A stretch of DNA of 64,000 nt from Kiritimatiellia bacterium (GTDB taxonomy: Bacteria; Verrucomicrobiota; Kiritimatiellia; CAIQIC01; Lenti-01): positions 19,927 to 83,926 of the forward strand of contig JBFXHR010000004.1 in NCBI GenBank assembly GCA_050176815.1, in the 5' to 3' direction. The translations under genes and the position numbers were made by a program. The notes under the pieces were generated by a model, which was not told the origin of the DNA, did no database searches, and was given only the letters and a program-made list of their open reading frames with translations. Shown here piece by piece: positions 1 to 64,000 of this stretch (position 1 is the first letter of the stretch; each line of letters opens with the position of its first letter).

Positions 1-693
1 CCCGTCTTTCTTCACGGCTTGCAGCGCCTGCGGGAATTGACCGGCGCGTCGATCCAGGGCAAGAAGATGTTGGACGTCGGATGCGGGATGGGGCTGTTTC
101 TGGAGATCGTCCAGGAACAGGGCGGCGTTCCCTACGGCCTCGATCTCACGCCGGAGGCCGTCCAGTTCACCCGCGAACTGTGCAAAATCGATACCGTTGC
201 GCAAGGCTACTTCGAGACCTGCGATTATCCGCCGGGGTCTTTCGACGTCATCGCCGGGTGGGGGATTCTCCATCATACCCGGAGCCCCAGCCAGTGGTTT
301 GCGCAAGCGTACCGGTTGCTGGCCGATGGGGGGACCCTGCTGGTGAAAATGCCCAACGTCTCCTTCACGTCCGCGGCCTATCGCTTGACCCCCTTGCTGC
401 GGGCGCTGGGCCTGCCTGCGACCCACTATTTGGCTTCGAGGCCGCCGCTGAACCTCTACGGATTCACGCGCGAAACGCTGGCGGCGCTGCTGGAGAAAGC
501 GTCGTTCGAGGTGCTGTCGGTCGAAAGCGCCCGCATCCGGGGGAACGCGGGATTCCTGGGCGGACTCACGTCGGCGGCAACGGCCCTCGCGACCGGCTTG
601 ACGGGCGGCAAGGTCAATTTCCATCCCGGCATTTTGGCCATCGCGAGAAAACCCGGGACGCCAACCGGCGTTCAACCCCCGCAGGCGCCATGA
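1..693 (+). CDS. class I SAM-dependent methyltransferase (5' end may lie upstream of window)
   Basis: ORF 19..693 has the SAM-binding motif LDVGCGMGLF and acidic loop GLDL. The TTG at 19 could be internal because the frame is open to the window edge. Confidence 0.65.
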   Translation, partial: PVFLHGLQRLRELTGASIQGKKMLDVGCGMGLFLEIVQEQGGVPYGLDLTPEAVQFTRELCKIDTVAQGYFETCDYPPGSFDVIAGWGILHHTRSPSQWFAQAYRLLADGGTLLVKMPNVSFTSAAYRLTPLLRALGLPATHYLASRPPLNLYGFTRETLAALLEKASFEVLSVESARIRGNAGFLGGLTSAATALATGLTGGKVNFHPGILAIARKPGTPTGVQPPQAP

Positions 694-2546
694 CCGACAC
701 CCTGTCCACTTGTGCCGTTGCCTTTGCCGTTGCCGGACTGGCCGGCATTTTCGTCTGGAGCAAGTGCTTTTTCCTGGCGCCCGGCCGCGCCGGATGGCCG
801 ATGCTGCTGGCGAACGTGTTCTACGAAACGGTGGAGATCAAGCTCCGCCTGCGCCGGACCTGGATGGATTTCCTGCTGCTGGCCCTGACGGGGCTGGGCG
901 CCGGATTCCTGTGGGGCGGCACGGTGGCGGCGGCCTTGGCGCTGGCGATGGGCGCCGTCTGGGCGGGAGCGCTGCGGGTGGAATTGCGGTGGCGTTCGGA
1001 TGCCCCGGCCCGGCAATTGTCGGCATCCGACGGGCGCGTTCCGCTGCCGGTTCCGCGCCTGATCGTGACCTTGCGTGGCCCCGTGCTGCGGCGGGGCCGG
1101 CGCGTTTACCGCGCCGGCGTTCTGCCCGAAGATTGGAAACAACCGTTTGAATTGATGGTGCTCAATCCGGGATCGGTCCGGCCCCAGTTGCCGCTCCGCA
1201 TCGAGATTTCGACTTCCAGCACCCACGTGGGCGTCGATGCGGAGAGTCTGGGCGACGTTTCCTGTCCGGAGCCGGGGCAAATCGCGGGAATTCCGTTTGC
1301 CGTGCGCGCGGTGCGCGCAGGGCGGGGCGGCGACGTGCGCCTGCGGGTTTCCCACGGCGATTGGACTTGGGAGCGCCTCTTGCGCGTGGATGCGGTGCCG
1401 GCCCGCGGATCGCTCCGCATCCGGAACGCGGCCATCCGGCGCTGGAAATACGGGGCGCGCGCCGGATTCGTTTGGCGGGGCGACAACGATCTCTACGATC
1501 CGGCTACCTTCCAATCGGCCGCAGGCCTCCGCATTGCGCTGGGTTTGGCGGCGCGGTTCCGCATGCCGACCACCGTCATGCTGTCGGCGCGCCTGAGCTT
1601 GTATCCCGAGGAGCACAAGGCCTTCTGCAAGCAATTCGGCTGGAACCGGCACAGCGAGGAAATCCCCGGCTTTGTCCGCTTTTGGCGCGAGGAAGTGGAT
1701 ATGGAGGTCGACCAGGAATTTCCGACCCGGACGGACCGCGCGTGGTCGGCGGAAGTCGGCAACCACGCCTATCTGCACTATGGAACGCACGCGGCGGCCG
1801 ATCCCGGCAACGGATGGACGTCGCATGCGCGCGTGGGCCAAGGGCGCTATCCTTGGCTGAAGGACTATCCCTGCGATTCCTTTGCGGAGCAGCGCGACAA
1901 CATCGCCGCATGCACGCGGTCGATCGAAGAGACGCTGGGCGTGCGCACGGCGTCCTACACGCCGCCCAGCGACATGTTCGATGCCCAGACTGCGCGGGCC
2001 GTCGAGGCGGCAGGCATCGAAGTGGGCAACGAAACCGATGCCACGAAGTGGCAGAAGTTGCTCACTTTTCCGGTTGAACACCATCCCAAAGGCTGCGCCC
2101 GCCTGGTTGAACTGACGCGCATGTTGCCGCGCGATCCCGTGAACGCGCCGCAGATCGCCATGCTGAAGTTCTGGCTTGGCGTTGCGCGCCGCCGCGGCCG
2201 GGCGCTCGTGTTTTTGGCGCACCACCATTTGCTGATGTACAAATCCAACGCCTGCCATGCGCTAACCGCCGAATTGCTGCGGCATGTCTTGGCCGATGCC
2301 GAGGGCGACGTCTATCCGGCGACCTTGACCGGGATGGGGCGCTACTGGCGCGACGTCTTGAGCGAGCGGACGCGCACGGTCCAGATCCGGATCGCCGGGA
2401 ACGCCGTGGAAATCCAGAACGTCGGCGACCGCGCGCTGGCGGGCCTGCCGCTGGAGATCGAATTCGGCGGGGGCCGCCGCTGCATGCGCTTGGTCGACGT
2501 GCCGGCGCATGCTTCCGTATCCATCGAGGGGGGAGCCGCCGGGTGA
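690..2546 (+). CDS. membrane-anchored polysaccharide deacetylase-like (CE4/NodB-like) protein, paralog A
   Basis: ATG at 690 overlaps the upstream stop (ATGA). N-terminal TM helices; C-terminal region with WRGDNDLYD, GNHAYLHYGTH and R.W.P motifs resembling CE4 Asp/His metal-binding motifs. Paralogous to 4879..6669. Confidence 0.5.
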   Translation: MTDTLSTCAVAFAVAGLAGIFVWSKCFFLAPGRAGWPMLLANVFYETVEIKLRLRRTWMDFLLLALTGLGAGFLWGGTVAAALALAMGAVWAGALRVELRWRSDAPARQLSASDGRVPLPVPRLIVTLRGPVLRRGRRVYRAGVLPEDWKQPFELMVLNPGSVRPQLPLRIEISTSSTHVGVDAESLGDVSCPEPGQIAGIPFAVRAVRAGRGGDVRLRVSHGDWTWERLLRVDAVPARGSLRIRNAAIRRWKYGARAGFVWRGDNDLYDPATFQSAAGLRIALGLAARFRMPTTVMLSARLSLYPEEHKAFCKQFGWNRHSEEIPGFVRFWREEVDMEVDQEFPTRTDRAWSAEVGNHAYLHYGTHAAADPGNGWTSHARVGQGRYPWLKDYPCDSFAEQRDNIAACTRSIEETLGVRTASYTPPSDMFDAQTARAVEAAGIEVGNETDATKWQKLLTFPVEHHPKGCARLVELTRMLPRDPVNAPQIAMLKFWLGVARRRGRALVFLAHHHLLMYKSNACHALTAELLRHVLADAEGDVYPATLTGMGRYWRDVLSERTRTVQIRIAGNAVEIQNVGDRALAGLPLEIEFGGGRRCMRLVDVPAHASVSIEGGAAG

Positions 2547-3568
2547 ACGTGCAGGTCTACTCGCCTGGACGGGAGGCGGCTTGGAACGAATATGCGTCCC
2601 GGCATCCGGAAGCGACCGTGTTCCATCTCGCGGGCTGGAAGCGGGCCATCGAGCGCTCGACGGGCCATGCCGGCCATTATTTGATGGCGTTGGACCAGGG
2701 CCGGGTCGTCGGGATCTATCCGCTCTTCATCGTCTCCACGCGGCTGTTCGGCGCGATGGGCGTCAGCCTCCCGTTCGTCAGCTACGGCGGCATCGTGGCC
2801 GACCGCCTGGAGGCGGAACGGGCGCTGGGGGATGAGGCGGCGAAGATCGCGCGCGCCGCCGGTTGCGACCATATCGAGCTTCGCCAGCTGCATCCGCTGA
2901 AGTCCGCGTGGCCGACGACGGATCGCAAGGTGGTCACCGAAATTCCGACGGAGGGCGGCGCCAGCGCGGTGTTCGCTCGGCTGCATCCGAACGTGCGGAA
3001 CAAGATCCGGAAAGCGGAGAAAAACGGCGTCGCCGTCCAGCAAGGCGCGGAATTCCTGCCGGAATTCTACGGCATCTATTCCCGGAATCTCCGCGACCTC
3101 GGCACGCCGGTCCTCGCGCTCCGTTTTTTCGAAGCCGCGCTGGACGCGTTTCCAAACCACGTCCGGGTATATCGCGCCTTGCGGCAGGGGAAGACCCTTG
3201 CGGCGAAAATGGTGGTCCAGGATCCAGATACCTGCCATTTCGTTTGGTCCGCTTCCCTCCGGGAAGAACTATGCCATGCGCCGGTGCATGCGATGAACTG
3301 GCGGGCGATCGAGGAGGCTTGCCAGGCGGGCTGCCGGCGCATCGACCTGGGACGAAGCACGGCGGAGTCCAGCCATCTCGATTTCAAGAAATACTGGGGC
3401 GGGGAATCCCGCGTTTTGCCGTGGGCCTACCAGCTGCTGGATCGCTCGGACCTGCCGGGCCTGAACAAGGAAAACCGGAAATATTCGCTGACCATTGCGA
3501 TGTGGAAACGGCTGCCGTTGGGCCTCAGCCGGATCCTGGGTCCGCCCATCGCGCGCGGTCTTCCCTGA
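2543..3568 (+). CDS. FemAB-family (GNAT-fold) protein, EPS/PEP-CTERM-locus-associated type
   Basis: GTG start overlaps the upstream stop (GTGA). Sequence is typical of FemAB-related EPS-locus proteins (HLAGWKRAIE ... DFKKYWGG). Confidence 0.7.
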   Translation: MNVQVYSPGREAAWNEYASRHPEATVFHLAGWKRAIERSTGHAGHYLMALDQGRVVGIYPLFIVSTRLFGAMGVSLPFVSYGGIVADRLEAERALGDEAAKIARAAGCDHIELRQLHPLKSAWPTTDRKVVTEIPTEGGASAVFARLHPNVRNKIRKAEKNGVAVQQGAEFLPEFYGIYSRNLRDLGTPVLALRFFEAALDAFPNHVRVYRALRQGKTLAAKMVVQDPDTCHFVWSASLREELCHAPVHAMNWRAIEEACQAGCRRIDLGRSTAESSHLDFKKYWGGESRVLPWAYQLLDRSDLPGLNKENRKYSLTIAMWKRLPLGLSRILGPPIARGLP

Positions 3569-3589
3569 TTTCCATGATATAATTTCGCC

Positions 3590-4882
3590 ATGCGCATTTT
3601 GTATTTCCACCAGTTTTTCGCCGGTCCGCAGGCCCCGGGTCCCGCGCAGCCGCGCGACCTGGTTCGGCTGCTGGCCGAGCGGGGGCATATCGTGGACGTG
3701 GTGGCGTGCGACCTGAACGCCTACAACGAGCAGACCGAACCCGAGGAGTCTGTTTCGACGGCGGCGGGAGGAAGCGTCCGAGTGCATCGTTTGCCGGTGC
3801 CGCGCAATTTGCGCGCAAGCCTGGCCCATCGCCTCAAGACCTATGGCCAGTTTGCCTGGTCGGCCTACCGGTTTGGCCGCGGGCGGGACGCGCCCGACGT
3901 CGTGATGGCCACTATCCAGCCATTGTTCGGCGGGATGGCGGCGTTCCGGCTGGCTCGGCGCTGGCGAAAACCGTTTCTGCTGGAAATCCGCGATCTGTGG
4001 CCGGATGCGCTCGTGGTCAAGAAAGCCATTTCCAAGTGGCAGGCCGTGCCGCTGCACGCGATGGCGCGATCGTTGTACTTCGGCGCGGATCGCGTGGCGA
4101 GCCTCACGCCCGGCATCAAGATCGAACTGCTGAAAAAGGGGATTCCGGCGGATCGGCTGGACGTGTTGCCGAACGGCTTCAACGAGGCGTTTTTCCGGTT
4201 GGAGCCCGGAATCCGCGAGAAGATGCGGGACCGACTCGGTTGGGGCAAACAGTTCGCGGCGGTCTACGCCGGATCGCTGACCGAAGTGACCTCCGTCGAG
4301 ACCATCGTCCGGGCGGGCGCATTTCTGCGGTCTCGTCCGGACATCCGCATCGACCTGTTCGGCTACGGGCAAAGCAAATCCAAGGCGATGGCGCTGGCGG
4401 AGGAACTCGGGCTGGACAACGTCCATTTCCACGATCCGGTGCCCCGAACGCAGGTTCCCGCGATCTTGGCGGCGGCCGATGCGGCGCTGATGTCGCTGTT
4501 CCGCAGCCCGCTGATCCACATCTATTTTGAAAACAAGTTCATCGACTACATGGGCTCGCGCCTGCCGATCCTCGCGTCCTTGGAGGGCGTGCAGGCGGAC
4601 TTGATCCGGCGCACCGGCGCGGGGCAGGTCGTGCCCACGTTCGATTCCGAGGCCCTGGCGAGGGCCATTGCCGACGCGGCGGACCATCCGGAGCGCTGCC
4701 GGGAAATGGGCGGGGCCGGGCATCGGTTCCTCGCGACCCACCTGCGGCAGCAGGACATCCTCAACCGCTACGCCGATGTGCTGGAGGCCGTGGCGAGGGG
4801 CGAAGGCGCCCGCGTGCCGGCCTGGGATCCGTTCCTGGAGACGGAAGTCAGAGGCCAGAAGTCAGAGGGCGGGGAAGCGTGA
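3590..4882 (+). CDS. glycosyltransferase family 4
   Basis: 430 aa. GT-B N-terminal sugar-acceptor domain and C-terminal GT4 domain (EX7E-like region GLPILASLEG). Confidence 0.75.
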   Translation: MRILYFHQFFAGPQAPGPAQPRDLVRLLAERGHIVDVVACDLNAYNEQTEPEESVSTAAGGSVRVHRLPVPRNLRASLAHRLKTYGQFAWSAYRFGRGRDAPDVVMATIQPLFGGMAAFRLARRWRKPFLLEIRDLWPDALVVKKAISKWQAVPLHAMARSLYFGADRVASLTPGIKIELLKKGIPADRLDVLPNGFNEAFFRLEPGIREKMRDRLGWGKQFAAVYAGSLTEVTSVETIVRAGAFLRSRPDIRIDLFGYGQSKSKAMALAEELGLDNVHFHDPVPRTQVPAILAAADAALMSLFRSPLIHIYFENKFIDYMGSRLPILASLEGVQADLIRRTGAGQVVPTFDSEALARAIADAADHPERCREMGGAGHRFLATHLRQQDILNRYADVLEAVARGEGARVPAWDPFLETEVRGQKSEGGEA

Positions 4883-6669
4883 ACTCAATGCTCCTCATGA
4901 TCGGCGGGGCGTTGGTGGCGTCGGTGGCGCTGGCCCGGGCATTCTTTCTAGCGCGGTTTCGCGGGGGGTGGCTGTTCTATCTGGCCAACGTAATGTGGGA
5001 GATCTTTCCCAAGAAGTTGGGTATCCGGCGCGGGGCGATGGAAGCGTTGGCGGCGGCGGCGGGTTTGGGGTGCCTAAAGCTGGGCGGCGGCACTTGGGCC
5101 GGGGTGGGCGGCGTGGCTGTGGTCCTGGGCGTCTTGCAGTTCGCCCTGTGGGGAATGGAGCGCCTGCTGTTTGCCGAGTTGCGGATTCCGCGGTTGTTTT
5201 TCAATCTGGAAGGGCCTTTTGTTGCGCGCATGCCGCGGTATCGGCTCGGTACGCTGTGGACGGGAATGCCGTTCGAGCTCGAACTGGCGGCAGTCAATTC
5301 ATCGCCTCAGCCGTGGCCGGCGCCGCTGCGCATCCGATTGGATGCGCCGCCGGACTGGCTGGAAAACGACTCGGCGGAACGGGCCATCGCGCCGCTGCCT
5401 GCGGGCGGCGTGGGGAGGATTCGCTGGATCCTCCGCCCAAAGGGAGTCGCTGCCCGCGGTACGCTGAACGTGCGCATCGAAGGCTGCAAGGATTGCCGGA
5501 ACATCGAAATTCATTTTGACGGATGCCGGCGCGCGGCGGATTTCCGGATTGAGAAGGCCGCGATTTCCCGCTATCCGGGCGGCCGGCGCAGCGCGTTCGT
5601 CTGGCGCGGGGACATGGATCTGTACGACGTGCGGACGTTCCAGTCGATCGCCGGGCTGGAAACGACGCTGGGCTTGTCGGCGCGGCTTGCGTTTCCGCAG
5701 ACGATGTGCCTCTCCACGCGGCTGTCGTTCGACGAAACGGCGGCGCGCGAGTTTGCGGCGCACGAAGGCGCGGAAACGGGATGGGAGGACATCCCGCGCT
5801 TCATCCAATGGCTGCGCGAAAAGGTGGACGTGCGGCATTCCTGCGCGTTCCCGGCCAAGTCGGCCACCAAGCCGTATCTGATGGAACTGGGCAACCACGG
5901 ACATCTGCACTACGACACGGCGGCGGCCGCGGCGCCCGAGAACGGCTGGAAATCCCATGCCAAAACGGGCGCGGGGCGCTATCCGTGGGTGGGGGACGAC
6001 GGCTCGTCGTACGGCGAACAGCGCGACAACATTCTGGAGGCCGCGCGCTGGTTCCAGCGGTTGCTGGGGTTCACGCCGCGGTCGTGGGCCAAGCCGGGGC
6101 GCTGCAACGACGCCGATACCGCGCGGGCTGCCGAGGCGGCCGGCTGCGAGGTGCTCAGCGGGTCCGACATCCGCGCCCGCGACAACGTGCTGTTCCAGCC
6201 GCCGCCGCACCATCCGGGCGGGACGGACGCCGTGGAACTGACCTCGCGCTATCCGCCCGATCCGCAGCACGCCTTCCATTTCTTCATGCTCGTTTTCTGG
6301 TTGAACCGCTCGCGCCGGCTGGGCCGGCCGATGGTGTTCATGTGCCACCAGCACATGCGCCAGTGGGAAGGACCGGCCTGCGCGCTTTTCTCTGAAGCGC
6401 TGATCCGGTCCGTGCTGCGCGGATTCCACGGCGAATTCCACGTCGATACGCTGTTCGGCGTCGGAAAATACTGGCGCGAAGTGCTGAGTCCCCGGACGCG
6501 CCGCGTGGCGGTTGCGCTGGACGGCACGCGCCTCCGGGTCGAGAATCGCAGCGATATGGATTTCGAGCGTGTGCCGGTGGACCTGGAACTGGCCGACGGC
6601 GGGCGCTCCACCGTGCTGGTTTCGGTGCGCAGCGGCCAGACCGTCGAAGTGGATTTGATGGAGAGATAG
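4879..6669 (+). CDS. membrane-anchored polysaccharide deacetylase-like (CE4-like) protein, paralog B
   Basis: GTGA overlap with the upstream gene. N-terminal TM segment; WRGDMDLYD, GNHGHLHYDT and RDNI motifs collinear with 690..2546. Confidence 0.5.
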   Translation: MNSMLLMIGGALVASVALARAFFLARFRGGWLFYLANVMWEIFPKKLGIRRGAMEALAAAAGLGCLKLGGGTWAGVGGVAVVLGVLQFALWGMERLLFAELRIPRLFFNLEGPFVARMPRYRLGTLWTGMPFELELAAVNSSPQPWPAPLRIRLDAPPDWLENDSAERAIAPLPAGGVGRIRWILRPKGVAARGTLNVRIEGCKDCRNIEIHFDGCRRAADFRIEKAAISRYPGGRRSAFVWRGDMDLYDVRTFQSIAGLETTLGLSARLAFPQTMCLSTRLSFDETAAREFAAHEGAETGWEDIPRFIQWLREKVDVRHSCAFPAKSATKPYLMELGNHGHLHYDTAAAAAPENGWKSHAKTGAGRYPWVGDDGSSYGEQRDNILEAARWFQRLLGFTPRSWAKPGRCNDADTARAAEAAGCEVLSGSDIRARDNVLFQPPPHHPGGTDAVELTSRYPPDPQHAFHFFMLVFWLNRSRRLGRPMVFMCHQHMRQWEGPACALFSEALIRSVLRGFHGEFHVDTLFGVGKYWREVLSPRTRRVAVALDGTRLRVENRSDMDFERVPVDLELADGGRSTVLVSVRSGQTVEVDLMER

Positions 6670-7515
6670 ATGCCGTTGGTTTGCACAGTGGACGTCGAGG
6701 ACTGGGCGCAGTCCACCCTCGATACGGAAATGCCGATTTCGGATCGCGCGGGGCCCAACATGGAGCATTTGCTCGACGTGCTGGCGGAAGAAAAGACCAA
6801 AGCCACCTGTTTCGTTCTGGGGAAATTCGCCGAGAAGTTCCCGGCCTGCGTGAAGCGGATCGCCGCGGAAGGGCACGAAGTGGCCTCGCACGGCTACGGG
6901 CACGTGGACGTCTTCCGGCTTTCGCCGACGCAGTTCCGGGAGGACGTCCGCCGGTCCAAGGGGCAGTTGGAGGCGTTGACGGGCGCGGCGGTGATGGGCT
7001 ATCGCGCGCCGGATTTCTCGATCGTGAAGGAATCGCTGTGGGCGTTGGACGTGCTGGCGGAGGAGGGGTTCGCCTACGACGCGAGCATCAATCCGGCGGT
7101 GCTGGCGCGCTTCGGCGTGCCCGATTTTCCGGCGCAGCCGGTGCGCCTGGCGCTGGCGGGCGGCTTGAGCCTGGTGGAATTGCCGGTGGCGACGCTGCCG
7201 GTATTGGGGCGGAAATTCCCCGTGGCGGGCGGGGGCTACCATCGGTTGCTGCCGTTCCCGGCCATCCGCTGGGTGGTCGAACGGGTGGTGCTGGCGGGCG
7301 AGGTCTTCATGGCCTACTGCCATCCGTACGAGTTCGATCCGGACGAGTTCGCCCATCTGGGCTATCCGTTGCCGCTGAAGACCCGCCTGCACCAGGGGCT
7401 GGGGCGGCGGGGATTCGAGGGCAAGTTCCGGCGGATGCTGCGGGAATTCGAGACCACCTTGGCCGGGCAAGTCGCCGAGACAGCAACGAATGAGGCCCCG
7501 GTCTACGAAGCGTGA
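6670..7515 (+). CDS. polysaccharide deacetylase (CE4), PEP-CTERM/EPS-locus subfamily
   Basis: NodB-homology motifs VDVEDW, HGYGH and RAPDF; 281 aa, as in EPS-locus deacetylases. Confidence 0.8.
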   Translation: MPLVCTVDVEDWAQSTLDTEMPISDRAGPNMEHLLDVLAEEKTKATCFVLGKFAEKFPACVKRIAAEGHEVASHGYGHVDVFRLSPTQFREDVRRSKGQLEALTGAAVMGYRAPDFSIVKESLWALDVLAEEGFAYDASINPAVLARFGVPDFPAQPVRLALAGGLSLVELPVATLPVLGRKFPVAGGGYHRLLPFPAIRWVVERVVLAGEVFMAYCHPYEFDPDEFAHLGYPLPLKTRLHQGLGRRGFEGKFRRMLREFETTLAGQVAETATNEAPVYEA

Positions 7516-7529
7516 ACCCAGAACAGCCG

Positions 7530-7600
7530 GCTACGGATTTCGCAGATGGCGCGGATTCGATCCCGAAACCCTTGGATTATCGATCCGCGCAATCCGTAGC
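7530..7600. repeat. palindromic hairpin repeat, copy 1 (GCTACGGATT...GCGCGGAT / ATCCGCGC...AATCCGTAGC)
   Basis: Internal inverted repeat with two stem modules; a second copy lies at 8020..8100 in the same orientation. Confidence 0.8.
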
Positions 7601-7623
7601 TTGATTCAGAAAGGCATGCGGAT

Positions 7624-8007
7624 ATGGAACTGTTGTACAAAGAGATCACGGAACAGATCATCGGCGCGGCCTATGAGGTCTATCGTGTTTTGGGGTATGG
7701 ATTTCTTGAAAAAATCTACCAGCGGGCGATGGTGGTGGAATTGGAATTGCGCGGACTCATGGCTCAGCCCGAAGCCTCGGCCAAAGTGTTTTTCAAAGAC
7801 GTGTGCGTAGGCGACTATTCAGCGGACCTCTTTGTCGGGGAGAAGGTCGTTGTAGAGCTGAAAGTCGCGCGAGAACTGAATCCGGCGGATGAAGCGCAGT
7901 TGATCAACGAACTGCTGTCGACGAGACAGGAAGTGGGTATGCTCATCAACTTCGGACGCGCAGGTGTCCAATTCAAACGCGCAGTCAATCAACAGAACAA
8001 CGGATGA
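7624..8007 (+). CDS. GxxExxY protein (PD-(D/E)XK-fold, PDDEXK_3-like)
   Basis: 127 aa containing GAAYEVY (GxxExxY) and the conserved D/ELK motif. Local GC is lower than in flanking genes. Confidence 0.8.
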   Translation: MELLYKEITEQIIGAAYEVYRVLGYGFLEKIYQRAMVVELELRGLMAQPEASAKVFFKDVCVGDYSADLFVGEKVVVELKVARELNPADEAQLINELLSTRQEVGMLINFGRAGVQFKRAVNQQNNG

Positions 8008-8019
8008 TGATCGGGACAA

Positions 8020-8100
8020 GCTACGGATTTCGCGAATGGCGCGGATCGGAAATCTATTCAGGCCTTTAGATTGATCCGCGAAATCCGCGCAATCCGTAGC
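8020..8100. repeat. palindromic hairpin repeat, copy 2
   Basis: Shares the GCTACGGATTTCGC..ATGGCGCGGAT and ATCCGCGCAATCCGTAGC modules with copy 1. Confidence 0.8.
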
Positions 8101-8124
8101 TCAATGTATCCGAATGCCTAGTCT

Positions 8125-8811
8125 ATGACAAAGGGTCAAGCCATCCTCAAGCGGGTTTTCGACTTTTCCGCAGCTCTGGTCGGTCTTGTCGTGCTGTCGC
8201 CGGCGATGCTGGCCATCGCCGTTCTCGTGCGGGCGACGTCGTCCGGACCGGCACTGTTCATCCAGGAGCGGGTGGGGCGGCACGGCCGGAAGTTCCGCTG
8301 CGCGAAATTCCGAACGATGAGCATGGGCGCGCAGGCGCAGGGCACCGTCACGACGGCGACGGACGCGCGGGTGACGCCGCTCGGGCGCTGGCTGCGCCGG
8401 TGGAAGCTGGACGAGCTGCCGCAGTTGGGAAACGTGCTGGCGGGGCGGATGTCGTTCGTGGGGCCGCGTCCCGACGTGCCCGGCTATGCGGACCGGCTGC
8501 AGGGCGACGACCGTCGGATTCTCGAATTGCGGCCAGGCATCACGGGCCCGGCCACGCTGCTGTTCCGCGACGAAGAGCGGTTGCTGGCGCTGGCGCGCAA
8601 TCCGCAGGCCTTCAACGACGCGGTGGTCTTTCCCGAAAAGGTGCGCCTCAACCGCGAATATCTGGAGAACGGCGGCTTTTGGCGCGACCTGGGCTATGTT
8701 CTCGCGACGGTTTGGCCGGGTCTGACGCGGCGGCTGGGTTGGAATCGGCGGCTTGGTTTGGATTTCGAATCTTTTTCCGCCCGCATGGAGCGGGAAGCCC
8801 GTTGTTTTTGA
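8125..8811 (+). CDS. polyprenyl-phosphate sugar-1-phosphate transferase (bacterial sugar transferase, EpsL/WbaP C-terminal-domain type)
   Basis: 228 aa with a single N-terminal TM segment. Has the conserved KFRTM, DELPQL and SFVGPRP motifs of the Bac_transf family. Confidence 0.85.
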   Translation: MTKGQAILKRVFDFSAALVGLVVLSPAMLAIAVLVRATSSGPALFIQERVGRHGRKFRCAKFRTMSMGAQAQGTVTTATDARVTPLGRWLRRWKLDELPQLGNVLAGRMSFVGPRPDVPGYADRLQGDDRRILELRPGITGPATLLFRDEERLLALARNPQAFNDAVVFPEKVRLNREYLENGGFWRDLGYVLATVWPGLTRRLGWNRRLGLDFESFSARMEREARCF

Positions 8812-8835
8812 GCGAAAAATTCCATTGTTATTTTC

Positions 8836-8864
8836 GTGACAATTGGCAGGGGGGGGGGTATCTA
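8836..8864 (+). promoter_or_regulatory. candidate sigma70-like promoter (GTGACA-17 nt-TATCTA) with a G10 tract in the spacer
   Basis: -35-like GTGACA at 8836-8841 and -10-like TATCTA at 8859-8864, 17 nt apart. The spacer contains GGGGGGGGGG at 8849-8858. It lies about 75 nt upstream of the 8940 gene. Confidence 0.3.
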
Positions 8865-8939
8865 CATGCTTGGTTCGAATGGTCTCGGGGCGGCGCGGAC
8901 GTCGCTTGCCGCGATTTTGAAAATAACAGGAGAAACGGG

Positions 8940-9527
8940 ATGAAGAAGTTGTGCATGGCGATGGCCGCAATGGCGCTGTTCGTTGCGGGTTCCGTTCAAG
9001 CGGCGGACGAGGCGGGAGAACTGGTCAGTCTCAAGTCGGGCGAAATCTCCTTTACGCTGCTGCAAAGCGACGGCGTGACGCCGATGAGCGCGGCTCCGAT
9101 CAAGATGTTGGCCACCGACGACGGCCGAGTGCTGGTGGAAGCGGTCTCGGACCATCTGGGACAGGCCGCCGTGGCGTTGTCCGAAGGCCGGTATTTGCTG
9201 AACGTGTCTGGGCGCACGCTGGCCGTGCTGGAAGCGACCGCCGCCGCCGCGACGACTTCTTGCCGCGTGGTGATTCCCGATGCCGCCCTGATGGTGGCGG
9301 GCGAGGAAGGCGAAGAGGGCGATGAAGTTGCCGGCGCACCGGTTTGGCTGAAGCCCGTGCTGATTGGCGGAGTGGTGGTGCTGGTGGCCGGCGGCGCCTA
9401 TGCCATCTACGACAACAACGACGACGATGACGACGGCGACGGAGACGACGGCGAAGACGAAGGTCTCGGCGGGGCTCCGACGAGCGACGACGACATCGAC
9501 GACCGCGAGCCGCCCAGTCGTCTGTAG
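8940..9527 (+). CDS. hypothetical secreted/membrane protein with C-terminal TM helix and poly-Asp/Glu tail
   Basis: AGGAGAAACGGG precedes the ATG. Signal peptide MKKLCMAMAAMALFVAGSVQA, a TM helix VLIGGVVVLVAGGAYAIY, then the DNNDDDDDGDGDDGEDEG tail. Confidence 0.5.
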   Translation: MKKLCMAMAAMALFVAGSVQAADEAGELVSLKSGEISFTLLQSDGVTPMSAAPIKMLATDDGRVLVEAVSDHLGQAAVALSEGRYLLNVSGRTLAVLEATAAAATTSCRVVIPDAALMVAGEEGEEGDEVAGAPVWLKPVLIGGVVVLVAGGAYAIYDNNDDDDDGDGDDGEDEGLGGAPTSDDDIDDREPPSRL

Positions 9528-9652
9528 GCGATCGTTTCCCGAGAATGGGGCGCTTGGTGGAATCAATTCCTCCGGGCGCCCTTTTTCAGTCGGGGGTTGG
9601 ATGGGGAAACGAGATGGCGGGGGATAAGAGACGGCTGCGAGGGAAAGGATGG

Positions 9653-10714
9653 ATGCTCATGAAATGGATTCTGGAACGGAAAAAACGGTGTGCGACGGCG
9701 GCGCTACTCGGCCTGATGGCCGCCGGCGGATGTTCGAGCTATCCGCGGGACTATTCTGAATCGTCGGCATTGTCGGCGAATCTGCTGGGCGAGGGGGGGG
9801 GCGAACCGGCGTTTTTCAGCGATGAATCCAGCATGAAGCAGGTGATGGCGACCAAGGAGCTGCTCTCGCTGCAGAAAGAGGAATACCGGGTGGGTCCGGA
9901 CGACGTGCTGGAAGTGAGCGTTTTCGAGTGGGAGGCGAACGACCAAACCAAGACGCTGCAACTGCGCGTGTCGGAAACGGGCGTCATCTCGCTGCCGACC
10001 GTGGGCGCCCTGGCGGTGGCCGGCAAGTCGGTGCAGGACATCCAGCGGACGATTGAAGAAGCGCTCATCCGGCAGAACGTGCTGCAGACGCCGCGGGTCG
10101 GCGTGTGGGTGAGCGAGTTCCGCAGCCGGCAGATTTCGGTGATCGGCGCCGTGAACCAGCCGGGGACCTACGCCATCCACCAGAACGTCTCCACGCTGCT
10201 GGACATGCTGACGCTGGCGGGCGGGCCTCAGGAATCGGCGGGCGGCGCGGCCTACGTGATCCGCCGCTCGGCGGGCAAGGCGGAATCGCGGATCCAGATC
10301 GATTTGGACGAGCTGCTGGAAAAGGGCGAGGCGGACTTGAATCCCGTGTTGAGCGCGGGAGACGTGGTCTACGTGCCGAAAGCCCCGTTGATCTACGTCT
10401 ATGGCGAAGTCAAGCAGGCGGGGGCGTTTACCTTCCGCAAGCGACTGCGCGTGCTGGAATCCATTGCGTTGGCCGGCGGGTTGAGCGACCTGGCGGACCG
10501 CCGGTCCGTCTCGCTCATCCGGCGTTCCGAAGCGGGCGAGGAGCGCTTGCACCAATTGGACCTGGGACGCATCGAGCGGGGCGCGGCCCCCAACATCTAT
10601 TTGCGCGACGGCGACGTGCTGCACGTGCGGGCCTCGGCGCCCAAGATGGTCTGGACGGAAGTGCTGTCGTTCGTCCGGGGCATCTTCACCTTCTCGTATT
10701 CGCTCAACAAGTGA
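9653..10714 (+). CDS. wza: polysaccharide export outer-membrane lipoprotein (Wza/EpsA family)
   Basis: Lipobox AAGGC; Poly_export and SLBB-type sequence (PDDVLEVSVF, GDVVYVPK). The start could be 9653 or 9659. Confidence 0.8.
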   Translation: MLMKWILERKKRCATAALLGLMAAGGCSSYPRDYSESSALSANLLGEGGGEPAFFSDESSMKQVMATKELLSLQKEEYRVGPDDVLEVSVFEWEANDQTKTLQLRVSETGVISLPTVGALAVAGKSVQDIQRTIEEALIRQNVLQTPRVGVWVSEFRSRQISVIGAVNQPGTYAIHQNVSTLLDMLTLAGGPQESAGGAAYVIRRSAGKAESRIQIDLDELLEKGEADLNPVLSAGDVVYVPKAPLIYVYGEVKQAGAFTFRKRLRVLESIALAGGLSDLADRRSVSLIRRSEAGEERLHQLDLGRIERGAAPNIYLRDGDVLHVRASAPKMVWTEVLSFVRGIFTFSYSLNK

Positions 10715-10762
10715 GGGGCCGGCCATCCGGCACGCCTCCCGGCGGGAGGAGATGGGATACAA

Positions 10763-12931
10763 ATGGACGAATGGGAAAACGACGAAAACAAAGGGCTCCA
10801 TCTGCGGGACTATCTGGCGGTGGTGCGGCAGCGGTTGCCGGTTGCGGCGGGGACGTTCCTGCTGGTGCTTCTGGTGACGGTCCTGTACGCCTGGACGCGC
10901 ACGCCGCGCTACACGGCCACGTCCCGCCTGCTGGTCGAAAGCCGCGGCGTGAACCTGACGGCGATGCAGGACGCCTATGATCCGACCCGGACCAGCCTGA
11001 CCCAGCGGGACGTCATCCAGACGCAGGTGCAGCTCATCAAGTCCACCCCCGTGATGGAGGCGGTCTTGCAGCAGGGGTTCCTTGCGCAAAGCAAGGATTT
11101 CCGGGAATGCAAGGATCCCGTGCAAACCCTGGCCGAGATGATCCAGGTGACGCCCGCGCGCAGCGGCTACGTGCTGGACGTGAGCGTGGAGCGGGAAAAT
11201 CCAAAGGAAGCGGCCCAGATCGCGAACGCGGTCGTATCCGCGTATCTGGCGCAAAGCCGGCTCCGCCGCATGGGGGTTTCGGACGACGGCATCTCGGAAT
11301 TGAAAAAGAAGTCCGAGGAATTGCGGGCCCGGCTCGACCAGGCGACGGCGGATCTCCATGCCTTCATGGTGACGAACCGGATGGTGTCGTTCGAGGAGGC
11401 GCAGAACATCGTCGTGGAGCGGCTGAAGGGGCTGAACAACAACCTGATGAAGGCGGAACCGGCGCGGATGCAGGCGGAGGCCCATTTCCGGACGGCCGAG
11501 GCGGCCATGAAGGCCGGACAGACCGAAAGCATTCCCGGCGTTTTGGAGTCCACGCTGATCGGCGGGTTGAAGATGGACCTGTCGCGGCTCGAACAGCAAT
11601 TTTCGGAAATGCAGGCCCGGCTGGGCGCGAACCATCCGCAGTTGCAGAGCGTCGTCGCGCAGATCGATGCGTTGAGGACGAAGCTGGCCATGGAAGCGTC
11701 CCATATCGTCGATGCGTTGCGGGGGCGCTACGAACAGGCCCTGAACGAGGAAAAAATGCTTCGCGCGGAACTGTCGAAGCAAGAAGAGGCCGTGCTGGAA
11801 TTCAACGAGCTGGCCGCCAAATACAACCTGTTTCGGCAAAGCCGCGATTCCGTCCAGGAAGCCTACTCGGCCATCATTCGCCGCATCGACGAACTGAGCG
11901 TCGGCCAATTGAGCGGACAGGGCGACAACGTGTTCGTCGTGTCGCGCGCGGAAGTGCCCCAGATCAAGTCGTGGCCCTCCCGGGGGCGGATGCTGCTGAT
12001 GGGCGTTTTCTTCGGCGGGCTTTTGGCCGTTGGATTCTGCTTCTTCCTCGACTACATGGATACGACGATCAAGGGCGAGGCCGACGTCCGCAATTTGCTC
12101 GGCAGTCCCGTCATCGGCGGCGTGCCTTCCGCCGAAAAAGAGGCCGGCGCGGAGGCGTTCGACGATTTGTTCGCCTTGAAAGCGCCGCGCAGCCATTTCG
12201 CCGAAGCGTTCCGATCGGCGCGGACGTCGCTGGCCTTCAGTTCCACGGACAAGCCCCTGCGTTCGCTGGTCGTCACCAGCACGATGCCGGCGGAGGGCAA
12301 GACGCTGTGCGCCGTCAATCTCGCCATTGCCCATGCCCAGGCGGGAAAGCGGACCTTGCTGGTGGATACGGACATGCGGAAGCCCCGGCTCGACAAGGTC
12401 TTCAAGTTCCGGAGCGACGTGGGCCTCTCCAACCTTCTCGCTTCGGGTTCGATGGATCCGGAATCGGTGATCGGGAAAACGGACGTGGAAAACCTGTTTT
12501 ATCTGCCGACGGGCCCCGTTCCGCCCAATCCCGTGGAAATGCTGGATTCCGAGCGGTTCGGCAAGCTCATCGAAGTCTTGCTGAAGACGTACGAATTGCT
12601 CATCTTCGATTCGCCGCCCTCGTTGAATCTGGTGGATGCGCTGGTCATCGGCAAGCGCGTGGACGGACTGGTGCTGGTGGCGCGCACGTTCGTGACGAAC
12701 AAGTTCGCGGCGCAGCAGGTGGCCCGGCAGATTGCCGCGTCCAAGGTGAAGATGCTGGGCGTGGTGCTCAACAACGTGGACATGCCGGCGGGAACCTATT
12801 ATTCCTCCTATTATTACGGGCGCTACGGGAGCTACTACGTGGCGGAGGGGCCGTCGGCGAAACCGGGGCGCCTCGGGCCGTTGGCGGCGTGGGCGGCCCG
12901 CTGGTCCGGAGGGCGGAAGCGGAGGTCATGA
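10763..12931 (+). CDS. wzc: chain-length determinant / BY-kinase tyrosine autokinase (Wzc/EpsB family)
   Basis: Two TM segments with periplasmic coiled-coil; Walker A AEGKTL; C-terminal tyrosine cluster YYSSYYYGRYGSYY. Confidence 0.85.
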   Translation: MDEWENDENKGLHLRDYLAVVRQRLPVAAGTFLLVLLVTVLYAWTRTPRYTATSRLLVESRGVNLTAMQDAYDPTRTSLTQRDVIQTQVQLIKSTPVMEAVLQQGFLAQSKDFRECKDPVQTLAEMIQVTPARSGYVLDVSVERENPKEAAQIANAVVSAYLAQSRLRRMGVSDDGISELKKKSEELRARLDQATADLHAFMVTNRMVSFEEAQNIVVERLKGLNNNLMKAEPARMQAEAHFRTAEAAMKAGQTESIPGVLESTLIGGLKMDLSRLEQQFSEMQARLGANHPQLQSVVAQIDALRTKLAMEASHIVDALRGRYEQALNEEKMLRAELSKQEEAVLEFNELAAKYNLFRQSRDSVQEAYSAIIRRIDELSVGQLSGQGDNVFVVSRAEVPQIKSWPSRGRMLLMGVFFGGLLAVGFCFFLDYMDTTIKGEADVRNLLGSPVIGGVPSAEKEAGAEAFDDLFALKAPRSHFAEAFRSARTSLAFSSTDKPLRSLVVTSTMPAEGKTLCAVNLAIAHAQAGKRTLLVDTDMRKPRLDKVFKFRSDVGLSNLLASGSMDPESVIGKTDVENLFYLPTGPVPPNPVEMLDSERFGKLIEVLLKTYELLIFDSPPSLNLVDALVIGKRVDGLVLVARTFVTNKFAAQQVARQIAASKVKMLGVVLNNVDMPAGTYYSSYYYGRYGSYYVAEGPSAKPGRLGPLAAWAARWSGGRKRRS

Positions 12932-13644
12932 TTGATCTCCATTCCCATGTCTTGCCAGGACTGGACGATGGGGCCGCAGACGAATCCGCGGCAGTGGCCA
13001 TGTGCCGGATGGCGGCGCAGGACGGCATCTCCGTCCTGGTGGCCACGCCCCACCTCTATGGCGGCATCGGCATCGCCCATCCGGGCGTGATTTCCGCCGC
13101 CGCCGAACGCCTGCGGCGGCGGTTGGCCGAAGAAGGAATCGGACTGGACCTCCGTTGCGCAGCGGAAATGCCGCTGATGGAGAATGCCGTGGAACTGTAT
13201 CGTTCCGGCGCATGGCCGGCCTACGACGCGGGTCGGCGATACGTTTTGCTGGAAATGCCCCCGATCCGGAACGGATTGGGCATTCTGCGCGACACGGTTT
13301 TCCGGCTGCGGCTTGAAGGCGCAACGCCGATCCTGGCCCATCCAGAACGCCTGGATCTTCTCGACGACCCGGCAACGGTGGAAGGCTTGCGAATCCAGGG
13401 GGCGTTGATCCAGATCACCGCGGCGTGCCTGTTTGCCCCGGAATCCCGGGCGCACGGCCGCGCCTTGGAATGGATCCGGCGTGGCTGGGTTCACGCGGTG
13501 GCTTCGGATGCCCACGACGTGGAATTCCGCCCGCCGCGGCTGTCGGCCGCCCGCCGCTGGCTGGCGGACCGTTTCGGTTCGCCGCTGGCCGACGATTTGA
13601 CCTGCGGAAATCCACGGAAAATTCTCTGCGGAGAACCGCTGTAG
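12928..13644 (+). CDS. PHP-family protein-tyrosine phosphatase (CpsB/YwqE-like)
   Basis: ATGA overlap with wzc. N-terminal HSHVLPGLDDG and other metal-binding His motifs of CpsB. Confidence 0.8.
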   Translation: MIDLHSHVLPGLDDGAADESAAVAMCRMAAQDGISVLVATPHLYGGIGIAHPGVISAAAERLRRRLAEEGIGLDLRCAAEMPLMENAVELYRSGAWPAYDAGRRYVLLEMPPIRNGLGILRDTVFRLRLEGATPILAHPERLDLLDDPATVEGLRIQGALIQITAACLFAPESRAHGRALEWIRRGWVHAVASDAHDVEFRPPRLSAARRWLADRFGSPLADDLTCGNPRKILCGEPL

Positions 13645-13649
13645 GCGCC

Positions 13650-16600
13650 ATGCATCGTTTTCGCCATTCCCGTTCATCCGTCCGGCCTCGCCGGCGCGGC
13701 CAGGGCTTTGCCCTGGGCGTGGTGGCCTTGGCCTTTGCCACCACGATTCCGTGGGGAGGGGTGGGCTTTTTCGAATCGCGCCTGGTCGCGGCCGCCGCCT
13801 GGTTGGCGGGGATGGTCGGCATCGCATGGGCCCGCCCCGGCGGCGAAAACGACCGTTCCGCCGCGTCGCGGGCGGCCGTCGCGGCCGTCGCGCTGCTGGC
13901 GGCTTGGTGCGGATTCCAACGGCTCCCGTTGCCTGTTGGCTGGGCAGTCCATTTCTGGCGGGGCGATGCCGCGCTGTTGTCGGAGATCATGGGCGATGCG
14001 GACGGATGGCCGATCGCGCTGGACCGATTCGTCTCATTGCACGCCGCGTTGCTCTGGGCGGGGTTTGGGGTTTTGGCTTGGGCCTGTGCGAGGAGGTTGC
14101 GCGGTTGCCGGGCGCGGCAAACGGCTCTGTACGGATTCGCGTCGCTCGGCGTCTTCCAGTCCCTTTTTGGACTATTTGTCCTGAGGGACACCGCAGGACG
14201 CGTTTGCGGCACTTTTGGCAGCCCCAATGCCTTGGGCGGCTTGCTGGCGATGACGCTTCCCGTAACGCTGGGCTTGGTTCTGTTCCACGCCCGACACCGG
14301 ATCTTGCGCGGTCGCACGGGATTTTGGTGGTGGTTCCATCGGTTGGGCGACAGTTGGCAGGCGTGGCTCCGGCCCATCCTGTGGACGGCCTGGGGAATCC
14401 AGTGGGTGGCGTTGTATTTCACGGGATCCATCGGCGCGACGATTTCCGCCGCCGCGGCCTGCGGCATTCTGTTGGCATGGCAGGGGAAGGAACGTCCCGA
14501 ATCCCGCCTCTTTATTGTGGTGCTGGGGGCCTCGCTGGCGGTGTTGGTATTGGCATTCAGCCTCCATGCCCGTCGGCAGAACGTGCTGGATCGGGCGATG
14601 GGGGATGCCGGGGCATTCCAGAGCTCGAAAATGTCGCGGGTCGAAATATGGCGCGCGGCCTGGCAATTGTGCCGGGCATTCCCTTTCGGCACCGGCCCGG
14701 GCGGATCCGCCTTGGCTTTGCCCATGTACCAAACCGCCTTCCACGGGCGCTTCCGTCTGGATTATGCCCACAATGACACGCTCCAGTTTCTGGGCGATCT
14801 GGGCCTGCCGGGATTCGTTCCTCTGGCATTTCTGCTGGGGCTGGTTCTTTGGCGCGGAGCCAAGGCGAGTCGGCATCCTTCCGGCCAAGAAGGGGATCCC
14901 GTCTGGTTGATCCGCGGGGCATGGCTGGCGGTGATCGCGGCCTTGATGCATGCGCAGGTGGAATTCAATTTGAGCGCCCGCCCGGGGAATCAAATGATCT
15001 TTGCCATCTTGTGCGGGATTCTGTGGGGATTTCCGGCAACCCCGGACCCGGAATCCGGCGCGCCTGATCGAAAAAGTTTGCACGTCGGACTGTTCCGGAG
15101 CGCAATCATCGCGTTGGGCGCCGCCGTCCTTTGGCTGTCCCTGTCGGCGGCATGGGCTTGGCGTCTCCATGAAGGGGTCGTTGCCGCCGTTGGACTTCCC
15201 CGCGACGAGCACCTGTGGTTCCGTCGGCCCTTTGTCGCGCCGGAGGGGATACCGGCCGCAATGCGGCAGGCGTGTCGGCTGGCCCCCGGATCGTCGCGCC
15301 TGCGCCAAACGGCCGCGGAAGCGCGAACCGCTTTGCATCAGCGCCGGATTCAGGAACTGGCGCAGACCTTGATTTCCGCCGAGGGGGCCGACCTCGCCGC
15401 CGGGGCGCCGCTCGATCCGGCGAATCCCGTCCACGAAAAGGCGTTGGAATTGGCTGCGCTGGCTTTGCGTTTAGAGGAGACGGACATGCTGCGGACGGCT
15501 TGGGCCGATGCGGATGCCGCCGTTCGTCTCGCCCCCTGGAACGCATCGGCAAGATGGCTTCGGGGGAGGATCCTTTTGCGCGGCGCTTCGCTGAAACAGC
15601 TCGGACCGGATGCCGAAACGCGCGGCCGCCGCGATTTGGAACTGGCGGTGGCCCTTTATCCCATGGACGCAGGAGTGCTGGCGGAGGCGTGTTCCTCCTT
15701 GTCGCGCGGAGCGAATTCCGATCGGGACAGGGAAACCTTGCTCGACTGGGGTTCGCGCGCCTTGGCGTTGGATGCTTCGCTGGCTTGGACGGTGTTGGAT
15801 GCGTGGTGGACGGGCCGCGTGCGGGTTGCCCGCGTGTTGGAATTGCCCCGATTGCCCGAGGCGGTCCTGTGGAATTTGTATGTCCGTCTCGATCGGTTGA
15901 ACCGGGCCCAAGAGGCCCGCCAATGTCTGGTTGCGCTGGAACGCAGGCTGGAAACCGACCCGCCGCCGGACGCCTCTGCGATGTGGATCCCTTACAGATG
16001 GAAAAAGTGGAATATTCGACAATCGCAGCATCGGATCCGGTTGGCCGGCGCATGGCTGAAGCGGAATCTGCGGGAGGGAAACTGGAAAGAAATCGAAGCG
16101 TCCGCCGCGCTTCGCGCCAAGGCCCGTCACGACCGTTTTCAGTTGGAGCTGGACACAATGGAGTTGTCCGGAACCGCGTCCCGCGTTTTGCGGCGGCTCC
16201 GGTTGCGCGAATGGGCGGCAACGGGCAGCCTGTCGCCGGAATGGACCCTGGAGTGGGTGCTGCTGGAATTGGAAGCGTCAACGCCCCTCCGGCCAATCCA
16301 GGATCCTCTCGCCGAACTTATTCTGATGGATGGACTCGATGCCGCGGACTTGGACCGGTTGCAGGCTTGCCGTTCTGCATGGGCCGAATCTCCCTTCCTG
16401 ACGGCGTTGCTGGCTGCGCAAGAGGCCGAATCTTCCGGTCGTCCCGAAAAAGCCGTTGCGACGTTGGCTTCTCTGTCGGGGAGCGGACAGGTTCCCGATC
16501 GGCTTGCCCATCGGGTTTGGCTTTGGCGGTCGCGCCTGTTGCGTCGGCTCGGCGATGTGCAAGCGGCGTCGGACGCCTTGGACGAGGCGGCCCGAACGTG

Positions 16601-17099
16601 TCCATCGGATCCCGACGTCCAGGCGGCTCAGGTGGAATCCCCGGATGGAACGGGCGTGGTCCGGCCGGTTGGAATGCCCGAGCTGGACTTGGGTTTTGCG
16701 GGTGGCCGGTTGACGTTGAAACGCGTCGGCCTTGAGCCGATAGACGGGGCGTCGAAGGGAACGCTCCTGCATCTGCTCTGGCGCTTCCGGGGAGAGCTGC
16801 CGCCCGACCTGCGGATGGATGTTTGCGTCCGGGACGAGGATGGCCACCTGCGGACCCGCAAGGCCGTTATGCTGGATCAGGAGGAGACCGCGAAATTCAA
16901 CCGCGGCCGTCCGCCGATCGGTTCCACGTGGACATGGACGGTCCCGCTTTCGTCCTTTGCGGCCAAGGGCCGGATGGTCGAGGTGCGCTTGCGGTCTGCC
17001 GGGAAGATTCTGCCGTCGGACGACGGCTTGTCCGCGATCGAACTGAACCTGGAGAAATTGCCTCGGGCAAAGTGGGTGGACGGACCGCCCGCGAGATGA
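13650..17099 (+). CDS. O-antigen ligase-like (Wzy_C) polytopic membrane protein fused to a large C-terminal TPR-like domain
   Basis: About 12 TM helices with YAHNDTLQFLGDLGLPG (Wzy_C motif), then about 600 aa of helical repeats. Confidence 0.6.
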   Translation: MHRFRHSRSSVRPRRRGQGFALGVVALAFATTIPWGGVGFFESRLVAAAAWLAGMVGIAWARPGGENDRSAASRAAVAAVALLAAWCGFQRLPLPVGWAVHFWRGDAALLSEIMGDADGWPIALDRFVSLHAALLWAGFGVLAWACARRLRGCRARQTALYGFASLGVFQSLFGLFVLRDTAGRVCGTFGSPNALGGLLAMTLPVTLGLVLFHARHRILRGRTGFWWWFHRLGDSWQAWLRPILWTAWGIQWVALYFTGSIGATISAAAACGILLAWQGKERPESRLFIVVLGASLAVLVLAFSLHARRQNVLDRAMGDAGAFQSSKMSRVEIWRAAWQLCRAFPFGTGPGGSALALPMYQTAFHGRFRLDYAHNDTLQFLGDLGLPGFVPLAFLLGLVLWRGAKASRHPSGQEGDPVWLIRGAWLAVIAALMHAQVEFNLSARPGNQMIFAILCGILWGFPATPDPESGAPDRKSLHVGLFRSAIIALGAAVLWLSLSAAWAWRLHEGVVAAVGLPRDEHLWFRRPFVAPEGIPAAMRQACRLAPGSSRLRQTAAEARTALHQRRIQELAQTLISAEGADLAAGAPLDPANPVHEKALELAALALRLEETDMLRTAWADADAAVRLAPWNASARWLRGRILLRGASLKQLGPDAETRGRRDLELAVALYPMDAGVLAEACSSLSRGANSDRDRETLLDWGSRALALDASLAWTVLDAWWTGRVRVARVLELPRLPEAVLWNLYVRLDRLNRAQEARQCLVALERRLETDPPPDASAMWIPYRWKKWNIRQSQHRIRLAGAWLKRNLREGNWKEIEASAALRAKARHDRFQLELDTMELSGTASRVLRRLRLREWAATGSLSPEWTLEWVLLELEASTPLRPIQDPLAELILMDGLDAADLDRLQACRSAWAESPFLTALLAAQEAESSGRPEKAVATLASLSGSGQVPDRLAHRVWLWRSRLLRRLGDVQAASDALDEAARTCPSDPDVQAAQVESPDGTGVVRPVGMPELDLGFAGGRLTLKRVGLEPIDGASKGTLLHLLWRFRGELPPDLRMDVCVRDEDGHLRTRKAVMLDQEETAKFNRGRPPIGSTWTWTVPLSSFAAKGRMVEVRLRSAGKILPSDDGLSAIELNLEKLPRAKWVDGPPAR

Positions 17100-17184
17100 A
17101 GCCGTTCCGCAGGCGGGCACGTCCGGCGCTTGATTTCGGACGCCGGTCGCGCTAAATGGATTCAACGTTCGTACTGGAGAAAAG

Positions 17185-19311
17185 ATGAACCAATCAGTTT
17201 CAGCGTGGAGTGCGGCCACCTGGCTTGCCGTTGCGGCGGCGTGGGGACAGGTCGATGCGACGGCATCCGATCCCATGCGGGTGCGCCTCAATACCGGCAA
17301 GATTCTGGAGGTTCCGTTCGTTCGAAACCCGCTTTCCTTGCGGACCGCGGGGGGGCGGGTGTCGTTCTTTCCCGGGGAATTGGAAGGCATCGTGTTTTCC
17401 GCGTCTGGGCAGTGCGCCGTGGATACGGTCTACGAAGACCGCTGGATTCTGGAGGCTGGTCCCGAGATTCTCCGTCCGCTCGTTTCCGATATCCTGATGG
17501 CTCCCGTTTTGGATCATGCCAAGGCCGTTTCCTTTCCGCTTTCGGCTCCGACCCCGGCGCCGGCCGGTTCCGTTTGGAACGTGGAACTGAACGATGGCTC
17601 GTTGGCTCATTTGAGTCCCGAACAGGATGCGCTGCGGGTGGAGACCGCCGACGGCAAGATCGACGTTCCGTGGGAATTGGTGGAAAGCTTGAGGCGCCCC
17701 CCCGGCGACATCCAGGCCGCGGTCGAAATTTCGCCCGGAGGCTATGTCCTTCGCGGATGGATCTCCGGGTCCTCTTTTCGCGCGGCGGATCTGGGAGGCC
17801 GGCGCTATGCATTGCCGTGGAATTCGCTGGTGAGCCTGTCGCGGATGGCCCGGAAGCCCTCTCCGGCTTCCTCCTTGCTGTCGGAGCAGGAGGTCGTTTG
17901 CCAGATGATCGACCAACAACCGGCGAAATTGAGAGTGCCGGTTTCCATCCTGACCGTGAATGGACGGGGCGGCACTTGGACCTTGCCCACCACGCGAATT
18001 CTCCGAATGATGCAAAATCCGGACGGATCGTTTTCGGTCCAGACGACGGCGGGCGAATGGCTTACGGGTTCGGTGAAGCCGAAGGACCTTTCCTTGGCCA
18101 ACGTCGCCGAAGGAATGCGCCTTTCCTTCGCCTCCTGCCGGTCGTTGACTTGGGCCCATCTGCCCGTGGACCTGCCGGCGAACCATTTGGTTTGGCGCTT
18201 GAGGACCGGCGATCTGCTGGTCGGCGAATGGCTGGCCGATCCCGTGGCCGATCCCGAAGGGACGGTCGCGCCTTTGCGGGTGAGAAGCCCCGTCGTGGCC
18301 GCCGCCACCCGCCTCCCGTTGCAGATCGACGGGAAATGGCCGGTCTCCCGATTCAACGTCCGGCACTGGGCGGATGGCTCGACGTTGCGGCTTTCGGCGT
18401 CCGCCGTGGAAGCGGTTCGCGCAGGCCCTGCGAGCCAGATGCCGCCCGCGCTCTTGTCGTCCGGGCCTTCGGCCGTTTGGAGCGATGAAGTTTTCGTGCC
18501 GGGCGGCGCTTACCGCATGGGCCGCATCCGGGGCAAGGGGGGCGACGACGAAATTCCGCCGGTGGATCTCTCCGTGGGATCCTTTTGGCTGGCCAACACG
18601 CCGGTGACGGTGGCGCAATTCGAGGCGTTCGCGGCGGATACCGGGCACGTGACGGACCCCGAACGCACGCCGGCCGCTCCCTCTTGGCGCGCCCCCGGTT
18701 TTGCGCAGCGAGCGGATGCGCCGGTGGTTTGCGTGTCCTGGCGGGACGCCGTCCGCTACTGCAACTGGCGCAGCGCCCAGGCCGGCCTCACCCCCTGCTA
18801 CGACGTCTCCCGGGATGGGCAAGAGGTGGTTTTCCGCCCCGAACGCAATGGGTATCGGCTGCCGCTCGAGGCCGAATGGGAATACGCGGCCCGCTCCGGC
18901 GGCCAAGACGTCGTCTATCCGTGGGGCGACGAGTCGGACGAGGAAACCGTGGCCGATCTGGCCAATTTCCGTTCTTCCGATTCGGAATCGGATCCGTGGC
19001 CGTGGACCAATCCCGTCAAGGCGTTTCCCCCCTCGGCGGCGGGATTCCACGACATGGGCGGCAACGTGTGGGAATGGTGCCAGGACGTCTATCGTGCGGA
19101 TGCCTATGCCGCCGCGCTGCGCGGGGAGGGGATGGAGGGATTGCTCAATGCCGCTCCGGGGCGCGATCGGCGCCGCGTCATGCGCGGAGGCTCCTATCAC
19201 AACGGGGTGGATTACCTGCGCTGCGCCGCGCGCGGGTTTGGCCTCGAACGCATGAATGCCCCCCGCGTAGGGTTCCGGGTGGCGCGCAATGCAGAGGCCG
19301 GCGAGCTGTGA
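17185..19311 (+). CDS. secreted protein with C-terminal FGE-sulfatase (SUMF1-like) domain
   Basis: Signal peptide. C-terminal WLANTPVTVAQFEAF, GYRLPLEAEWEYAAR, GNVWEWCQD and RVMRGGSY. Only one Cys lies where FGE has its catalytic Cys pair, so it is probably non-catalytic. Confidence 0.7.
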   Translation: MNQSVSAWSAATWLAVAAAWGQVDATASDPMRVRLNTGKILEVPFVRNPLSLRTAGGRVSFFPGELEGIVFSASGQCAVDTVYEDRWILEAGPEILRPLVSDILMAPVLDHAKAVSFPLSAPTPAPAGSVWNVELNDGSLAHLSPEQDALRVETADGKIDVPWELVESLRRPPGDIQAAVEISPGGYVLRGWISGSSFRAADLGGRRYALPWNSLVSLSRMARKPSPASSLLSEQEVVCQMIDQQPAKLRVPVSILTVNGRGGTWTLPTTRILRMMQNPDGSFSVQTTAGEWLTGSVKPKDLSLANVAEGMRLSFASCRSLTWAHLPVDLPANHLVWRLRTGDLLVGEWLADPVADPEGTVAPLRVRSPVVAAATRLPLQIDGKWPVSRFNVRHWADGSTLRLSASAVEAVRAGPASQMPPALLSSGPSAVWSDEVFVPGGAYRMGRIRGKGGDDEIPPVDLSVGSFWLANTPVTVAQFEAFAADTGHVTDPERTPAAPSWRAPGFAQRADAPVVCVSWRDAVRYCNWRSAQAGLTPCYDVSRDGQEVVFRPERNGYRLPLEAEWEYAARSGGQDVVYPWGDESDEETVADLANFRSSDSESDPWPWTNPVKAFPPSAAGFHDMGGNVWEWCQDVYRADAYAAALRGEGMEGLLNAAPGRDRRRVMRGGSYHNGVDYLRCAARGFGLERMNAPRVGFRVARNAEAGEL

Positions 19312-19312
19312 G

Positions 19313-19835
19313 ATGGTTCCCCCCCGGGATTCCGGTCTCGCTCGCGCTCGGTGGGCTGCTGGTATCCTGCATTTCTCCGGAACGGGGCGCTCACCTGCTG
19401 GAGGTTCCCTTTCTGGAACAGCCGCCCGACCGGTGCGGCCCCTTTGCCGTCGCCATGGTGGCCCGCTATTACGGGCTCTCGCCGGATCTGGACGCCTTGG
19501 ACCGCGACATCCACATTCCCGCCTTGGCCGGCAGCATCCCGGCCCTGCTGGCCGAGGGGGCTCGGCGGCAGGGCCTCGCCGCCGAAGTTCGCCGTTGTTC
19601 CGAGCCGGAAATCCATGCGCTGATCGCCGAAGGGTTTCCCCTGATCGTCCTGCTGGCGCCCGTCGGCCAGGAACTCCGCGGGCATTTTGTCGTCGCCACG
19701 GGCTCCAACCCCCAAACCGGGGCCTTGCGGATCCACAGCGGAGCCCGGCAGGACCGATGGATTTCCCCTCGGCATTGGCGGAAACGCTGGGAAAACGCCG
19801 GTGGCCAGGTCGTGCTGATTCGCCGTCCGGCTTGA
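19313..19835 (+). CDS. peptidase C39-like (papain-fold) lipoprotein; reading frame interrupted at a C7 tract (possible phase-variable site or pseudogene)
   Basis: ORF-track frame 18585..19835 encodes PVSLALGGLLVSC (lipobox) followed by LEVPFLEQPPDRCGPFAVAMVARYYG (C39-type Q...C motif). No in-frame ATG exists upstream of that. ATG 19313 joins this frame only if the C7 run at 19319-19325 loses one C. Confidence 0.45.
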
Positions 19836-19881
19836 CTTGCCTGCGAGGCTTTGACAGCGTTTCCGGAAAGGGACGGCGAAC

Positions 19882-20211
19882 ATGAAGCGTATGGGTATAT
19901 TCGGCCTGGCGATCGTTCTTTCTGCGGCATGCGCATTGGCCCAGCAGGGGGTGGGAACCCCCATTCTGGTGGATGCCGGCGCCACCCGCCTTTCGGACGA
20001 GAAGCAAGACGGGCGGATCGATCAACGGCCTCTTGCGCAAGAGGACCAATCCCTTCGGACCGGCCGCGAACTGAAGCAGGGCGAAGCCGTGGCCGCCATC
20101 CGCCCCCCTCCGCAGCAGCAAGCGGACCCGTCCAGCCCTCGCGTCCGGGCCCGGGCCTTGCTCGAAGAAGACCGTTCCCGCGTCAAGCGCGAAGCGGCCT
20201 TGATGGAATAG
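19882..20211 (+). CDS. small secreted hypothetical protein
   Basis: 109 aa; signal peptide MKRMGIFGLAIVLSAACALA; Gln/Arg-rich. Confidence 0.4.
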   Translation: MKRMGIFGLAIVLSAACALAQQGVGTPILVDAGATRLSDEKQDGRIDQRPLAQEDQSLRTGRELKQGEAVAAIRPPPQQQADPSSPRVRARALLEEDRSRVKREAALME

Positions 20212-20438
20212 TCTTTCTCGCGTGTCGACTTGGTTGTAAGGAATCTGTCGTGGCTAGGTTTCCTTGAACATATCCCGAACCATCCAACAGATGAAACAAA
20301 TCACCGCCCAGCAAAAGCATCCGTCGCCTCCGGCATGGAAATGCGCGGCGGCTCACCCGTTATGAATGTCTTTCCCCATCCCCTTGAATCTTAGGACGGG
20401 TTCCTTCCCCCGTATCCTTTTCCACCCTCCTCTGAAAC

Positions 20439-21740
20439 ATGGGCCTTTCCCTGCGACGAAATTTTGCCTGCAATTTGGTGGGCAACGTCGTCTATGCGGC
20501 CTGCCAATGGGGAATGTTTGTTGCGCTAGCCCGCACCACCTCGGCGGAATCGGTGGGCCAATTTGCCCTTGGCTTGGCCGTTGCGGCACCTATTTTTCTG
20601 TTCAGCCAGTTCCAATTAAGGGGGATACAGGCAACGGACGCGCGGAAAGAGTTTACGTTCCAAGACTACTTCGGACTTCGTTTGACCACCTCGACGCTGG
20701 CCTTGGCCGCGGCCGCCGTGGCGGGGGCGCTGGGATATGAAGGGACCACGGCGTGGATTGTCTTGGCCGTGGCTATTGCCAAGGCCATAGAAAGCTTGGG
20801 CGACGTATTCTATGGCTTAATGCAACGGCACGAGCGGATGGACATCATCGCCGTATCCCGGACGTTAAAGGGTCTGCTGTCGTTGGGCGCCATGTGGGCT
20901 GTTTTATGGGCAACGGGCGACGTGCTTTTCGGGGTCTTGGCGATGGCCGCCGCCTGGGGCGTTGCGTGGCTGGCATTCGATGGGCCTAAGGCCATGTCGC
21001 TGCTTGCCGGAGAGTCGGGCGGCGGCGGATGGCTTCCCCGTCCCTCGTTCTGCTTTCGAAAGATGGCCAAACTTTTCAAGCTGGCGCTTCCTCTGGGATT
21101 GGCATCCGTCTTGATTTCGCTGCAAACAAACGTACCACGCTATTTTGTGGAGCATTACGGCGGAACCAGTGAACTGGGGATCTACGCGGCATTGGCCTAT
21201 TTGGTGCTCGCGGGCGGGATGGTAGTGATGGCCATGGGGCAATCGGCAACCCCGCGCCTGGCGCAACTGCATGCACAAGGGAACCGGCGCGCCTATTTCA
21301 GGCTATTGCGGCAGCTTCTCGGCTTGGGTGCCGGACTGGCGGTAGCCGGGATGTTCGTAGCCGTATTTTTCGGCGAATACTTGTTGGGCTTGCTCTATGG
21401 CGAAGAATACGCGCGGAAACCGGACGTGCTGGTGTGGCTGATGGCGGGAGGCGGATTTGCCTATTTGGTGTCTTTCAGTTCATGCGGAATTCTTGCGGCC
21501 CGCCGGTTTTTCGTCCAGCTGCCCATCATGGCGGCTTCGGTTGGGGCGACGGCCTTGTCGGCGGCGCTGCTGGTTCCGAGCCGCGGCATGATGGGCGGGG
21601 CCATGGCCTTTCTGGTTGGCAACGTCACGGCCCTTTTGCTGCATGCAGGGGTGCTCGTTTGGATCTATTTCGGTACCAGCCGGATGTCGGCCGAACCGGA
21701 ATGCCGCGCCGCAAATCTTGGGCGCGAGGAGAACGAATGA
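20439..21740 (+). CDS. wzx: oligosaccharide flippase (Wzx, MOP superfamily)
   Basis: 433 aa with about 12 TM helices; polysaccharide-biosynthesis-protein-type sequence. Confidence 0.75.
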   Translation: MGLSLRRNFACNLVGNVVYAACQWGMFVALARTTSAESVGQFALGLAVAAPIFLFSQFQLRGIQATDARKEFTFQDYFGLRLTTSTLALAAAAVAGALGYEGTTAWIVLAVAIAKAIESLGDVFYGLMQRHERMDIIAVSRTLKGLLSLGAMWAVLWATGDVLFGVLAMAAAWGVAWLAFDGPKAMSLLAGESGGGGWLPRPSFCFRKMAKLFKLALPLGLASVLISLQTNVPRYFVEHYGGTSELGIYAALAYLVLAGGMVVMAMGQSATPRLAQLHAQGNRRAYFRLLRQLLGLGAGLAVAGMFVAVFFGEYLLGLLYGEEYARKPDVLVWLMAGGGFAYLVSFSSCGILAARRFFVQLPIMAASVGATALSAALLVPSRGMMGGAMAFLVGNVTALLLHAGVLVWIYFGTSRMSAEPECRAANLGREENE

Positions 21741-23074
21741 CGGCGGAACGTTCATCCGAAATTGCGCCGGACGCCGGACGGCTTCCCAGCCCTTTGAACG
21801 TTCGGGGGCTGTGGGTGTCTGCCTTTGGCGCGTTGGGTCTGTTGGCCGGTTGGCATGCCGGATCCGTCGCGGTTTCCTTGGCCTTGTTTTCCGTCTTTTC
21901 GGTGGCCACGATTGCGGCCGCCAATCGCCTCAAAAACTTTCTGCATCCGTTGGTCGCCTTCCCGCTGTTTTACTACCCCTACTCGACGTGGCATGCCTAC
22001 TATTCGCTGATCAACGGGACTGGGGAATTGAATTACCTTTCCGACTCCATTCTCTACGCGTATTTCGGATTGCTTGTGTTCCAGGTGGTGGGAACCTTGT
22101 CGCTCGCGTGGGCCCGGGAGATCCGCGTCCGCCCGGCGATTACCCATCGCCGGGAATCTCTCGTCGAAAAAATGCTGATGTGGGTTGGACTTGTGGTGGT
22201 GGCGGTGTCGCTGCGCTCCATCGCCGGAGGGGGGTTTGCGAGCAAGCGGGATATCCTCGACGCCCAGCCAACCTTGCTGCCCGTCATGTCGTTCACGCTG
22301 TGGGTGTTGACGGTGGCGGTGTTGCTGACCGTTGTGCGCTGGCGGTTTGGCGGCGTGCGGCTTGATCGCATGGCCCTGGCGATTGGCGGATTGACGGTGC
22401 TGGTGTACCTGATGGTGGGAGAGCGGGATTTCCTGTTCCGGATGAGCGCATGCTTGCTTTTCCTGTTTGCCGACGAAAAGCGGAAGATGCACGTGCCCGC
22501 CTTGCTGGGCGTTCTTGCGGCGGTGGCCGTGGCGATCCCCTGGGGGCAGCAATTCAAAGCCCTTTTTCTGGCGTCGAGCGGGGGGGGCTCCCCCGGCGGG
22601 TTGGATTTGCTGTTGGGGGAGTTCTATGCCGCGTCCCGAAATCTCTACGTCATGGTATCCCGCGGCTATGAACCTTCCTGGAGTTTCCTCTGGAACGACC
22701 TGCTGCGAGGCGTGCTGCCTTTCAGCAGCGAAATGGGGTTCATGAATTCCGTGGCGTGGTTTCACAACGTCTACCGCTATGAAGAGGGGATCGAAGGCAG
22801 TTCGGGCTGGGGCTTCCACTTGGTTGCAGAGGGGTTGTTGTTCGGCGGGGTAGCGGGTATCCTTGTCGCCATGTCCCTGGTGGCCGTTGTGCTGGTTGGA
22901 TTTTACCGATGGAGAAACCGATCGGAGTATTGGTATGTGTTCTACCTGTTGGCGTTGTCTTCGGCCATCTATTGCATCCGGGCGGATTTGGCGAATCTGC
23001 TCTCGATGACGTTCAAGATCGGCGGTTCGGCCGTTTTGCTGGTCCGATTGCTGTCGGTGTGGAAAAACCGGTAA
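21737..23074 (+). CDS. O-antigen/EPS polymerase-like polytopic membrane protein (Wzy-like)
   Basis: ATGA overlap with wzx; about 11 TM helices with large periplasmic loops. Confidence 0.55.
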   Translation: MTAERSSEIAPDAGRLPSPLNVRGLWVSAFGALGLLAGWHAGSVAVSLALFSVFSVATIAAANRLKNFLHPLVAFPLFYYPYSTWHAYYSLINGTGELNYLSDSILYAYFGLLVFQVVGTLSLAWAREIRVRPAITHRRESLVEKMLMWVGLVVVAVSLRSIAGGGFASKRDILDAQPTLLPVMSFTLWVLTVAVLLTVVRWRFGGVRLDRMALAIGGLTVLVYLMVGERDFLFRMSACLLFLFADEKRKMHVPALLGVLAAVAVAIPWGQQFKALFLASSGGGSPGGLDLLLGEFYAASRNLYVMVSRGYEPSWSFLWNDLLRGVLPFSSEMGFMNSVAWFHNVYRYEEGIEGSSGWGFHLVAEGLLFGGVAGILVAMSLVAVVLVGFYRWRNRSEYWYVFYLLALSSAIYCIRADLANLLSMTFKIGGSAVLLVRLLSVWKNR

Positions 23075-23208
23075 CCCATGCGATTGAACGTCCCCGAGAA
23101 AAATGCCCCGCCGGAGAGCCCGGCGAACGGCTGTCGGCATCGGCCGCCTTGTGCCGGCGCAACCGAACAGGCGGTCGCGGCTGCCCGCAAAACGGGCGAT
23201 GTGGATCC

Positions 23209-24411
23209 ATGAAGGTCTACGTGCCAACCGAAACGCGTTTCCGTTTGGCGGAGAACGGAAAAGATGCCGTTCCCGCGCAGCCCATCCACGTGGCCGCATT
23301 CTGGGCGCGGTACTTGGATGTTTTTGATCGGGTGGTTTTCACGGGGCGCTTGGCAAAGGAAGCGCCGAAGCCCGGAATGCCGTTGGCCACGAACGACCGA
23401 ATCGAATTCATGCCCATCGAGTTGGGTTCGGGAGCCGGGGCGGCGATCCGCTCCATTCGCACGGCATGGCGTACCCTGATGAGAGACGGCGATTCGGCGG
23501 TCTGCCTGCGAATGCCCACTCTGGCGTCCGCTCTGGTCGGGATGGCCTTGCTGGCGTCCGGCAAGCCATTCGGCGTGGAAGTGGTCGGCGATCCCGCGGA
23601 ATCGCTTCGCCGCTCCGTGGCGCGGAAGGTGCCGTTTAGAGCCATTCTCCGGGCATTTCTGGTTTTTGCGCAGAAGCAATTGTGCCGAAAAGCCTGTGCG
23701 GCGGCCTACGTGACGCAACGGCAATTGCAGCGCCGCTATCCTCCGGGCGGCGGCGCCATGCAAACCTACTTTTCATCCATTGAAATGACGGAAGACTTCT
23801 TCCGGCCTCGCGCCGATCCGCGCAAGCGGGTGGCGAGGTTGCTTCACGTCGGATCCATGGGCAAGGGATTCTACAAAGGCCAAGACGTGCTCTTGCGGGC
23901 CTTCAGCCGGTTCGCGGGCCGGAATCCGGGCCTGCATTTGGCGTTGGCGGGCGGAGGGGAATCGTTGCCCATGGTCAAGGAAATGATCAAGGAACTGGGG
24001 CTCGGCGCACGCGCCAGCGCCGTTGGGCACGTCGCTTCGGTTGACGATCTCAGAAGCATGCTGGACGAGGCGGATTTGTTCGTCTTTCCGTCGCTGACCG
24101 AGGGATTGCCCAAGGCGCTGGTCGAAGCCATGGCACGCGGATTGCCGGCCGTGGCCAGCCGCGTTGGCGGTATCGGAGAATTGTTGCCCGACTACGCTCT
24201 GGTGCCGCCGGGAGATCCGGAAGCTTTGGCAGACAAGATCCAGGCCTTCTTGGATTCGCCGGAACTGCGCGAAAGGGCATCCAACGAGAACTACGCCAAA
24301 GCGCGCGAATACCACATCGAGCACATCCGCCCCCGTCGGGCCGACTATTATCGGCGCGTGAGGGATGCCACTCAGCAGTGGATGGAAAGGAACGGAGCAT
24401 GCCCCCAATAG
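23209..24411 (+). CDS. glycosyltransferase family 4
   Basis: GT4 C-terminal motif FVFPSLTEGLPKALVEAMARGLPAV. Confidence 0.8.
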   Translation: MKVYVPTETRFRLAENGKDAVPAQPIHVAAFWARYLDVFDRVVFTGRLAKEAPKPGMPLATNDRIEFMPIELGSGAGAAIRSIRTAWRTLMRDGDSAVCLRMPTLASALVGMALLASGKPFGVEVVGDPAESLRRSVARKVPFRAILRAFLVFAQKQLCRKACAAAYVTQRQLQRRYPPGGGAMQTYFSSIEMTEDFFRPRADPRKRVARLLHVGSMGKGFYKGQDVLLRAFSRFAGRNPGLHLALAGGGESLPMVKEMIKELGLGARASAVGHVASVDDLRSMLDEADLFVFPSLTEGLPKALVEAMARGLPAVASRVGGIGELLPDYALVPPGDPEALADKIQAFLDSPELRERASNENYAKAREYHIEHIRPRRADYYRRVRDATQQWMERNGACPQ

Positions 24412-25286
24412 AGGACAGGGCTTGTCCGATCTGCGGCGGAGAAGAAGCCGTCTTGGCTTTTGAGATTGCGCGGGGCGCAGATGGAATCTCCCAGAATCTG
24501 TGGCGCTGCGTCCAGTGCGGATATCACCGGGCTCGGCCGTTGCCTTCCCCCGGGGACTTGGCGTCGTGCTATGGCTCCGAATACGGGTGCTACGTCGACC
24601 AGGGGCGGCCGGGACAAAGGTCCCTGCTTCGGCGCGTACGGCGCATCGAACGAATCGCGGGGAAAAAAGGCCGGCTGCTGGACGTGGGAGGCGGCACGGG
24701 CGGATTTGCATGGGCGGCGCTGCAGGACGGGTGGGACGCCTATTCCCTGGAGACTTCTCCTTATGCGCATGCCCAGGCCGTGGAGCGACTGGGGTCCCGG
24801 GCCATCGGCGTCGGATTGGAGCAGTTGCCCGCAAGCCTGGACGGGTTCGACGCCATCACGCTTTGGGCCGTGATCGAACACATGCCGGATCCCATGCCCC
24901 TGCTGGCGCATGCGGTGGAACGGCTTTCAAAGGGCGGCTTGTTGTATCTTCAGTCTCCCCATGTCGGGAGCCTGGCGGCCCGCGTCTACAAAGGGGACTG
25001 GCGCTTGTTGAAGCATTCGCCCGACCACGTCGGGTTTTTCACCGCGAAAACCATGCGCCATGCAGCGGTTGGCTTGGGGTTGAAAGTGGTATCGCGCGGG
25101 GTCGGCGGAGTGCCCTTCCCGTTGGGAAAGGGAGGGGCGGTTTCGCCCAACGCGCGTGAATCCAAGCCGGAGCGGGGAGGAGTCCGCCGCATGCTGAAAT
25201 ACGATTTGGCGGGGCCACTGGCCCGCATGGTCTCGGGCTGTTTGCGCTTGGGCGACAACGTCGAGTATGCCCTTCGGAAAGGATGA
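24399..25286 (+). CDS. class I SAM-dependent methyltransferase with N-terminal Zn-ribbon
   Basis: CPICGG...CVQCG zinc ribbon; LLDVGGGTGGFA SAM-binding motif. A GTG at 24378 is an alternative start. Confidence 0.7.
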   Translation: MPPIEDRACPICGGEEAVLAFEIARGADGISQNLWRCVQCGYHRARPLPSPGDLASCYGSEYGCYVDQGRPGQRSLLRRVRRIERIAGKKGRLLDVGGGTGGFAWAALQDGWDAYSLETSPYAHAQAVERLGSRAIGVGLEQLPASLDGFDAITLWAVIEHMPDPMPLLAHAVERLSKGGLLYLQSPHVGSLAARVYKGDWRLLKHSPDHVGFFTAKTMRHAAVGLGLKVVSRGVGGVPFPLGKGGAVSPNARESKPERGGVRRMLKYDLAGPLARMVSGCLRLGDNVEYALRKG

Positions 25287-25290
25287 GCGA

Positions 25291-26436
25291 ATGGCGCCCC
25301 GGGTTGGCATCAACGAGGTGGTTTTGTGCGATCGATCATCGGGAACGCGACAAAGGGAAATCAATCTTTTGCCGGCGTTGCTTCGGGAACTCCGAGAGGC
25401 GGATTGGCAACGCTTCGTATACTTCGCAAGGGATCTGGGGGAAACCACGGCGGCTCGTTTGCTGGGGGGAGAGAGGCCCGAGGTGGTTCGGACTCCCATT
25501 CCGGCCGCGCCGACGGCCATGAGGATTGCAAGAGGCCTCGCCTATTGGAGGAATCGCTGTCGAAAGGATCGGCTGGACGTTTTCCACGTGGCATCCTATC
25601 CCGCGCCTCGGATCGATGCGGCGCTTGTCCTGACCGTGAACGATTTGCGGTTCGTCCACATGCCGGAGACGTATTCCCGGGGGCGCCTCGCGTTTCTGCG
25701 CGCGGTGGTCGGCCGCTCCATCAAGCGAGCGGAACGGGTGATTGCCATTTCCAACGACACGAAAAGCGACGTCGCCAATATTTATGGCGTCGATCCGGAC
25801 CGAATCGACGTCGTCCATATTCCCGCCGATCCGGCGTTTTGCCGGACAACCGACGGGCAGATTCTGGAGTCCGTCCGGCGGCGCCTCCGCTTGCCCCGGA
25901 AGTATATTCTGTTCGTTGGCCATCTCGAGCCCCGGAAGAATCTTGTTCGCTTGGTGCAGGCCTTCGCCCATCTGCATGCGAACGGTGCGATCGACCAGGA
26001 TTTGGTCATTCTAGGGCAACCCTCCCTCCGGTTTCGATCGGTTTTGGAAACTGCCCGGGCGGTTGCCTGTGCAGACCGCATCGTATTTACCGGCTACGTT
26101 GGAGACAGCGACATGCCCGCCGTGTATTCCATGGCTGACCTGCTGGCGTTCCCGTCGTTGCACGAAGGGTTTGGCGTCCCCCTGCTGGAAGCCATGGCTT
26201 GCGGCATCCCGATTGTGGCGTCCGCCGCCGCCGCCCTGCCGGAGGTGTCGGGCGGCGCGGCGCGCCTGGTCGATCCCTGCAGCGTGGAATCCATTGCCGA
26301 TGGGTTGCGGGAAGTGGCGGTGAACGAAAACGTGCGGCGGCAATTGGTGGAAAGGGGTGCGCGGCGATTGCGCGATTTTTCTCCGGAATCCGCCGCGCGC
26401 AAAATCCGGAAAGCATATGAAAGGGCGGCCTCGTGA
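25291..26436 (+). CDS. glycosyltransferase family 4
   Basis: AAAGGA precedes the ATG; motif LAFPSLHEGFGVPLLEAMACGIPIV. Confidence 0.8.
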   Translation: MAPRVGINEVVLCDRSSGTRQREINLLPALLRELREADWQRFVYFARDLGETTAARLLGGERPEVVRTPIPAAPTAMRIARGLAYWRNRCRKDRLDVFHVASYPAPRIDAALVLTVNDLRFVHMPETYSRGRLAFLRAVVGRSIKRAERVIAISNDTKSDVANIYGVDPDRIDVVHIPADPAFCRTTDGQILESVRRRLRLPRKYILFVGHLEPRKNLVRLVQAFAHLHANGAIDQDLVILGQPSLRFRSVLETARAVACADRIVFTGYVGDSDMPAVYSMADLLAFPSLHEGFGVPLLEAMACGIPIVASAAAALPEVSGGAARLVDPCSVESIADGLREVAVNENVRRQLVERGARRLRDFSPESAARKIRKAYERAAS

Positions 26437-26601
26437 CGCGGCGGCCGGAAACGGTGGAACGGCGATGAAGGGCCGCTTCATCCGTTCGTGCTTTTCGCAT
26501 GGGTTTCCGCTCTGCGGGCGGTGGCGGTGCGGGAGGCGGCGGTTTTACCTGCGCAGCGGCGAGGACGCCGCCGGGACGTTCGCGATGGCGGCGAGGACAC
26601 G

Positions 26602-27732
26602 ATGAAGATTGTATTGGCCAGCAATACGGCATGGTATCTGCACAAGTTCCGGCTGTCCCTCGCCTTGGCCCTGAAGGCCGCTGGATGCGAAGTGGTGGCC
26701 GTGGCGCCGCGGGACGGGCATGCCGAACGGATCGAAGCGGCGGGAATCCGCTTCGAAGCCCTTCCGCTGGACAACAAGGGACTGAATCCGTTCCGCGATT
26801 TGGCGTACTTGGTCCGGGTGCATGCGTTGTTGCGGCGGGTGAAGCCGGACGTTTTCCTTGGCTATACCGTCAAACCGAACGTGTATGGCGGGCTGGCTTG
26901 CCGATGGCTGGGGATCGCGTCCATTCACAACGTGTCGGGGCTGGGGACGGCCTTCCTGCGGGAAGGGATCGTGACGAAAATCGTCGGGTTCCTGTACCGG
27001 GCGGGGCTGGGGCGGGCGAGAAAAGTCTTTTTCCAGAACCGGGAGGACCACGACGAATTCGTGCGGCGGCGGCTGGTGCCCGAGGGGCTCGCGGAGGTGC
27101 TGCCGGGGTCCGGGGTGGATCTGGAGCGGTTTGCGCCGGGGGATCGGCCGGCGCCGGGTGTGGGCGGAGGGGTCCGGTTTCTGCTGCTGGCCCGGTTGAT
27201 CTGGGACAAAGGGGTGGGCGAGTACGTCGAAGCGGCCCGCTGGCTCCGGGCGCAGGGCGTGGCGGCGACCTGTCAGTTGGCCGGGTTTTTGGAAGTCAAG
27301 AACCGCACGGCGATTCCGCGCCCAGTCGTGGAGGGATGGGTGCGAGAGGGGGTGGTGGAGTATCTGGGCGAGGCGGACGACGTGCGGCCGTTTATCTCGG
27401 CGGCGGATTGCGTGGTGTTGCCCAGTTACCGGGAGGGAACGCCTCGGTCGTTGCTGGAGGCCGCCAGCATGGCCAAGCCGGTGATCGCCACAAATACGCC
27501 GGGGTGCCGGGATGTGGTCGCAGATGGCGTGAGCGGTTTCCTTTGCCGGGTTCGGGATGCGCGCGATCTGGCGGACAAGATGCGCCGGATCGCGGAGATG
27601 ACGGGGAAAGAGAGGGAGGCGATGGGGCGCGCGGGGCGCGAAAAAATGGAGCGGGAGTACGACGAGCGGATCGTGATCGGAAAGTATCTGGAGGAGATCG
27701 CCCGTCTGGAGGAAGGGGGCGGGAGACGGTAG
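26602..27732 (+). CDS. glycosyltransferase family 4 (WbuB-like)
   Basis: Motif VVLPSYREGTPRSLLEAASMAKPVIAT. Confidence 0.8.
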   Translation: MKIVLASNTAWYLHKFRLSLALALKAAGCEVVAVAPRDGHAERIEAAGIRFEALPLDNKGLNPFRDLAYLVRVHALLRRVKPDVFLGYTVKPNVYGGLACRWLGIASIHNVSGLGTAFLREGIVTKIVGFLYRAGLGRARKVFFQNREDHDEFVRRRLVPEGLAEVLPGSGVDLERFAPGDRPAPGVGGGVRFLLLARLIWDKGVGEYVEAARWLRAQGVAATCQLAGFLEVKNRTAIPRPVVEGWVREGVVEYLGEADDVRPFISAADCVVLPSYREGTPRSLLEAASMAKPVIATNTPGCRDVVADGVSGFLCRVRDARDLADKMRRIAEMTGKEREAMGRAGREKMEREYDERIVIGKYLEEIARLEEGGGRR

Positions 27733-27808
27733 TCGGCGGCCGATAGTCAAAGGAAACGGTTGCATCGGAGGGCGGGCAAATTGATAATGCCCAAAGCGAC
27801 GTAGGCCT

Positions 27809-29698
27809 ATGTTCGAGTTCTTCTCCAGGTTCCTCAAGTATCCCGCCGTGTTTTTCGCGGCGGGGGCGTTGTGTTTCGTGGCGCTGAAGCTGTTGGGGCG
27901 GTGCGCGGCCCGTTGCGGACTGCTGGATCGTCCGCGGGAGCGGCATATCCATGTGGTCCCGGTGCCCAAGATCGGGGGATTGGCCATTTTTGCGGGATTC
28001 ATCGGGGCCTGCGCGTTGGCGTATCTGGGGCCGCGGGGATCGCTTCCCGGCAGTCTGGGCTGGCGCTGGGGCTGCGATTTTATGGCCATCGGTGGATTAT
28101 ATTTGCTGCTGGGGGTGGCGGACGACCGATTGGAACTGAAACCGCTCCAGAAACTGGCGGGGCAAATCCTCATTGCGGGAATCGCCTATTTGCTGGGAAT
28201 TCGGTTTGGCAAGATGCTGAACGTCCCGGTGCCCTTTGGCTTGGACGTATTGGCCACGGTGGTTTGGTTCGTGGCGTTCGTCAATGCCTTCAACCTGATC
28301 GACGGGATGGACGGGGTGGCCACGGGCTTGGCCCTGGTTGGCGGGATCGGGTTGATGATTTTGTTCGTGTTCTATCGGCAGCCCGTCAGTGTCTTGGTGA
28401 TGTTGGCGATGCTGGGGGCCTGCTCCGTTTTCCTGCGCTATAATTTCCATCCGGCCCGGCTTTATCTCGGCGATGCCGGGAGCATGCTGCTGGGCGCGTT
28501 TTTCGCGGCGGTCTCGCTGGGGTCGGGCACCAAGAGCACGACCCTGGCTTCGCTGGGATTTCCGTTGCTGGTGGCCGGCGTGCCGCTGATGGATTCGGGG
28601 CTGGCCATCTGGCGCCGGACGCTGAAACGGATCCTTTCCAAAAACGGCGCCGCCGCCGGAGACGCCTTCGGCAACCCGGTCATGGCCGGCGATCTGGAGC
28701 ATTTGCACCACCGGTTGGCGGCCCAGGGCTATTCGCCGCGGAAGGTGGCGATCTTCCTGTATGGCGTAAGCGCGCTGCTGGTCGGCATGGGCTTGGTGAT
28801 CATCGTGCGAAATTCGCTGGCGGTGGGCGTGGCGTTCATTAGTTTCGTCATTCTGGTCTATCTGGTGGTCAACCATTTGGCCACGGTCGAACTGACCTTG
28901 AGCGGGGATGCATTCGTGGCGGGGCTGCATCGGCCGGAGATGCGGACGCTGTCGATGGTGCTGTATCCCGCATTCGACGTCGTGGCCCTGTTGCTGGGGT
29001 CCGCCTTGGCGTTGGCGTTGGTGCGGCCGCTCCTGGAAACGGATTTGCCGTTGCGCTTGACCTGGCTGCATCGCGCCCCGGTACTGGTCTCGGTGCCCAT
29101 GCTCTTGATGTTCTTTTCGGGTGTCTATGGGCGGCTTTGGAGCCGTGCGCGCATTTCGGAATACGTTATGGCTTTCGCGGCGGCGGGCGCGGGTTGCGTG
29201 GCGGGAATGGGCGTGTTGCTTCTGAGCCGGGGCGGTTCGCTGCGCGTGGCGGTGCTGACAACCTGTTTACTGGTGTTTTTCGATGGAACACTGGTTGTCG
29301 GCGCTCGGGCGATGCCCCGGGTCATCGTGGATCTGTTGGGCTGGAATCGCCGTCGCCACCGGCAGAAAGGCGCCCCGCGCGCGCTGATCTACGGCGCAGG
29401 AAACCGCGCGACGCTGTTGCTGCGCGAGATGACCTACCTACGGCTGGGCGATCAGCGGCCTTTGCATTTGCTGGGGTTGATCGACGACAATCCAGCGGCT
29501 TGGGGGCGCATCATGCACGGATATAAGATATTGGGCGGGTTGGATGAATTGTGCCGGCGGATGGAACGCGGCGAAGTGGACGAGGTGACCATCGCCTGCA
29601 ATTTGCCGGAATCGGCCACGCAACGCGTCGTCGCGATGGCCCATCAAACGGGAACCAAGGTTGAGCGGTGGGGCTGCGCGAAAGTGCCGCTGGCCTGA
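27809..29698 (+). CDS. WecA/MraY-family polyprenyl-phosphate HexNAc-1-phosphate transferase with C-terminal Rossmann-like extension
   Basis: Motifs DRPRERHIHVVPVPKIGGLAIF and VNAFNLIDGMDGVATG. An extra C-terminal region of about 250 aa with ALIYGAGNRATLL resembles the N-terminal region of WbaP/CapD-type proteins. Confidence 0.75.
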   Translation: MFEFFSRFLKYPAVFFAAGALCFVALKLLGRCAARCGLLDRPRERHIHVVPVPKIGGLAIFAGFIGACALAYLGPRGSLPGSLGWRWGCDFMAIGGLYLLLGVADDRLELKPLQKLAGQILIAGIAYLLGIRFGKMLNVPVPFGLDVLATVVWFVAFVNAFNLIDGMDGVATGLALVGGIGLMILFVFYRQPVSVLVMLAMLGACSVFLRYNFHPARLYLGDAGSMLLGAFFAAVSLGSGTKSTTLASLGFPLLVAGVPLMDSGLAIWRRTLKRILSKNGAAAGDAFGNPVMAGDLEHLHHRLAAQGYSPRKVAIFLYGVSALLVGMGLVIIVRNSLAVGVAFISFVILVYLVVNHLATVELTLSGDAFVAGLHRPEMRTLSMVLYPAFDVVALLLGSALALALVRPLLETDLPLRLTWLHRAPVLVSVPMLLMFFSGVYGRLWSRARISEYVMAFAAAGAGCVAGMGVLLLSRGGSLRVAVLTTCLLVFFDGTLVVGARAMPRVIVDLLGWNRRRHRQKGAPRALIYGAGNRATLLLREMTYLRLGDQRPLHLLGLIDDNPAAWGRIMHGYKILGGLDELCRRMERGEVDEVTIACNLPESATQRVVAMAHQTGTKVERWGCAKVPLA

Positions 29699-29969
29699 CG
29701 CGGCTTTGGAACCGCCGCGCAGGATCAAAAAATACACCAGCCGCTTCCTTTTTCGTTTCCAGATGATATACTCCACGAACTGGCCGCATAGAGACGGCCC
29801 GTGACGACCGAATGTCCCCGCAACTGAAAAACCGAAATTCCTACGCGATCCCGGCCGGGGATCTGGGACGGGTTGCCGCCTCGCGGGCGATGGCGCACGG
29901 ACTGCGGTTTTCGCTGGAAGCGCCGGAGAAGGTGGCCTGCCGGCGCGCGCCGAAGCAAGGACCGGCACC

Positions 29970-31109
29970 GTGAGCCGTCCCCCCCGGATTTTTCTTTCCC
30001 CGCCGCACATGGGCGGGCGCGAACAGGAGTTCGTTCGTCAGGCGTTCGAGTCGAACTACATCGCGCCGCTGGGGCCGATGGTGGATGCGTTCGAAAAGGA
30101 ATTTTCCGCCTATACCGGCATTCCCCATTGCGTGGCGCTGTCGAGCGGAACCGCGGCGATGCATCTGGCGCTGCGGCACCTCGGGCTCAAGCCCGGGGAC
30201 GAGGTGATGGCTTCGACCCTGACTTTCATCGGCAGCGTCACGCCGGTGGCCTTCGAAGGGGCTTCCCCGGTTTTCATCGATTGCGGCGAGTCGGACTGGA
30301 ACATGGATCCCGCGTTGCTGGAGAAAGCCTTGGAAGACGCCGCGCGGCGCGGCCAACTTCCCAAGGCCGTCATCCCGACGGACCTGTACGGCCACCCCTG
30401 CGATTTGCCTCGGATCCAGGCCATCTGCGATCGCCGCGGCGTGCCGGTCGTGTGCGATTCCGCGGAATCCGCCGGCGCGAAATGCCAGGGGCGCCATGCG
30501 GGATTCGATGCTTGGGCGGCGACGTTCTCGTTCAACGGAAACAAGATCATCACGACGTCGGGCGGCGGAATGCTGGCCTCGCGCGACAAGGGGTTGATCG
30601 AGCATGCGCGCAAGCTGTCCCAGCAGGCGCGGGATCCGGCGCCTTGGTACGAACACACGGAAATCGGCTTCAACTACCGCATGAGCAATATCCTGGCGGC
30701 CATCGGCCGCGGCCAGCTCGGCGAACTGGACGCGCGCGTTGGCCGTCGCCGGGAGATTTTCGACGGCTATCGTCGACGGCTGGGGGATTTGCCCGGGATT
30801 TCCTTCATGCCGGAGGCGGCGGACCGCCGAAGCAATCGGTGGCTGACGGTGATCCTGATCGATCCGGCGGCGTTCGGGGCCGACACGCATGCGGTGCGCG
30901 AAGCGCTCGAGGCCGAAAACGTCGAGGCGCGGCCCTTGTGGAAGCCAATGCATCTGCAGCCGGTATTCCAAGGCAAGGCGTTTTGGGGAGGGCCGGAACC
31001 CGTCAGTGAACGGCTGTTTGCCCGGGGGTTGTGCCTGCCGTCGGGAACCGCCATGTCGGATGGGGATTTGGACCGGGTGTGCGAAATCGTCCGGCGGATG
31101 AAGACGTGA
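29970..31109 (+). CDS. DegT/DnrJ/EryC1/StrS-family PLP-dependent sugar aminotransferase
   Basis: GTG start. Sequence SPPHMGGREQEFVRQAFESNYIAPLGPMVDAFE...FSFNGNKIITTSGGG, including the conserved PLP-binding Lys region. Confidence 0.85.
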   Translation: MSRPPRIFLSPPHMGGREQEFVRQAFESNYIAPLGPMVDAFEKEFSAYTGIPHCVALSSGTAAMHLALRHLGLKPGDEVMASTLTFIGSVTPVAFEGASPVFIDCGESDWNMDPALLEKALEDAARRGQLPKAVIPTDLYGHPCDLPRIQAICDRRGVPVVCDSAESAGAKCQGRHAGFDAWAATFSFNGNKIITTSGGGMLASRDKGLIEHARKLSQQARDPAPWYEHTEIGFNYRMSNILAAIGRGQLGELDARVGRRREIFDGYRRRLGDLPGISFMPEAADRRSNRWLTVILIDPAAFGADTHAVREALEAENVEARPLWKPMHLQPVFQGKAFWGGPEPVSERLFARGLCLPSGTAMSDGDLDRVCEIVRRMKT

Positions 31110-31147
31110 CCTCGGCCAAGGCTGACGGCACCGGGGGCGGGAGGCAT

Positions 31148-31546
31148 ATGGCTTCGCTGACGGCGGTTTCGTTCGTCGTACGCCGATGGCTATGCGCGGC
31201 GCATCTGGCGCTGATCGCGGCGCTTTCCCTGCTGCCGGCGTGGATGTTTCCCCCGTCGGCTTCCGGCTTTCCGGGCATCGACAAGGTTGTCCACGCGGCG
31301 ATGTACGGCCTGCTGGGGGCATTGCTGCGCTGGGCGGCGGGGAGGGAATCGATTCCGCCCGCGGCCCGTTGGCTCCCGGCGGCGGGCGTGGGCTATGGCT
31401 TGTTGATGGAAGTCCTGCAAAGGGGCATCGGCGGCACGGGGCGGGCGTTCAGCTGGGGGGATGTCTTGGCGGATTTGGCGGGGGTGGCGGCAGGCTGGAT
31501 CGCTGCGGAGCGACTGGCGGGGCACGGGCGACGGGAAAGCGCATGA
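31148..31546 (+). CDS. VanZ-like family membrane protein
   Basis: GGGAGG SD; 132 aa with 3-4 TM helices and KVVHAAMYGLLGALL, as in VanZ-like proteins found in EPS loci. Confidence 0.55.
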   Translation: MASLTAVSFVVRRWLCAAHLALIAALSLLPAWMFPPSASGFPGIDKVVHAAMYGLLGALLRWAAGRESIPPAARWLPAAGVGYGLLMEVLQRGIGGTGRAFSWGDVLADLAGVAAGWIAAERLAGHGRRESA

Positions 31547-31637
31547 CCCAAGCCGGATGATTTTCTCCGTTTCCTTTGCCGGATTAAGCGATATAGTATC
31601 CGAAATGGCTTTCCCGCAAGGGGGAGGGCCCTATCCC

Positions 31638-33536
31638 ATGCTTCACCAGTTTAAAAACCGGAATTTCTATGTCATTCTCGGCGCGGATATGCTGTTTTTT
31701 GCGGCGTCGCTGGTCCTTTCCTACGGCCTGCGGTTTTCGTTTGCCGTTCCCGACCGGATTTGGGCGGACATCTTCTTCCTCCTGCCGTTTCTCGTGCCGG
31801 TCAAGGCGGTCGTGTTCTTCCTGATGGGCGTCTACCGCGGCATGTGGCGGTATACCAGCATTCCCGACGCCATCCGTCTCGCCAAAGCCTCGGCGCTGGC
31901 AACCCTGACGTTGATGACGGGGCTGACCATCGCGCAAAGTTTCGAGGGGTATTCGCGGGCCGTTTTCGTGGCCGACTGCATTTTCACCCTCTTTTTCTGC
32001 GGCGGATTCCGGATTGCCATCCGCATGCTCGCCACGGACAAGCATTCCCTGCTGAAGTTCTGGGACCGGGGGGACGACGGCTTGCCCGTCCGGCACGTCC
32101 GGCTGCTGATCATCGGGGCGGGGGATGCGGCGGCCAGCATCCTCCGGGAAATCCGCGGAAATCCGCGCTCGCAGTACGACGTGGTGGCCTGCATCGACGA
32201 CGATGAATACAAAGATGGGCAAACCCTTCTGGAAGTGCCGGTGCGCGGGCCGATCAGCAAGTTGCTGTATCTCGTCAACCGCTTCCAGGCGGACGAAATC
32301 CTGATCGCCATGCCCTCGGTGGTCGGAGAAGACATGCGGCGGATCGTCGGGGCCTGCAAGGCGTCCGGGCTGCCCTTCAAGACCTTGCCCATGCTGGGAT
32401 CGCTCGTCGACGGCAAAGTCACGGTGAACGACGTCCGGGAAGTGAAGTACGAAGACATTCTGGGCCGTCCGCCGGTGCAGATGGATTCCGAAGGAATCGG
32501 GAAATATTTGACGGACAAGACCGTGGCGGTGACCGGCGCGGGAGGGTCCATCGGATCGGAATTGTGCCGGCAGATCCTGCGGTTCAGGCCGGCTTCGCTG
32601 GTGCTGATCGAGGCCAACGAGTACAATCTGTACCAGATCGAAAAAGAGTTGATCGTGGAAAACCGGTTCAAGGCGCTCAAGCCCATCTTGGGGCGGGTGC
32701 AGGACCGGGCGCTCATGATGAACGTGTTCGACCGCTACCGTCCGCACGTGGTGTTCCATGCCGCGGCCTGCAAGCACGTGCCGATGGTCGAGCTGAATCC
32801 GTGGGAAGGCATCGTCAACAATGCCCTCGGCAGCATGGTGATCATGGACGTCGCGGAAGAGTGCGGCGTCGAGCGCTTCGTGCAGGTCTCGACGGACAAG
32901 GCGGTTCGCCCGACGAACGTGATGGGCGCGAGCAAACGGGTGGCCGAAATCGCGCTCCAGGCGCGCCCGCCGGGCGAGACCCGGTTCATGGCCGTCCGGT
33001 TCGGCAACGTGCTCGGCTCTTCGGGTTCGGTGATCCCGCTGTTCCGGCAGCAGATCCAGGTCGGCGGACCGGTGACGGTGACGGACCCTGAAATGACGCG
33101 CTATTTCATGATGATCCCCGAAGCCTGCCAGTTGATTCTGCAGGCGGGCGCGATGGGCGAGGGGGGGGAAATCTTCATTCTGGAAATGGGCACGCCGGTG
33201 AAGATCGCGGACATGGCGCGGGACATGATCCGGCTGTCCGGCAAGGTGCCCGACCAGGACATCCAGATTGTCTATACCGGGATGCGTCCGGGCGAAAAGC
33301 TCTATGAGGAGCTCATCACGCACGGCGAGGGCATCGAGCCCACGCGGCACGAAAAGATCATGGTGCTCAAGCGAAACGGAACAGCCGAGGATTCCCGGGT
33401 CCTCGATCGCCGCATCCGCAACCAGATGGCGAAATTGGTGGGGGCGGCCGAGACCTTCGACCCCCTTCGCATCCAGGCCGTGCTGAAGGAAATCGTGCCG
33501 GAGTATTCTCCGTCCGGCGTCGCCGCTCCGGCATGA
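31638..33536 (+). CDS. membrane-bound UDP-HexNAc 4,6-dehydratase (CapD/WbpM/PglF family)
   Basis: N-terminal TM helices, a Rossmann motif LIIGAGDAA, an SDR catalytic domain VTGAGGSIG and motif VSTDKAV. The start could lie between 31558 and 31638. Confidence 0.85.
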   Translation: MLHQFKNRNFYVILGADMLFFAASLVLSYGLRFSFAVPDRIWADIFFLLPFLVPVKAVVFFLMGVYRGMWRYTSIPDAIRLAKASALATLTLMTGLTIAQSFEGYSRAVFVADCIFTLFFCGGFRIAIRMLATDKHSLLKFWDRGDDGLPVRHVRLLIIGAGDAAASILREIRGNPRSQYDVVACIDDDEYKDGQTLLEVPVRGPISKLLYLVNRFQADEILIAMPSVVGEDMRRIVGACKASGLPFKTLPMLGSLVDGKVTVNDVREVKYEDILGRPPVQMDSEGIGKYLTDKTVAVTGAGGSIGSELCRQILRFRPASLVLIEANEYNLYQIEKELIVENRFKALKPILGRVQDRALMMNVFDRYRPHVVFHAAACKHVPMVELNPWEGIVNNALGSMVIMDVAEECGVERFVQVSTDKAVRPTNVMGASKRVAEIALQARPPGETRFMAVRFGNVLGSSGSVIPLFRQQIQVGGPVTVTDPEMTRYFMMIPEACQLILQAGAMGEGGEIFILEMGTPVKIADMARDMIRLSGKVPDQDIQIVYTGMRPGEKLYEELITHGEGIEPTRHEKIMVLKRNGTAEDSRVLDRRIRNQMAKLVGAAETFDPLRIQAVLKEIVPEYSPSGVAAPA

Positions 33537-34954
33537 GTTCATCCGGTCCCACGCTTTTTTGGTCGCGGCTTCCATCGGTTTCCGCCTGCCGCGAAGGCGG
33601 CAATCTCATCCTGTTCGACCCGGACCAAAGCCGGGAAAAGGTCGTCAATTCCACGGGGTTTGCGATCTGGAACGCCATGGATGGGGCGGCGCGGACGGAG
33701 GAACTGGCCGCGTCGCTGGCCCGCCAATGCGGAATTCCCCTTTCGGGGGACCTCCGCGCCGACGTCGCCGCGTTCGCGGAAGAGCTGCGGCGCGATGGCT
33801 TTGCCCTCGCATCCCCCGCGCCGGCGGCCCGGGTGGCTCCGGCGGAGAACTATTCCTGGATCCACGAAGCGCCGCGGAGCATGGATCTCTCCCTGACCGG
33901 CCGGTGCAATCTCCATTGCGACTACTGTTTCTACGCCGACGAAATGGCGGGACGGCGCGATCTCCCGGCCGAGAGATGGCTGGCCTTTTTCAGGGAATTG
34001 GAAGGGTTGGCCGTGCGAAGCTTGACGCTGAGCGGCGGCGAGCTTTTCATGCGGCCGGACCTGTGGCGGCTGATCGACGGCGTCGTGGACGCCCGCATGC
34101 GCTATTCGATCCTGACGAACGGGACGCTGATCGCGGATCAAACGATCGGCGAGTTCATGCGGGGAAGTCGCCGATCGAGGCTGGATTCAATCCAGGTCTC
34201 GATCGACGGATCCTGCGCGGAAATCCACGACGCTTCGCGCGGAAAAGGGAGTTTCGAAAAGGCCATCCGCGGGTTGCGCCGGCTGAAAGGCGCCGGTTTT
34301 CCAGCGACGGCCCGCGTGACGGTGAACCGGCACAACGTGGGCGATCTGGAAAACGCGGCGCGGTTGCTGCTGGACGACGTGGGACTGGCTCGGATCGGCA
34401 CCAACGACGCCATGCCCATGGGAACGGGCTGTTCGCGCCGGGAAGATATCGTGCTGGCGCCGGAACAACGGGTGCTCGCGATGAAAACGCTCGTGAACCT
34501 CGAACGGAAATATCCCGGGCGCATCCAGGCCTCGGCGGGGTCTCTCGCCCTTTGGCACATGTTCCGGGAAATGGAGGAGGCCAAGGCCGGGGGACGTAAA
34601 ACCCGGCGCTGGAAAATGGGGTGCCTGTCGTCGTGCGGGTGCATGTTCGCCAAGCTGGCGGTGCATCACGACGGCATGATCGTGCCGTGCAACATGCTGG
34701 CCGCGGCATCGCTGGGGACCATCGGCGAGACGCCGATCCGCGCCATTTGGCAGGATCATCCGCTGTTGAAGGAAATGCGCGGCCGGGGAAAGATTCCGAT
34801 GGAGCAAGTGCCCGGGTGCGCGGGATGCGAATGGGCGCCGTACTGCAGCGGCGGCTGCCCGGCGGCCGAATATGCCCGGACCGGCGACCTGTACCTGGCC
34901 AATCCGGAGTGCTGCTACCGGCGCTTCCTCGACGAATGCGGGGAATTGCCGTGA
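33533..34954 (+). CDS. radical SAM/SPASM-domain enzyme with N-terminal PqqD-like (RRE) domain
   Basis: ATGA overlap with the dehydratase gene. PqqD-like N-terminus (GNLILFDPD...NSTGFAIWNAMDG); CNLHCDYC radical SAM motif; C-terminal Cys-rich SPASM region (CGCMF...CAGCEWAPYCSGGCP). Confidence 0.8.
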   Translation: MSSSGPTLFWSRLPSVSACREGGNLILFDPDQSREKVVNSTGFAIWNAMDGAARTEELAASLARQCGIPLSGDLRADVAAFAEELRRDGFALASPAPAARVAPAENYSWIHEAPRSMDLSLTGRCNLHCDYCFYADEMAGRRDLPAERWLAFFRELEGLAVRSLTLSGGELFMRPDLWRLIDGVVDARMRYSILTNGTLIADQTIGEFMRGSRRSRLDSIQVSIDGSCAEIHDASRGKGSFEKAIRGLRRLKGAGFPATARVTVNRHNVGDLENAARLLLDDVGLARIGTNDAMPMGTGCSRREDIVLAPEQRVLAMKTLVNLERKYPGRIQASAGSLALWHMFREMEEAKAGGRKTRRWKMGCLSSCGCMFAKLAVHHDGMIVPCNMLAAASLGTIGETPIRAIWQDHPLLKEMRGRGKIPMEQVPGCAGCEWAPYCSGGCPAAEYARTGDLYLANPECCYRRFLDECGELP

Positions 34955-35568
34955 ACGAGCAACGGAATTCGAATATCCAACATCCAATATCCAATATCCC
35001 ATCTTCACGGGGAGACCTGCGGTATGCGCTGCGCGCGGACGTCGCGATCGAAGATTTCGGAGAGCGATCGCTCGTGCTGCGATGCGATGCGCTGGAGATG
35101 AGCGCGGTCAACGCGGGTGGACGGAAAATCCTGGCGCTGGTTGACGGGGGGCGGACGGTGGGGGATATTGCCGGGTCGGCAGGCCTGGCGATCGAAGACG
35201 TGCGGGCGGCGTTGCTGGAGATGGAGCGGCAAGGGATCGTGCGGCGAGTGGTGGATTTGAAGAAAGAAAGGCCGGAAAACATGGGCGAGGCGAAATATCT
35301 GGCGGATCCCGGCGTTTCCTTCCGGCCGGAGGATGGCGACGGCGCCATTCTGTACCACGCGGATACGGATTCGCTGGAGGTCGTCAATCCGGTGGCGGCG
35401 GAAATCTGGACGTATTTGGCCGCGCCGCGCACGCAGGCCGAGGTTGTCGCGCACTTGTGCGCGACGTGCGAGGGCGCCGTTCGGGACCAGGTCGAGAAAG
35501 ACGTGGCGGAGTTTGTCGAATCGCTCCTGGAAAAAGGCTTCATCGGCGTGGTGGAGGACCCCGCGTGA
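34951..35568 (+). CDS. tandem double PqqD-like (RRE) domain protein
   Basis: GTGA overlap. Two PqqD-like units (AIEDFGERSLVL...ILALVDGGRTVGDIA and DGDGAILYH...VNPVAAEIWTYLAAPRT). The N-terminus is encoded by an AAyATCC heptamer repeat. Confidence 0.6.
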   Translation: MNEQRNSNIQHPISNIPSSRGDLRYALRADVAIEDFGERSLVLRCDALEMSAVNAGGRKILALVDGGRTVGDIAGSAGLAIEDVRAALLEMERQGIVRRVVDLKKERPENMGEAKYLADPGVSFRPEDGDGAILYHADTDSLEVVNPVAAEIWTYLAAPRTQAEVVAHLCATCEGAVRDQVEKDVAEFVESLLEKGFIGVVEDPA

Positions 35569-36755
35569 CGGTGGCCGCCGATGCCTGCGACGGGCTGGAC
35601 GATCTCGCGCCCATCCCGACTCCCGTAACCATGCCGCCGGACGTTCCGGCCCTGAAGGTTTTCTATCTCTATTTGTCCGCCGGCTGCAATCTGCATTGCC
35701 GCCATTGCTGGATCACGCCGACTTTCGTGCACGGGAAGCCGGTTCCGGCGGAGTGCCTGGACTTCGATCTGCTGAAAAGCGCGGTGGCCGAGGCCAAGCC
35801 AATGGGCTTGTCGGCGGCGAAACTCACGGGAGGCGAGCCGACGTTGCATCCGGAGTTTCGGAAGATCGTCGATTTCCTGACCGCCGAGGGGCTGGACATC
35901 TCCATGGAGACCAATGCCACGCTGATCGACCGCGGGTTGGCGGTCCATCTGCGCGAAAAGACCCGTTTGAAGCGGATTGCCGCGAGTCTGGACAGTCCGA
36001 TCGCGTCGGAGCACGATCGATTCCGCGGCGTGATGGGGGCTTACGACGATGCGGTGCGGGGCATCGGCCATCTGGTTGCCGCCGGAATTCGTCCGCAGAT
36101 CATCATGTCCGTGTATCGCGGAAACCTCGGTCGGATCGAAGCCCTGATCGAACTGGCGATTCGACTTGGCGCCAGTTCGGTGAAGTTCAATCCGGTCACG
36201 CATTCGGGGCGCGGGGCGGAAATGCATCGGCAGGGGCAGGGATTGGATTTCAACGAGCAGATCGCGTTCGTCCGTCGCGTGCGCGGAACGCTTCAAGATC
36301 GATATCCCATTCATTTGGGCATCATGGTTCCGCCGGCGATGTCGACGGTGAAGGAATTGCTGCGCTACGGCGGCGACGGCGCGGGCTGCCACGTGCGGCA
36401 CATCCTGGGCATACTGGGCACGGGCGAGATGGCGTTGTGCGGCATCGGCCGGAACGTTCCGGAGCTGTGCTTCGGGGCATTGGGAAAGGATCGCCTGCGC
36501 GAGGTTTGGATGAACCATCCCGTCCTGCGGAAAATGCGGAAGGATTTGGCCGGTCCATTCCCCGGCATCTGCGGCGACTGTCTGCACGCGGGCCGCTGCA
36601 TGACGCATTGCCTGGCGCAGAATTTCGAGGCCAACGGCAAGCTGGTGTCGCCGTCGCCGCTGTGCGCGGAGGCCGTGCGGCGCGGGGCGTTCCCCGCGTC
36701 GCGCCGGGTATCGTGGAACCCGCCGCGTCCGAGTTCCGAGATCCAAGGCCGGTGA
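35565..36755 (+). CDS. radical SAM/SPASM-domain enzyme (no PqqD domain)
   Basis: GTGA overlap (alternative ATG at 35631). CNLHCRHC motif and a C-terminal SPASM-like Cys cluster (CGDCLHAGRCMTHC). Confidence 0.8.
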   Translation: MTVAADACDGLDDLAPIPTPVTMPPDVPALKVFYLYLSAGCNLHCRHCWITPTFVHGKPVPAECLDFDLLKSAVAEAKPMGLSAAKLTGGEPTLHPEFRKIVDFLTAEGLDISMETNATLIDRGLAVHLREKTRLKRIAASLDSPIASEHDRFRGVMGAYDDAVRGIGHLVAAGIRPQIIMSVYRGNLGRIEALIELAIRLGASSVKFNPVTHSGRGAEMHRQGQGLDFNEQIAFVRRVRGTLQDRYPIHLGIMVPPAMSTVKELLRYGGDGAGCHVRHILGILGTGEMALCGIGRNVPELCFGALGKDRLREVWMNHPVLRKMRKDLAGPFPGICGDCLHAGRCMTHCLAQNFEANGKLVSPSPLCAEAVRRGAFPASRRVSWNPPRPSSEIQGR

Positions 36756-36758
36756 TTT

Positions 36759-37412
36759 ATGGCGGGGCCGTTTGATTCGCGTTCGGCTTCCAATGTCCGC
36801 CGTCCGGTCAAGGACCCCGGACCCCGGATCTCCGGCCTTTTCCTCCATGCCTCCGCAGTGGTCGTGGGCGGCGGGGCGGTCCTGTTTCTGGGGCATTCCA
36901 CGGCGGGGAAGAGCACGATCGCGCGGTTGCTGGGGACGACGTTCCCCGTTTTGGCCGACGATGCCGTGTTCGCCTCGAAGGGCGCGGATGGCGCATGGCG
37001 GGTGGTGGATGGCGGGTTCCGGTTCGGGAAGGGCTGGAACTTGGCCGGTTGGCAGGAATTCGTGCGGAAACGCTCCGCGGCCGGGGAGGGGATTCCGCTG
37101 CGGGGCTGCCTGCGCATATACAAGGCGGAAACGGCGAGAATCGACCCTCTGGAACCGTTGGAACTGGCCCGTTGCCTGATGGATGCGGCCATGGAAATCG
37201 ACTTGCAGCGCAAGGTGGGCCGATCGATAAAGGGGATGCCGCCGGGCCCGCAAGCCTTGGAACCCGTCCGCCGGAAGCGTCGGCAATGGTTCGGCTGGGT
37301 TGCGGAGATTGCGCGGGGTTGCCCGGGTTGGAATCTTTGGTTTTCCAAGGATTTTCCGGAAACCCAATTGGCCCGGATAATCCGGACGGCAATAGAAGGC
37401 GGGATGGTCTGA
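36759..37412 (+). CDS. HPr-kinase-C-terminal-domain-like P-loop kinase
   Basis: GHSTAGKST Walker A in an HprK-C-like context (LFLGHSTAGKSTIA), 217 aa. Confidence 0.55.
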   Translation: MAGPFDSRSASNVRRPVKDPGPRISGLFLHASAVVVGGGAVLFLGHSTAGKSTIARLLGTTFPVLADDAVFASKGADGAWRVVDGGFRFGKGWNLAGWQEFVRKRSAAGEGIPLRGCLRIYKAETARIDPLEPLELARCLMDAAMEIDLQRKVGRSIKGMPPGPQALEPVRRKRRQWFGWVAEIARGCPGWNLWFSKDFPETQLARIIRTAIEGGMV

Positions 37413-37474
37413 ACCGGTCGACCGGATATCGGATCGACTGCGCCGCGGGGGGGCATGGATCGTGGAAAGAAAAA

Positions 37475-37506
37475 CCGGCAGCGGGTGCTGCCGGTTGCTT
37501 TTCAGG
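37475..37506. terminator. bidirectional rho-independent terminator
   Basis: CCGGCAGC-GGGT-GCTGCCGG stem-loop followed by TTGCTTTT on + and preceded by the equivalent TTTTTCTTT on -. It sits between convergent genes ending at 37412 and 37536. Confidence 0.55.
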
Positions 37507-37535
37507 GGCGCGTGACCGCGCCGGAAGCGATGGGT

Positions 37536-37928
37536 TTATTCCACCACGGCGATCGTTTTGACGGTGAACAAGCGGTTGGCATCCACGCCGACGGCTTCGA
37601 CGGTCTTGCCGTCTTTGTCGGCCAGGGTTTTGCCTTCGCCGTTCACGATATCTATCTTGTATCCGTGGCCTTCCGTCGGATTGACGTAGATGGCGAGCAA
37701 CGCGCCGTCGGCGCCGTTGACGACGCTGACTTCGCCCTTGACGGTGATTTCCACGGCCGCAGCAACCACGGGTGCTGCCGCTTCCGCAACCGGCGCCGCG
37801 ATGGCCTCCACCGCGGCCTCGACCGGCGCGGCCACCGATTCTTCCGCCGGAGCGAGATCCTGGGCGCTGGCCGATGCCACCGCAAAACCGAGCGCGAACA
37901 GCGCAACCATTCCAATCAACTTCTTCAT
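37536..37928 (-). CDS. secreted hypothetical protein with Ala/Val/Pro/Glu-rich linker
   Basis: Signal peptide MKKLIGMVALFALGFAVASASA; low-complexity APVEAAVEAIAAP linker; about 70-aa beta-rich C-terminal domain. Confidence 0.5.
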   Translation of the reverse strand: MKKLIGMVALFALGFAVASASAQDLAPAEESVAAPVEAAVEAIAAPVAEAAAPVVAAAVEITVKGEVSVVNGADGALLAIYVNPTEGHGYKIDIVNGEGKTLADKDGKTVEAVGVDANRLFTVKTIAVVE

Positions 37929-38170
37929 GCGACCTCTTTCTTTCTGCCTTCCATCGAAAGGCAGGGAATACCGTGCTCCCGCAGACCGGAAAGCTCAATC
38001 AAAATGGAGACGGAGCGGTAGAACGCGATACGATGAAAGAAATAGCGGCGGGGCGGCGACCGGGGATATCCATCGAAGCAGAATCCGGCTTATCGTTTGC
38101 CGTTGGGAGGCCGCGCGGATTGACGGGCGGGCCCCATTGGGTTTCAATCCCGGCAGATGGAAGCGATGCG

Positions 38171-38653
38171 ATGAACCGAAGGATTTGGATATGGGGTATT
38201 TTCCTTCTGGGGGCCGGGTGCGTACGGATCGACATGCCGGGACCCGCGGCGGTCCCCGGGCATGCCGTGCCGGCCGGCGTGGTGCAGGTGGACGGGACGT
38301 GCGTCCTTCCGGCCGAGGGTCCCGCCGTGGAGCGGGGCGTGCTGGTGGCGCGGTTGCATGAATACGATCCGCGCCTTGTTGATTCCCAGGCGCGCGAAGT
38401 CGGCCGGACGACGGTGCCGGGCCTCTCCCATCGGCCGGGGGAAAAGACTTCGGTGCGCTTCGCCGTCGCCGGGCGGACCACGGACGCCATGGCGCACTAC
38501 CTGACGGTCGCCGTCTATCCGGAAGGCGCGCCGGCCGGACAGGCGGGATTGTACTTCCTCGATGGTTTCCGGCAGGTGCTGGCGGATGGCAACCGGGAGG
38601 CCTTGCGCATTACGCTGACCCCCGTCCCCGAAGAGGGCGGACCCTCAAACTAG
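38171..38653 (+). CDS. hypothetical lipoprotein
   Basis: MNRRIWIWGIFLLGAGC lipoprotein signal; the ORF-track frame is open further upstream. Confidence 0.45.
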   Translation: MNRRIWIWGIFLLGAGCVRIDMPGPAAVPGHAVPAGVVQVDGTCVLPAEGPAVERGVLVARLHEYDPRLVDSQAREVGRTTVPGLSHRPGEKTSVRFAVAGRTTDAMAHYLTVAVYPEGAPAGQAGLYFLDGFRQVLADGNREALRITLTPVPEEGGPSN

Positions 38654-38725
38654 GCCGGGCGGCGCCTTTCCCGCTTGCGTCCGAGGGGCGGCGCGGAGCA
38701 CACTTCCATCTCAAGTACAGGAGAC

Positions 38726-40228
38726 ATGAGCTTCATGAAAACCCGTCGGATCGTCGGTGTTTTTTTTGCTTGGGGTTTGGTTGTCATTTCTTTTTCATCC
38801 GCGACAACGCGCTACGTGGACGTGTCGAATGCGACGCCGGCGGCGCCGTTCACCAACTGGGGAACGGCCGCCACGGCCATCCAGCCGGCGATTGATGAAG
38901 CGGCCAACGGCGACGAGATCCTCGTGGCGCCGGGAACATATCTGCTGGGCGGCAGCGCCGTGACGCTGCCCGTCGAAAAAACGCTGGCGCTGCGGAGCAC
39001 CCAACGCCGCGCGGCCACCATCGATGCGCAGGGGCAGAGCGCAGGGCTTTTGGCGTACGGCACCAATTGTCTCGTCGAGGGTTTTACCGTCCGCAACGGG
39101 GCGAACAGCGGCTATGGCGGCGGGATCGTGGTGGCACGGGGCTCGACGGTGCGGGACTGCCTCGTCGTCGGCAATCGCTCCGACGCCGGCGGGGGGGGCA
39201 TTGAGCTTTACGAGTATGCCACGGTCGCGGACTGCACGATTCAAAGCAACGCCGCCAATCATATCGGCGGAGGCGTCGTGTTGTACAGCGGCACCACGGG
39301 GGTGTTGCGAAACTGCACGATCGCCGACAACGTCGTGACCGGCAGCTACGGCAGCGGCGGGGGCGTGTATGTCCAGTTCGGCGGGATGGTCTCCAACTGC
39401 TGGATCGCCCACAACCGCGTCACCTCCCCGGACGGAGAAGGTGGCGGCGTCTACATGTACACCCAGGGCACCGGCCAGACGGGAACCCTCGTCAATGCCG
39501 TCGTGTACGGCAACTGGGCGGAGATCCGCGGTGGCGGAGTATATTCCATCGGGCCGGCCGGCACGCTGCAGCCCGTGATCAACTGTACGATCGTCTCCAA
39601 CGCCGCCGGTGCGGACGGAGGCGGGGTCTATGCCCAAACGACGCGCTTCATCAACGACATCATCTATTTCAATTCGGCGCCGAGCAATGCCAACCTGAAC
39701 GCAGAAGATGCGAAGCATTCCTGCGTCATCAGCAACTGCTGCACGACCTCCAACTACTTCGGCTCGAACATCACGAACGCCCCGGCCTTCGTGGATGCGG
39801 GCGCGGGGGATTTCCGGCTGGCGACGGCATCGTTCTGCATCGACGCCGGCATGACCAACGGCGCGCCGCGGACGGACGTCGAAGGCCATCCGAGGCCCTG
39901 CGTCGGCAAACCGGGCGGGCCGGCTTTGCCGGATATCGGCGCGTACGAATACGGTTTCCATTTCAATCGGATTCAAATGGTCTCCACCAACGGAGCGCAA
40001 TTCGAGTGGGACGTCCAGGACCGGGGCATCTACCGTCTGGATTTGGCGACGAATTCGGCGACGGATCCGGGGCACGTGGTTTGGCAATCCGTTGGAGGAG
40101 GAGGGTATACCAATCTTGGCATGGCGCTGGGGCAGTTCCTTGTGCACACGCAAACGGTGACGGGTTCGGGACCGATTCCGGCCGGCGCCATGTTTCGCCT
40201 GCGCATCAGCCACACCTTGGGCAAATGA
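38726..40228 (+). CDS. secreted right-handed parallel beta-helix repeat protein
   Basis: AGGAG SD; signal peptide; repeated G/N/T-rich beta-helix coils (GGGIVVARGSTVRDC, GGGVVLYSG, NCTIADN). Confidence 0.7.
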   Translation: MSFMKTRRIVGVFFAWGLVVISFSSATTRYVDVSNATPAAPFTNWGTAATAIQPAIDEAANGDEILVAPGTYLLGGSAVTLPVEKTLALRSTQRRAATIDAQGQSAGLLAYGTNCLVEGFTVRNGANSGYGGGIVVARGSTVRDCLVVGNRSDAGGGGIELYEYATVADCTIQSNAANHIGGGVVLYSGTTGVLRNCTIADNVVTGSYGSGGGVYVQFGGMVSNCWIAHNRVTSPDGEGGGVYMYTQGTGQTGTLVNAVVYGNWAEIRGGGVYSIGPAGTLQPVINCTIVSNAAGADGGGVYAQTTRFINDIIYFNSAPSNANLNAEDAKHSCVISNCCTTSNYFGSNITNAPAFVDAGAGDFRLATASFCIDAGMTNGAPRTDVEGHPRPCVGKPGGPALPDIGAYEYGFHFNRIQMVSTNGAQFEWDVQDRGIYRLDLATNSATDPGHVVWQSVGGGGYTNLGMALGQFLVHTQTVTGSGPIPAGAMFRLRISHTLGK

Positions 40229-41052
40229 TGGGATCGGGTTCGATGGCCGAAGACTTGGGTCCGGAGCAGGCGGTGCATGGGTCCCCTTGGGGCCAGATGC
40301 ACGGCGGATATTTTTCGGATCCTGCGGTCGCGCAGCCGTTGGTCGATGCGGTGCGCGACGTCTGGAGGCGAATGCGGCCGGACCGGATCGTGGATTTGGG
40401 CGGGGGCACGGGTTTCCTGCTTTCGCGGCTGCGGGTGGCCGGCTTTGGCGCGGATGCCGTCCTGGTGAATCTCGACGGCTCGGTGCCGCAGCTTTCCGAA
40501 GCCGAAAAGGCCGGGTTTGCATGCATCCGCGGCTCGGTGGATGCTTTCCGCCGCTCCGAAGCGGCGCCGCCCGGCCAGCCAACGCTGTGGGTCATGCGGT
40601 CGGTGCTGCATTACGCGGGCGAAGGCGGCCTGGACGCGGTGCTGCGGCATCTGCGGGCGCAGGCCGAGCCGGGCGAAGGCTGGGTGCACCAGACCGCGTG
40701 CTTCGAGCGGGAGGAAGACGCCGACTGCTTGAATGCGCTGTATCGAAAAATGCGCACGGGCAAATGGTATCCGACCGTCGCCGATCTGCGGGCGCGGATG
40801 GCGGCGGCCGGGTGGCGGACGGAAACCGTGCGGCCCGCGCCGCCGCTGCATCTGGAATCCGGCGATCTGGGGATCCGCTACGGATTAAACAAAGAAGACT
40901 TGGCGGCCATCCGCTCCGAAATGGAGACGGAATTCGGGGGGCGAAGTTCTACTTTTCAGACGACGTCGGCCGGATTCCATGCCGATCTGCACTACCGCAT
41001 TTTCGTCTGCCGGGCGGCGGTTCAACCCTTGCACCCGGCGGGAATTCGGTAG
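40225..41052 (+). CDS. class I SAM-dependent methyltransferase
   Basis: ATGA overlap with the beta-helix gene; VDLGGGTGFL SAM motif. Confidence 0.65.
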   Translation: MMGSGSMAEDLGPEQAVHGSPWGQMHGGYFSDPAVAQPLVDAVRDVWRRMRPDRIVDLGGGTGFLLSRLRVAGFGADAVLVNLDGSVPQLSEAEKAGFACIRGSVDAFRRSEAAPPGQPTLWVMRSVLHYAGEGGLDAVLRHLRAQAEPGEGWVHQTACFEREEDADCLNALYRKMRTGKWYPTVADLRARMAAAGWRTETVRPAPPLHLESGDLGIRYGLNKEDLAAIRSEMETEFGGRSSTFQTTSAGFHADLHYRIFVCRAAVQPLHPAGIR

Positions 41053-42650
41053 AGTCCCCCGGAAATCCGAACCAGATCGTCCAGCGAATGCGCGGACAGG
41101 AGATCCGTCGTGGCCGCGGCGGGACCGATCCCGAGATCGGCCACCGTCTTCACGATGCCGGCGGAACGCAGGGTTTCTTTCGCGGCGGCGCCGATCGACA
41201 GCCCGACGGGCGTGTCGCCCGCGACGGCCGCGACGGCCTTCTGGCGCGTAGCGCTGTCCGGGCATTTGTCGAGATAGGCGATGCCGATTTCCGTCACGAC
41301 GTGCGTGACCTGGTCGCCCGCGATCATGACCGGCGGCTCGGGGAAGATGCCGTCCTTGTGCAGTTGCTGGGCGTCGAGCTCCTCGACGAACACGGGAATG
41401 TTCTTCTTTTCGGAACGCGTGGGCGTGAGCTGGACCACCAGCTTTCGGCCGCGGAAGACCTGTTCGCGGGTGCCGCCGGCGGCGGTGGTGGCCGCCGTGT
41501 TGTGGCGGCGTCCCGGAGGCGTGCCGCCAAGGTTGGGCGCGCCGCCAAAGCCGGCAATCATGCCCTTGATGGCCGTCGACGAATTGCCGAAGCGATCGAT
41601 CTGGAGCGTCGCGCCGATGAACAGGTCGATGGCGTAAAGTCCCGCGATATGCGCGCAGCAGCGGTTGGAACGCATGGAACCGTCGGGACCGACGGCGAAG
41701 ATGTCCGGCCGCGCCTGCACGTAGTCGTCCATGCCCGGCTCGCCTCCGAACGCGTAGACGTGTTCGACGAAGCCCGCCTCGATGGCCGGGATGAGCGTGG
41801 GATGGGGGTTGAGCACCCACCGCGTCGCCACCTTGCCCTTGAGGCCGAGCTGCGCGCCGTAGGTCGGCAGCAGCAGCTCGATGGCGGCGGTGGCGTAGCC
41901 GAGGCCGTGGTTGAGCGCCTGCACGCCGTAGGGCGCGTAGATGCCCTTCAGCGCCATCATCGCCATCAGGATCTGCTGGTTCGTGATCTTGCCCGGATCG
42001 CGCGTGAAGAGCGGCTGCAAGTGGTAGCCTTCGTTCGTCACGACGATGAAATCGACCCACGACGCGGGGACGTCCACGCGCGGCAGTTGCGCCAGTTTTT
42101 TCTTCGCCTGCACGATCACGACGCCCATCTTGAAGCGCGTGGCTTCGGCGATCAACGGGGTGTCCTCGGTGTTGTTGCCGGTGTAGATGTTGCCGGCCTC
42201 GTCGCAGGCCTCGGCGACGAGGATGGCGACCTGCGGATAGAGATCCACGAAATACCGGCCGTAGAGTTCGAGATAGGTGTGGATTGCGCCGATCTTCACC
42301 TTCTTTTCGGCGGCGAGCTGGTAGAGCGCCTTGGACTGCGGGCCCGAATAGGCGAAATCGAGGCGCTCGGCGATGCCGAGGCGGAACAAATCGAGGTGTT
42401 CGTTCAGCACGAGCGTGGACTGCGTCATGTGCAGGTGGTTCACCTGCGCGGGGTCCAGCTTGACCATCTCGCGCGCAAAGAAATCGGCCTGCTTCTGGTT
42501 GTCGCCCTCGATGCAGACGCGGTCGCCGCTGCGCACGACGGCCTGCAGCAGCGCCAAGGCGTTTTCCTTGGCGACGAATTTGCCATGGGCGACGGGGGCG
42601 GCCGCGCGGACGCGGGAGAGGTAGCTGTCGCGAAGACGATCGAATTTCAT
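41022..42650 (-). CDS. malonate decarboxylase alpha-subunit-like CoA/ACP-transferase (MdcA/CitF superfamily), stand-alone
   Basis: 542 aa containing IEGDNQKQADFF, which resembles the MdcA N-terminal motif. Confidence 0.65.
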   Translation of the reverse strand: MKFDRLRDSYLSRVRAAAPVAHGKFVAKENALALLQAVVRSGDRVCIEGDNQKQADFFAREMVKLDPAQVNHLHMTQSTLVLNEHLDLFRLGIAERLDFAYSGPQSKALYQLAAEKKVKIGAIHTYLELYGRYFVDLYPQVAILVAEACDEAGNIYTGNNTEDTPLIAEATRFKMGVVIVQAKKKLAQLPRVDVPASWVDFIVVTNEGYHLQPLFTRDPGKITNQQILMAMMALKGIYAPYGVQALNHGLGYATAAIELLLPTYGAQLGLKGKVATRWVLNPHPTLIPAIEAGFVEHVYAFGGEPGMDDYVQARPDIFAVGPDGSMRSNRCCAHIAGLYAIDLFIGATLQIDRFGNSSTAIKGMIAGFGGAPNLGGTPPGRRHNTAATTAAGGTREQVFRGRKLVVQLTPTRSEKKNIPVFVEELDAQQLHKDGIFPEPPVMIAGDQVTHVVTEIGIAYLDKCPDSATRQKAVAAVAGDTPVGLSIGAAAKETLRSAGIVKTVADLGIGPAAATTDLLSAHSLDDLVRISGGLYRIPAGCKG

Positions 42651-42736
42651 GGCGCATCCTTTCGCATGGGGAGCTCGTTTTTAGCTGAAAAGGCAGTGGA
42701 AACCAACGATGAACTTGTTTCTGGGGGAGGCATGGA

Positions 42737-43300
42737 TCAGAGGAGCTTGAGCAGAGCCGCCTGCACGGGGTGGGAGGCGGGGCGAAGAACGAACGTCTTT
42801 CCCTCTTTGGCCACCCAACCGGATTCCCGAAGGATACGAAGATGTTTTTTCAGGTTGTCGGGGCCGGTCCGGACGAGGTTCGCCAATTGGTCGGCGTCCC
42901 CAGGTTGCTGCAACAGGGCGCGGACGAGAGCGACGCGTCGCTCGCAGGCCAGGCCCTTGGCCAGCCGGGCGACCTCATCGATCCCGTTGCAGTTTCCGTT
43001 CCAGGCGGCCTGCAGCGCCTTGAGCAGGGGGGCGGCCGAAGGAACCTGTGGGTCGGGAATGGGCAGATAGACCACGGATGTGCCTGGACAGGAACGTTTG
43101 AAGAAACCGCGCGATTGCAGGCGGCGGAGCTCCTGGCTGGCATCGGAAATCCCGGTTCCCAGCCGTTCCGCCAGCTGGGAGACGTTGAGACCGGGCTGTT
43201 CGAGGACGTGGCGGAGCAGACCCAATCGCGTGCGGCCGGTCAAGACGCGGCAGGTTCGCCACAGGGTGGGGTTCAGTTGCTTCATGGCGGGTCCTTTCAT
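42737..43300 (-). CDS. ArsR/SmtB-like winged-helix transcriptional regulator
   Basis: N-terminal LWRTCRVLTGRTRLGLLRHVLEQPGLNVSQLAERLG HTH; 187 aa. Confidence 0.55.
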   Translation of the reverse strand: MKGPAMKQLNPTLWRTCRVLTGRTRLGLLRHVLEQPGLNVSQLAERLGTGISDASQELRRLQSRGFFKRSCPGTSVVYLPIPDPQVPSAAPLLKALQAAWNGNCNGIDEVARLAKGLACERRVALVRALLQQPGDADQLANLVRTGPDNLKKHLRILRESGWVAKEGKTFVLRPASHPVQAALLKLL

Positions 43301-43306
43301 CGGATT

Positions 43307-43381
43307 CCGGGTATTGTTTTATAAAACAATATCCGGATTGGCAATGGGAAACCGGGTACTGTTTTATAAAACAGTACCTGG
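43307..43381. promoter_or_regulatory. pair of 30-bp near-perfect palindromes (CCGGGTAyTGTTTTA|TAAAACArTAyCyGG), candidate operator sites
   Basis: Two palindromes with centres about 45 bp apart, immediately upstream of the regulator start codon. Coordinates are +/-2. Confidence 0.5.
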
Positions 43382-43418
43382 ACGAACGGGGCGAGGGGGG
43401 GCACTGAATCCGGGAAGG

Positions 43419-46097
<2,679 letters not shown>

Positions 46098-46289
46098 GGT
46101 GATCTCCTCGAAGAAAATGTCGTTGAAAAGTACCCGCTGGCGCCGTTCGCCGCAATCAAAAGAATCGGTCTCGCGCCGCCGCAAAGGCCAGGGCATTTTC
46201 ATATATTGAACAGCCGCCGATTTCGCTGTAGGCCGAGTACCCCCACCCGGCGGATGCCCGCCCGGTCAGGGACCGGGCGGGGGCGATCG

Positions 46290-46817
46290 TCAGACATCGA
46301 ACAAGGACCAGCACTTTTTGTTGCGGCGTTTCTGGTCGTCGAGGACGAGGGCACGGATGGCGGCGGGCAGGCGGGCGCGCTGCCAGCGGCATTCGCGGCG
46401 GCCGGCGGCGTCGCGCTTGGCTTCGGGCGTTGCCGCGCGGACGGCGCGGATTGCATAGGCCGCCGCGCCCAGCTCGTGGTCGGCCATGTGCGCCACGGCG
46501 ACGGCGTGGCCGGCGGCGCGGGCGGCTTCCTTCGCGGCGCCGGGGGCCGCGCGGGCCGCGGCGTGCGCGGCATAGGCGGCCTCGCGGGCCTGCGTCATCG
46601 TGATTTTTTCCCGCGCCCAGGCGCGGGCCGCTTCGATCGCGCGCCGCGGCCGGGCGTCGCCGGGACGCGCCTGCTCGAACAGCGGCAGCACGCGCTCCGC
46701 GCACGCCGCCGCCCACGTCGCCAGCCGGCGGTGATCGGCGTCCACCAGCGTGCCGCCGCGCCGGAGGGTGATGAACCGCGGATCGCGCTTCGAAGCGAAG
46801 AGGATTTGGTTTTTCAT
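46290..46817 (-). CDS. hypothetical Ala-rich helical protein
   Basis: 175 aa; 4-nt overlap with the upstream GNAT gene. Confidence 0.4.
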   Translation of the reverse strand: MKNQILFASKRDPRFITLRRGGTLVDADHRRLATWAAACAERVLPLFEQARPGDARPRRAIEAARAWAREKITMTQAREAAYAAHAAARAAPGAAKEAARAAGHAVAVAHMADHELGAAAYAIRAVRAATPEAKRDAAGRRECRWQRARLPAAIRALVLDDQKRRNKKCWSLFDV

Positions 46818-47347
46818 CGTGCTCGGAGAACTTCAGGGTTTTGAGGCCGGGCGTCGGACTGGAGCAGGGCCATGCAGAGGGAATCTTCGGGGACGCCGTC
46901 GAGGCAGCGGGCTTGGCGTTTGCGGCCTTCTTCGACGAAGCCGAATTTGCGGTAGAGCGCGATGGCGCGGGCGTTGGCGGCGAAGACTTCCAGTTCGATC
47001 CGGGTCAGGCCTTTTTGGAAGGCGTCGGCGACGGTGGCTGCCAACAGGCGCGCGCCGATTTTTTGGCCGCGGTATTCGGGCAGGAGGCCGAGCCCGAGCC
47101 GGCCGACGTGCGTCAGGCCGGGGCGTTCGTCGCGGACGACGTCGCACCAGCCGACGACTTGGCCGTCGCGGACGGCATAGAACTGGCTCCAGCCCTTGGC
47201 GAGGACTTGGGCGATGAAGTTCCGGACGGATTCGAGCGGCGGGGCTTCCCGGAAGATCAGGTAGCGGTGCTCGCGGGCGACGACGTCCAGCGCCTGCCGG
47301 AAGCTATCGGCCAGGTCGCGGGTCGCGGGCTGGATGAGGATGTCCAT
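46814..47347 (-). CDS. GNAT-family N-acetyltransferase
   Basis: RGQKIGARLL acetyl-CoA-binding motif; 177 aa. Confidence 0.8.
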   Translation of the reverse strand: MDILIQPATRDLADSFRQALDVVAREHRYLIFREAPPLESVRNFIAQVLAKGWSQFYAVRDGQVVGWCDVVRDERPGLTHVGRLGLGLLPEYRGQKIGARLLAATVADAFQKGLTRIELEVFAANARAIALYRKFGFVEEGRKRQARCLDGVPEDSLCMALLQSDARPQNPEVLRAR

Positions 47348-47839
47348 GGGGCGGGGGGGCTTAGCATGTGAAAATCATAATCCGGCTAAAACTAAAAAAA
47401 GGGACCACAATATCCAATAACCAATATCCAAGGGGACTGCGAAACACGCGAAAAACGAGAAAAACGGCTTAAAACAGGCCAAAAACATCGAAATATGGCC
47501 TAAACACGGTCCCAAAAACGCAAAACGGACAAAATACATCGATTTTCGGCTGGAAAACACGAAAAAATTAGAAAAACAGGGTGGATTTAAGACTTTTCCT
47601 GCGCATTTCCTGTTTTCCTGCATATTTTCGGGTTTTGGACTGTGTTGGGCCGAAAAATGCCGAGTGGACGCTCGTCGATCCCCGGGGAGGGGGAGAGGAG
47701 GACGGAACATCCAACATCCAATGGCCAAAGTCCATTTTCCGGGGGAAGAGGCGGGGGGGCGGCATGAAAAAATTGGAATGAAGTGGACGGCGGAGCGTGG
47801 TAGGGTCGCGCATTCATTTTTTTGCAAAGGCGGCAGGCG
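47348..47839. promoter_or_regulatory. AT-rich intergenic island with phased A-tracts, heptamer repeats and a long imperfect inverted repeat
   Basis: Local GC is far below the window average. AAAAC tracts recur every 10-12 bp across 47440-47580, and their complement (TTTTCC) across 47590-47660. (AAyATCC)n repeats at 47408-47431 and 47706-47730. Confidence 0.5.
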
Positions 47840-50728
47840 ATGGCGGACAATTTCATCTTGGTGGAGGGGGCGCGGGAGCACAACCTCAAGAACATCACCG
47901 TGCGGATTCCGCGCGGCAGCCTGTGCGTGGTGACGGGGCTCAGCGGCAGCGGGAAGTCGTCGCTGGCGTTCGACACGCTCTACGCCGAGGGCCAGCGGAA
48001 GTACGTCGAGAGCCTGTCGTCCTTCGCGCGGATGTTCCTCGAACAGCTGCAGAAGCCGGACGTGGACCGCATCGAGGGGCTGTCGCCCGCGATCGCGATC
48101 GAGCAGCGGTCGGCGGGGTCGAATCCGCGGTCGATCGTGGCGACGACGACGGAGATCCACGACTACCTGCGCCTGCTCTATGCCAGCGTGGGGCACCAGC
48201 ACTGCCATAAATGCGGCAAGCCCATCGCGCGGCAGAGCGCGGAGGAGATCGTCAACCGGATCCTGAAGAAGCCCGAAGGCGCGAAGGTGCAGCTCTTGGC
48301 GCCGCTGGTGGAGGGGCGCAAGGGCGAGCACGCGGAGATCTTCGATTCGGCGCGGCGGCTGGGGTTCACGCGCGTGCAGATCGACGGGGAGATGTTCGAT
48401 CTGGAAAAGCCGCCGAAGCTGGACAAGCAGAAGAAGCATTCCATCGCGGTGGTGGTGGACCGGTTGGTCATCAACGACAAGGTACGGGGGCGGCTGACGG
48501 ATTCGGTGGAGCTGGCGCTGAAGCAGGGCGAGGGGGTGCTGAACGCGCTGTTCCAGGAGCCGGGCGCGGGCGAGGCGTGGACGCCGCAGATGTTTTCCGA
48601 GAAGAACGCGTGCGCGGATTGCGGGATCAGCTTCGATGCGCTCCTGGCGCGGAATTTTTCGTTCAACAGCCCGTACGGGGCGTGCCCGACGTGCGACGGC
48701 TTGGGGCAGATGCTGGTGTTCGACGAGGATCTGGTGGTGCCGGACCCGACGAAGTCCATCGATTCGGGCGCGATCGCGGCCTGGCGCCCGGCGGGGCGGC
48801 GGGAGGCGATTTACCGCAAGGGGCTGCTGCGGGCGCTGGCGAAGCACCTCGGGTTCGATCTCGGCACGCCGTGGGAAGAACTGCCGGAAAAGGTCCGCCA
48901 GGTCATCCTGCACGGCTCGGGCGAGGAGGACGTCGAGCTGGGCTTCTGGATGCGCGGGGCGTGGCGGAAGTACAGCAAGCCGTTCGAGGGCGTGATTCCG
49001 AACCTGCAGCGGCGCTATACGGAGTCGGACAGCGACTACATCAAGCAGAAACTGGCGGGCTTCATGAGCCGCCTGCCGTGCACGGGCTGCGGCGGGAAGC
49101 GCCTGCGCCCGGAGAGCCTCGCCTGCCGCGTGGCGGGCAAGGGCATCATGGACGTGATGGAATTCTCGGCGCGCGACGCGGCGGCGTTTTTCGCGGACCT
49201 GCCGCTGTCCGAGCAGGAAAACAAGATTGCGGCGGAGGTGCTGAAGGAAATCCGCAAGCGGCTGCGGTTCCTGTGCGACGTGGGGCTGGGCTACCTGAAT
49301 TTGAACCGCGAGAGCGGGACGCTCTCCGGCGGCGAGGCGCAGCGCATCCGGCTGGCGACGCAGGTGGGCGCGGGGCTGGTGGGCGTGCTGTACGTGCTGG
49401 ACGAGCCAAGCATCGGTTTGCACCAGCGCGACAACGAAAAGCTGCTGCGGACGCTGAAGGGCCTGCGCGACCTGGGCAACACGGTGGTCGTGGTCGAGCA
49501 CGACGAGCAGACGATCCGCGAGGCGGACTACGTCATCGACCTCGGGCCGGCGGCGGGCGTGCACGGCGGGGAAGTCGTCTTTGCCGGCACGGTGCCGGAC
49601 CTGCTGAAGTCGACAGCATCGCTGACCGCGCAGTTCCTGAACGGCGAAAAGAAGATCGACGTCCCGCACGATCGCCAGGCGCCGGGCGAGGCGTGGCTGG
49701 AGATCTTCGGCGCGGCGGAAAACAACTTGAAGAATATCGACGTGCGCTTTCCGCTGGGGCGGATCTCGTGCGTGACGGGCGTGTCGGGCAGCGGCAAGAG
49801 CACGCTGGTGGACGACATCCTGCGGCGGGCGCTGTTCCGGAAATTCTACGGGTCGAAAGACAAACCTGGCAAGCACAAGAAGATCGCCGGGATGCAGCAT
49901 CTCGACAAGGTGATCGTGATCGACCAGTCGCCCATCGGGCGGACGCCGCGGTCGAATCCGGCGACGTACACGGGCGCGTTCAACGCGATCCGCGACCTGT
50001 TCACGCAGCTGCCGGGCTCGAAAATGCGCGGCTACAAGCCGGGGCGGTTCAGCTTCAACGTCAAGGGCGGCCGCTGCGAGAAGTGCAAGGGCGACGGCAT
50101 CCTGAAGATCGAGATGAACTTCCTGCCGGACGTCTACGTGACCTGCGAGCAGTGCCGCGGGCGGCGCTACAACCAGGAAACGCTGGAAGTGAAGTGGCGC
50201 GGCAAGAGCATCGCCGACGTGCTGGACATGACGATCGCCGAGGCGCTGGAGTTTTTCGCGCCGGTGCCGACGATCGCGCGCAAGTTCCAGACGATGAGCG
50301 AGGTCGGGCTGGGTTACCTGAAGGTGGGCCAGCCGGCGACGACGCTCTCCGGCGGCGAGGCGCAGCGCATGAAGCTGAGCGCGGAACTGGCGCGGCGCGA
50401 CACGGGCCAGACCTTGTATCTGCTCGACGAGCCGACGACGGGGCTGCATTTCGCGGACGTGGACCGGCTGCTGAAGGTGCTGCTGCGGCTGCGGGACGCG
50501 GGCAACAGCCTGATCGTGATCGAACACAATCTCGACGTGGTCAAGACGGCCGACTACATTGTGGATCTGGGACCGGAAGGCGGCGACGAAGGCGGCCGCG
50601 TGGTGGCCTGCGGCTCGCCGGAGGAAATCGCGGCGAACCCGGCCTCGCACACGGGCGAGTATTTGCGGCCGATGCTGGCGCCGCCGGCCCCGAAACCGGC
50701 CAAGGCGAAGCGGACAAAGAAAAAATGA
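47840..50728 (+). CDS. uvrA: excinuclease ABC subunit A
   Basis: [19 protein letters not shown]; two ABC ATPase modules with Walker [10 protein letters not shown] and GVSGSGKST; zinc-finger Cys motifs. Confidence 0.95.
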
Positions 50729-53277
50729 AGCCATTTGGATTCATCTGGATTTTGGGGATCCTGGCAGTGGCCGTTGCGCTGGCTTCGGCGCAGGAGCCGG
50801 GCGGGGCCGGGGAAAGCCCGGCCTCCGGCAAGCTGACGATCGAACAGGCGGGCCGATTGCTGAAAACGGGGCGGGCGGCCTACGAGGACGGGCTTTATCC
50901 GCTGGCGCAGCGCCGGCTGGAAGAGCTGGTGGCGGGCGCGCCGGACAAGCGACGGAAGGCTGAAGGGGCGTTGTGGCTGGCGCGGGTGCAGCTGGCCGCC
51001 CGGAATCCCAGCGGCGCTTTGGCGATGCTGGAGGCCCATGGCGGCCTGACCCAGGCCGCGTCGTTGTCGGCGGAGTACGCGCTGGCCCGGTCCCAGGCTT
51101 TCTTCGAATTGGGCCGGACGGCGCAGGCGGCGGAGGAATTGGCGGTGTTCCGGTCGCAATACGCCGATCAGGAATCGGCGCCCGTGGCCTTGCGCCTGCT
51201 GGCGCGGGCGGATGCGGCGCGGGGAGAGTGGGATGCCGCGCGCGCGACCTGCGCGTTGATCGAATCGAACCACGTCGGTTCTGCGGAGGCGCCGGCGGCC
51301 TGGCTGGACGTGGCGTCGGCTCTGGCCGAAGCCGGACGGATGGCGGAGGCGCAGGCGGCGCTGGAACACGTGGAAACCGGCTATGCCGGCCAGGCGTGGG
51401 CCGAACGGGCGGCGCTGAAGAACGCCGAACTGGCCTTGGCGCAAGGATCGCGCCCGCAGGCCATGAAGAAGCTCCAGGCGCTGGCGGCGAACACGAATTT
51501 GCAGGCGGAGACCCGCGCGCAAGGCTATCGGATCGTCGCGCAGGCGCTGGGCGCGGAGTCCAATTATCCGGCCGCGCTGGAGACGATCGACCTCGGCATC
51601 GCGGCATCGGCGGATCCGGCCCAACGGATGGAAAGCTCGGTGGTCAAGGCCCGCATGCTGCTGTCGGCCGGGCGGCTGGACGAAGGCGCGGCGTTGATGC
51701 GGACGGTGGCGGCGCAAATGCCGGACGAGACGCAGGCGGCGCGCTTGCAGCTGGATTTGGCCGACGGGCTGTATCGGCTGGGCCGCTGGAACGAGGCTGC
51801 GGCGGAATACCAGGCCTGGCTGGACGCGTTCGACGGGGCCGCGGGAACGTCGGCCGTCCTGGCGGGCCGCGGATGGGCGCTTTGGGAAGCCCAGCGCTAC
51901 GAAGAAGCCGCGCCGGTTTTCCGCCGCGCCGCCGAGGCGGAACCGGATGCGGAAAAACGCCTGGCGCTCCTGCAGAAGCTGGCGGACGCGCAGTTCGCCG
52001 CCGGCCAATATTCCAAGGCCAAGGAGTCCTATGCCGCGGTGCTGGCCGCCGCGCCGGCCGGCGGGGAATGGGCGGATCGCGCCCAGTTGCAGATGGCCGA
52101 GACGGAACTGGCGCTGGGCGAGACCGAGGCCGGCGAAATCCGTCTGCTGGACGTGAGCCGCGCCCACAAGGAATCCGCCTTGTCCCGCGCGGCGATTTTG
52201 CGCTTGGGCGCGATCTACGAAGACCGCGGCGCGCTCGAAACCGCCATGGAGCAATATGGCCGGATCATCGAGCCCTGCGCCGAAGCGTCGTCCTGCGCGA
52301 CGGCGCTGCTGGCGCGCGGGTTGATCCGCTACCGGATGGGCGCGTTCCAGGGCGCGTTGGACGATTTCGGGCGCCTGTGCGACGAATTGTCCCAGACGCC
52401 GCCGGTGGCGCAGGCCACGTTCATGCGCGGCTGGTGCTACTACATGCTGGGAAAAGACGCCAAAGCCCTGCAGGCCTGCGAACAATTCCTGGCCGATTAT
52501 CCGCAGTCGGAATTTGCGCCCGACGTCCGCTTCTGGCTGGGCGAATACGCGTTCAACCGAGGCGACTACGAGACGGCGGAGGCGTGGTTCGCCAGCGTGG
52601 CGGCCGACCATCCGGACAGTTCCCGCGCCGGCGAGGCGCTGTATTGGGCCGGCCGCGCCGCGACCGCACGCCGGGCCTATTTGGCGGCCAACGAGCACTT
52701 CAACGCGCTGATGGCGCGCTATCCGGACAGTCCGAAGCTGGCCGAGACGCTCTTGGCGCAGGGCGACGTGCTGAGCGAACTGGGGCAATTCCCGGCGGCC
52801 ATCCTGGCGTTCAACGAGGTGATCGTGAAATTTCCGCAGCGCCCCGAAGCGATGATGGCGTGGGGGCGGAAAGGCGATTGCCAGTACACGCTCGGGCAGG
52901 AAAACAAGGCGCGCTACGAAGAGGCCCTGCTGTCCTACCGCACCCTGATGGATTTCGCGGGCGCGCCGGTGGATTTGCGCCTGCAGGCCGGCTTCAAGGT
53001 CGGGCGCTGCCTGGAGAAGATGGAACGCTCGGCGGCCGCCCTCGACCGCTACATGGAAGTCGTCTATTCCTATCTGCAGGAAACCCAGCCGCCGGCGGAG
53101 GCCACGGTGTGGTTCACGCGCGCGGCGTTCGGCGCCGCAGCCCTTCAGGAACGGGCCGGCAAATGGAAGGAAGCGTTCGGAATCTACAACCGGGTGGCCG
53201 ATTCCGGAGTGTCTTCCGCCGCCGAGGCCCGCGATCGCATGGAGCGCATCAAAACGGAACACTGGGCGCTGTTCTAG
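50725..53277 (+). CDS. secreted tetratricopeptide-repeat protein
   Basis: ATGA overlap with uvrA; signal peptide; about 20 TPR-like helical repeats; 850 aa. Confidence 0.7.
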   Translation: MKPFGFIWILGILAVAVALASAQEPGGAGESPASGKLTIEQAGRLLKTGRAAYEDGLYPLAQRRLEELVAGAPDKRRKAEGALWLARVQLAARNPSGALAMLEAHGGLTQAASLSAEYALARSQAFFELGRTAQAAEELAVFRSQYADQESAPVALRLLARADAARGEWDAARATCALIESNHVGSAEAPAAWLDVASALAEAGRMAEAQAALEHVETGYAGQAWAERAALKNAELALAQGSRPQAMKKLQALAANTNLQAETRAQGYRIVAQALGAESNYPAALETIDLGIAASADPAQRMESSVVKARMLLSAGRLDEGAALMRTVAAQMPDETQAARLQLDLADGLYRLGRWNEAAAEYQAWLDAFDGAAGTSAVLAGRGWALWEAQRYEEAAPVFRRAAEAEPDAEKRLALLQKLADAQFAAGQYSKAKESYAAVLAAAPAGGEWADRAQLQMAETELALGETEAGEIRLLDVSRAHKESALSRAAILRLGAIYEDRGALETAMEQYGRIIEPCAEASSCATALLARGLIRYRMGAFQGALDDFGRLCDELSQTPPVAQATFMRGWCYYMLGKDAKALQACEQFLADYPQSEFAPDVRFWLGEYAFNRGDYETAEAWFASVAADHPDSSRAGEALYWAGRAATARRAYLAANEHFNALMARYPDSPKLAETLLAQGDVLSELGQFPAAILAFNEVIVKFPQRPEAMMAWGRKGDCQYTLGQENKARYEEALLSYRTLMDFAGAPVDLRLQAGFKVGRCLEKMERSAAALDRYMEVVYSYLQETQPPAEATVWFTRAAFGAAALQERAGKWKEAFGIYNRVADSGVSSAAEARDRMERIKTEHWALF

Positions 53278-53786
53278 CGGCTTCCGGAGGGTTCTTTGCC
53301 GTTGGATCCGTAAACCGGGCGGGATTCGGCGACCTTCGGCAACGGCGACGCCGGGGGGCGGGCATGGAAGCGCGGCGCCGGCCGCAAGGCCTTTTCGATG
53401 CGGGCCCGCACGCGTTCGGGACGCTTGAGCTGGCAGGCCCAGACCGTGACCACCTTCCACCCCCGGCGCCGCAGCTGCCGGAGATGCTTCCGGTCGTTGG
53501 CGACGTTGCGCGCGAATTTGTCTGCCCAGAACTTCCGATGGCTTTTGGGCGTGGTGGCGATTTTGCAGTTCTTGTGGCGGTGCCAGAAGCAGCCGTGGAC
53601 GAAGACGACGGTTTTGTATTTCGGCAGGACGACGTCGGGCTTGCCGGGCAGATCCGGGACGTGCTTGCGGAACCGGTAGCCGGCGCGGTGGAGCAGGGAG
53701 CGGACGGCCCGCTCGGGTCCGGTATCCTTGCCCTTGATCTTGGCCATGAGCCGGCTGCGTTCCTCGATGGTGAGGGTGTCCGTCAT
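53274..53786 (-). CDS. vsr: very-short-patch-repair endonuclease
   Basis: Hallmark FVHGCFWHRH motif and DxxK region; 170 aa with a short C-terminal extension. Confidence 0.85.
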   Translation of the reverse strand: MTDTLTIEERSRLMAKIKGKDTGPERAVRSLLHRAGYRFRKHVPDLPGKPDVVLPKYKTVVFVHGCFWHRHKNCKIATTPKSHRKFWADKFARNVANDRKHLRQLRRRGWKVVTVWACQLKRPERVRARIEKALRPAPRFHARPPASPLPKVAESRPVYGSNGKEPSGSR

Positions 53787-53895
53787 GGAACCAGCCTAGC
53801 GCAAGCCAATCCCCGCGGCCAGTCGGATGCGGGCTTTTCTTCGGACGGCATTCGGGCTAGAATCGGTCGTTGAATTCAGGACAAGGAGGCCGAAC

Positions 53896-54729
53896 GTGAA
53901 TCGTTGGAAGCAAATCGCGGGGCTGGGGCTTTGCCTGTGGGGAGCGGGCTGCGCCGGTCCAAGGGGAAACACGGTGTACCAGGCGTCGACCATCGGCGCG
54001 CTGCTGGCGGGCACGTACGATGGCGACTTGACGCTGGCCGAGCTGCGCCGGCACGGGGATTTCGGCATCGGCACCTACGACAACCTCGACGGCGAGATGG
54101 TTCTGCTGGACGGCGAATTCCACCAGGTGAAGGCGGACGGAAAGATTTACTCGCCCGATCTCCGGTGCGAGACGCCGTTTGCGGCGGTCTGCGCGTTTCG
54201 GCCCGAGAAGACGTTCGGGGTGCCCCTGGACGCGGACATGGCCGCCGTGGAGGCGTTGATCGACCGCGAGGCGCCGAACCCAAACCAGTTTTGCGCGATC
54301 CGCATCGAGGGTTTCTTCAAGGCGATGCGCACCCGCAGCGTTCCGCCGCAGCAGCGGCCGTTCCCGCCCCTGAAGGAAATCGCCGCGGCGCAGCCGACGT
54401 TCGACGTGGCGCACGTCGAGGGCACCGTGCTGGGCTTCCGCTGTCCGCCGTTCGTGGCGGGCGTGAACGTGCCGGGCTACCATTTGCATTTCCTCAGCAA
54501 GGACCGATCGTGCGGCGGGCACGTCCTCGCGTTCGAGATGGTGACGGGAACCGCGCAGGTCGACGTGCTCGACCGGCTGGTAATGCAGTTGCCCGCCACG
54601 GAGGATTTCGCGACGGTGAATCTGGCGAAGGACCGCCAGCAGGAGATGGAAAGCGTGGAGAAGGAAAGGAAAAAACAAGGGGGGCGGAATCAGCCGAGCA
54701 GGATGCGGACGACGTCGGCGGCGGAATAA
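53896..54729 (+). CDS. budA: alpha-acetolactate decarboxylase (with N-terminal signal sequence)
   Basis: AGGAGG SD followed by GTG. TVYQASTIGALLAGTYDGDLTLAELRRHGDFGIGTYDNLDGEMVLLDG is the canonical ALDC N-terminal region. Confidence 0.8.
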   Translation: MNRWKQIAGLGLCLWGAGCAGPRGNTVYQASTIGALLAGTYDGDLTLAELRRHGDFGIGTYDNLDGEMVLLDGEFHQVKADGKIYSPDLRCETPFAAVCAFRPEKTFGVPLDADMAAVEALIDREAPNPNQFCAIRIEGFFKAMRTRSVPPQQRPFPPLKEIAAAQPTFDVAHVEGTVLGFRCPPFVAGVNVPGYHLHFLSKDRSCGGHVLAFEMVTGTAQVDVLDRLVMQLPATEDFATVNLAKDRQQEMESVEKERKKQGGRNQPSRMRTTSAAE

Positions 54730-56114
54730 TCGGGATTTCCGTTGGCGCAAAAGCGGCCGACGTTTTCAAAGTCGTCGCCGAGAGTGACGAGAGGAAGTTC
54801 CGCGGAGCCGTCGGCCAGGCGCCGGGACATGCCGATATTGGCGACGAGGGCGTTGCAGAGGCACTTGCGGCCGGCCAGGTCTTCCGGGCTGCCGCCCTTG
54901 GCGAGATAGGCCTTTTCAGGTTCGGCCGCGCAGCGATAGCCAATGGACCCGTCCGGTTTCCGATAGGCTTCGCGCAGGAAACCGAGGTCGCAGACCCGCT
55001 GCCGCCGGGCGTACAAATCCGGATCGGAAAGCGTTCCTTCCAGCTCGGCCACCTTGAACGGGAATCCCGTGGGCGAGGCTTTGGCATCGGTGAAGACCTT
55101 GGCCTTTCCGGCGAGGGCCTTGGCCAGGAGCGCCTGGCGGAGGTTCGGCGCCAAGCCGGATTCCCTGCACAGCGCGAACGGCGTGCCCACCTGGATGCCG
55201 GCGGCGCCCAGGCCGAGGGCTTCCTTCCGTTTTTCCGGCGAACCATAGGCGCCAGCCAGCCAAAACGGGAGGCCGAGCTTGCGGAAAATCTCCAGGTCGA
55301 CGGCGTCGCGCGAGCCGTAGATGGGCTGGCCGTCGGCGGTGAACTGCATCTGGCCCCGCGGGGGGGCATTGTGTCCGCCGGCCAGAGGGCCTTCGATGAC
55401 GAAGCCCGCCATGTCGCCCTTGATTCGCCGGACCAGCATGGTGGCCAGGGTGCTGGAGGAGACGATGGGCAGGAAGGCCGGGCGCGCCAGGGCCGGCAGG
55501 GATTGGCCGGGCTCCCAGAAGGCGCGGGGATCCAGCGTCGTGCGGACGGGTTCGCCCGACTGGTTGCCGGCGACGTTGATGGAGTAGGACGCGGGTTGGT
55601 GTTCGGCCAGCGCGGCGATGGCGGCCGGGAATTCCATGGGGATGCCCGCGCCGACGATCACGACGGCCACGCCGGCGAGCATGGCGCCGTAGAGCGACGG
55701 CAGATGGGGCAACTGGATCTTCTCGAGATAATTGATGCCGACGGGATTCGCATGGCCTTCGCGGGCCAGGAAGACTTCGACGAAATTCGCCGCGATGCAC
55801 AGTTCCTGCGCCGGGACGTTGCTTTCGACGGTGTTCATGCGGGTCAGCGCGTAGGGTTTGGCGGGGTCGCGCCCGCCGGGAATGAAATAGGCGTCGAGGA
55901 TCCGTTGCGCGATCTTGGGGAAGGGGAAATGGTCGAGGGCCCGCCGGACGTGGCCTTCCACGTCGCCGTCCTGCAAGCGCCGCGAAAGGATCTGGTCCAG
56001 CGCGGTGCCGGCCACGACGCCCAACTGGCCCAGCCAGGACACGGCCTTGGCCAGCCTCCAGTTCGAAACGCCGGCGCCCATGCCCCCTTGAATGATTTGC
56101 GGAATGGAATGCAT
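54690..56114 (-). CDS. nitronate monooxygenase / 2-nitropropane dioxygenase-family FMN enzyme
   Basis: IIQGGMGAGVS N-terminus and TIM-barrel FMN-binding motifs (GAGIPMEF, GPLAGGH). Confidence 0.75.
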   Translation of the reverse strand: MHSIPQIIQGGMGAGVSNWRLAKAVSWLGQLGVVAGTALDQILSRRLQDGDVEGHVRRALDHFPFPKIAQRILDAYFIPGGRDPAKPYALTRMNTVESNVPAQELCIAANFVEVFLAREGHANPVGINYLEKIQLPHLPSLYGAMLAGVAVVIVGAGIPMEFPAAIAALAEHQPASYSINVAGNQSGEPVRTTLDPRAFWEPGQSLPALARPAFLPIVSSSTLATMLVRRIKGDMAGFVIEGPLAGGHNAPPRGQMQFTADGQPIYGSRDAVDLEIFRKLGLPFWLAGAYGSPEKRKEALGLGAAGIQVGTPFALCRESGLAPNLRQALLAKALAGKAKVFTDAKASPTGFPFKVAELEGTLSDPDLYARRQRVCDLGFLREAYRKPDGSIGYRCAAEPEKAYLAKGGSPEDLAGRKCLCNALVANIGMSRRLADGSAELPLVTLGDDFENVGRFCANGNPDYSAADVVRILLG

Positions 56115-56260
56115 GGAAAAACAATATACGGCCTTGCCGGGCGGAAAGCGAGAATTGATTCCGGGCCGGTGGCGGACGGGGTATTTTCCTTGACCCCCCC
56201 GGAGAACGGAGTAGAAGTCGGAATTCGTTTTTTCCCGAACCAGCGGAACCGACGCGAGTT

Positions 56261-56932
56261 ATGCCATTGACCATCCCAGAAGCCGCCCGGATGCTGAATT
56301 TTACCGAGCGCGCGGTGCAGGAGCGCATCGAGAAGGGCGACCTCCCTTCCCGATGCGTGAATGGCCGCCATCTCCTGAACCGGGACGAGTTGATCGAATG
56401 GGCCACGGAACACGGCGTGCCCGTCGCGCTTGCGGCCGGCAAAGGCGCGGAACGCATGCCGGCGTTGAGCGAGGCCTTGGAAGCCGGCGGCATTGTCCAC
56501 GGAAATCCGGGCCGGGACAAGGATGCGGTGCTGCGGCACCTGGTCGAGAGCATGCCCTTGCCGGCGGACGTCGATCCGGATTTTCTCCACAGCGTATTGT
56601 TGGCGCGGGAAGCGCTCGGCTCGACGGCGGTGGGCGAGGGGGTGGCCGTCCCGCATCCGCGCAGCCCGATTCTGCTGCGCGTGCCGACGGCCTTGGTTAC
56701 GCTGTGTTTTCTGGAGGAGCCCATCGATTTCGGCGCGCTCGACGGCCAGCCCGTGCACGCGCTGTTTTCCATGATCAGTCCGACGACGCGGATCCATTTG
56801 CATCTGCTTTCCCGGCTGGCCTTCGCGCTGCGCGATCCGGGCTTCCAGGATGGCATTGCCCGCCGCGCACCGGCGGCGGAAATCCTGGAGGCGGCGCGCC
56901 GCATCGAAGCCGGCTCGGTTCCGGGCCCCTAG
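56261..56932 (+). CDS. HTH domain fused to PTS EIIA type-2 (PtsN-like) regulatory domain
   Basis: N-terminal excisionase/MerR-like HTH (MLNFTERAVQERI); C-terminal EIIA-2-like region with VAVPHPR. Confidence 0.6.
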   Translation: MPLTIPEAARMLNFTERAVQERIEKGDLPSRCVNGRHLLNRDELIEWATEHGVPVALAAGKGAERMPALSEALEAGGIVHGNPGRDKDAVLRHLVESMPLPADVDPDFLHSVLLAREALGSTAVGEGVAVPHPRSPILLRVPTALVTLCFLEEPIDFGALDGQPVHALFSMISPTTRIHLHLLSRLAFALRDPGFQDGIARRAPAAEILEAARRIEAGSVPGP

Positions 56933-56942
56933 GCGTTTACCC

Positions 56943-58931
56943 ATGCCGGCCGAACCTTCCAGTTTTCTTTTCCTTTTGCTTTGGGCCGGCGGCCTTCTGG
57001 CGCTGACGGGCGCGGCATCGGTCTGGGCCGGGCGCTGGTCGGAGCGCACCGCCGTGGCGATCGGCGCGGCCGGGGCGGTGGCCGCGTGCGGCGCGGGGCT
57101 GGTGGCCGCGATCGCGGCGCTGGCCGGGGGAACGTCTTGCGCGCTGGCGCTGCCGTGGAGCCTGCCCTACGGGGAATTCCGGATCGGGCTCGATCCCCTG
57201 AGCGCGTTTTTCCTGATCCCGACCTTCCTGCTGTCGGGCTTGGCGGCCATCTACTCCATCGGATATTTCCAGCCTTGGAACGGGCGCAATCCGGGACGAT
57301 TCTGGTTTTTCTACAATGCGCTGGTCGCCAGCATGGCGCTCGTGCTGCTGGCGCGCAACGGCGTGCTGTTCCTGGTGGCGTGGGAGGCGATGTCGCTGGC
57401 TTCGTTCTTCCTCGTGATTTTCGACGACGCGGAACCGGGCGTAACCGACGCGGGATGGACCTATCTGGTGGCGGCGCACGTCGGGACGGCGTTCCTGATG
57501 GCGCTGTTCATGTTGTTGGGTCGTGCAGGCGGTTCGCAGGATTTTGCCGCGTACGCCGCGCCGGCGGGATCGGCGGGCCTGTTGTTCGTTCTGGCGCTGG
57601 TTGGATTCGGCACGAAGGCGGGCCTGTTTCCGCTGCACGTGTGGCTGCCCGAGGCGCACCCGGCGGCGCCCAGTCCCGTGTCGGCGGTGATGTCGGGCGT
57701 GATGATCAAGACGGGCATCTACGGGATCGTCCGCACGCTGGTTCTCCTGGGCGCCGTTCCCGGCTGGTGCGCGTGGCTGGTTCTGGGCCTTGGCGCGGTT
57801 TCGGGCGTCCTCGGCGTGCTGTTCGCGCTGGCGCAGCACGATCTCAAGCGCCTGCTGGCCTATCACAGCGTCGAGAACGTCGGCATCATCGCGCTTGGAA
57901 TCGGCATGGGCATGCTGGGCGTTCACTGCCGTTCCCCCGCCGTCGCGGTTCTCGGTTTTGCCGGCGGATTGCTGCACGTGCTGAATCACGCGACGTTCAA
58001 GGGGCTGCTCTTCCTCGGGGCCGGTGCGGTGGCGCATGCCGCCGGCACGCGCGACGTCGAAAAACTGGGCGGCCTGCTCCGGCGCATGCCGTGGACGGGC
58101 GCGGCCTTTCTGGCGGGTTCCGCCGCGATTTGCGGCCTTCCGCCGTTCAACGGTTTCGCCAGCGAATTCCTGATCTACGTCGGCGCGTTCAAGACGATTC
58201 TGGCTGGGGGGGGGATCGCCTTGGGCGGCGCGGTCGCCCTGGTCGCCCTGGCGCTGATCGGCGGTCTGGCGGCGGCGTGTTTCGCCAAGGCGTTTGGAAT
58301 CGTTTTCCTCGGCGAGCCGCGCTCGCCGGCGGCGGCCAACGCCCGCGAAACGGGAGGATCGATGCGGTGGCCCATGGCGTTGCTGGCGGCGCTGTGCCTG
58401 GCGATTGGCCTCGCCGTGGGTTTCGCGGTGCGCTTCCTGGAACCCGCCGTTGCCATGCTGGTGGATTCCGCCGCGGCGGCGGAAGCCGCCCGCTGGGCGG
58501 ATCCCGTTTCGGTCGGCGCGCTTTGGCTGGCGCTGCTGGCGCTGGTAGCGGGACTGGTCTTGGTTCGCCGCGGGTTGCTGGCCAAGCGTTCCGTTCGGGA
58601 AACGGCCACGTGGGATTGCGGCTACGCGGCGCCTTCGGCCCGCATGCAATACACGGCGACGGGCTTCGCCCAGCCGTTGACGCACGGCGCGCAGGCCCTC
58701 CTGCGTTCCCATCTGGAATTCCATCCGCCGCGCGGGGTTTTTCCGGATTCCGCCTCGTTCCATTCCGAGACGCGGGACCTCGCGCGGGCCAACCTCTTCG
58801 AGCCGTTGTTCCGGACGACGGCGGATCTGCTGGGACGGTTGCGCTGGCTGCAGCAGGGCCGGGTCCATTTCTACGTCCTGTACATCGTCGTGGTCTTGAT
58901 GGTTCTGCTGGCCTGGGCGCTTCGGCCATGA
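56943..58931 (+). CDS. group-4 hydrogenase-like membrane subunit B (NuoL/HyfB-like antiporter subunit)
   Basis: 662 aa with about 16 TM helices; WLPEAHPAAPSPVSA motif. Confidence 0.85.
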   Translation: MPAEPSSFLFLLLWAGGLLALTGAASVWAGRWSERTAVAIGAAGAVAACGAGLVAAIAALAGGTSCALALPWSLPYGEFRIGLDPLSAFFLIPTFLLSGLAAIYSIGYFQPWNGRNPGRFWFFYNALVASMALVLLARNGVLFLVAWEAMSLASFFLVIFDDAEPGVTDAGWTYLVAAHVGTAFLMALFMLLGRAGGSQDFAAYAAPAGSAGLLFVLALVGFGTKAGLFPLHVWLPEAHPAAPSPVSAVMSGVMIKTGIYGIVRTLVLLGAVPGWCAWLVLGLGAVSGVLGVLFALAQHDLKRLLAYHSVENVGIIALGIGMGMLGVHCRSPAVAVLGFAGGLLHVLNHATFKGLLFLGAGAVAHAAGTRDVEKLGGLLRRMPWTGAAFLAGSAAICGLPPFNGFASEFLIYVGAFKTILAGGGIALGGAVALVALALIGGLAAACFAKAFGIVFLGEPRSPAAANARETGGSMRWPMALLAALCLAIGLAVGFAVRFLEPAVAMLVDSAAAAEAARWADPVSVGALWLALLALVAGLVLVRRGLLAKRSVRETATWDCGYAAPSARMQYTATGFAQPLTHGAQALLRSHLEFHPPRGVFPDSASFHSETRDLARANLFEPLFRTTADLLGRLRWLQQGRVHFYVLYIVVVLMVLLAWALRP

Positions 58932-59839
58932 ACGCGGCATCCCTTCTCCATCCCGTTCTCGCGATTCTGCTGTCGCCGCTGCTGCCGGGCGTGATCAATC
59001 GGATCAAGGCGCTTTTCGCCGGCCGCAAGGGGCCGCCGCTGCTGCAGGCCTATCTCGATTTATGGAAATTGCTGCGGAAAGGGGCGGCCTACAGCCGAAC
59101 CGCGACGTGGGTCTTCCGCGCGGGGCCCCTCGTGAATTTCGCCTGCCTGCTGGCCGCGCTGGCCGTGCTTCCGCTGGGGCGCGTGCCGGCGCCGTTTTCC
59201 TTCGCGGGCGATTGGATCGTTTTGGCCTATCTGCTGGGCCTGGGGCGGTTCGCCACGGTGGTGGCCGCGCTGGACGTCGGCTCGAGCTTCGAAGGCATGG
59301 GCGCCAGCCGCGAGGTGCAGTTCGCGGTCGTCGCGGAGCCGGCGCTGCTGGTCGGGCTGGCCGCGCTGGCGCGCAGCGCGCAGGCGCTTTCGCTGTCGGG
59401 CATGTATTCGAGCCCGGTGGCTTCGGCGTCGATCCCCGCCTTGCCGTTTTTCGTTTTGCTGTGCGCGGGCTTCTTCATCCTGTTCCTGGCGGAGAACTGC
59501 CGGATTCCGGTGGACGATCCGAATACGCATCTGGAACTGACGATGATCCACGAAGTGATGGTGCTCGATCACGGCGGCGTGGATTTTGGATTCGTGGAGT
59601 GGGCCTCGGCCCTGAAGCTGTGGGTGCTGGGGGCCCTGCTGGTCGGGATCGCGCTGCCGATCGCCACGGGGCATCCGCTGGCGGACGTGGCGCTGGGGGT
59701 GGCGGGCTTGCTGGCGCTGGCGGCCGTTACGGGCATCGTGGAATCCATTACGGCGCGCGTGCGCCTGCTGCGCGTGCCGCAGCTGTTGGTCGGCGCGGGC
59801 GTTCTGTGCGCCTTGAGCCTGTTGCTGACCATCCGGTGA
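58928..59839 (+). CDS. membrane subunit C (NuoH/HycD-like)
   Basis: ATGA overlap; 303 aa; NuoH-like helices. Confidence 0.8.
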   Translation: MNAASLLHPVLAILLSPLLPGVINRIKALFAGRKGPPLLQAYLDLWKLLRKGAAYSRTATWVFRAGPLVNFACLLAALAVLPLGRVPAPFSFAGDWIVLAYLLGLGRFATVVAALDVGSSFEGMGASREVQFAVVAEPALLVGLAALARSAQALSLSGMYSSPVASASIPALPFFVLLCAGFFILFLAENCRIPVDDPNTHLELTMIHEVMVLDHGGVDFGFVEWASALKLWVLGALLVGIALPIATGHPLADVALGVAGLLALAAVTGIVESITARVRLLRVPQLLVGAGVLCALSLLLTIR

Positions 59840-59843
59840 ACGC

Positions 59844-60494
59844 ATGAACGGCGCCGTTGAAATCATTTTGATGTTCCTGATCCTGACGGATCTGGTCCTG
59901 CTGGGCTCGAGCCGGTTGCGGAACGCCATCCGCATCGCCGCGGCGCAGGGGCTGGCGCTCGGGCTGCTGCCGCTGCTGGCGCATAGCCACGTGGCCTGGC
60001 CGGCGGTCTTGCTGGGGGTGGGCAGCGCGGGGCTCAAGGGCTTCGTGTTTCCGGCCCTGCTGAACCGGGCCTTGCGGGAAACCAACGCCCGGCGCGAAAT
60101 CGAGCCCTTCGTCGGCTACATCCTTTCGCTGCTCCTGGGCGTGGGGGGGCTGGCGGTTTCCTTCTGGGTCGGCGCGCAACTGCCGCTGCCGTGGGAAGTT
60201 TCCTCTTCGCTGCTGGTGCCGTCGGGGCTCTTTACGCTCTGGACGGGGCTGTTCCTGATCATGGCGCGGAAAAAGGCCATCACGCAGGTGCTGGGCTACG
60301 TCGTGATGGAAAACGGCATTTTCGCGCTGGGCATGGTGCTGGTGGAGGCGATGCCCCTGCTGGTGGAACTGGGCGTGCTGCTGGACGTGTTCGTGGCCGT
60401 GTTCGTCATGGGCATCATCGTGTTCAACATCAACCGCGAGTTCGACCACATCGATTCCGACCAGCTCGCGGCGCTGAAGGAGGATGCGCCATGA
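59844..60494 (+). CDS. membrane subunit E (HyfE/NuoK-like)
   Basis: 216 aa polytopic; GYVVMENGIFALG. Confidence 0.65.
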   Translation: MNGAVEIILMFLILTDLVLLGSSRLRNAIRIAAAQGLALGLLPLLAHSHVAWPAVLLGVGSAGLKGFVFPALLNRALRETNARREIEPFVGYILSLLLGVGGLAVSFWVGAQLPLPWEVSSSLLVPSGLFTLWTGLFLIMARKKAITQVLGYVVMENGIFALGMVLVEAMPLLVELGVLLDVFVAVFVMGIIVFNINREFDHIDSDQLAALKEDAP

Positions 60495-61966
60495 CGCTTG
60501 CGCTGATCTTCCTGCCGTTGGCGGCGGCGGTGGCCGCCATGCTGATCCGCCCGGACCGTCCGCGCCGGGCATTGCTGGTGGGGACCGCGGCGGTCCACGC
60601 GGCGCTGGCGGCGGGATGCTGCCTGGCGCCACCGGCCTATGCGCCGGAGGCCTGGGTGGGTTTCGATGCGGCCGGGCGGCTGTTTCTGGGCATTGCGAGC
60701 TTCCTGTTTCTGGCGGTGTCGGTCTACGCGGCGCACGTTTTGGGGCAGGAGGCGCATGGCCGCCAGACCGAAGAGGACACCGGTTCGGCGTTCGTCAATG
60801 CGCCGGAAGCGGTCTACGTCGCTTGCCTGCTGGTCTTCCTTTCGATGATGACGCTGGTGGCCGCGAGCCGGCATTTGGGCCTGCTCTGGGTGGCCGTGGA
60901 AGCGACGACGCTGGCCACGGCGCCGCTGATCTACTTCCACCGGCAGCCGCGTTCGCTGGAGGCGACGTGGAAATATTTGCTGGTGTGTTCGGTCGGCATT
61001 GCGCTGGCGTTGCTGGGCAACTTCCTGCTGGTGATCGCGTCGGCGGGTCCCGGCGGAACGGATGGATCGCTGCAGGTGGCCGAGCTGGTTGCGCGGGGCG
61101 GGCGGATGCACGGACCGTGGCTGAAGGCGGCGTTCGTCTTCTTGCTGGTCGGCTACGGCACGAAGATGGGGCTCGTGCCGATGCACACCTGGCTGCCCGA
61201 CGCGCACAGCGAGGCGCCGTCGCCGGTTTCCGCGCTGCTCTCCGGCGCGCTGCTGAACTGCGCGTTTCTGGGCATTCTGCGCGCGCATGCGATCTGCGCG
61301 GCGGCCGGCCTGGGCGATTTCAGCGGGCAACTGCTGGTGGGGTTCGGCCTGCTGTCGATGGGCGTGGCGGCGGCGTTTCTGGTTCACCAACCCGACTACA
61401 AGCGGATGCTGGCCTATTCGAGCGTGGAAAACATGGGGCTGCTGGCGCTGGGCGCGGGACTGGGCGGCGCCGCGACCTACGGCGCGCTGCTCCACGCGGT
61501 GAACCATTCCGCGGTGAAGGCCGCGCTTTTCATGGTGGCCGGCAATTTCCTGTTCGCGTACCGGACGAAAGCCATCGCGCGCATCGGCGGGGCCCTCCAT
61601 CGGATTCCCGCCAGCGGCGCGTTGTGGCTGGCGGGGCTTTTCGCCATCGCCGGTTCGCCGCCGTTCGGGACGTTCGCCAGCGAATTCACGATGTTCCGCG
61701 CGGCGTTTGCGCAGGGCCGCGCCTGGGTGGCGGCGGTGGCCCTGGTCGCGCTGACCATTGCGTTCGTCGGCATGTCGCGGGCGTTTTTGGGGATGTCCTT
61801 GGGCCGCGCGCCGGAAGGGGAGGCGCCGGTGCGCGAACGCGCGGCGGCTTTTGCGCCCGCGCTGGTTTTGCTGGCGGTTTCGCTGGTGCTGGGGCTGTGG
61901 ATCCCGGCCGGCCTGGATGAAATGCTGGTCCATGCTTCCCGCCTGCTGGGGGGAGGGGCGCCATGA
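60491..61966 (+). CDS. membrane subunit F (NuoN/M-like antiporter subunit, HyfF-like)
   Basis: ATGA overlap; WLPDAHSEAPSPVSALLSG; 491 aa. Confidence 0.85.
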   Translation: MTLALIFLPLAAAVAAMLIRPDRPRRALLVGTAAVHAALAAGCCLAPPAYAPEAWVGFDAAGRLFLGIASFLFLAVSVYAAHVLGQEAHGRQTEEDTGSAFVNAPEAVYVACLLVFLSMMTLVAASRHLGLLWVAVEATTLATAPLIYFHRQPRSLEATWKYLLVCSVGIALALLGNFLLVIASAGPGGTDGSLQVAELVARGGRMHGPWLKAAFVFLLVGYGTKMGLVPMHTWLPDAHSEAPSPVSALLSGALLNCAFLGILRAHAICAAAGLGDFSGQLLVGFGLLSMGVAAAFLVHQPDYKRMLAYSSVENMGLLALGAGLGGAATYGALLHAVNHSAVKAALFMVAGNFLFAYRTKAIARIGGALHRIPASGALWLAGLFAIAGSPPFGTFASEFTMFRAAFAQGRAWVAAVALVALTIAFVGMSRAFLGMSLGRAPEGEAPVRERAAAFAPALVLLAVSLVLGLWIPAGLDEMLVHASRLLGGGAP

Positions 61967-63483
61967 GTGGAACGCCCGCGATTTTCCGGAATCTGGAGAG
62001 GATTCCCGCCGCGCGGATTCCGGCGATGGCCGTCGCCGATTTCCGCCGCGCAACGTTGGACGCCGTGGCGGAGGGCTGCCGCATCGCGGCTTTTTATGGC
62101 GCGCCGCTGGCGGATGGCGGCGTGCGGCTGACGGCTATTTTGGCCGACGACCGCGCGGGCGAGCTGCGCGCCGTCGCGACCGATCCCGGCGAAGCCTATC
62201 CGGCGCTGGCGCCCGAGTGCCCGCAGGCGGGCGGATTCGAGCGGGAGATCGCGGAGCAATGGGCAGTGGCGCCGCTTGGGCATCCGTGGCTCAAGCCCTT
62301 GCGGTTCCATCGATCGTACCGGCCGGGGCGCGACGCCTGGGGCCGTGCGGGCGAACGTCCGCCGGCGCCGTCGGTGATGGATTTCTTCCGCGTGGAGGGC
62401 GAAGGCATCCACGAGGTCGCGGTGGGCCCGGTGCATGCGGGCATCATCGAGCCCGGCCATTTCCGGTTCCAGTGCCATGGCGAACAGGTGCTGCATCTCG
62501 AAATATCGCTGGGCTACCAGCACCGCGGCGTCGAGCGCGCGCTGGCCGGCGGCCCGCATCCGCGCACGATGTTCCAGATGGAAACGCTGGCCGGCGACAC
62601 GACGATTGGCCACGCGCTGGCCTACTGCCAAGCGGTGGAAGCGCTGGCCGGCTGCCGCGTGCCGGCGCGCGCCCAGGCCCTGCGGGCCGTGGCGCTCGAA
62701 CTGGAGCGGTTGGCGAACCATACCGGCGATCTCGGCGCGCTGGCGGGCGACGTGGGCTATCTGCCGACGTCGTCTTTCTGCGGTCGGCTGCGCGGGGATT
62801 TCCTGAACCAGACGGCGCTGTTGTGCGGCAGCCGGTTCGGGCGCGGATTCGTGCGCCCCGGCGGAACCGCCTTCGACGTGGATGCCGCCATCGTCGGCGA
62901 TTTGCGCCAACGGTTGGATTCGACGTTCCGCGACGTCTCCGGCGCGGCGAATCTGCTGTGGGAGACCGCGTCGGTGATGGCCCGGTTCGAAAACACGGGC
63001 GTCGTCGCGCCGGAAACCGCGGTGGAGTTGGGGCTGGTCGGTCCCGCGGCGCGCGCCAGCGGGCGGGAAATCGACGCGCGGCGGGATTTCCCGTCGGGCA
63101 TCTACCGTTTCGCGCAAATGCCGGTGTCGACGTTCGACAGCGGCGACGTCTTCGCGCGCGCCTACGTGCGCTGGCTGGAAATCCAGCGTTCGGTCCAGTT
63201 CATCCGGGACCAGCTCGCGGCGCTGCCGGCCGGGGCGGTGCGCGCGGCGTGCGGGCCGCTGGCGCCGGACTCGACGGTCGTGTCGATCCACGAGGGTTGG
63301 CGCGGCGAAATCGTCCACGTGGCGGCGACGGACGCGGCCGGGCGGTTCGCGCGCTACAAGGTGGTCGATCCTTCCTTCCACAACTGGCTGGGCCTGGCGC
63401 TGGCGCTGCGCGGCCAGGAAATCTCGGATTTCCCGCTCTGCAACAAGAGCTTCAACCTTTCCTACTGCGGGCACGACCTATGA
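61963..63483 (+). CDS. NuoC-NuoD-like fused large subunit (HycE/HyfG homolog) apparently lacking the NiFe-binding CxxC motifs
   Basis: VGPVHAGIIEPGHFRF...YQHRGVE matches the HycE/NuoD core. Where HycE has RVCGICGFAH this protein has TTIGHALAY. The C-terminus ends SYCGHDL instead of DPCxxCxxR. Confidence 0.8.
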   Translation: MSGTPAIFRNLERIPAARIPAMAVADFRRATLDAVAEGCRIAAFYGAPLADGGVRLTAILADDRAGELRAVATDPGEAYPALAPECPQAGGFEREIAEQWAVAPLGHPWLKPLRFHRSYRPGRDAWGRAGERPPAPSVMDFFRVEGEGIHEVAVGPVHAGIIEPGHFRFQCHGEQVLHLEISLGYQHRGVERALAGGPHPRTMFQMETLAGDTTIGHALAYCQAVEALAGCRVPARAQALRAVALELERLANHTGDLGALAGDVGYLPTSSFCGRLRGDFLNQTALLCGSRFGRGFVRPGGTAFDVDAAIVGDLRQRLDSTFRDVSGAANLLWETASVMARFENTGVVAPETAVELGLVGPAARASGREIDARRDFPSGIYRFAQMPVSTFDSGDVFARAYVRWLEIQRSVQFIRDQLAALPAGAVRAACGPLAPDSTVVSIHEGWRGEIVHVAATDAAGRFARYKVVDPSFHNWLGLALALRGQEISDFPLCNKSFNLSYCGHDL

Positions 63484-64000
63484 TCCGGGCCCTCCTCGAA
63501 CGTCTGCGCCAGAAGCACCGCACGGTGGCCTATCCCGCGAAGCCGCCGACGCTTCCCGACCGTTTCCGCGGGGCGCCGGCGCTGTCGCCGGAAAAATGCC
63601 CCGCCGGCTGCGCGGCATGCGCCGCGGCGTGTCCCGTCGGCGCGATTTCGCGCGACGGCGGCGCGCTGCGGATCGATCTGGGGAAATGCCTGTTCTGCGG
63701 CGACTGCGCGGCGGCGTGTCCGCACGGCGCGATTCGGTTCACGCGCGACCACCGGCTAGCGGCGCGGCGGCGCGGCGATCTCGCGCTCGGCGCGGGGGAA
63801 CGCCAACTGGCCGAAGCCCTCGACGCGAAGATGAAGAGTTTGTTCGGCCGTTCGCTGAAATTGCGGCAGGTGTGCGCGGGCGGCTGCGGCGCGTGCGAGG
63901 CGGATACGAACGTGCTGGGCACCGTCGTGTTCGACCTCGGCCGCTTCGGCATCCAGTTCGTGGCCTCGCCGCGGCACGCCGACGGCTTGCTCGTCACGGG
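63480..64000 (+). CDS. fused 2x[4Fe-4S] ferredoxin (HycF/HyfH-like) and NuoB/HycG-like small subunit, 3' truncated by the window
   Basis: ATGA overlap. CPAGCAACAAACP and CLFCGDCAAACP ferredoxin motifs, then VCAGGCGACE (NuoB/HycG-type cluster ligands). Open to the window end. Confidence 0.7.
   Translation, partial: MIRALLERLRQKHRTVAYPAKPPTLPDRFRGAPALSPEKCPAGCAACAAACPVGAISRDGGALRIDLGKCLFCGDCAAACPHGAIRFTRDHRLAARRRGDLALGAGERQLAEALDAKMKSLFGRSLKLRQVCAGGCGACEADTNVLGTVVFDLGRFGIQFVASPRHADGLLVT

What the first reader, a model, noticed from the sequence alone, without database searches (positions are those of the whole stretch)
56261..64000. Group-4 hydrogenase-like operon whose large subunit lacks NiFe-ligating cysteines (Ehr-type), headed by an HTH-PTS-EIIA fusion
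Gene order is B(NuoL-like)-C(NuoH-like)-E-F(NuoN-like)-G(NuoCD-like)-H/I(ferredoxin fused to NuoB-like), all with ATGA overlaps, matching hyf/hyc architecture. In the large subunit the RxCGxCxxxH motif is replaced by TTIGHALAY and the C-terminal DPCxxCxxR is absent (it ends SYCGHDL). The small subunit keeps its Fe-S cysteines. This is the signature of energy-converting hydrogenase-related complexes that are not hydrogenases and whose substrate is unknown. The operon's first gene fuses a MerR/excisionase-like HTH to a PtsN-like EIIA domain, which suggests phosphorylation-dependent control.
Basis: partly seen in the sequence, partly recalled or inferred. Interest (0 to 1): 0.55.

Follow-up and report, generated by a model that had tools for sequence, protein, structure and literature searches.

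The report
Ehr-type hydrogenase-like membrane complex operon
This is a seven-gene operon from a Kiritimatiellia bacterium that encodes a complex-I/hydrogenase-like membrane machine with no nickel-iron site, a member of the widespread Ehr/Hyq group whose substrate is still unknown, and it is headed by a regulator gene that travels with the operon across many phyla.

Summary
Window 56261-64000 (+) encodes HTH_17-PTS_EIIA_2, then HyfB-, HyfC/NuoH-, HyfE-, HyfF-, NuoCD/HycE-like proteins and a 2x[4Fe-4S]-NuoB fusion that is cut by the window end. Four junctions are ATGA overlaps.

An alignment with E. coli HycE, HyfG and NuoCD puts A210, T213, S500 and G503 at the four Ni-Fe cysteines. The protein ends where HycI cleaves HycE. 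No hyp or hycI gene lies in the window or next to 87 of 88 related loci.

This is an Ehr complex (Geobacter ehr; function unknown as of 2025). Its nearest studied relative is the Azorhizobium hyqRBCEFGI "endo-hydrogenase" (33-36% identity).

- The pocket is remodelled, not decayed: GD[TS][TS]xGH and the C-terminus FPLCNKSFNLSYCGHDL are invariant in 83 sequences from about ten phyla.
- The HTH-EIIA gene precedes the operon in 49 of 54 informative loci, with its PtsN-type histidine conserved.
- Rhizobial Hyq has an unrelated XRE regulator in the same slot.

Most likely it is a ferredoxin-linked, ion-translocating oxidoreductase. The acceptor is unresolved; quinone is my leading candidate. It is a new member of a known kind, of moderate interest.

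The parts
56190..56217 (+). Promoter-like site TTGACC-N16-TAGAAG, about 45-70 nt upstream of the first gene, with CGGAGAACGGAG in the spacer
   Evidence: The block TTGAC(A/C)-N16-TA(G/A)A(A/T), with GAAACGGAG in the spacer, is conserved at the same distance in the close relatives L002, L003 and L081. This is a consensus match and footprint only; function was not tested.
56261..56932 (+). Gene 1 (R): 223-aa fusion of an excisionase/MerR-like HTH_17 domain (residues 3-51) and a PtsN-like EIIA domain (residues about 70-210, phospho-acceptor-type His132)
   Evidence: Pfam PF12728 6e-9 and PF00359 2e-20; TIGR01419 PtsN 6e-16. Best PDB hit is E. coli PtsN 1a6j. AF2 model pLDDT 88; Foldseek top hits are PtsN structures, and no two-domain precedent appeared. 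The 'GxGxAxPH' motif is invariant in 37-51 homologues.
56943..58931 (+). Gene 2: HyfB/EhrA-like antiporter-type membrane subunit (NuoL-like), 662 aa
   Evidence: PF00361 5e-49; NCBIfam 'hydrogenase 4 subunit B' 629 bits over nearly the full length. The start at 56943 matches the 662-aa gene called in L081.
58928..59839 (+). Gene 3: HyfC/NuoH/EhrB-like membrane subunit, 303 aa
   Evidence: PF00146 1.5e-28. ATGA overlap with gene 2.
59844..60494 (+). Gene 4: HyfE/EhrC-like membrane subunit with a NuoK-like C-terminal part, 216 aa
   Evidence: NF008556 'hydrogenase 4 membrane subunit' 1.7e-23; PF00420 5.7e-6.
60491..61966 (+). Gene 5: HyfF/EhrD-like antiporter-type membrane subunit (NuoM/N-like), 491 aa
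   Evidence: PF00361 2.4e-47; NCBIfam 'hydrogenase 4 subunit F' 346 bits. ATGA overlaps on both sides.
61963..63483 (+). Gene 6: large subunit (EhrL/HyqG-like, NuoC-NuoD fusion), 506 aa, without Ni-Fe cysteines. Signature motifs: GPVHAGIIEPGHFRF (155-169), AGDTTIGH (210-217), C-terminal FPLCNKSFNLSYCGHDL (490-506)
   Evidence: PF00346 1.4e-36. Best PDB hit is HycE 7z0s_E at 2e-43. Alignment A1 with HycE, HyfG and NuoCD. 83-sequence conservation analysis. 100% identical to P0001, 'MAG: hydrogenase [Kiritimatiellia bacterium]'.
63480..64000 (+). Gene 7 (incomplete, runs off the window): small subunit, an N-terminal HyfH/NuoI-like 2x[4Fe-4S] domain fused to a NuoB/HyfI-like domain. About 255 aa expected from relatives
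   Evidence: Translation. Fer4 families and NF009053/NF006076 on residues 1-103. The full-length 255-aa orthologue in L081 carries PF01058. Alignment A2 with HycG, HyfI and NuoB shows CxxxCxxCE, GAC and GCPP.

Best explanation
The region is one operon with its own promoter. It encodes a six-subunit, complex-I-like membrane oxidoreductase of the Ehr/Hyq kind, preceded by its own regulator gene.

**Shown**
- The subunit set is Hyf-like: two antiporter-type subunits, a NuoH-like subunit and a HyfE-like subunit.
- The peripheral module is a NuoCD/HycE-like large subunit plus a small subunit that carries three [4Fe-4S] binding motifs.
- The large subunit cannot bind a canonical Ni-Fe centre.
- The pocket keeps a different set of invariant residues.
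- The regulator gene is a conserved part of the module.

**Inferred mechanism**
1. Reduced ferredoxin, or a similar low-potential carrier, docks on the HyfH-like domain.
2. Electrons pass through its two clusters to the proximal NuoB-type cluster.
3. They reach a substrate held in the remodelled pocket at the large/small/NuoH-like interface. This pocket is lined by E163, D212, H217, C493, C502, H504, D505 and the free C-terminus.
4. As in complex I, MBH and FHL, this chemistry drives H+ or Na+ movement through the HyfC/HyfE and HyfB/HyfF subunits. The reaction may also run in reverse.

**Acceptor.** It is not resolved. My ranking is a membrane quinone about 0.35, protons/H2 at a non-canonical site about 0.1-0.15, and another small oxidant or partner protein for the rest.

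**Regulation.** Transcription is probably set by the gene-1 protein. Its HTH_17 domain would bind the promoter region. Its PtsN-type EIIA domain would respond to phosphorylation of His132 by an HPr/NPr-type protein, tying expression to the carbon, nitrogen or energy state.
For: **Identity of the parts**
- Subunit identities come from Pfam and NCBIfam and PDB.
- Tight coupling of the seven genes is seen directly.
- In an 85%-identical relative the operon ends after the small subunit and the next genes are convergent.

**Not a Ni-Fe enzyme**
- A210/T213/S500/G503 sit at the HycE cysteine positions, and there is no C-terminal extension.
- No hyp or hycI gene occurs in the window or in 87 of 88 loci.

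**Still functional**
- The large subunit is 59-85% identical across Verrucomicrobiota, Planctomycetota, Methylomirabilota, Myxococcota/'Deltaproteobacteria', Acidobacteriota, Binatia, Riflebacteria and spirochaetes.
- G211, D212, H217, C493, C502, D505 and the hydrogenase-type loop GPxHAGxIEPGHFRF are invariant or nearly so in 83 sequences.
- Fe-S ligands are conserved.

**Ferredoxin input.** The HyfH/NuoI-like 2x[4Fe-4S] domain is fused to the NuoB-like domain.

**Self-contained module.** Clustering of flanking ORFs finds no gene family conserved beyond the seven genes.

**Regulator**
- Present in 49 of 54 informative loci, mostly within -4 to +50 nt of the next gene.
- Reverse look-ups from two distant regulator homologues land on the same operon.
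- The PtsN-type His is invariant.
- Rhizobial Hyq operons have an unrelated XRE HTH gene in the same slot, which argues the slot holds a regulator rather than a subunit.

**Literature.** The literature agrees that Ehr complexes are not hydrogenases and are of unknown function (PMC12342949, PMC10284858, PMC6349859).
Against: - No activity, cofactor or expression data exist for this subfamily. Ferredoxin as partner and ion translocation are inferred only from homology.
- The quinone idea is weakened because the complex-I quinone ligands are absent. T. thermophilus Nqo4 Tyr87 and His38 correspond to G211 and I162 here.
- The family occurs in MAGs of spirochaetes and other fermenters that may lack quinones. 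That statement rests on my own knowledge and was not checked.
- For the related Hyq operon, whole-operon deletions change H2 fluxes in Azorhizobium (PMC3357923, PMC2650096), so a role in H2 metabolism is not excluded.
- DNA binding by the HTH-EIIA protein, its operator and its phosphorylation are untested.
- The direct-repeat motif seen upstream in other phyla is not present in this window.
Confidence: 0.55

Rival explanations
1. It is a genuine H2-metabolising enzyme with a non-canonical, cysteine-poor catalytic site, working like the proposed Azorhizobium Hyq 'endo-hydrogenase'. Ferredoxin would reduce protons, or H2 would be oxidised, at the pocket formed by D212, H217, C493, C502, H504 and D505.
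For: - HyqG of Rhizobium and Azospirillum shares the same signature motifs (GPVHAGIIEPGHFRF, GDxTxxH, C-terminal DFPLCNKSFNxSYxGHDL) at 33-36% identity.
- hyqRBCEFGI deletions raised H2 evolution about 15-fold in diazotrophic cultures and lowered it under microaerobiosis (PMC3357923).
- The hydrogenase-type loop, with the Glu aligned to the 'EPGHFR' Glu of HycE/HyfG, is retained.
Against: - All four Ni-Fe ligands are missing and no hyp or hycI genes are linked.
- The Hyq evidence is whole-operon genetics without complementation or a cell-free assay. The authors themselves call a Ni-Fe site 'uncertain, if not unlikely' (PMC3357923).
- The H2 phenotype could be indirect, through electron allocation to nitrogenase.
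- Ehr expression in Nitrospira moscoviensis did not rise with H2 (PMC12342949).
- No H2-activating site without a NiFe, FeFe or Fe-GP cofactor is known (established knowledge).
Confidence: 0.12
2. It is specifically a ferredoxin:quinone oxidoreductase, a complex I without the NADH module. It would pump ions when ferredoxin reduces menaquinone, or use the ion gradient to reduce ferredoxin from quinol.
For: - Large-subunit NCBIfam hits are to NuoD models (191 bits), and PDB hits to Nqo4 are as strong as to MbhL.
- There are two antiporter-type subunits, one of them NuoL-like and full length, plus a NuoH-like subunit. This suits a reaction with a large redox span (inference).
- The family occurs in aerobes and anaerobes alike.
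- Ehr and Hyq were proposed as intermediates between hydrogenases and complex I (PMC4758237, citing Marreiros 2013).
Against: - The quinone-head ligands of complex I are not conserved. NuoCD Tyr aligns with G211, and His of the beta1-beta2 loop aligns with I162.
- The loop is hydrogenase-type, not complex-I-type.
- No NuoA or NuoJ homologues were detected.
- Quinone biosynthesis in the host genomes was not checked.
Confidence: 0.3
3. It is a decaying remnant of a group-4 hydrogenase operon that lost its active site and no longer has a function.
For: All four Ni-Fe cysteines are lost.
Against: - All seven reading frames are intact with coupled junctions.
- There are more than 8000 homologues, and the related loci sampled are 59-85% identical across about ten phyla.
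- Replacement motifs are invariant and Fe-S ligands are conserved.
- Geobacter Ehr subunits are detected as proteins and change with the electron donor (PMC7894505).
Confidence: 0.01
4. The HTH-EIIA protein is not a transcription factor but a peripheral subunit or post-translational gate. It would dock on the complex and switch it according to its phosphorylation state, as EIIA-Ntr does with TrkA and KdpD in E. coli.
For: - The gene is co-oriented and often overlaps the first membrane-subunit gene by 4 nt, suggesting co-translation.
- Free PtsN acts by protein-protein contacts (established knowledge of E. coli PTS-Ntr).
- The HTH part is less conserved than the EIIA part.
Against: - It carries a recognisable DNA-binding HTH_17 domain.
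- Rhizobial Hyq operons have an unrelated small XRE-type HTH protein at the same position, also overlapping the B gene.
- A direct repeat GGACA-N5-GGACA is enriched upstream of the gene in 29 of 52 loci against 1.8 expected, which fits an operator.
Confidence: 0.15

Closest known systems
Ehr (Ech/energy-converting hydrogenase-related) complex, first named in Geobacter sulfurreducens (ehrA-1, A-2, B, C, D, L, S; GSU0734, GSU0739-0745)
   Same: - Same subunit types: NuoL-like, NuoH-like, HyfE-like, HyfF-like, large and small subunits.
- Large subunit without Ni-Fe cysteines.
- Function unknown.
- Eight-gene variants with a second EhrA-like gene occur among the related loci (PMC7894505 and its supplement).
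   Different: I could not retrieve the Geobacter sequences, so direct orthology and the presence of an HTH-EIIA gene there are untested. This window has only one EhrA-type gene.
Azorhizobium caulinodans hyqRBCEFGI 'endo-hydrogenase' and its rhizobial and Azospirillum orthologues
   Same: - Seven genes in the same order, R-B-C-E-F-G-I.
- HyqG is about 504 aa, a NuoC-NuoD fusion lacking both CxxC motifs.
- Shared motifs: GPVHAGIIEPGHFRF, GDxTxxH and C-terminal DFPLCNKSFNxSYxGHDL (PMC3357923).
   Different: - Only 33-36% identity in the large subunit.
- HyqR is a 98-104 aa XRE-type HTH_3 protein unrelated to the HTH_17-EIIA protein.
- HyqI is NuoB-only (177 aa), without the 2x[4Fe-4S] domain.
- The second conserved C-terminal Cys sits three residues earlier in Hyq (NCSY vs SYCG).
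- hyq is NifA/sigma-54 controlled, whereas this window has a sigma-70-like site.
E. coli hydrogenase 4 (Hyf) and hydrogenase 3 (Hyc, formate hydrogenlyase; PDB 7Z0S)
   Same: - Membrane subunits are best matched by HyfB, HyfE and HyfF models.
- HycE is the best solved-structure match for the large subunit (2e-43).
- The small-subunit Cys pattern is identical to HycG/HyfI.
- The HyfH/HycF-like domain is present.
   Different: - No Ni-Fe cysteines and no 32-residue C-terminal extension.
- No hycI or hyp, no HyfA/HycB, no HyfD and no formate dehydrogenase partner.
- HyfH and HyfI are fused into one protein.
- 27% identity to HycE and HyfG.
Pyrococcus MBH (6CFW) and MBS/MBX (6U8Y) complexes
   Same: Ferredoxin-dependent, ion-translocating relatives of complex I. 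MBS is a precedent for a hydrogenase-derived complex that lost Ni-Fe chemistry and reduces another substrate near the proximal cluster. That point is established knowledge, not tested here.
   Different: Weaker similarity (MbhL 1e-36; MbsL 1e-19). This operon has no Mrp-type multi-subunit Na+/H+ module, and its pocket motifs differ.
Respiratory complex I / NDH-1 (NuoB, C, D, H, K, L, M, N)
   Same: Homologous core of Q-module and P-module subunits. The large subunit ends at the same position as NuoCD.
   Different: - No NuoE/F/G, NuoA or NuoJ.
- The quinone-binding Tyr and His are not conserved.
- 21% identity to E. coli NuoCD.
PtsN / EIIA-Ntr (E. coli 1A6J, Burkholderia 3URR)
   Same: The C-terminal domain of gene 1 has the EIIA_2 fold and the 'GxGxAxPH' phosphorylation motif.
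   Different: It is fused to an N-terminal HTH_17 DNA-binding domain and heads an ehr operon instead of lying in the rpoN cluster. No solved structure has this two-domain arrangement.

Membership tests
Ehr (hydrogenase-related) complex | Gene cluster encoding NuoL/M/N-like, NuoH-like and HyfE-like membrane subunits plus NuoD-like large and NuoB-like small subunits | tested here: met
   Pfam and NCBIfam hits for all six structural genes.
Ehr (hydrogenase-related) complex | Large subunit lacks the N- and C-terminal CxxC ligands of the Ni-Fe centre | tested here: met
   In alignment A1 with HycE and HyfG, A210/T213/S500/G503 replace the four Cys. The same holds in 83 family members.
Ehr (hydrogenase-related) complex | Small subunit keeps the cysteines of the proximal [4Fe-4S] cluster | tested here: met
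   CxxxCxxCE lies within the window. GAC and GCPP lie beyond the window end but are conserved in 73 orthologues and align with HycG, HyfI and NuoB.
Ehr (hydrogenase-related) complex | No linked Ni-Fe maturation genes or dedicated dehydrogenase partner | tested here: met
   No hyp, hycI or FDH in the window. tblastn with E. coli HycI, HycH and HypA-D found a single HycI-like hit (L035) in 1.45 Mb of loci. No conserved flanking family.
Group 4 [NiFe]-hydrogenase (Hyc/Hyf/Ech/Mbh) | L1 motif RxCGxCxxxH and L2 motif DPCxxCxxR in the large subunit | tested here: not met
   The window has TLAGDTTIGH and NLSYCGHDL at these positions.
Group 4 [NiFe]-hydrogenase (Hyc/Hyf/Ech/Mbh) | C-terminal extension removed by a specific endopeptidase, as in Hyc/Hyf, and dependence on Hyp proteins | tested here: not met
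   The protein ends at the residue aligned with HycE R537. There is no 32-aa tail and no hycI or hyp nearby. Genome-wide absence could not be tested.
Hyq 'endo-hydrogenase' (hyqRBCEFGI) | Seven-gene order R-B-C-E-F-G-I with a Cys-less HyqG of about 504 aa | tested here: met
   Same order and size (PMC2650096, PMC3357923).
Hyq 'endo-hydrogenase' (hyqRBCEFGI) | HyqR-type regulator (small XRE HTH) and NuoB-only HyqI | tested here: not met
   Rhizobium HyqR is HTH_3, 98-104 aa, with no similarity to the window protein. HyqI is 177 aa with PF01058 only, whereas the window protein has an added 2x[4Fe-4S] domain.
Hyq 'endo-hydrogenase' (hyqRBCEFGI) | NifA box and sigma-54 promoter; induction under N2 fixation | tested here: not met
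   No GG-N10-GC type site in the 250 nt upstream; a sigma-70-like TTGACC-N16-TAGAAG is present instead. This was a regex scan only.
Hyq 'endo-hydrogenase' (hyqRBCEFGI) | In vivo H2 recycling activity | not testable with these tools
   Needs physiology or biochemistry.
Respiratory complex I / NDH-1 type quinone reductase | Quinone-head ligands in NuoD (T. thermophilus Nqo4 Tyr87 and His38) | tested here: not met
   They align with G211 and I162.
Respiratory complex I / NDH-1 type quinone reductase | Full membrane arm (NuoA, H, J, K, L, M, N) | tested here: not met
   Only NuoH-like, a HyfE (NuoK-like part) and two antiporter-like subunits were found; no NuoA or NuoJ hits.
PtsN / EIIA-Ntr (for gene 1) | EIIA_2 fold with the conserved phospho-acceptor histidine | tested here: met
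   PF00359 2e-20; PtsN 1a6j 1.6e-13, with His132 aligned to His73; Foldseek top hits are PtsN.
PtsN / EIIA-Ntr (for gene 1) | Stand-alone protein of about 150-160 aa phosphorylated by NPr | tested here: not met
   223 aa with an N-terminal HTH_17 domain. NCBIfam PtsN scores of 55-59 bits fall far below the cut-offs of 139-221. Phosphotransfer itself is not testable here.

The most novel reading that the evidence does not exclude
The invariant replacement residues may form a new catalytic site. They are D212 between the two lost N-terminal cysteines, H217, and C493, C502, H504, D505 and the free carboxylate at the C-terminus, together with the retained hydrogenase-type proton-relay loop. Such a site, possibly a mononuclear metal centre or a cluster-proximal acid/base pocket, would give Ehr/Hyq complexes real chemistry. 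That chemistry could be the H2 turnover claimed genetically for Hyq, or reduction of an as yet unrecognised substrate. A PTS-type phosphorylation signal would switch it on. If so, this would be a fourth branch of the complex I/hydrogenase superfamily with its own active site, present in thousands of environmental bacteria.
Probability: 0.12. Interest if true: 0.85.

Novelty: new member of a known kind. Interest (0 to 1): 0.4.

Why it matters
Ehr/Hyq complexes are among the most widespread members of the complex I/hydrogenase superfamily without an assigned reaction. They turn up in Geobacter, Nitrospira, ammonia oxidisers, candidate phyla and, as shown here, in Kiritimatiellia, Verrucomicrobiota and Planctomycetota. 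Public annotation names them inconsistently: the database names seen here include 'hydrogenase', 'Ni,Fe-hydrogenase III large subunit' and 'NADH-quinone oxidoreductase subunit C'.

This window does not solve the function, but it sharpens the question in three ways:
- The active-site pocket is remodelled and invariant, which gives concrete residues to mutate.
- The small subunit carries a ferredoxin-type entry domain, which points to the electron partner.
- A PtsN-like HTH regulator is part of the module across phyla, which suggests the conditions (PTS phosphorylation state) under which the complex is made. It also gives an experimental handle on expression.

A practical consequence is that metabolic reconstructions should not count these genes as H2-evolving hydrogenases.

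Tried and rejected
**Look-ups that failed**
- The look-up of encoding contigs with the window's large subunit and with the 100% identical P0001 found nothing. I used the 85% relative P0010 instead to see the operon end.
Whether GSU0735-0738 include an HTH-EIIA gene stayed open, and a literature search for those tags found nothing.
- Marreiros et al. 2013 (10.1016/j.bbabio.2012.09.012) is not held. I cannot say whether the replacement motifs or the regulator link were already described there.

**Searches with negative results**
- I looked for a conserved partner (formate dehydrogenase, hyp, NuoEFG, PTS genes) by clustering all flanking ORFs of about 80 loci. No gene family was shared beyond small sets of related loci (at most 9 of about 80).
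- A sigma-54 promoter scan upstream of gene 1 found nothing in the window or its relatives.
- An Rfam scan of 55800-64000 gave only sub-threshold noise.

**Ideas dropped**
- The GGACA-N5-GGACA repeat found upstream in other phyla is absent from this window and its close relatives, so it cannot be claimed as the operator here.
- I considered HyqR as a homologue of gene 1 and rejected it. HyqR is XRE HTH_3, and BLASTP found no similarity.
- The Foldseek search with the regulator model returned only EIIA-domain matches and gave no information on the HTH domain.
- I considered modelling the large subunit but did not run it, because model coordinates cannot be inspected with these tools.

Full report
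**What is in the sequence**

Window 56261-64000 carries seven co-oriented genes on the + strand:
- 56261-56932: a 223-aa protein with HTH_17 (PF12728, 6e-9) and PTS_EIIA_2 (PF00359, 2e-20).
- 56943-58931: HyfB-like (NCBIfam 'hydrogenase 4 subunit B', 629 bits, almost full length).
- 58928-59839: NuoH/HyfC-like (PF00146).
- 59844-60494: HyfE-like (NF008556).
- 60491-61966: HyfF-like.
- 61963-63483: a 506-aa NuoC-NuoD/HycE-like large subunit (PF00346).
- 63480 onward: a protein whose first ~100 residues match HyfH/HycF/NuoI 2x[4Fe-4S] proteins and which then continues into a NuoB/HyfI-like domain. It is cut by the window end.

Four junctions are ATGA overlaps. C/E has a 4-nt gap and EIIA/B a 10-nt gap.

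The large subunit is 100% identical to a database protein named 'MAG: hydrogenase [Kiritimatiellia bacterium]', so the window comes from a Kiritimatiellia MAG.

**Where the operon ends**

The window stops inside gene 7. In an 85-86% identical relative (L081) the small subunit is 255 aa and carries PF01058. The next genes there (a hybrid histidine kinase and a lactate dehydrogenase) are convergent. The operon is therefore R-B-C-E-F-G-(HI) and nothing more.

**The cysteine question**

I aligned the large subunit with E. coli HycE, HyfG and NuoCD, taken from NC_000913.3, and with relatives (alignment A1).
- HycE/HyfG 'RVCGICGFAH' aligns without gaps to 'TLAGDTTIGH'.
- 'DPCYSCTDR' aligns to 'NLSYCGHDL'.
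- The four Ni-Fe ligands (HycE C241, C244, C531, C534) correspond to A210, T213, S500 and G503.
- The only nearby cysteine, C502, is one position off and has no partner.
- The protein ends exactly at the residue aligned with HycE R537. After that residue HycE and HyfG carry the 32-residue tail removed by the HycI protease. The cleavage site is established knowledge; the tail is visible in A1.

There is no hyp, hycI, formate dehydrogenase or PTS gene anywhere in the 64-kb window. The rest of the window is an exopolysaccharide cluster, radical-SAM genes, malonate decarboxylase, aconitase, UvrA, a TPR protein, Vsr, acetolactate decarboxylase and an NMO-family gene. A tblastn with E. coli HycI, HycH and HypA-D against the window and 88 loci (1.45 Mb) gave one HycI-like hit, in L035.

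**The site is remodelled, not lost**

A scan of species-representative genomes returned 570 relatives. The best 80 come from Verrucomicrobiota, Planctomycetota, Kiritimatiellia, Lentisphaerota, Methylomirabilota, Myxococcota/'Deltaproteobacteria', Acidobacteriota, Binatia, Riflebacteria, Hydrogenedentes, Methylococcaceae and spirochaetes, at 59-85% identity.

In 83 full-length sequences:
- The loop GPVHAGIIEPGHFRFQC is invariant or nearly so. It is of the HycE type ('GPLHVTSDEPGHFRL'), not the complex-I type.
- In the L1 region, G211, D212 and H217 are invariant ('AGD[TS][TS][IV]GH').
- The last 17 residues, FPLCNKSFNLSYCGHDL, are essentially invariant, including C493, C502, H504 (81 of 83) and D505.

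The complex-I quinone ligands are not there either. The NuoCD/Nqo4 Tyr aligns with G211 and the loop His with I162.

The small subunit keeps the eight ferredoxin-type cysteines and the HycG/HyfI-type pattern CxxxCxxCE...GAC...GCPP. A pseudogene or decayed-remnant reading is excluded.

**What family it is**

The literature defines Ehr (Ech- or energy-converting-hydrogenase-related) complexes by exactly these features and states that their function is unknown:
- Geobacter ehrA-1/A-2/B/C/D/L/S, whose subunits are more abundant on formate (PMC7894505).
- Desulfotomaculum (PMC3569383).
- Margulisbacteria and Saganbacteria, where a formate-dehydrogenase partner was suggested (PMC6349859).
- Comammox Nitrospira (PMC10284858).
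- Nitrospirales in general: 'function remains unknown', and not induced by H2 in N. moscoviensis (PMC12342949).
- Ammonia-oxidising archaea (PMC10432482).

A second lead came from PMC4758237, which names 'hyq' beside 'ehr' as group-4 relatives without Ni-Fe ligands. The Azorhizobium caulinodans operon hyqRBCEFGI has the same seven-gene order. Its HyqG is 504 aa and lacks both CxxC motifs. Whole-operon deletion raised H2 evolution in diazotrophic cultures and lowered it under microaerobiosis. The authors had no cell-free assay and themselves doubt a Ni-Fe site (PMC2650096, PMC2930871, PMC3357923).

Using tblastn on plasmids I recovered rhizobial and Azospirillum hyq loci. Their HyqG is 33-36% identical to the window protein and shares its signature: GPVHAGIIEPGHFRF, 'SGD[AS]TVA[HY]', and C-terminal DFPLCNKSFNCSY[AS]GHDL. 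A Variovorax plasmid homologue is 44% identical and has the fused small subunit. E. coli HycE and HyfG are 27% identical and NuoCD 21%.

The window operon therefore belongs to the Ehr/Hyq branch. It differs from Hyq proper in three ways:
- The small subunit has an added HyfH-like 2x[4Fe-4S] domain, whereas HyqI is NuoB-only at 177 aa.
- The second C-terminal cysteine is displaced by three residues.
- The first gene is different.

**The first gene**

The EIIA domain is PtsN-like.
- The best solved match is E. coli PtsN 1A6J (1.6e-13). 'REALGSTAVGEGVAVPH' aligns to 'REKMGSTGIGNGIAIPH', so His132 corresponds to the phospho-acceptor His73.
- An AF2 model (pLDDT 88) finds PtsN structures first and finds no solved protein with the two-domain architecture.
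- NCBIfam PtsN scores are far below the equivalog cut-offs, so it is not PtsN itself.

The gene is a conserved part of the module.
- Of 54 related loci with a complete HyfB gene and at least 900 nt upstream, 49 carry it. In most, its stop lies within -4 to +50 nt of the next start (approximate, since starts were chosen by a simple rule).
- In four loci a second EhrA-like gene lies between.
- Starting instead from two distant homologues of the regulator (56-57% identity, from a Planctomycetes MAG and a JGI metagenome) leads to the same operon.
- His132 and the surrounding motif are invariant.

In rhizobial hyq operons the same slot, also overlapping the B gene by 4 nt, is occupied by an unrelated 98-104 aa XRE-type HTH_3 protein. 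Two non-homologous HTH proteins in the same position argue that the slot holds a transcription factor rather than a structural subunit.

**Promoter**

In the 146-nt gap between the divergent NMO-family gene and gene 1 there is a TTGACC-N16-TAGAAG site (56190-56217). The block TTGAC(A/C)-N16-TA(G/A)A(A/T), with GAAACGGAG in the spacer, is conserved in the close relatives L002, L003 and L081. No sigma-54-type site and no Rfam element were found.

In other phyla, 29 of 52 upstream regions carry a direct repeat GGACA-N5-GGACA within about 30-90 nt of the start codon, against 1.8 expected from shuffles. This may be the operator of the HTH_17 domain. As far as I recall, excisionase/BldC-type domains are known to bind direct repeats head-to-tail. 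The repeat is absent from this window, so I do not claim it here.

**How it most likely works**

Shown:
- A self-contained operon, with no conserved neighbours.
- Three conserved [4Fe-4S] motifs.
- A Hyf-type membrane arm with two antiporter-like subunits.
- A large subunit that cannot hold Ni-Fe but has an invariant alternative pocket.

Inferred:
1. A low-potential carrier such as ferredoxin delivers electrons to the HyfH-like domain.
2. The electrons reach the proximal cluster.
3. They reduce a substrate at the large/small/NuoH-like interface.
4. The reaction is coupled to H+ or Na+ translocation, possibly reversibly.

I rank the acceptor as quinone about 0.35, protons/H2 at a non-canonical site 0.1-0.15, and something else for the rest.
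- The size of the pumping module and the occurrence in aerobes and anaerobes favour quinone. The missing Tyr/His ligands and the hydrogenase-type loop count against it.
- The Hyq genetics favour H2. The absence of any known H2-activating cofactor ligands, and the Nitrospira expression data, count against it.

Expression is probably governed by the HTH-EIIA protein in response to phosphorylation of His132 by an HPr/NPr-type protein. That would couple synthesis of the complex to the PEP/pyruvate or nitrogen/energy state. The Azorhizobium relative is also under nitrogen control (NifA), which may or may not be a coincidence.

**Verdict**

The window holds a new member of a known but functionally unsolved kind.
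- The link to Hyq.
- The invariant replacement motifs.
- The finding that the PtsN-like HTH gene is an integral, cross-phylum part of the module.

I could not check whether these last points are already in Marreiros et al. 2013. Interest is moderate.

Noticed in passing
L005-L080, 30-90 nt upstream of the HTH-EIIA gene (for example L007, L013, L023, L043): A direct repeat GGACA-N5-GGACA, mostly on the minus strand, lies upstream of the operon in 29 of 52 related loci from several phyla. Shuffled sequences give 1.8 expected. In L023 it sits between a -35 and a -10 hexamer. It is a candidate operator for the HTH_17 domain and is absent from this window and its close relatives.
   Followed up: partly
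window 56190-56260; L002, L003, L081 at the same distance from the start codon: Close relatives share CTTGAC(A/C)-N9-10-GAAACGGAGTA(G/A)A and a downstream TGTTT(T)CCCCC block in the leader. The window has CGGAG repeated (CGGAGAACGGAG).
   Followed up: partly
L018, L031, L052, L053, L068, L079, L080: Some loci are an eight-gene variant of the operon, with a second HyfB/EhrA-like gene of about 2 kb between the regulator gene and the HyfC-like gene. This is reminiscent of Geobacter ehrA-1/ehrA-2.
   Followed up: no
L087:3552-3848 and L088:3413-3727 (Rhizobium plasmids): Rhizobial hyq operons start with a 98-104 aa XRE-type HTH gene that overlaps hyqB by 4 nt. The position is the same as that of the unrelated HTH_17-EIIA gene here, an apparent non-homologous replacement of the operon's regulator.
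   Followed up: yes
L081:3160-4203 and L082:3180-4223: The 85%-identical relatives have an extra 347-aa gene without Pfam hits between the NMO-family gene and the regulator gene. In this window the two genes are only 146 nt apart.
   Followed up: no
L046:17640-18254 (-) and four other loci: Additional paralogous HTH-EIIA genes of about 200 aa, with the same 'GIAIPHPR' motif, occur elsewhere in the flanks of five loci. The regulator family is therefore not restricted to ehr operons.
   Followed up: no
L035:17337-17753 (-): This is the only HycI-like endopeptidase hit in all 88 loci, about 6 kb downstream of the operon in a Phycisphaerales MAG. It probably belongs to a separate, genuine hydrogenase cluster.
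   Followed up: no
window 33533-36755: A 473-aa PqqD-radical SAM-SPASM fusion lies close upstream of a second radical SAM protein of 432 aa, at the end of the polysaccharide cluster. The pair resembles a peptide-maturase (RiPP-type) system.
   Followed up: no
window 1-33500: A large exopolysaccharide/capsule biosynthesis cluster: Wzz/Wzy, Poly_export, several GT4 glycosyltransferases, a DegT aminotransferase, a polysaccharide deacetylase and an FGE-sulfatase domain protein at 17185-19311. GC drops to about 0.60 at 20-24 kb.
   Followed up: partly
L086:14640-19467 (Variovorax plasmid): The Variovorax plasmid carries two hyf-like clusters side by side. One is an Ehr-type cluster with the fused small subunit and no HTH-EIIA gene (a CopG-family gene lies upstream on the other strand). 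The second cluster starts 4 kb downstream.
   Followed up: no
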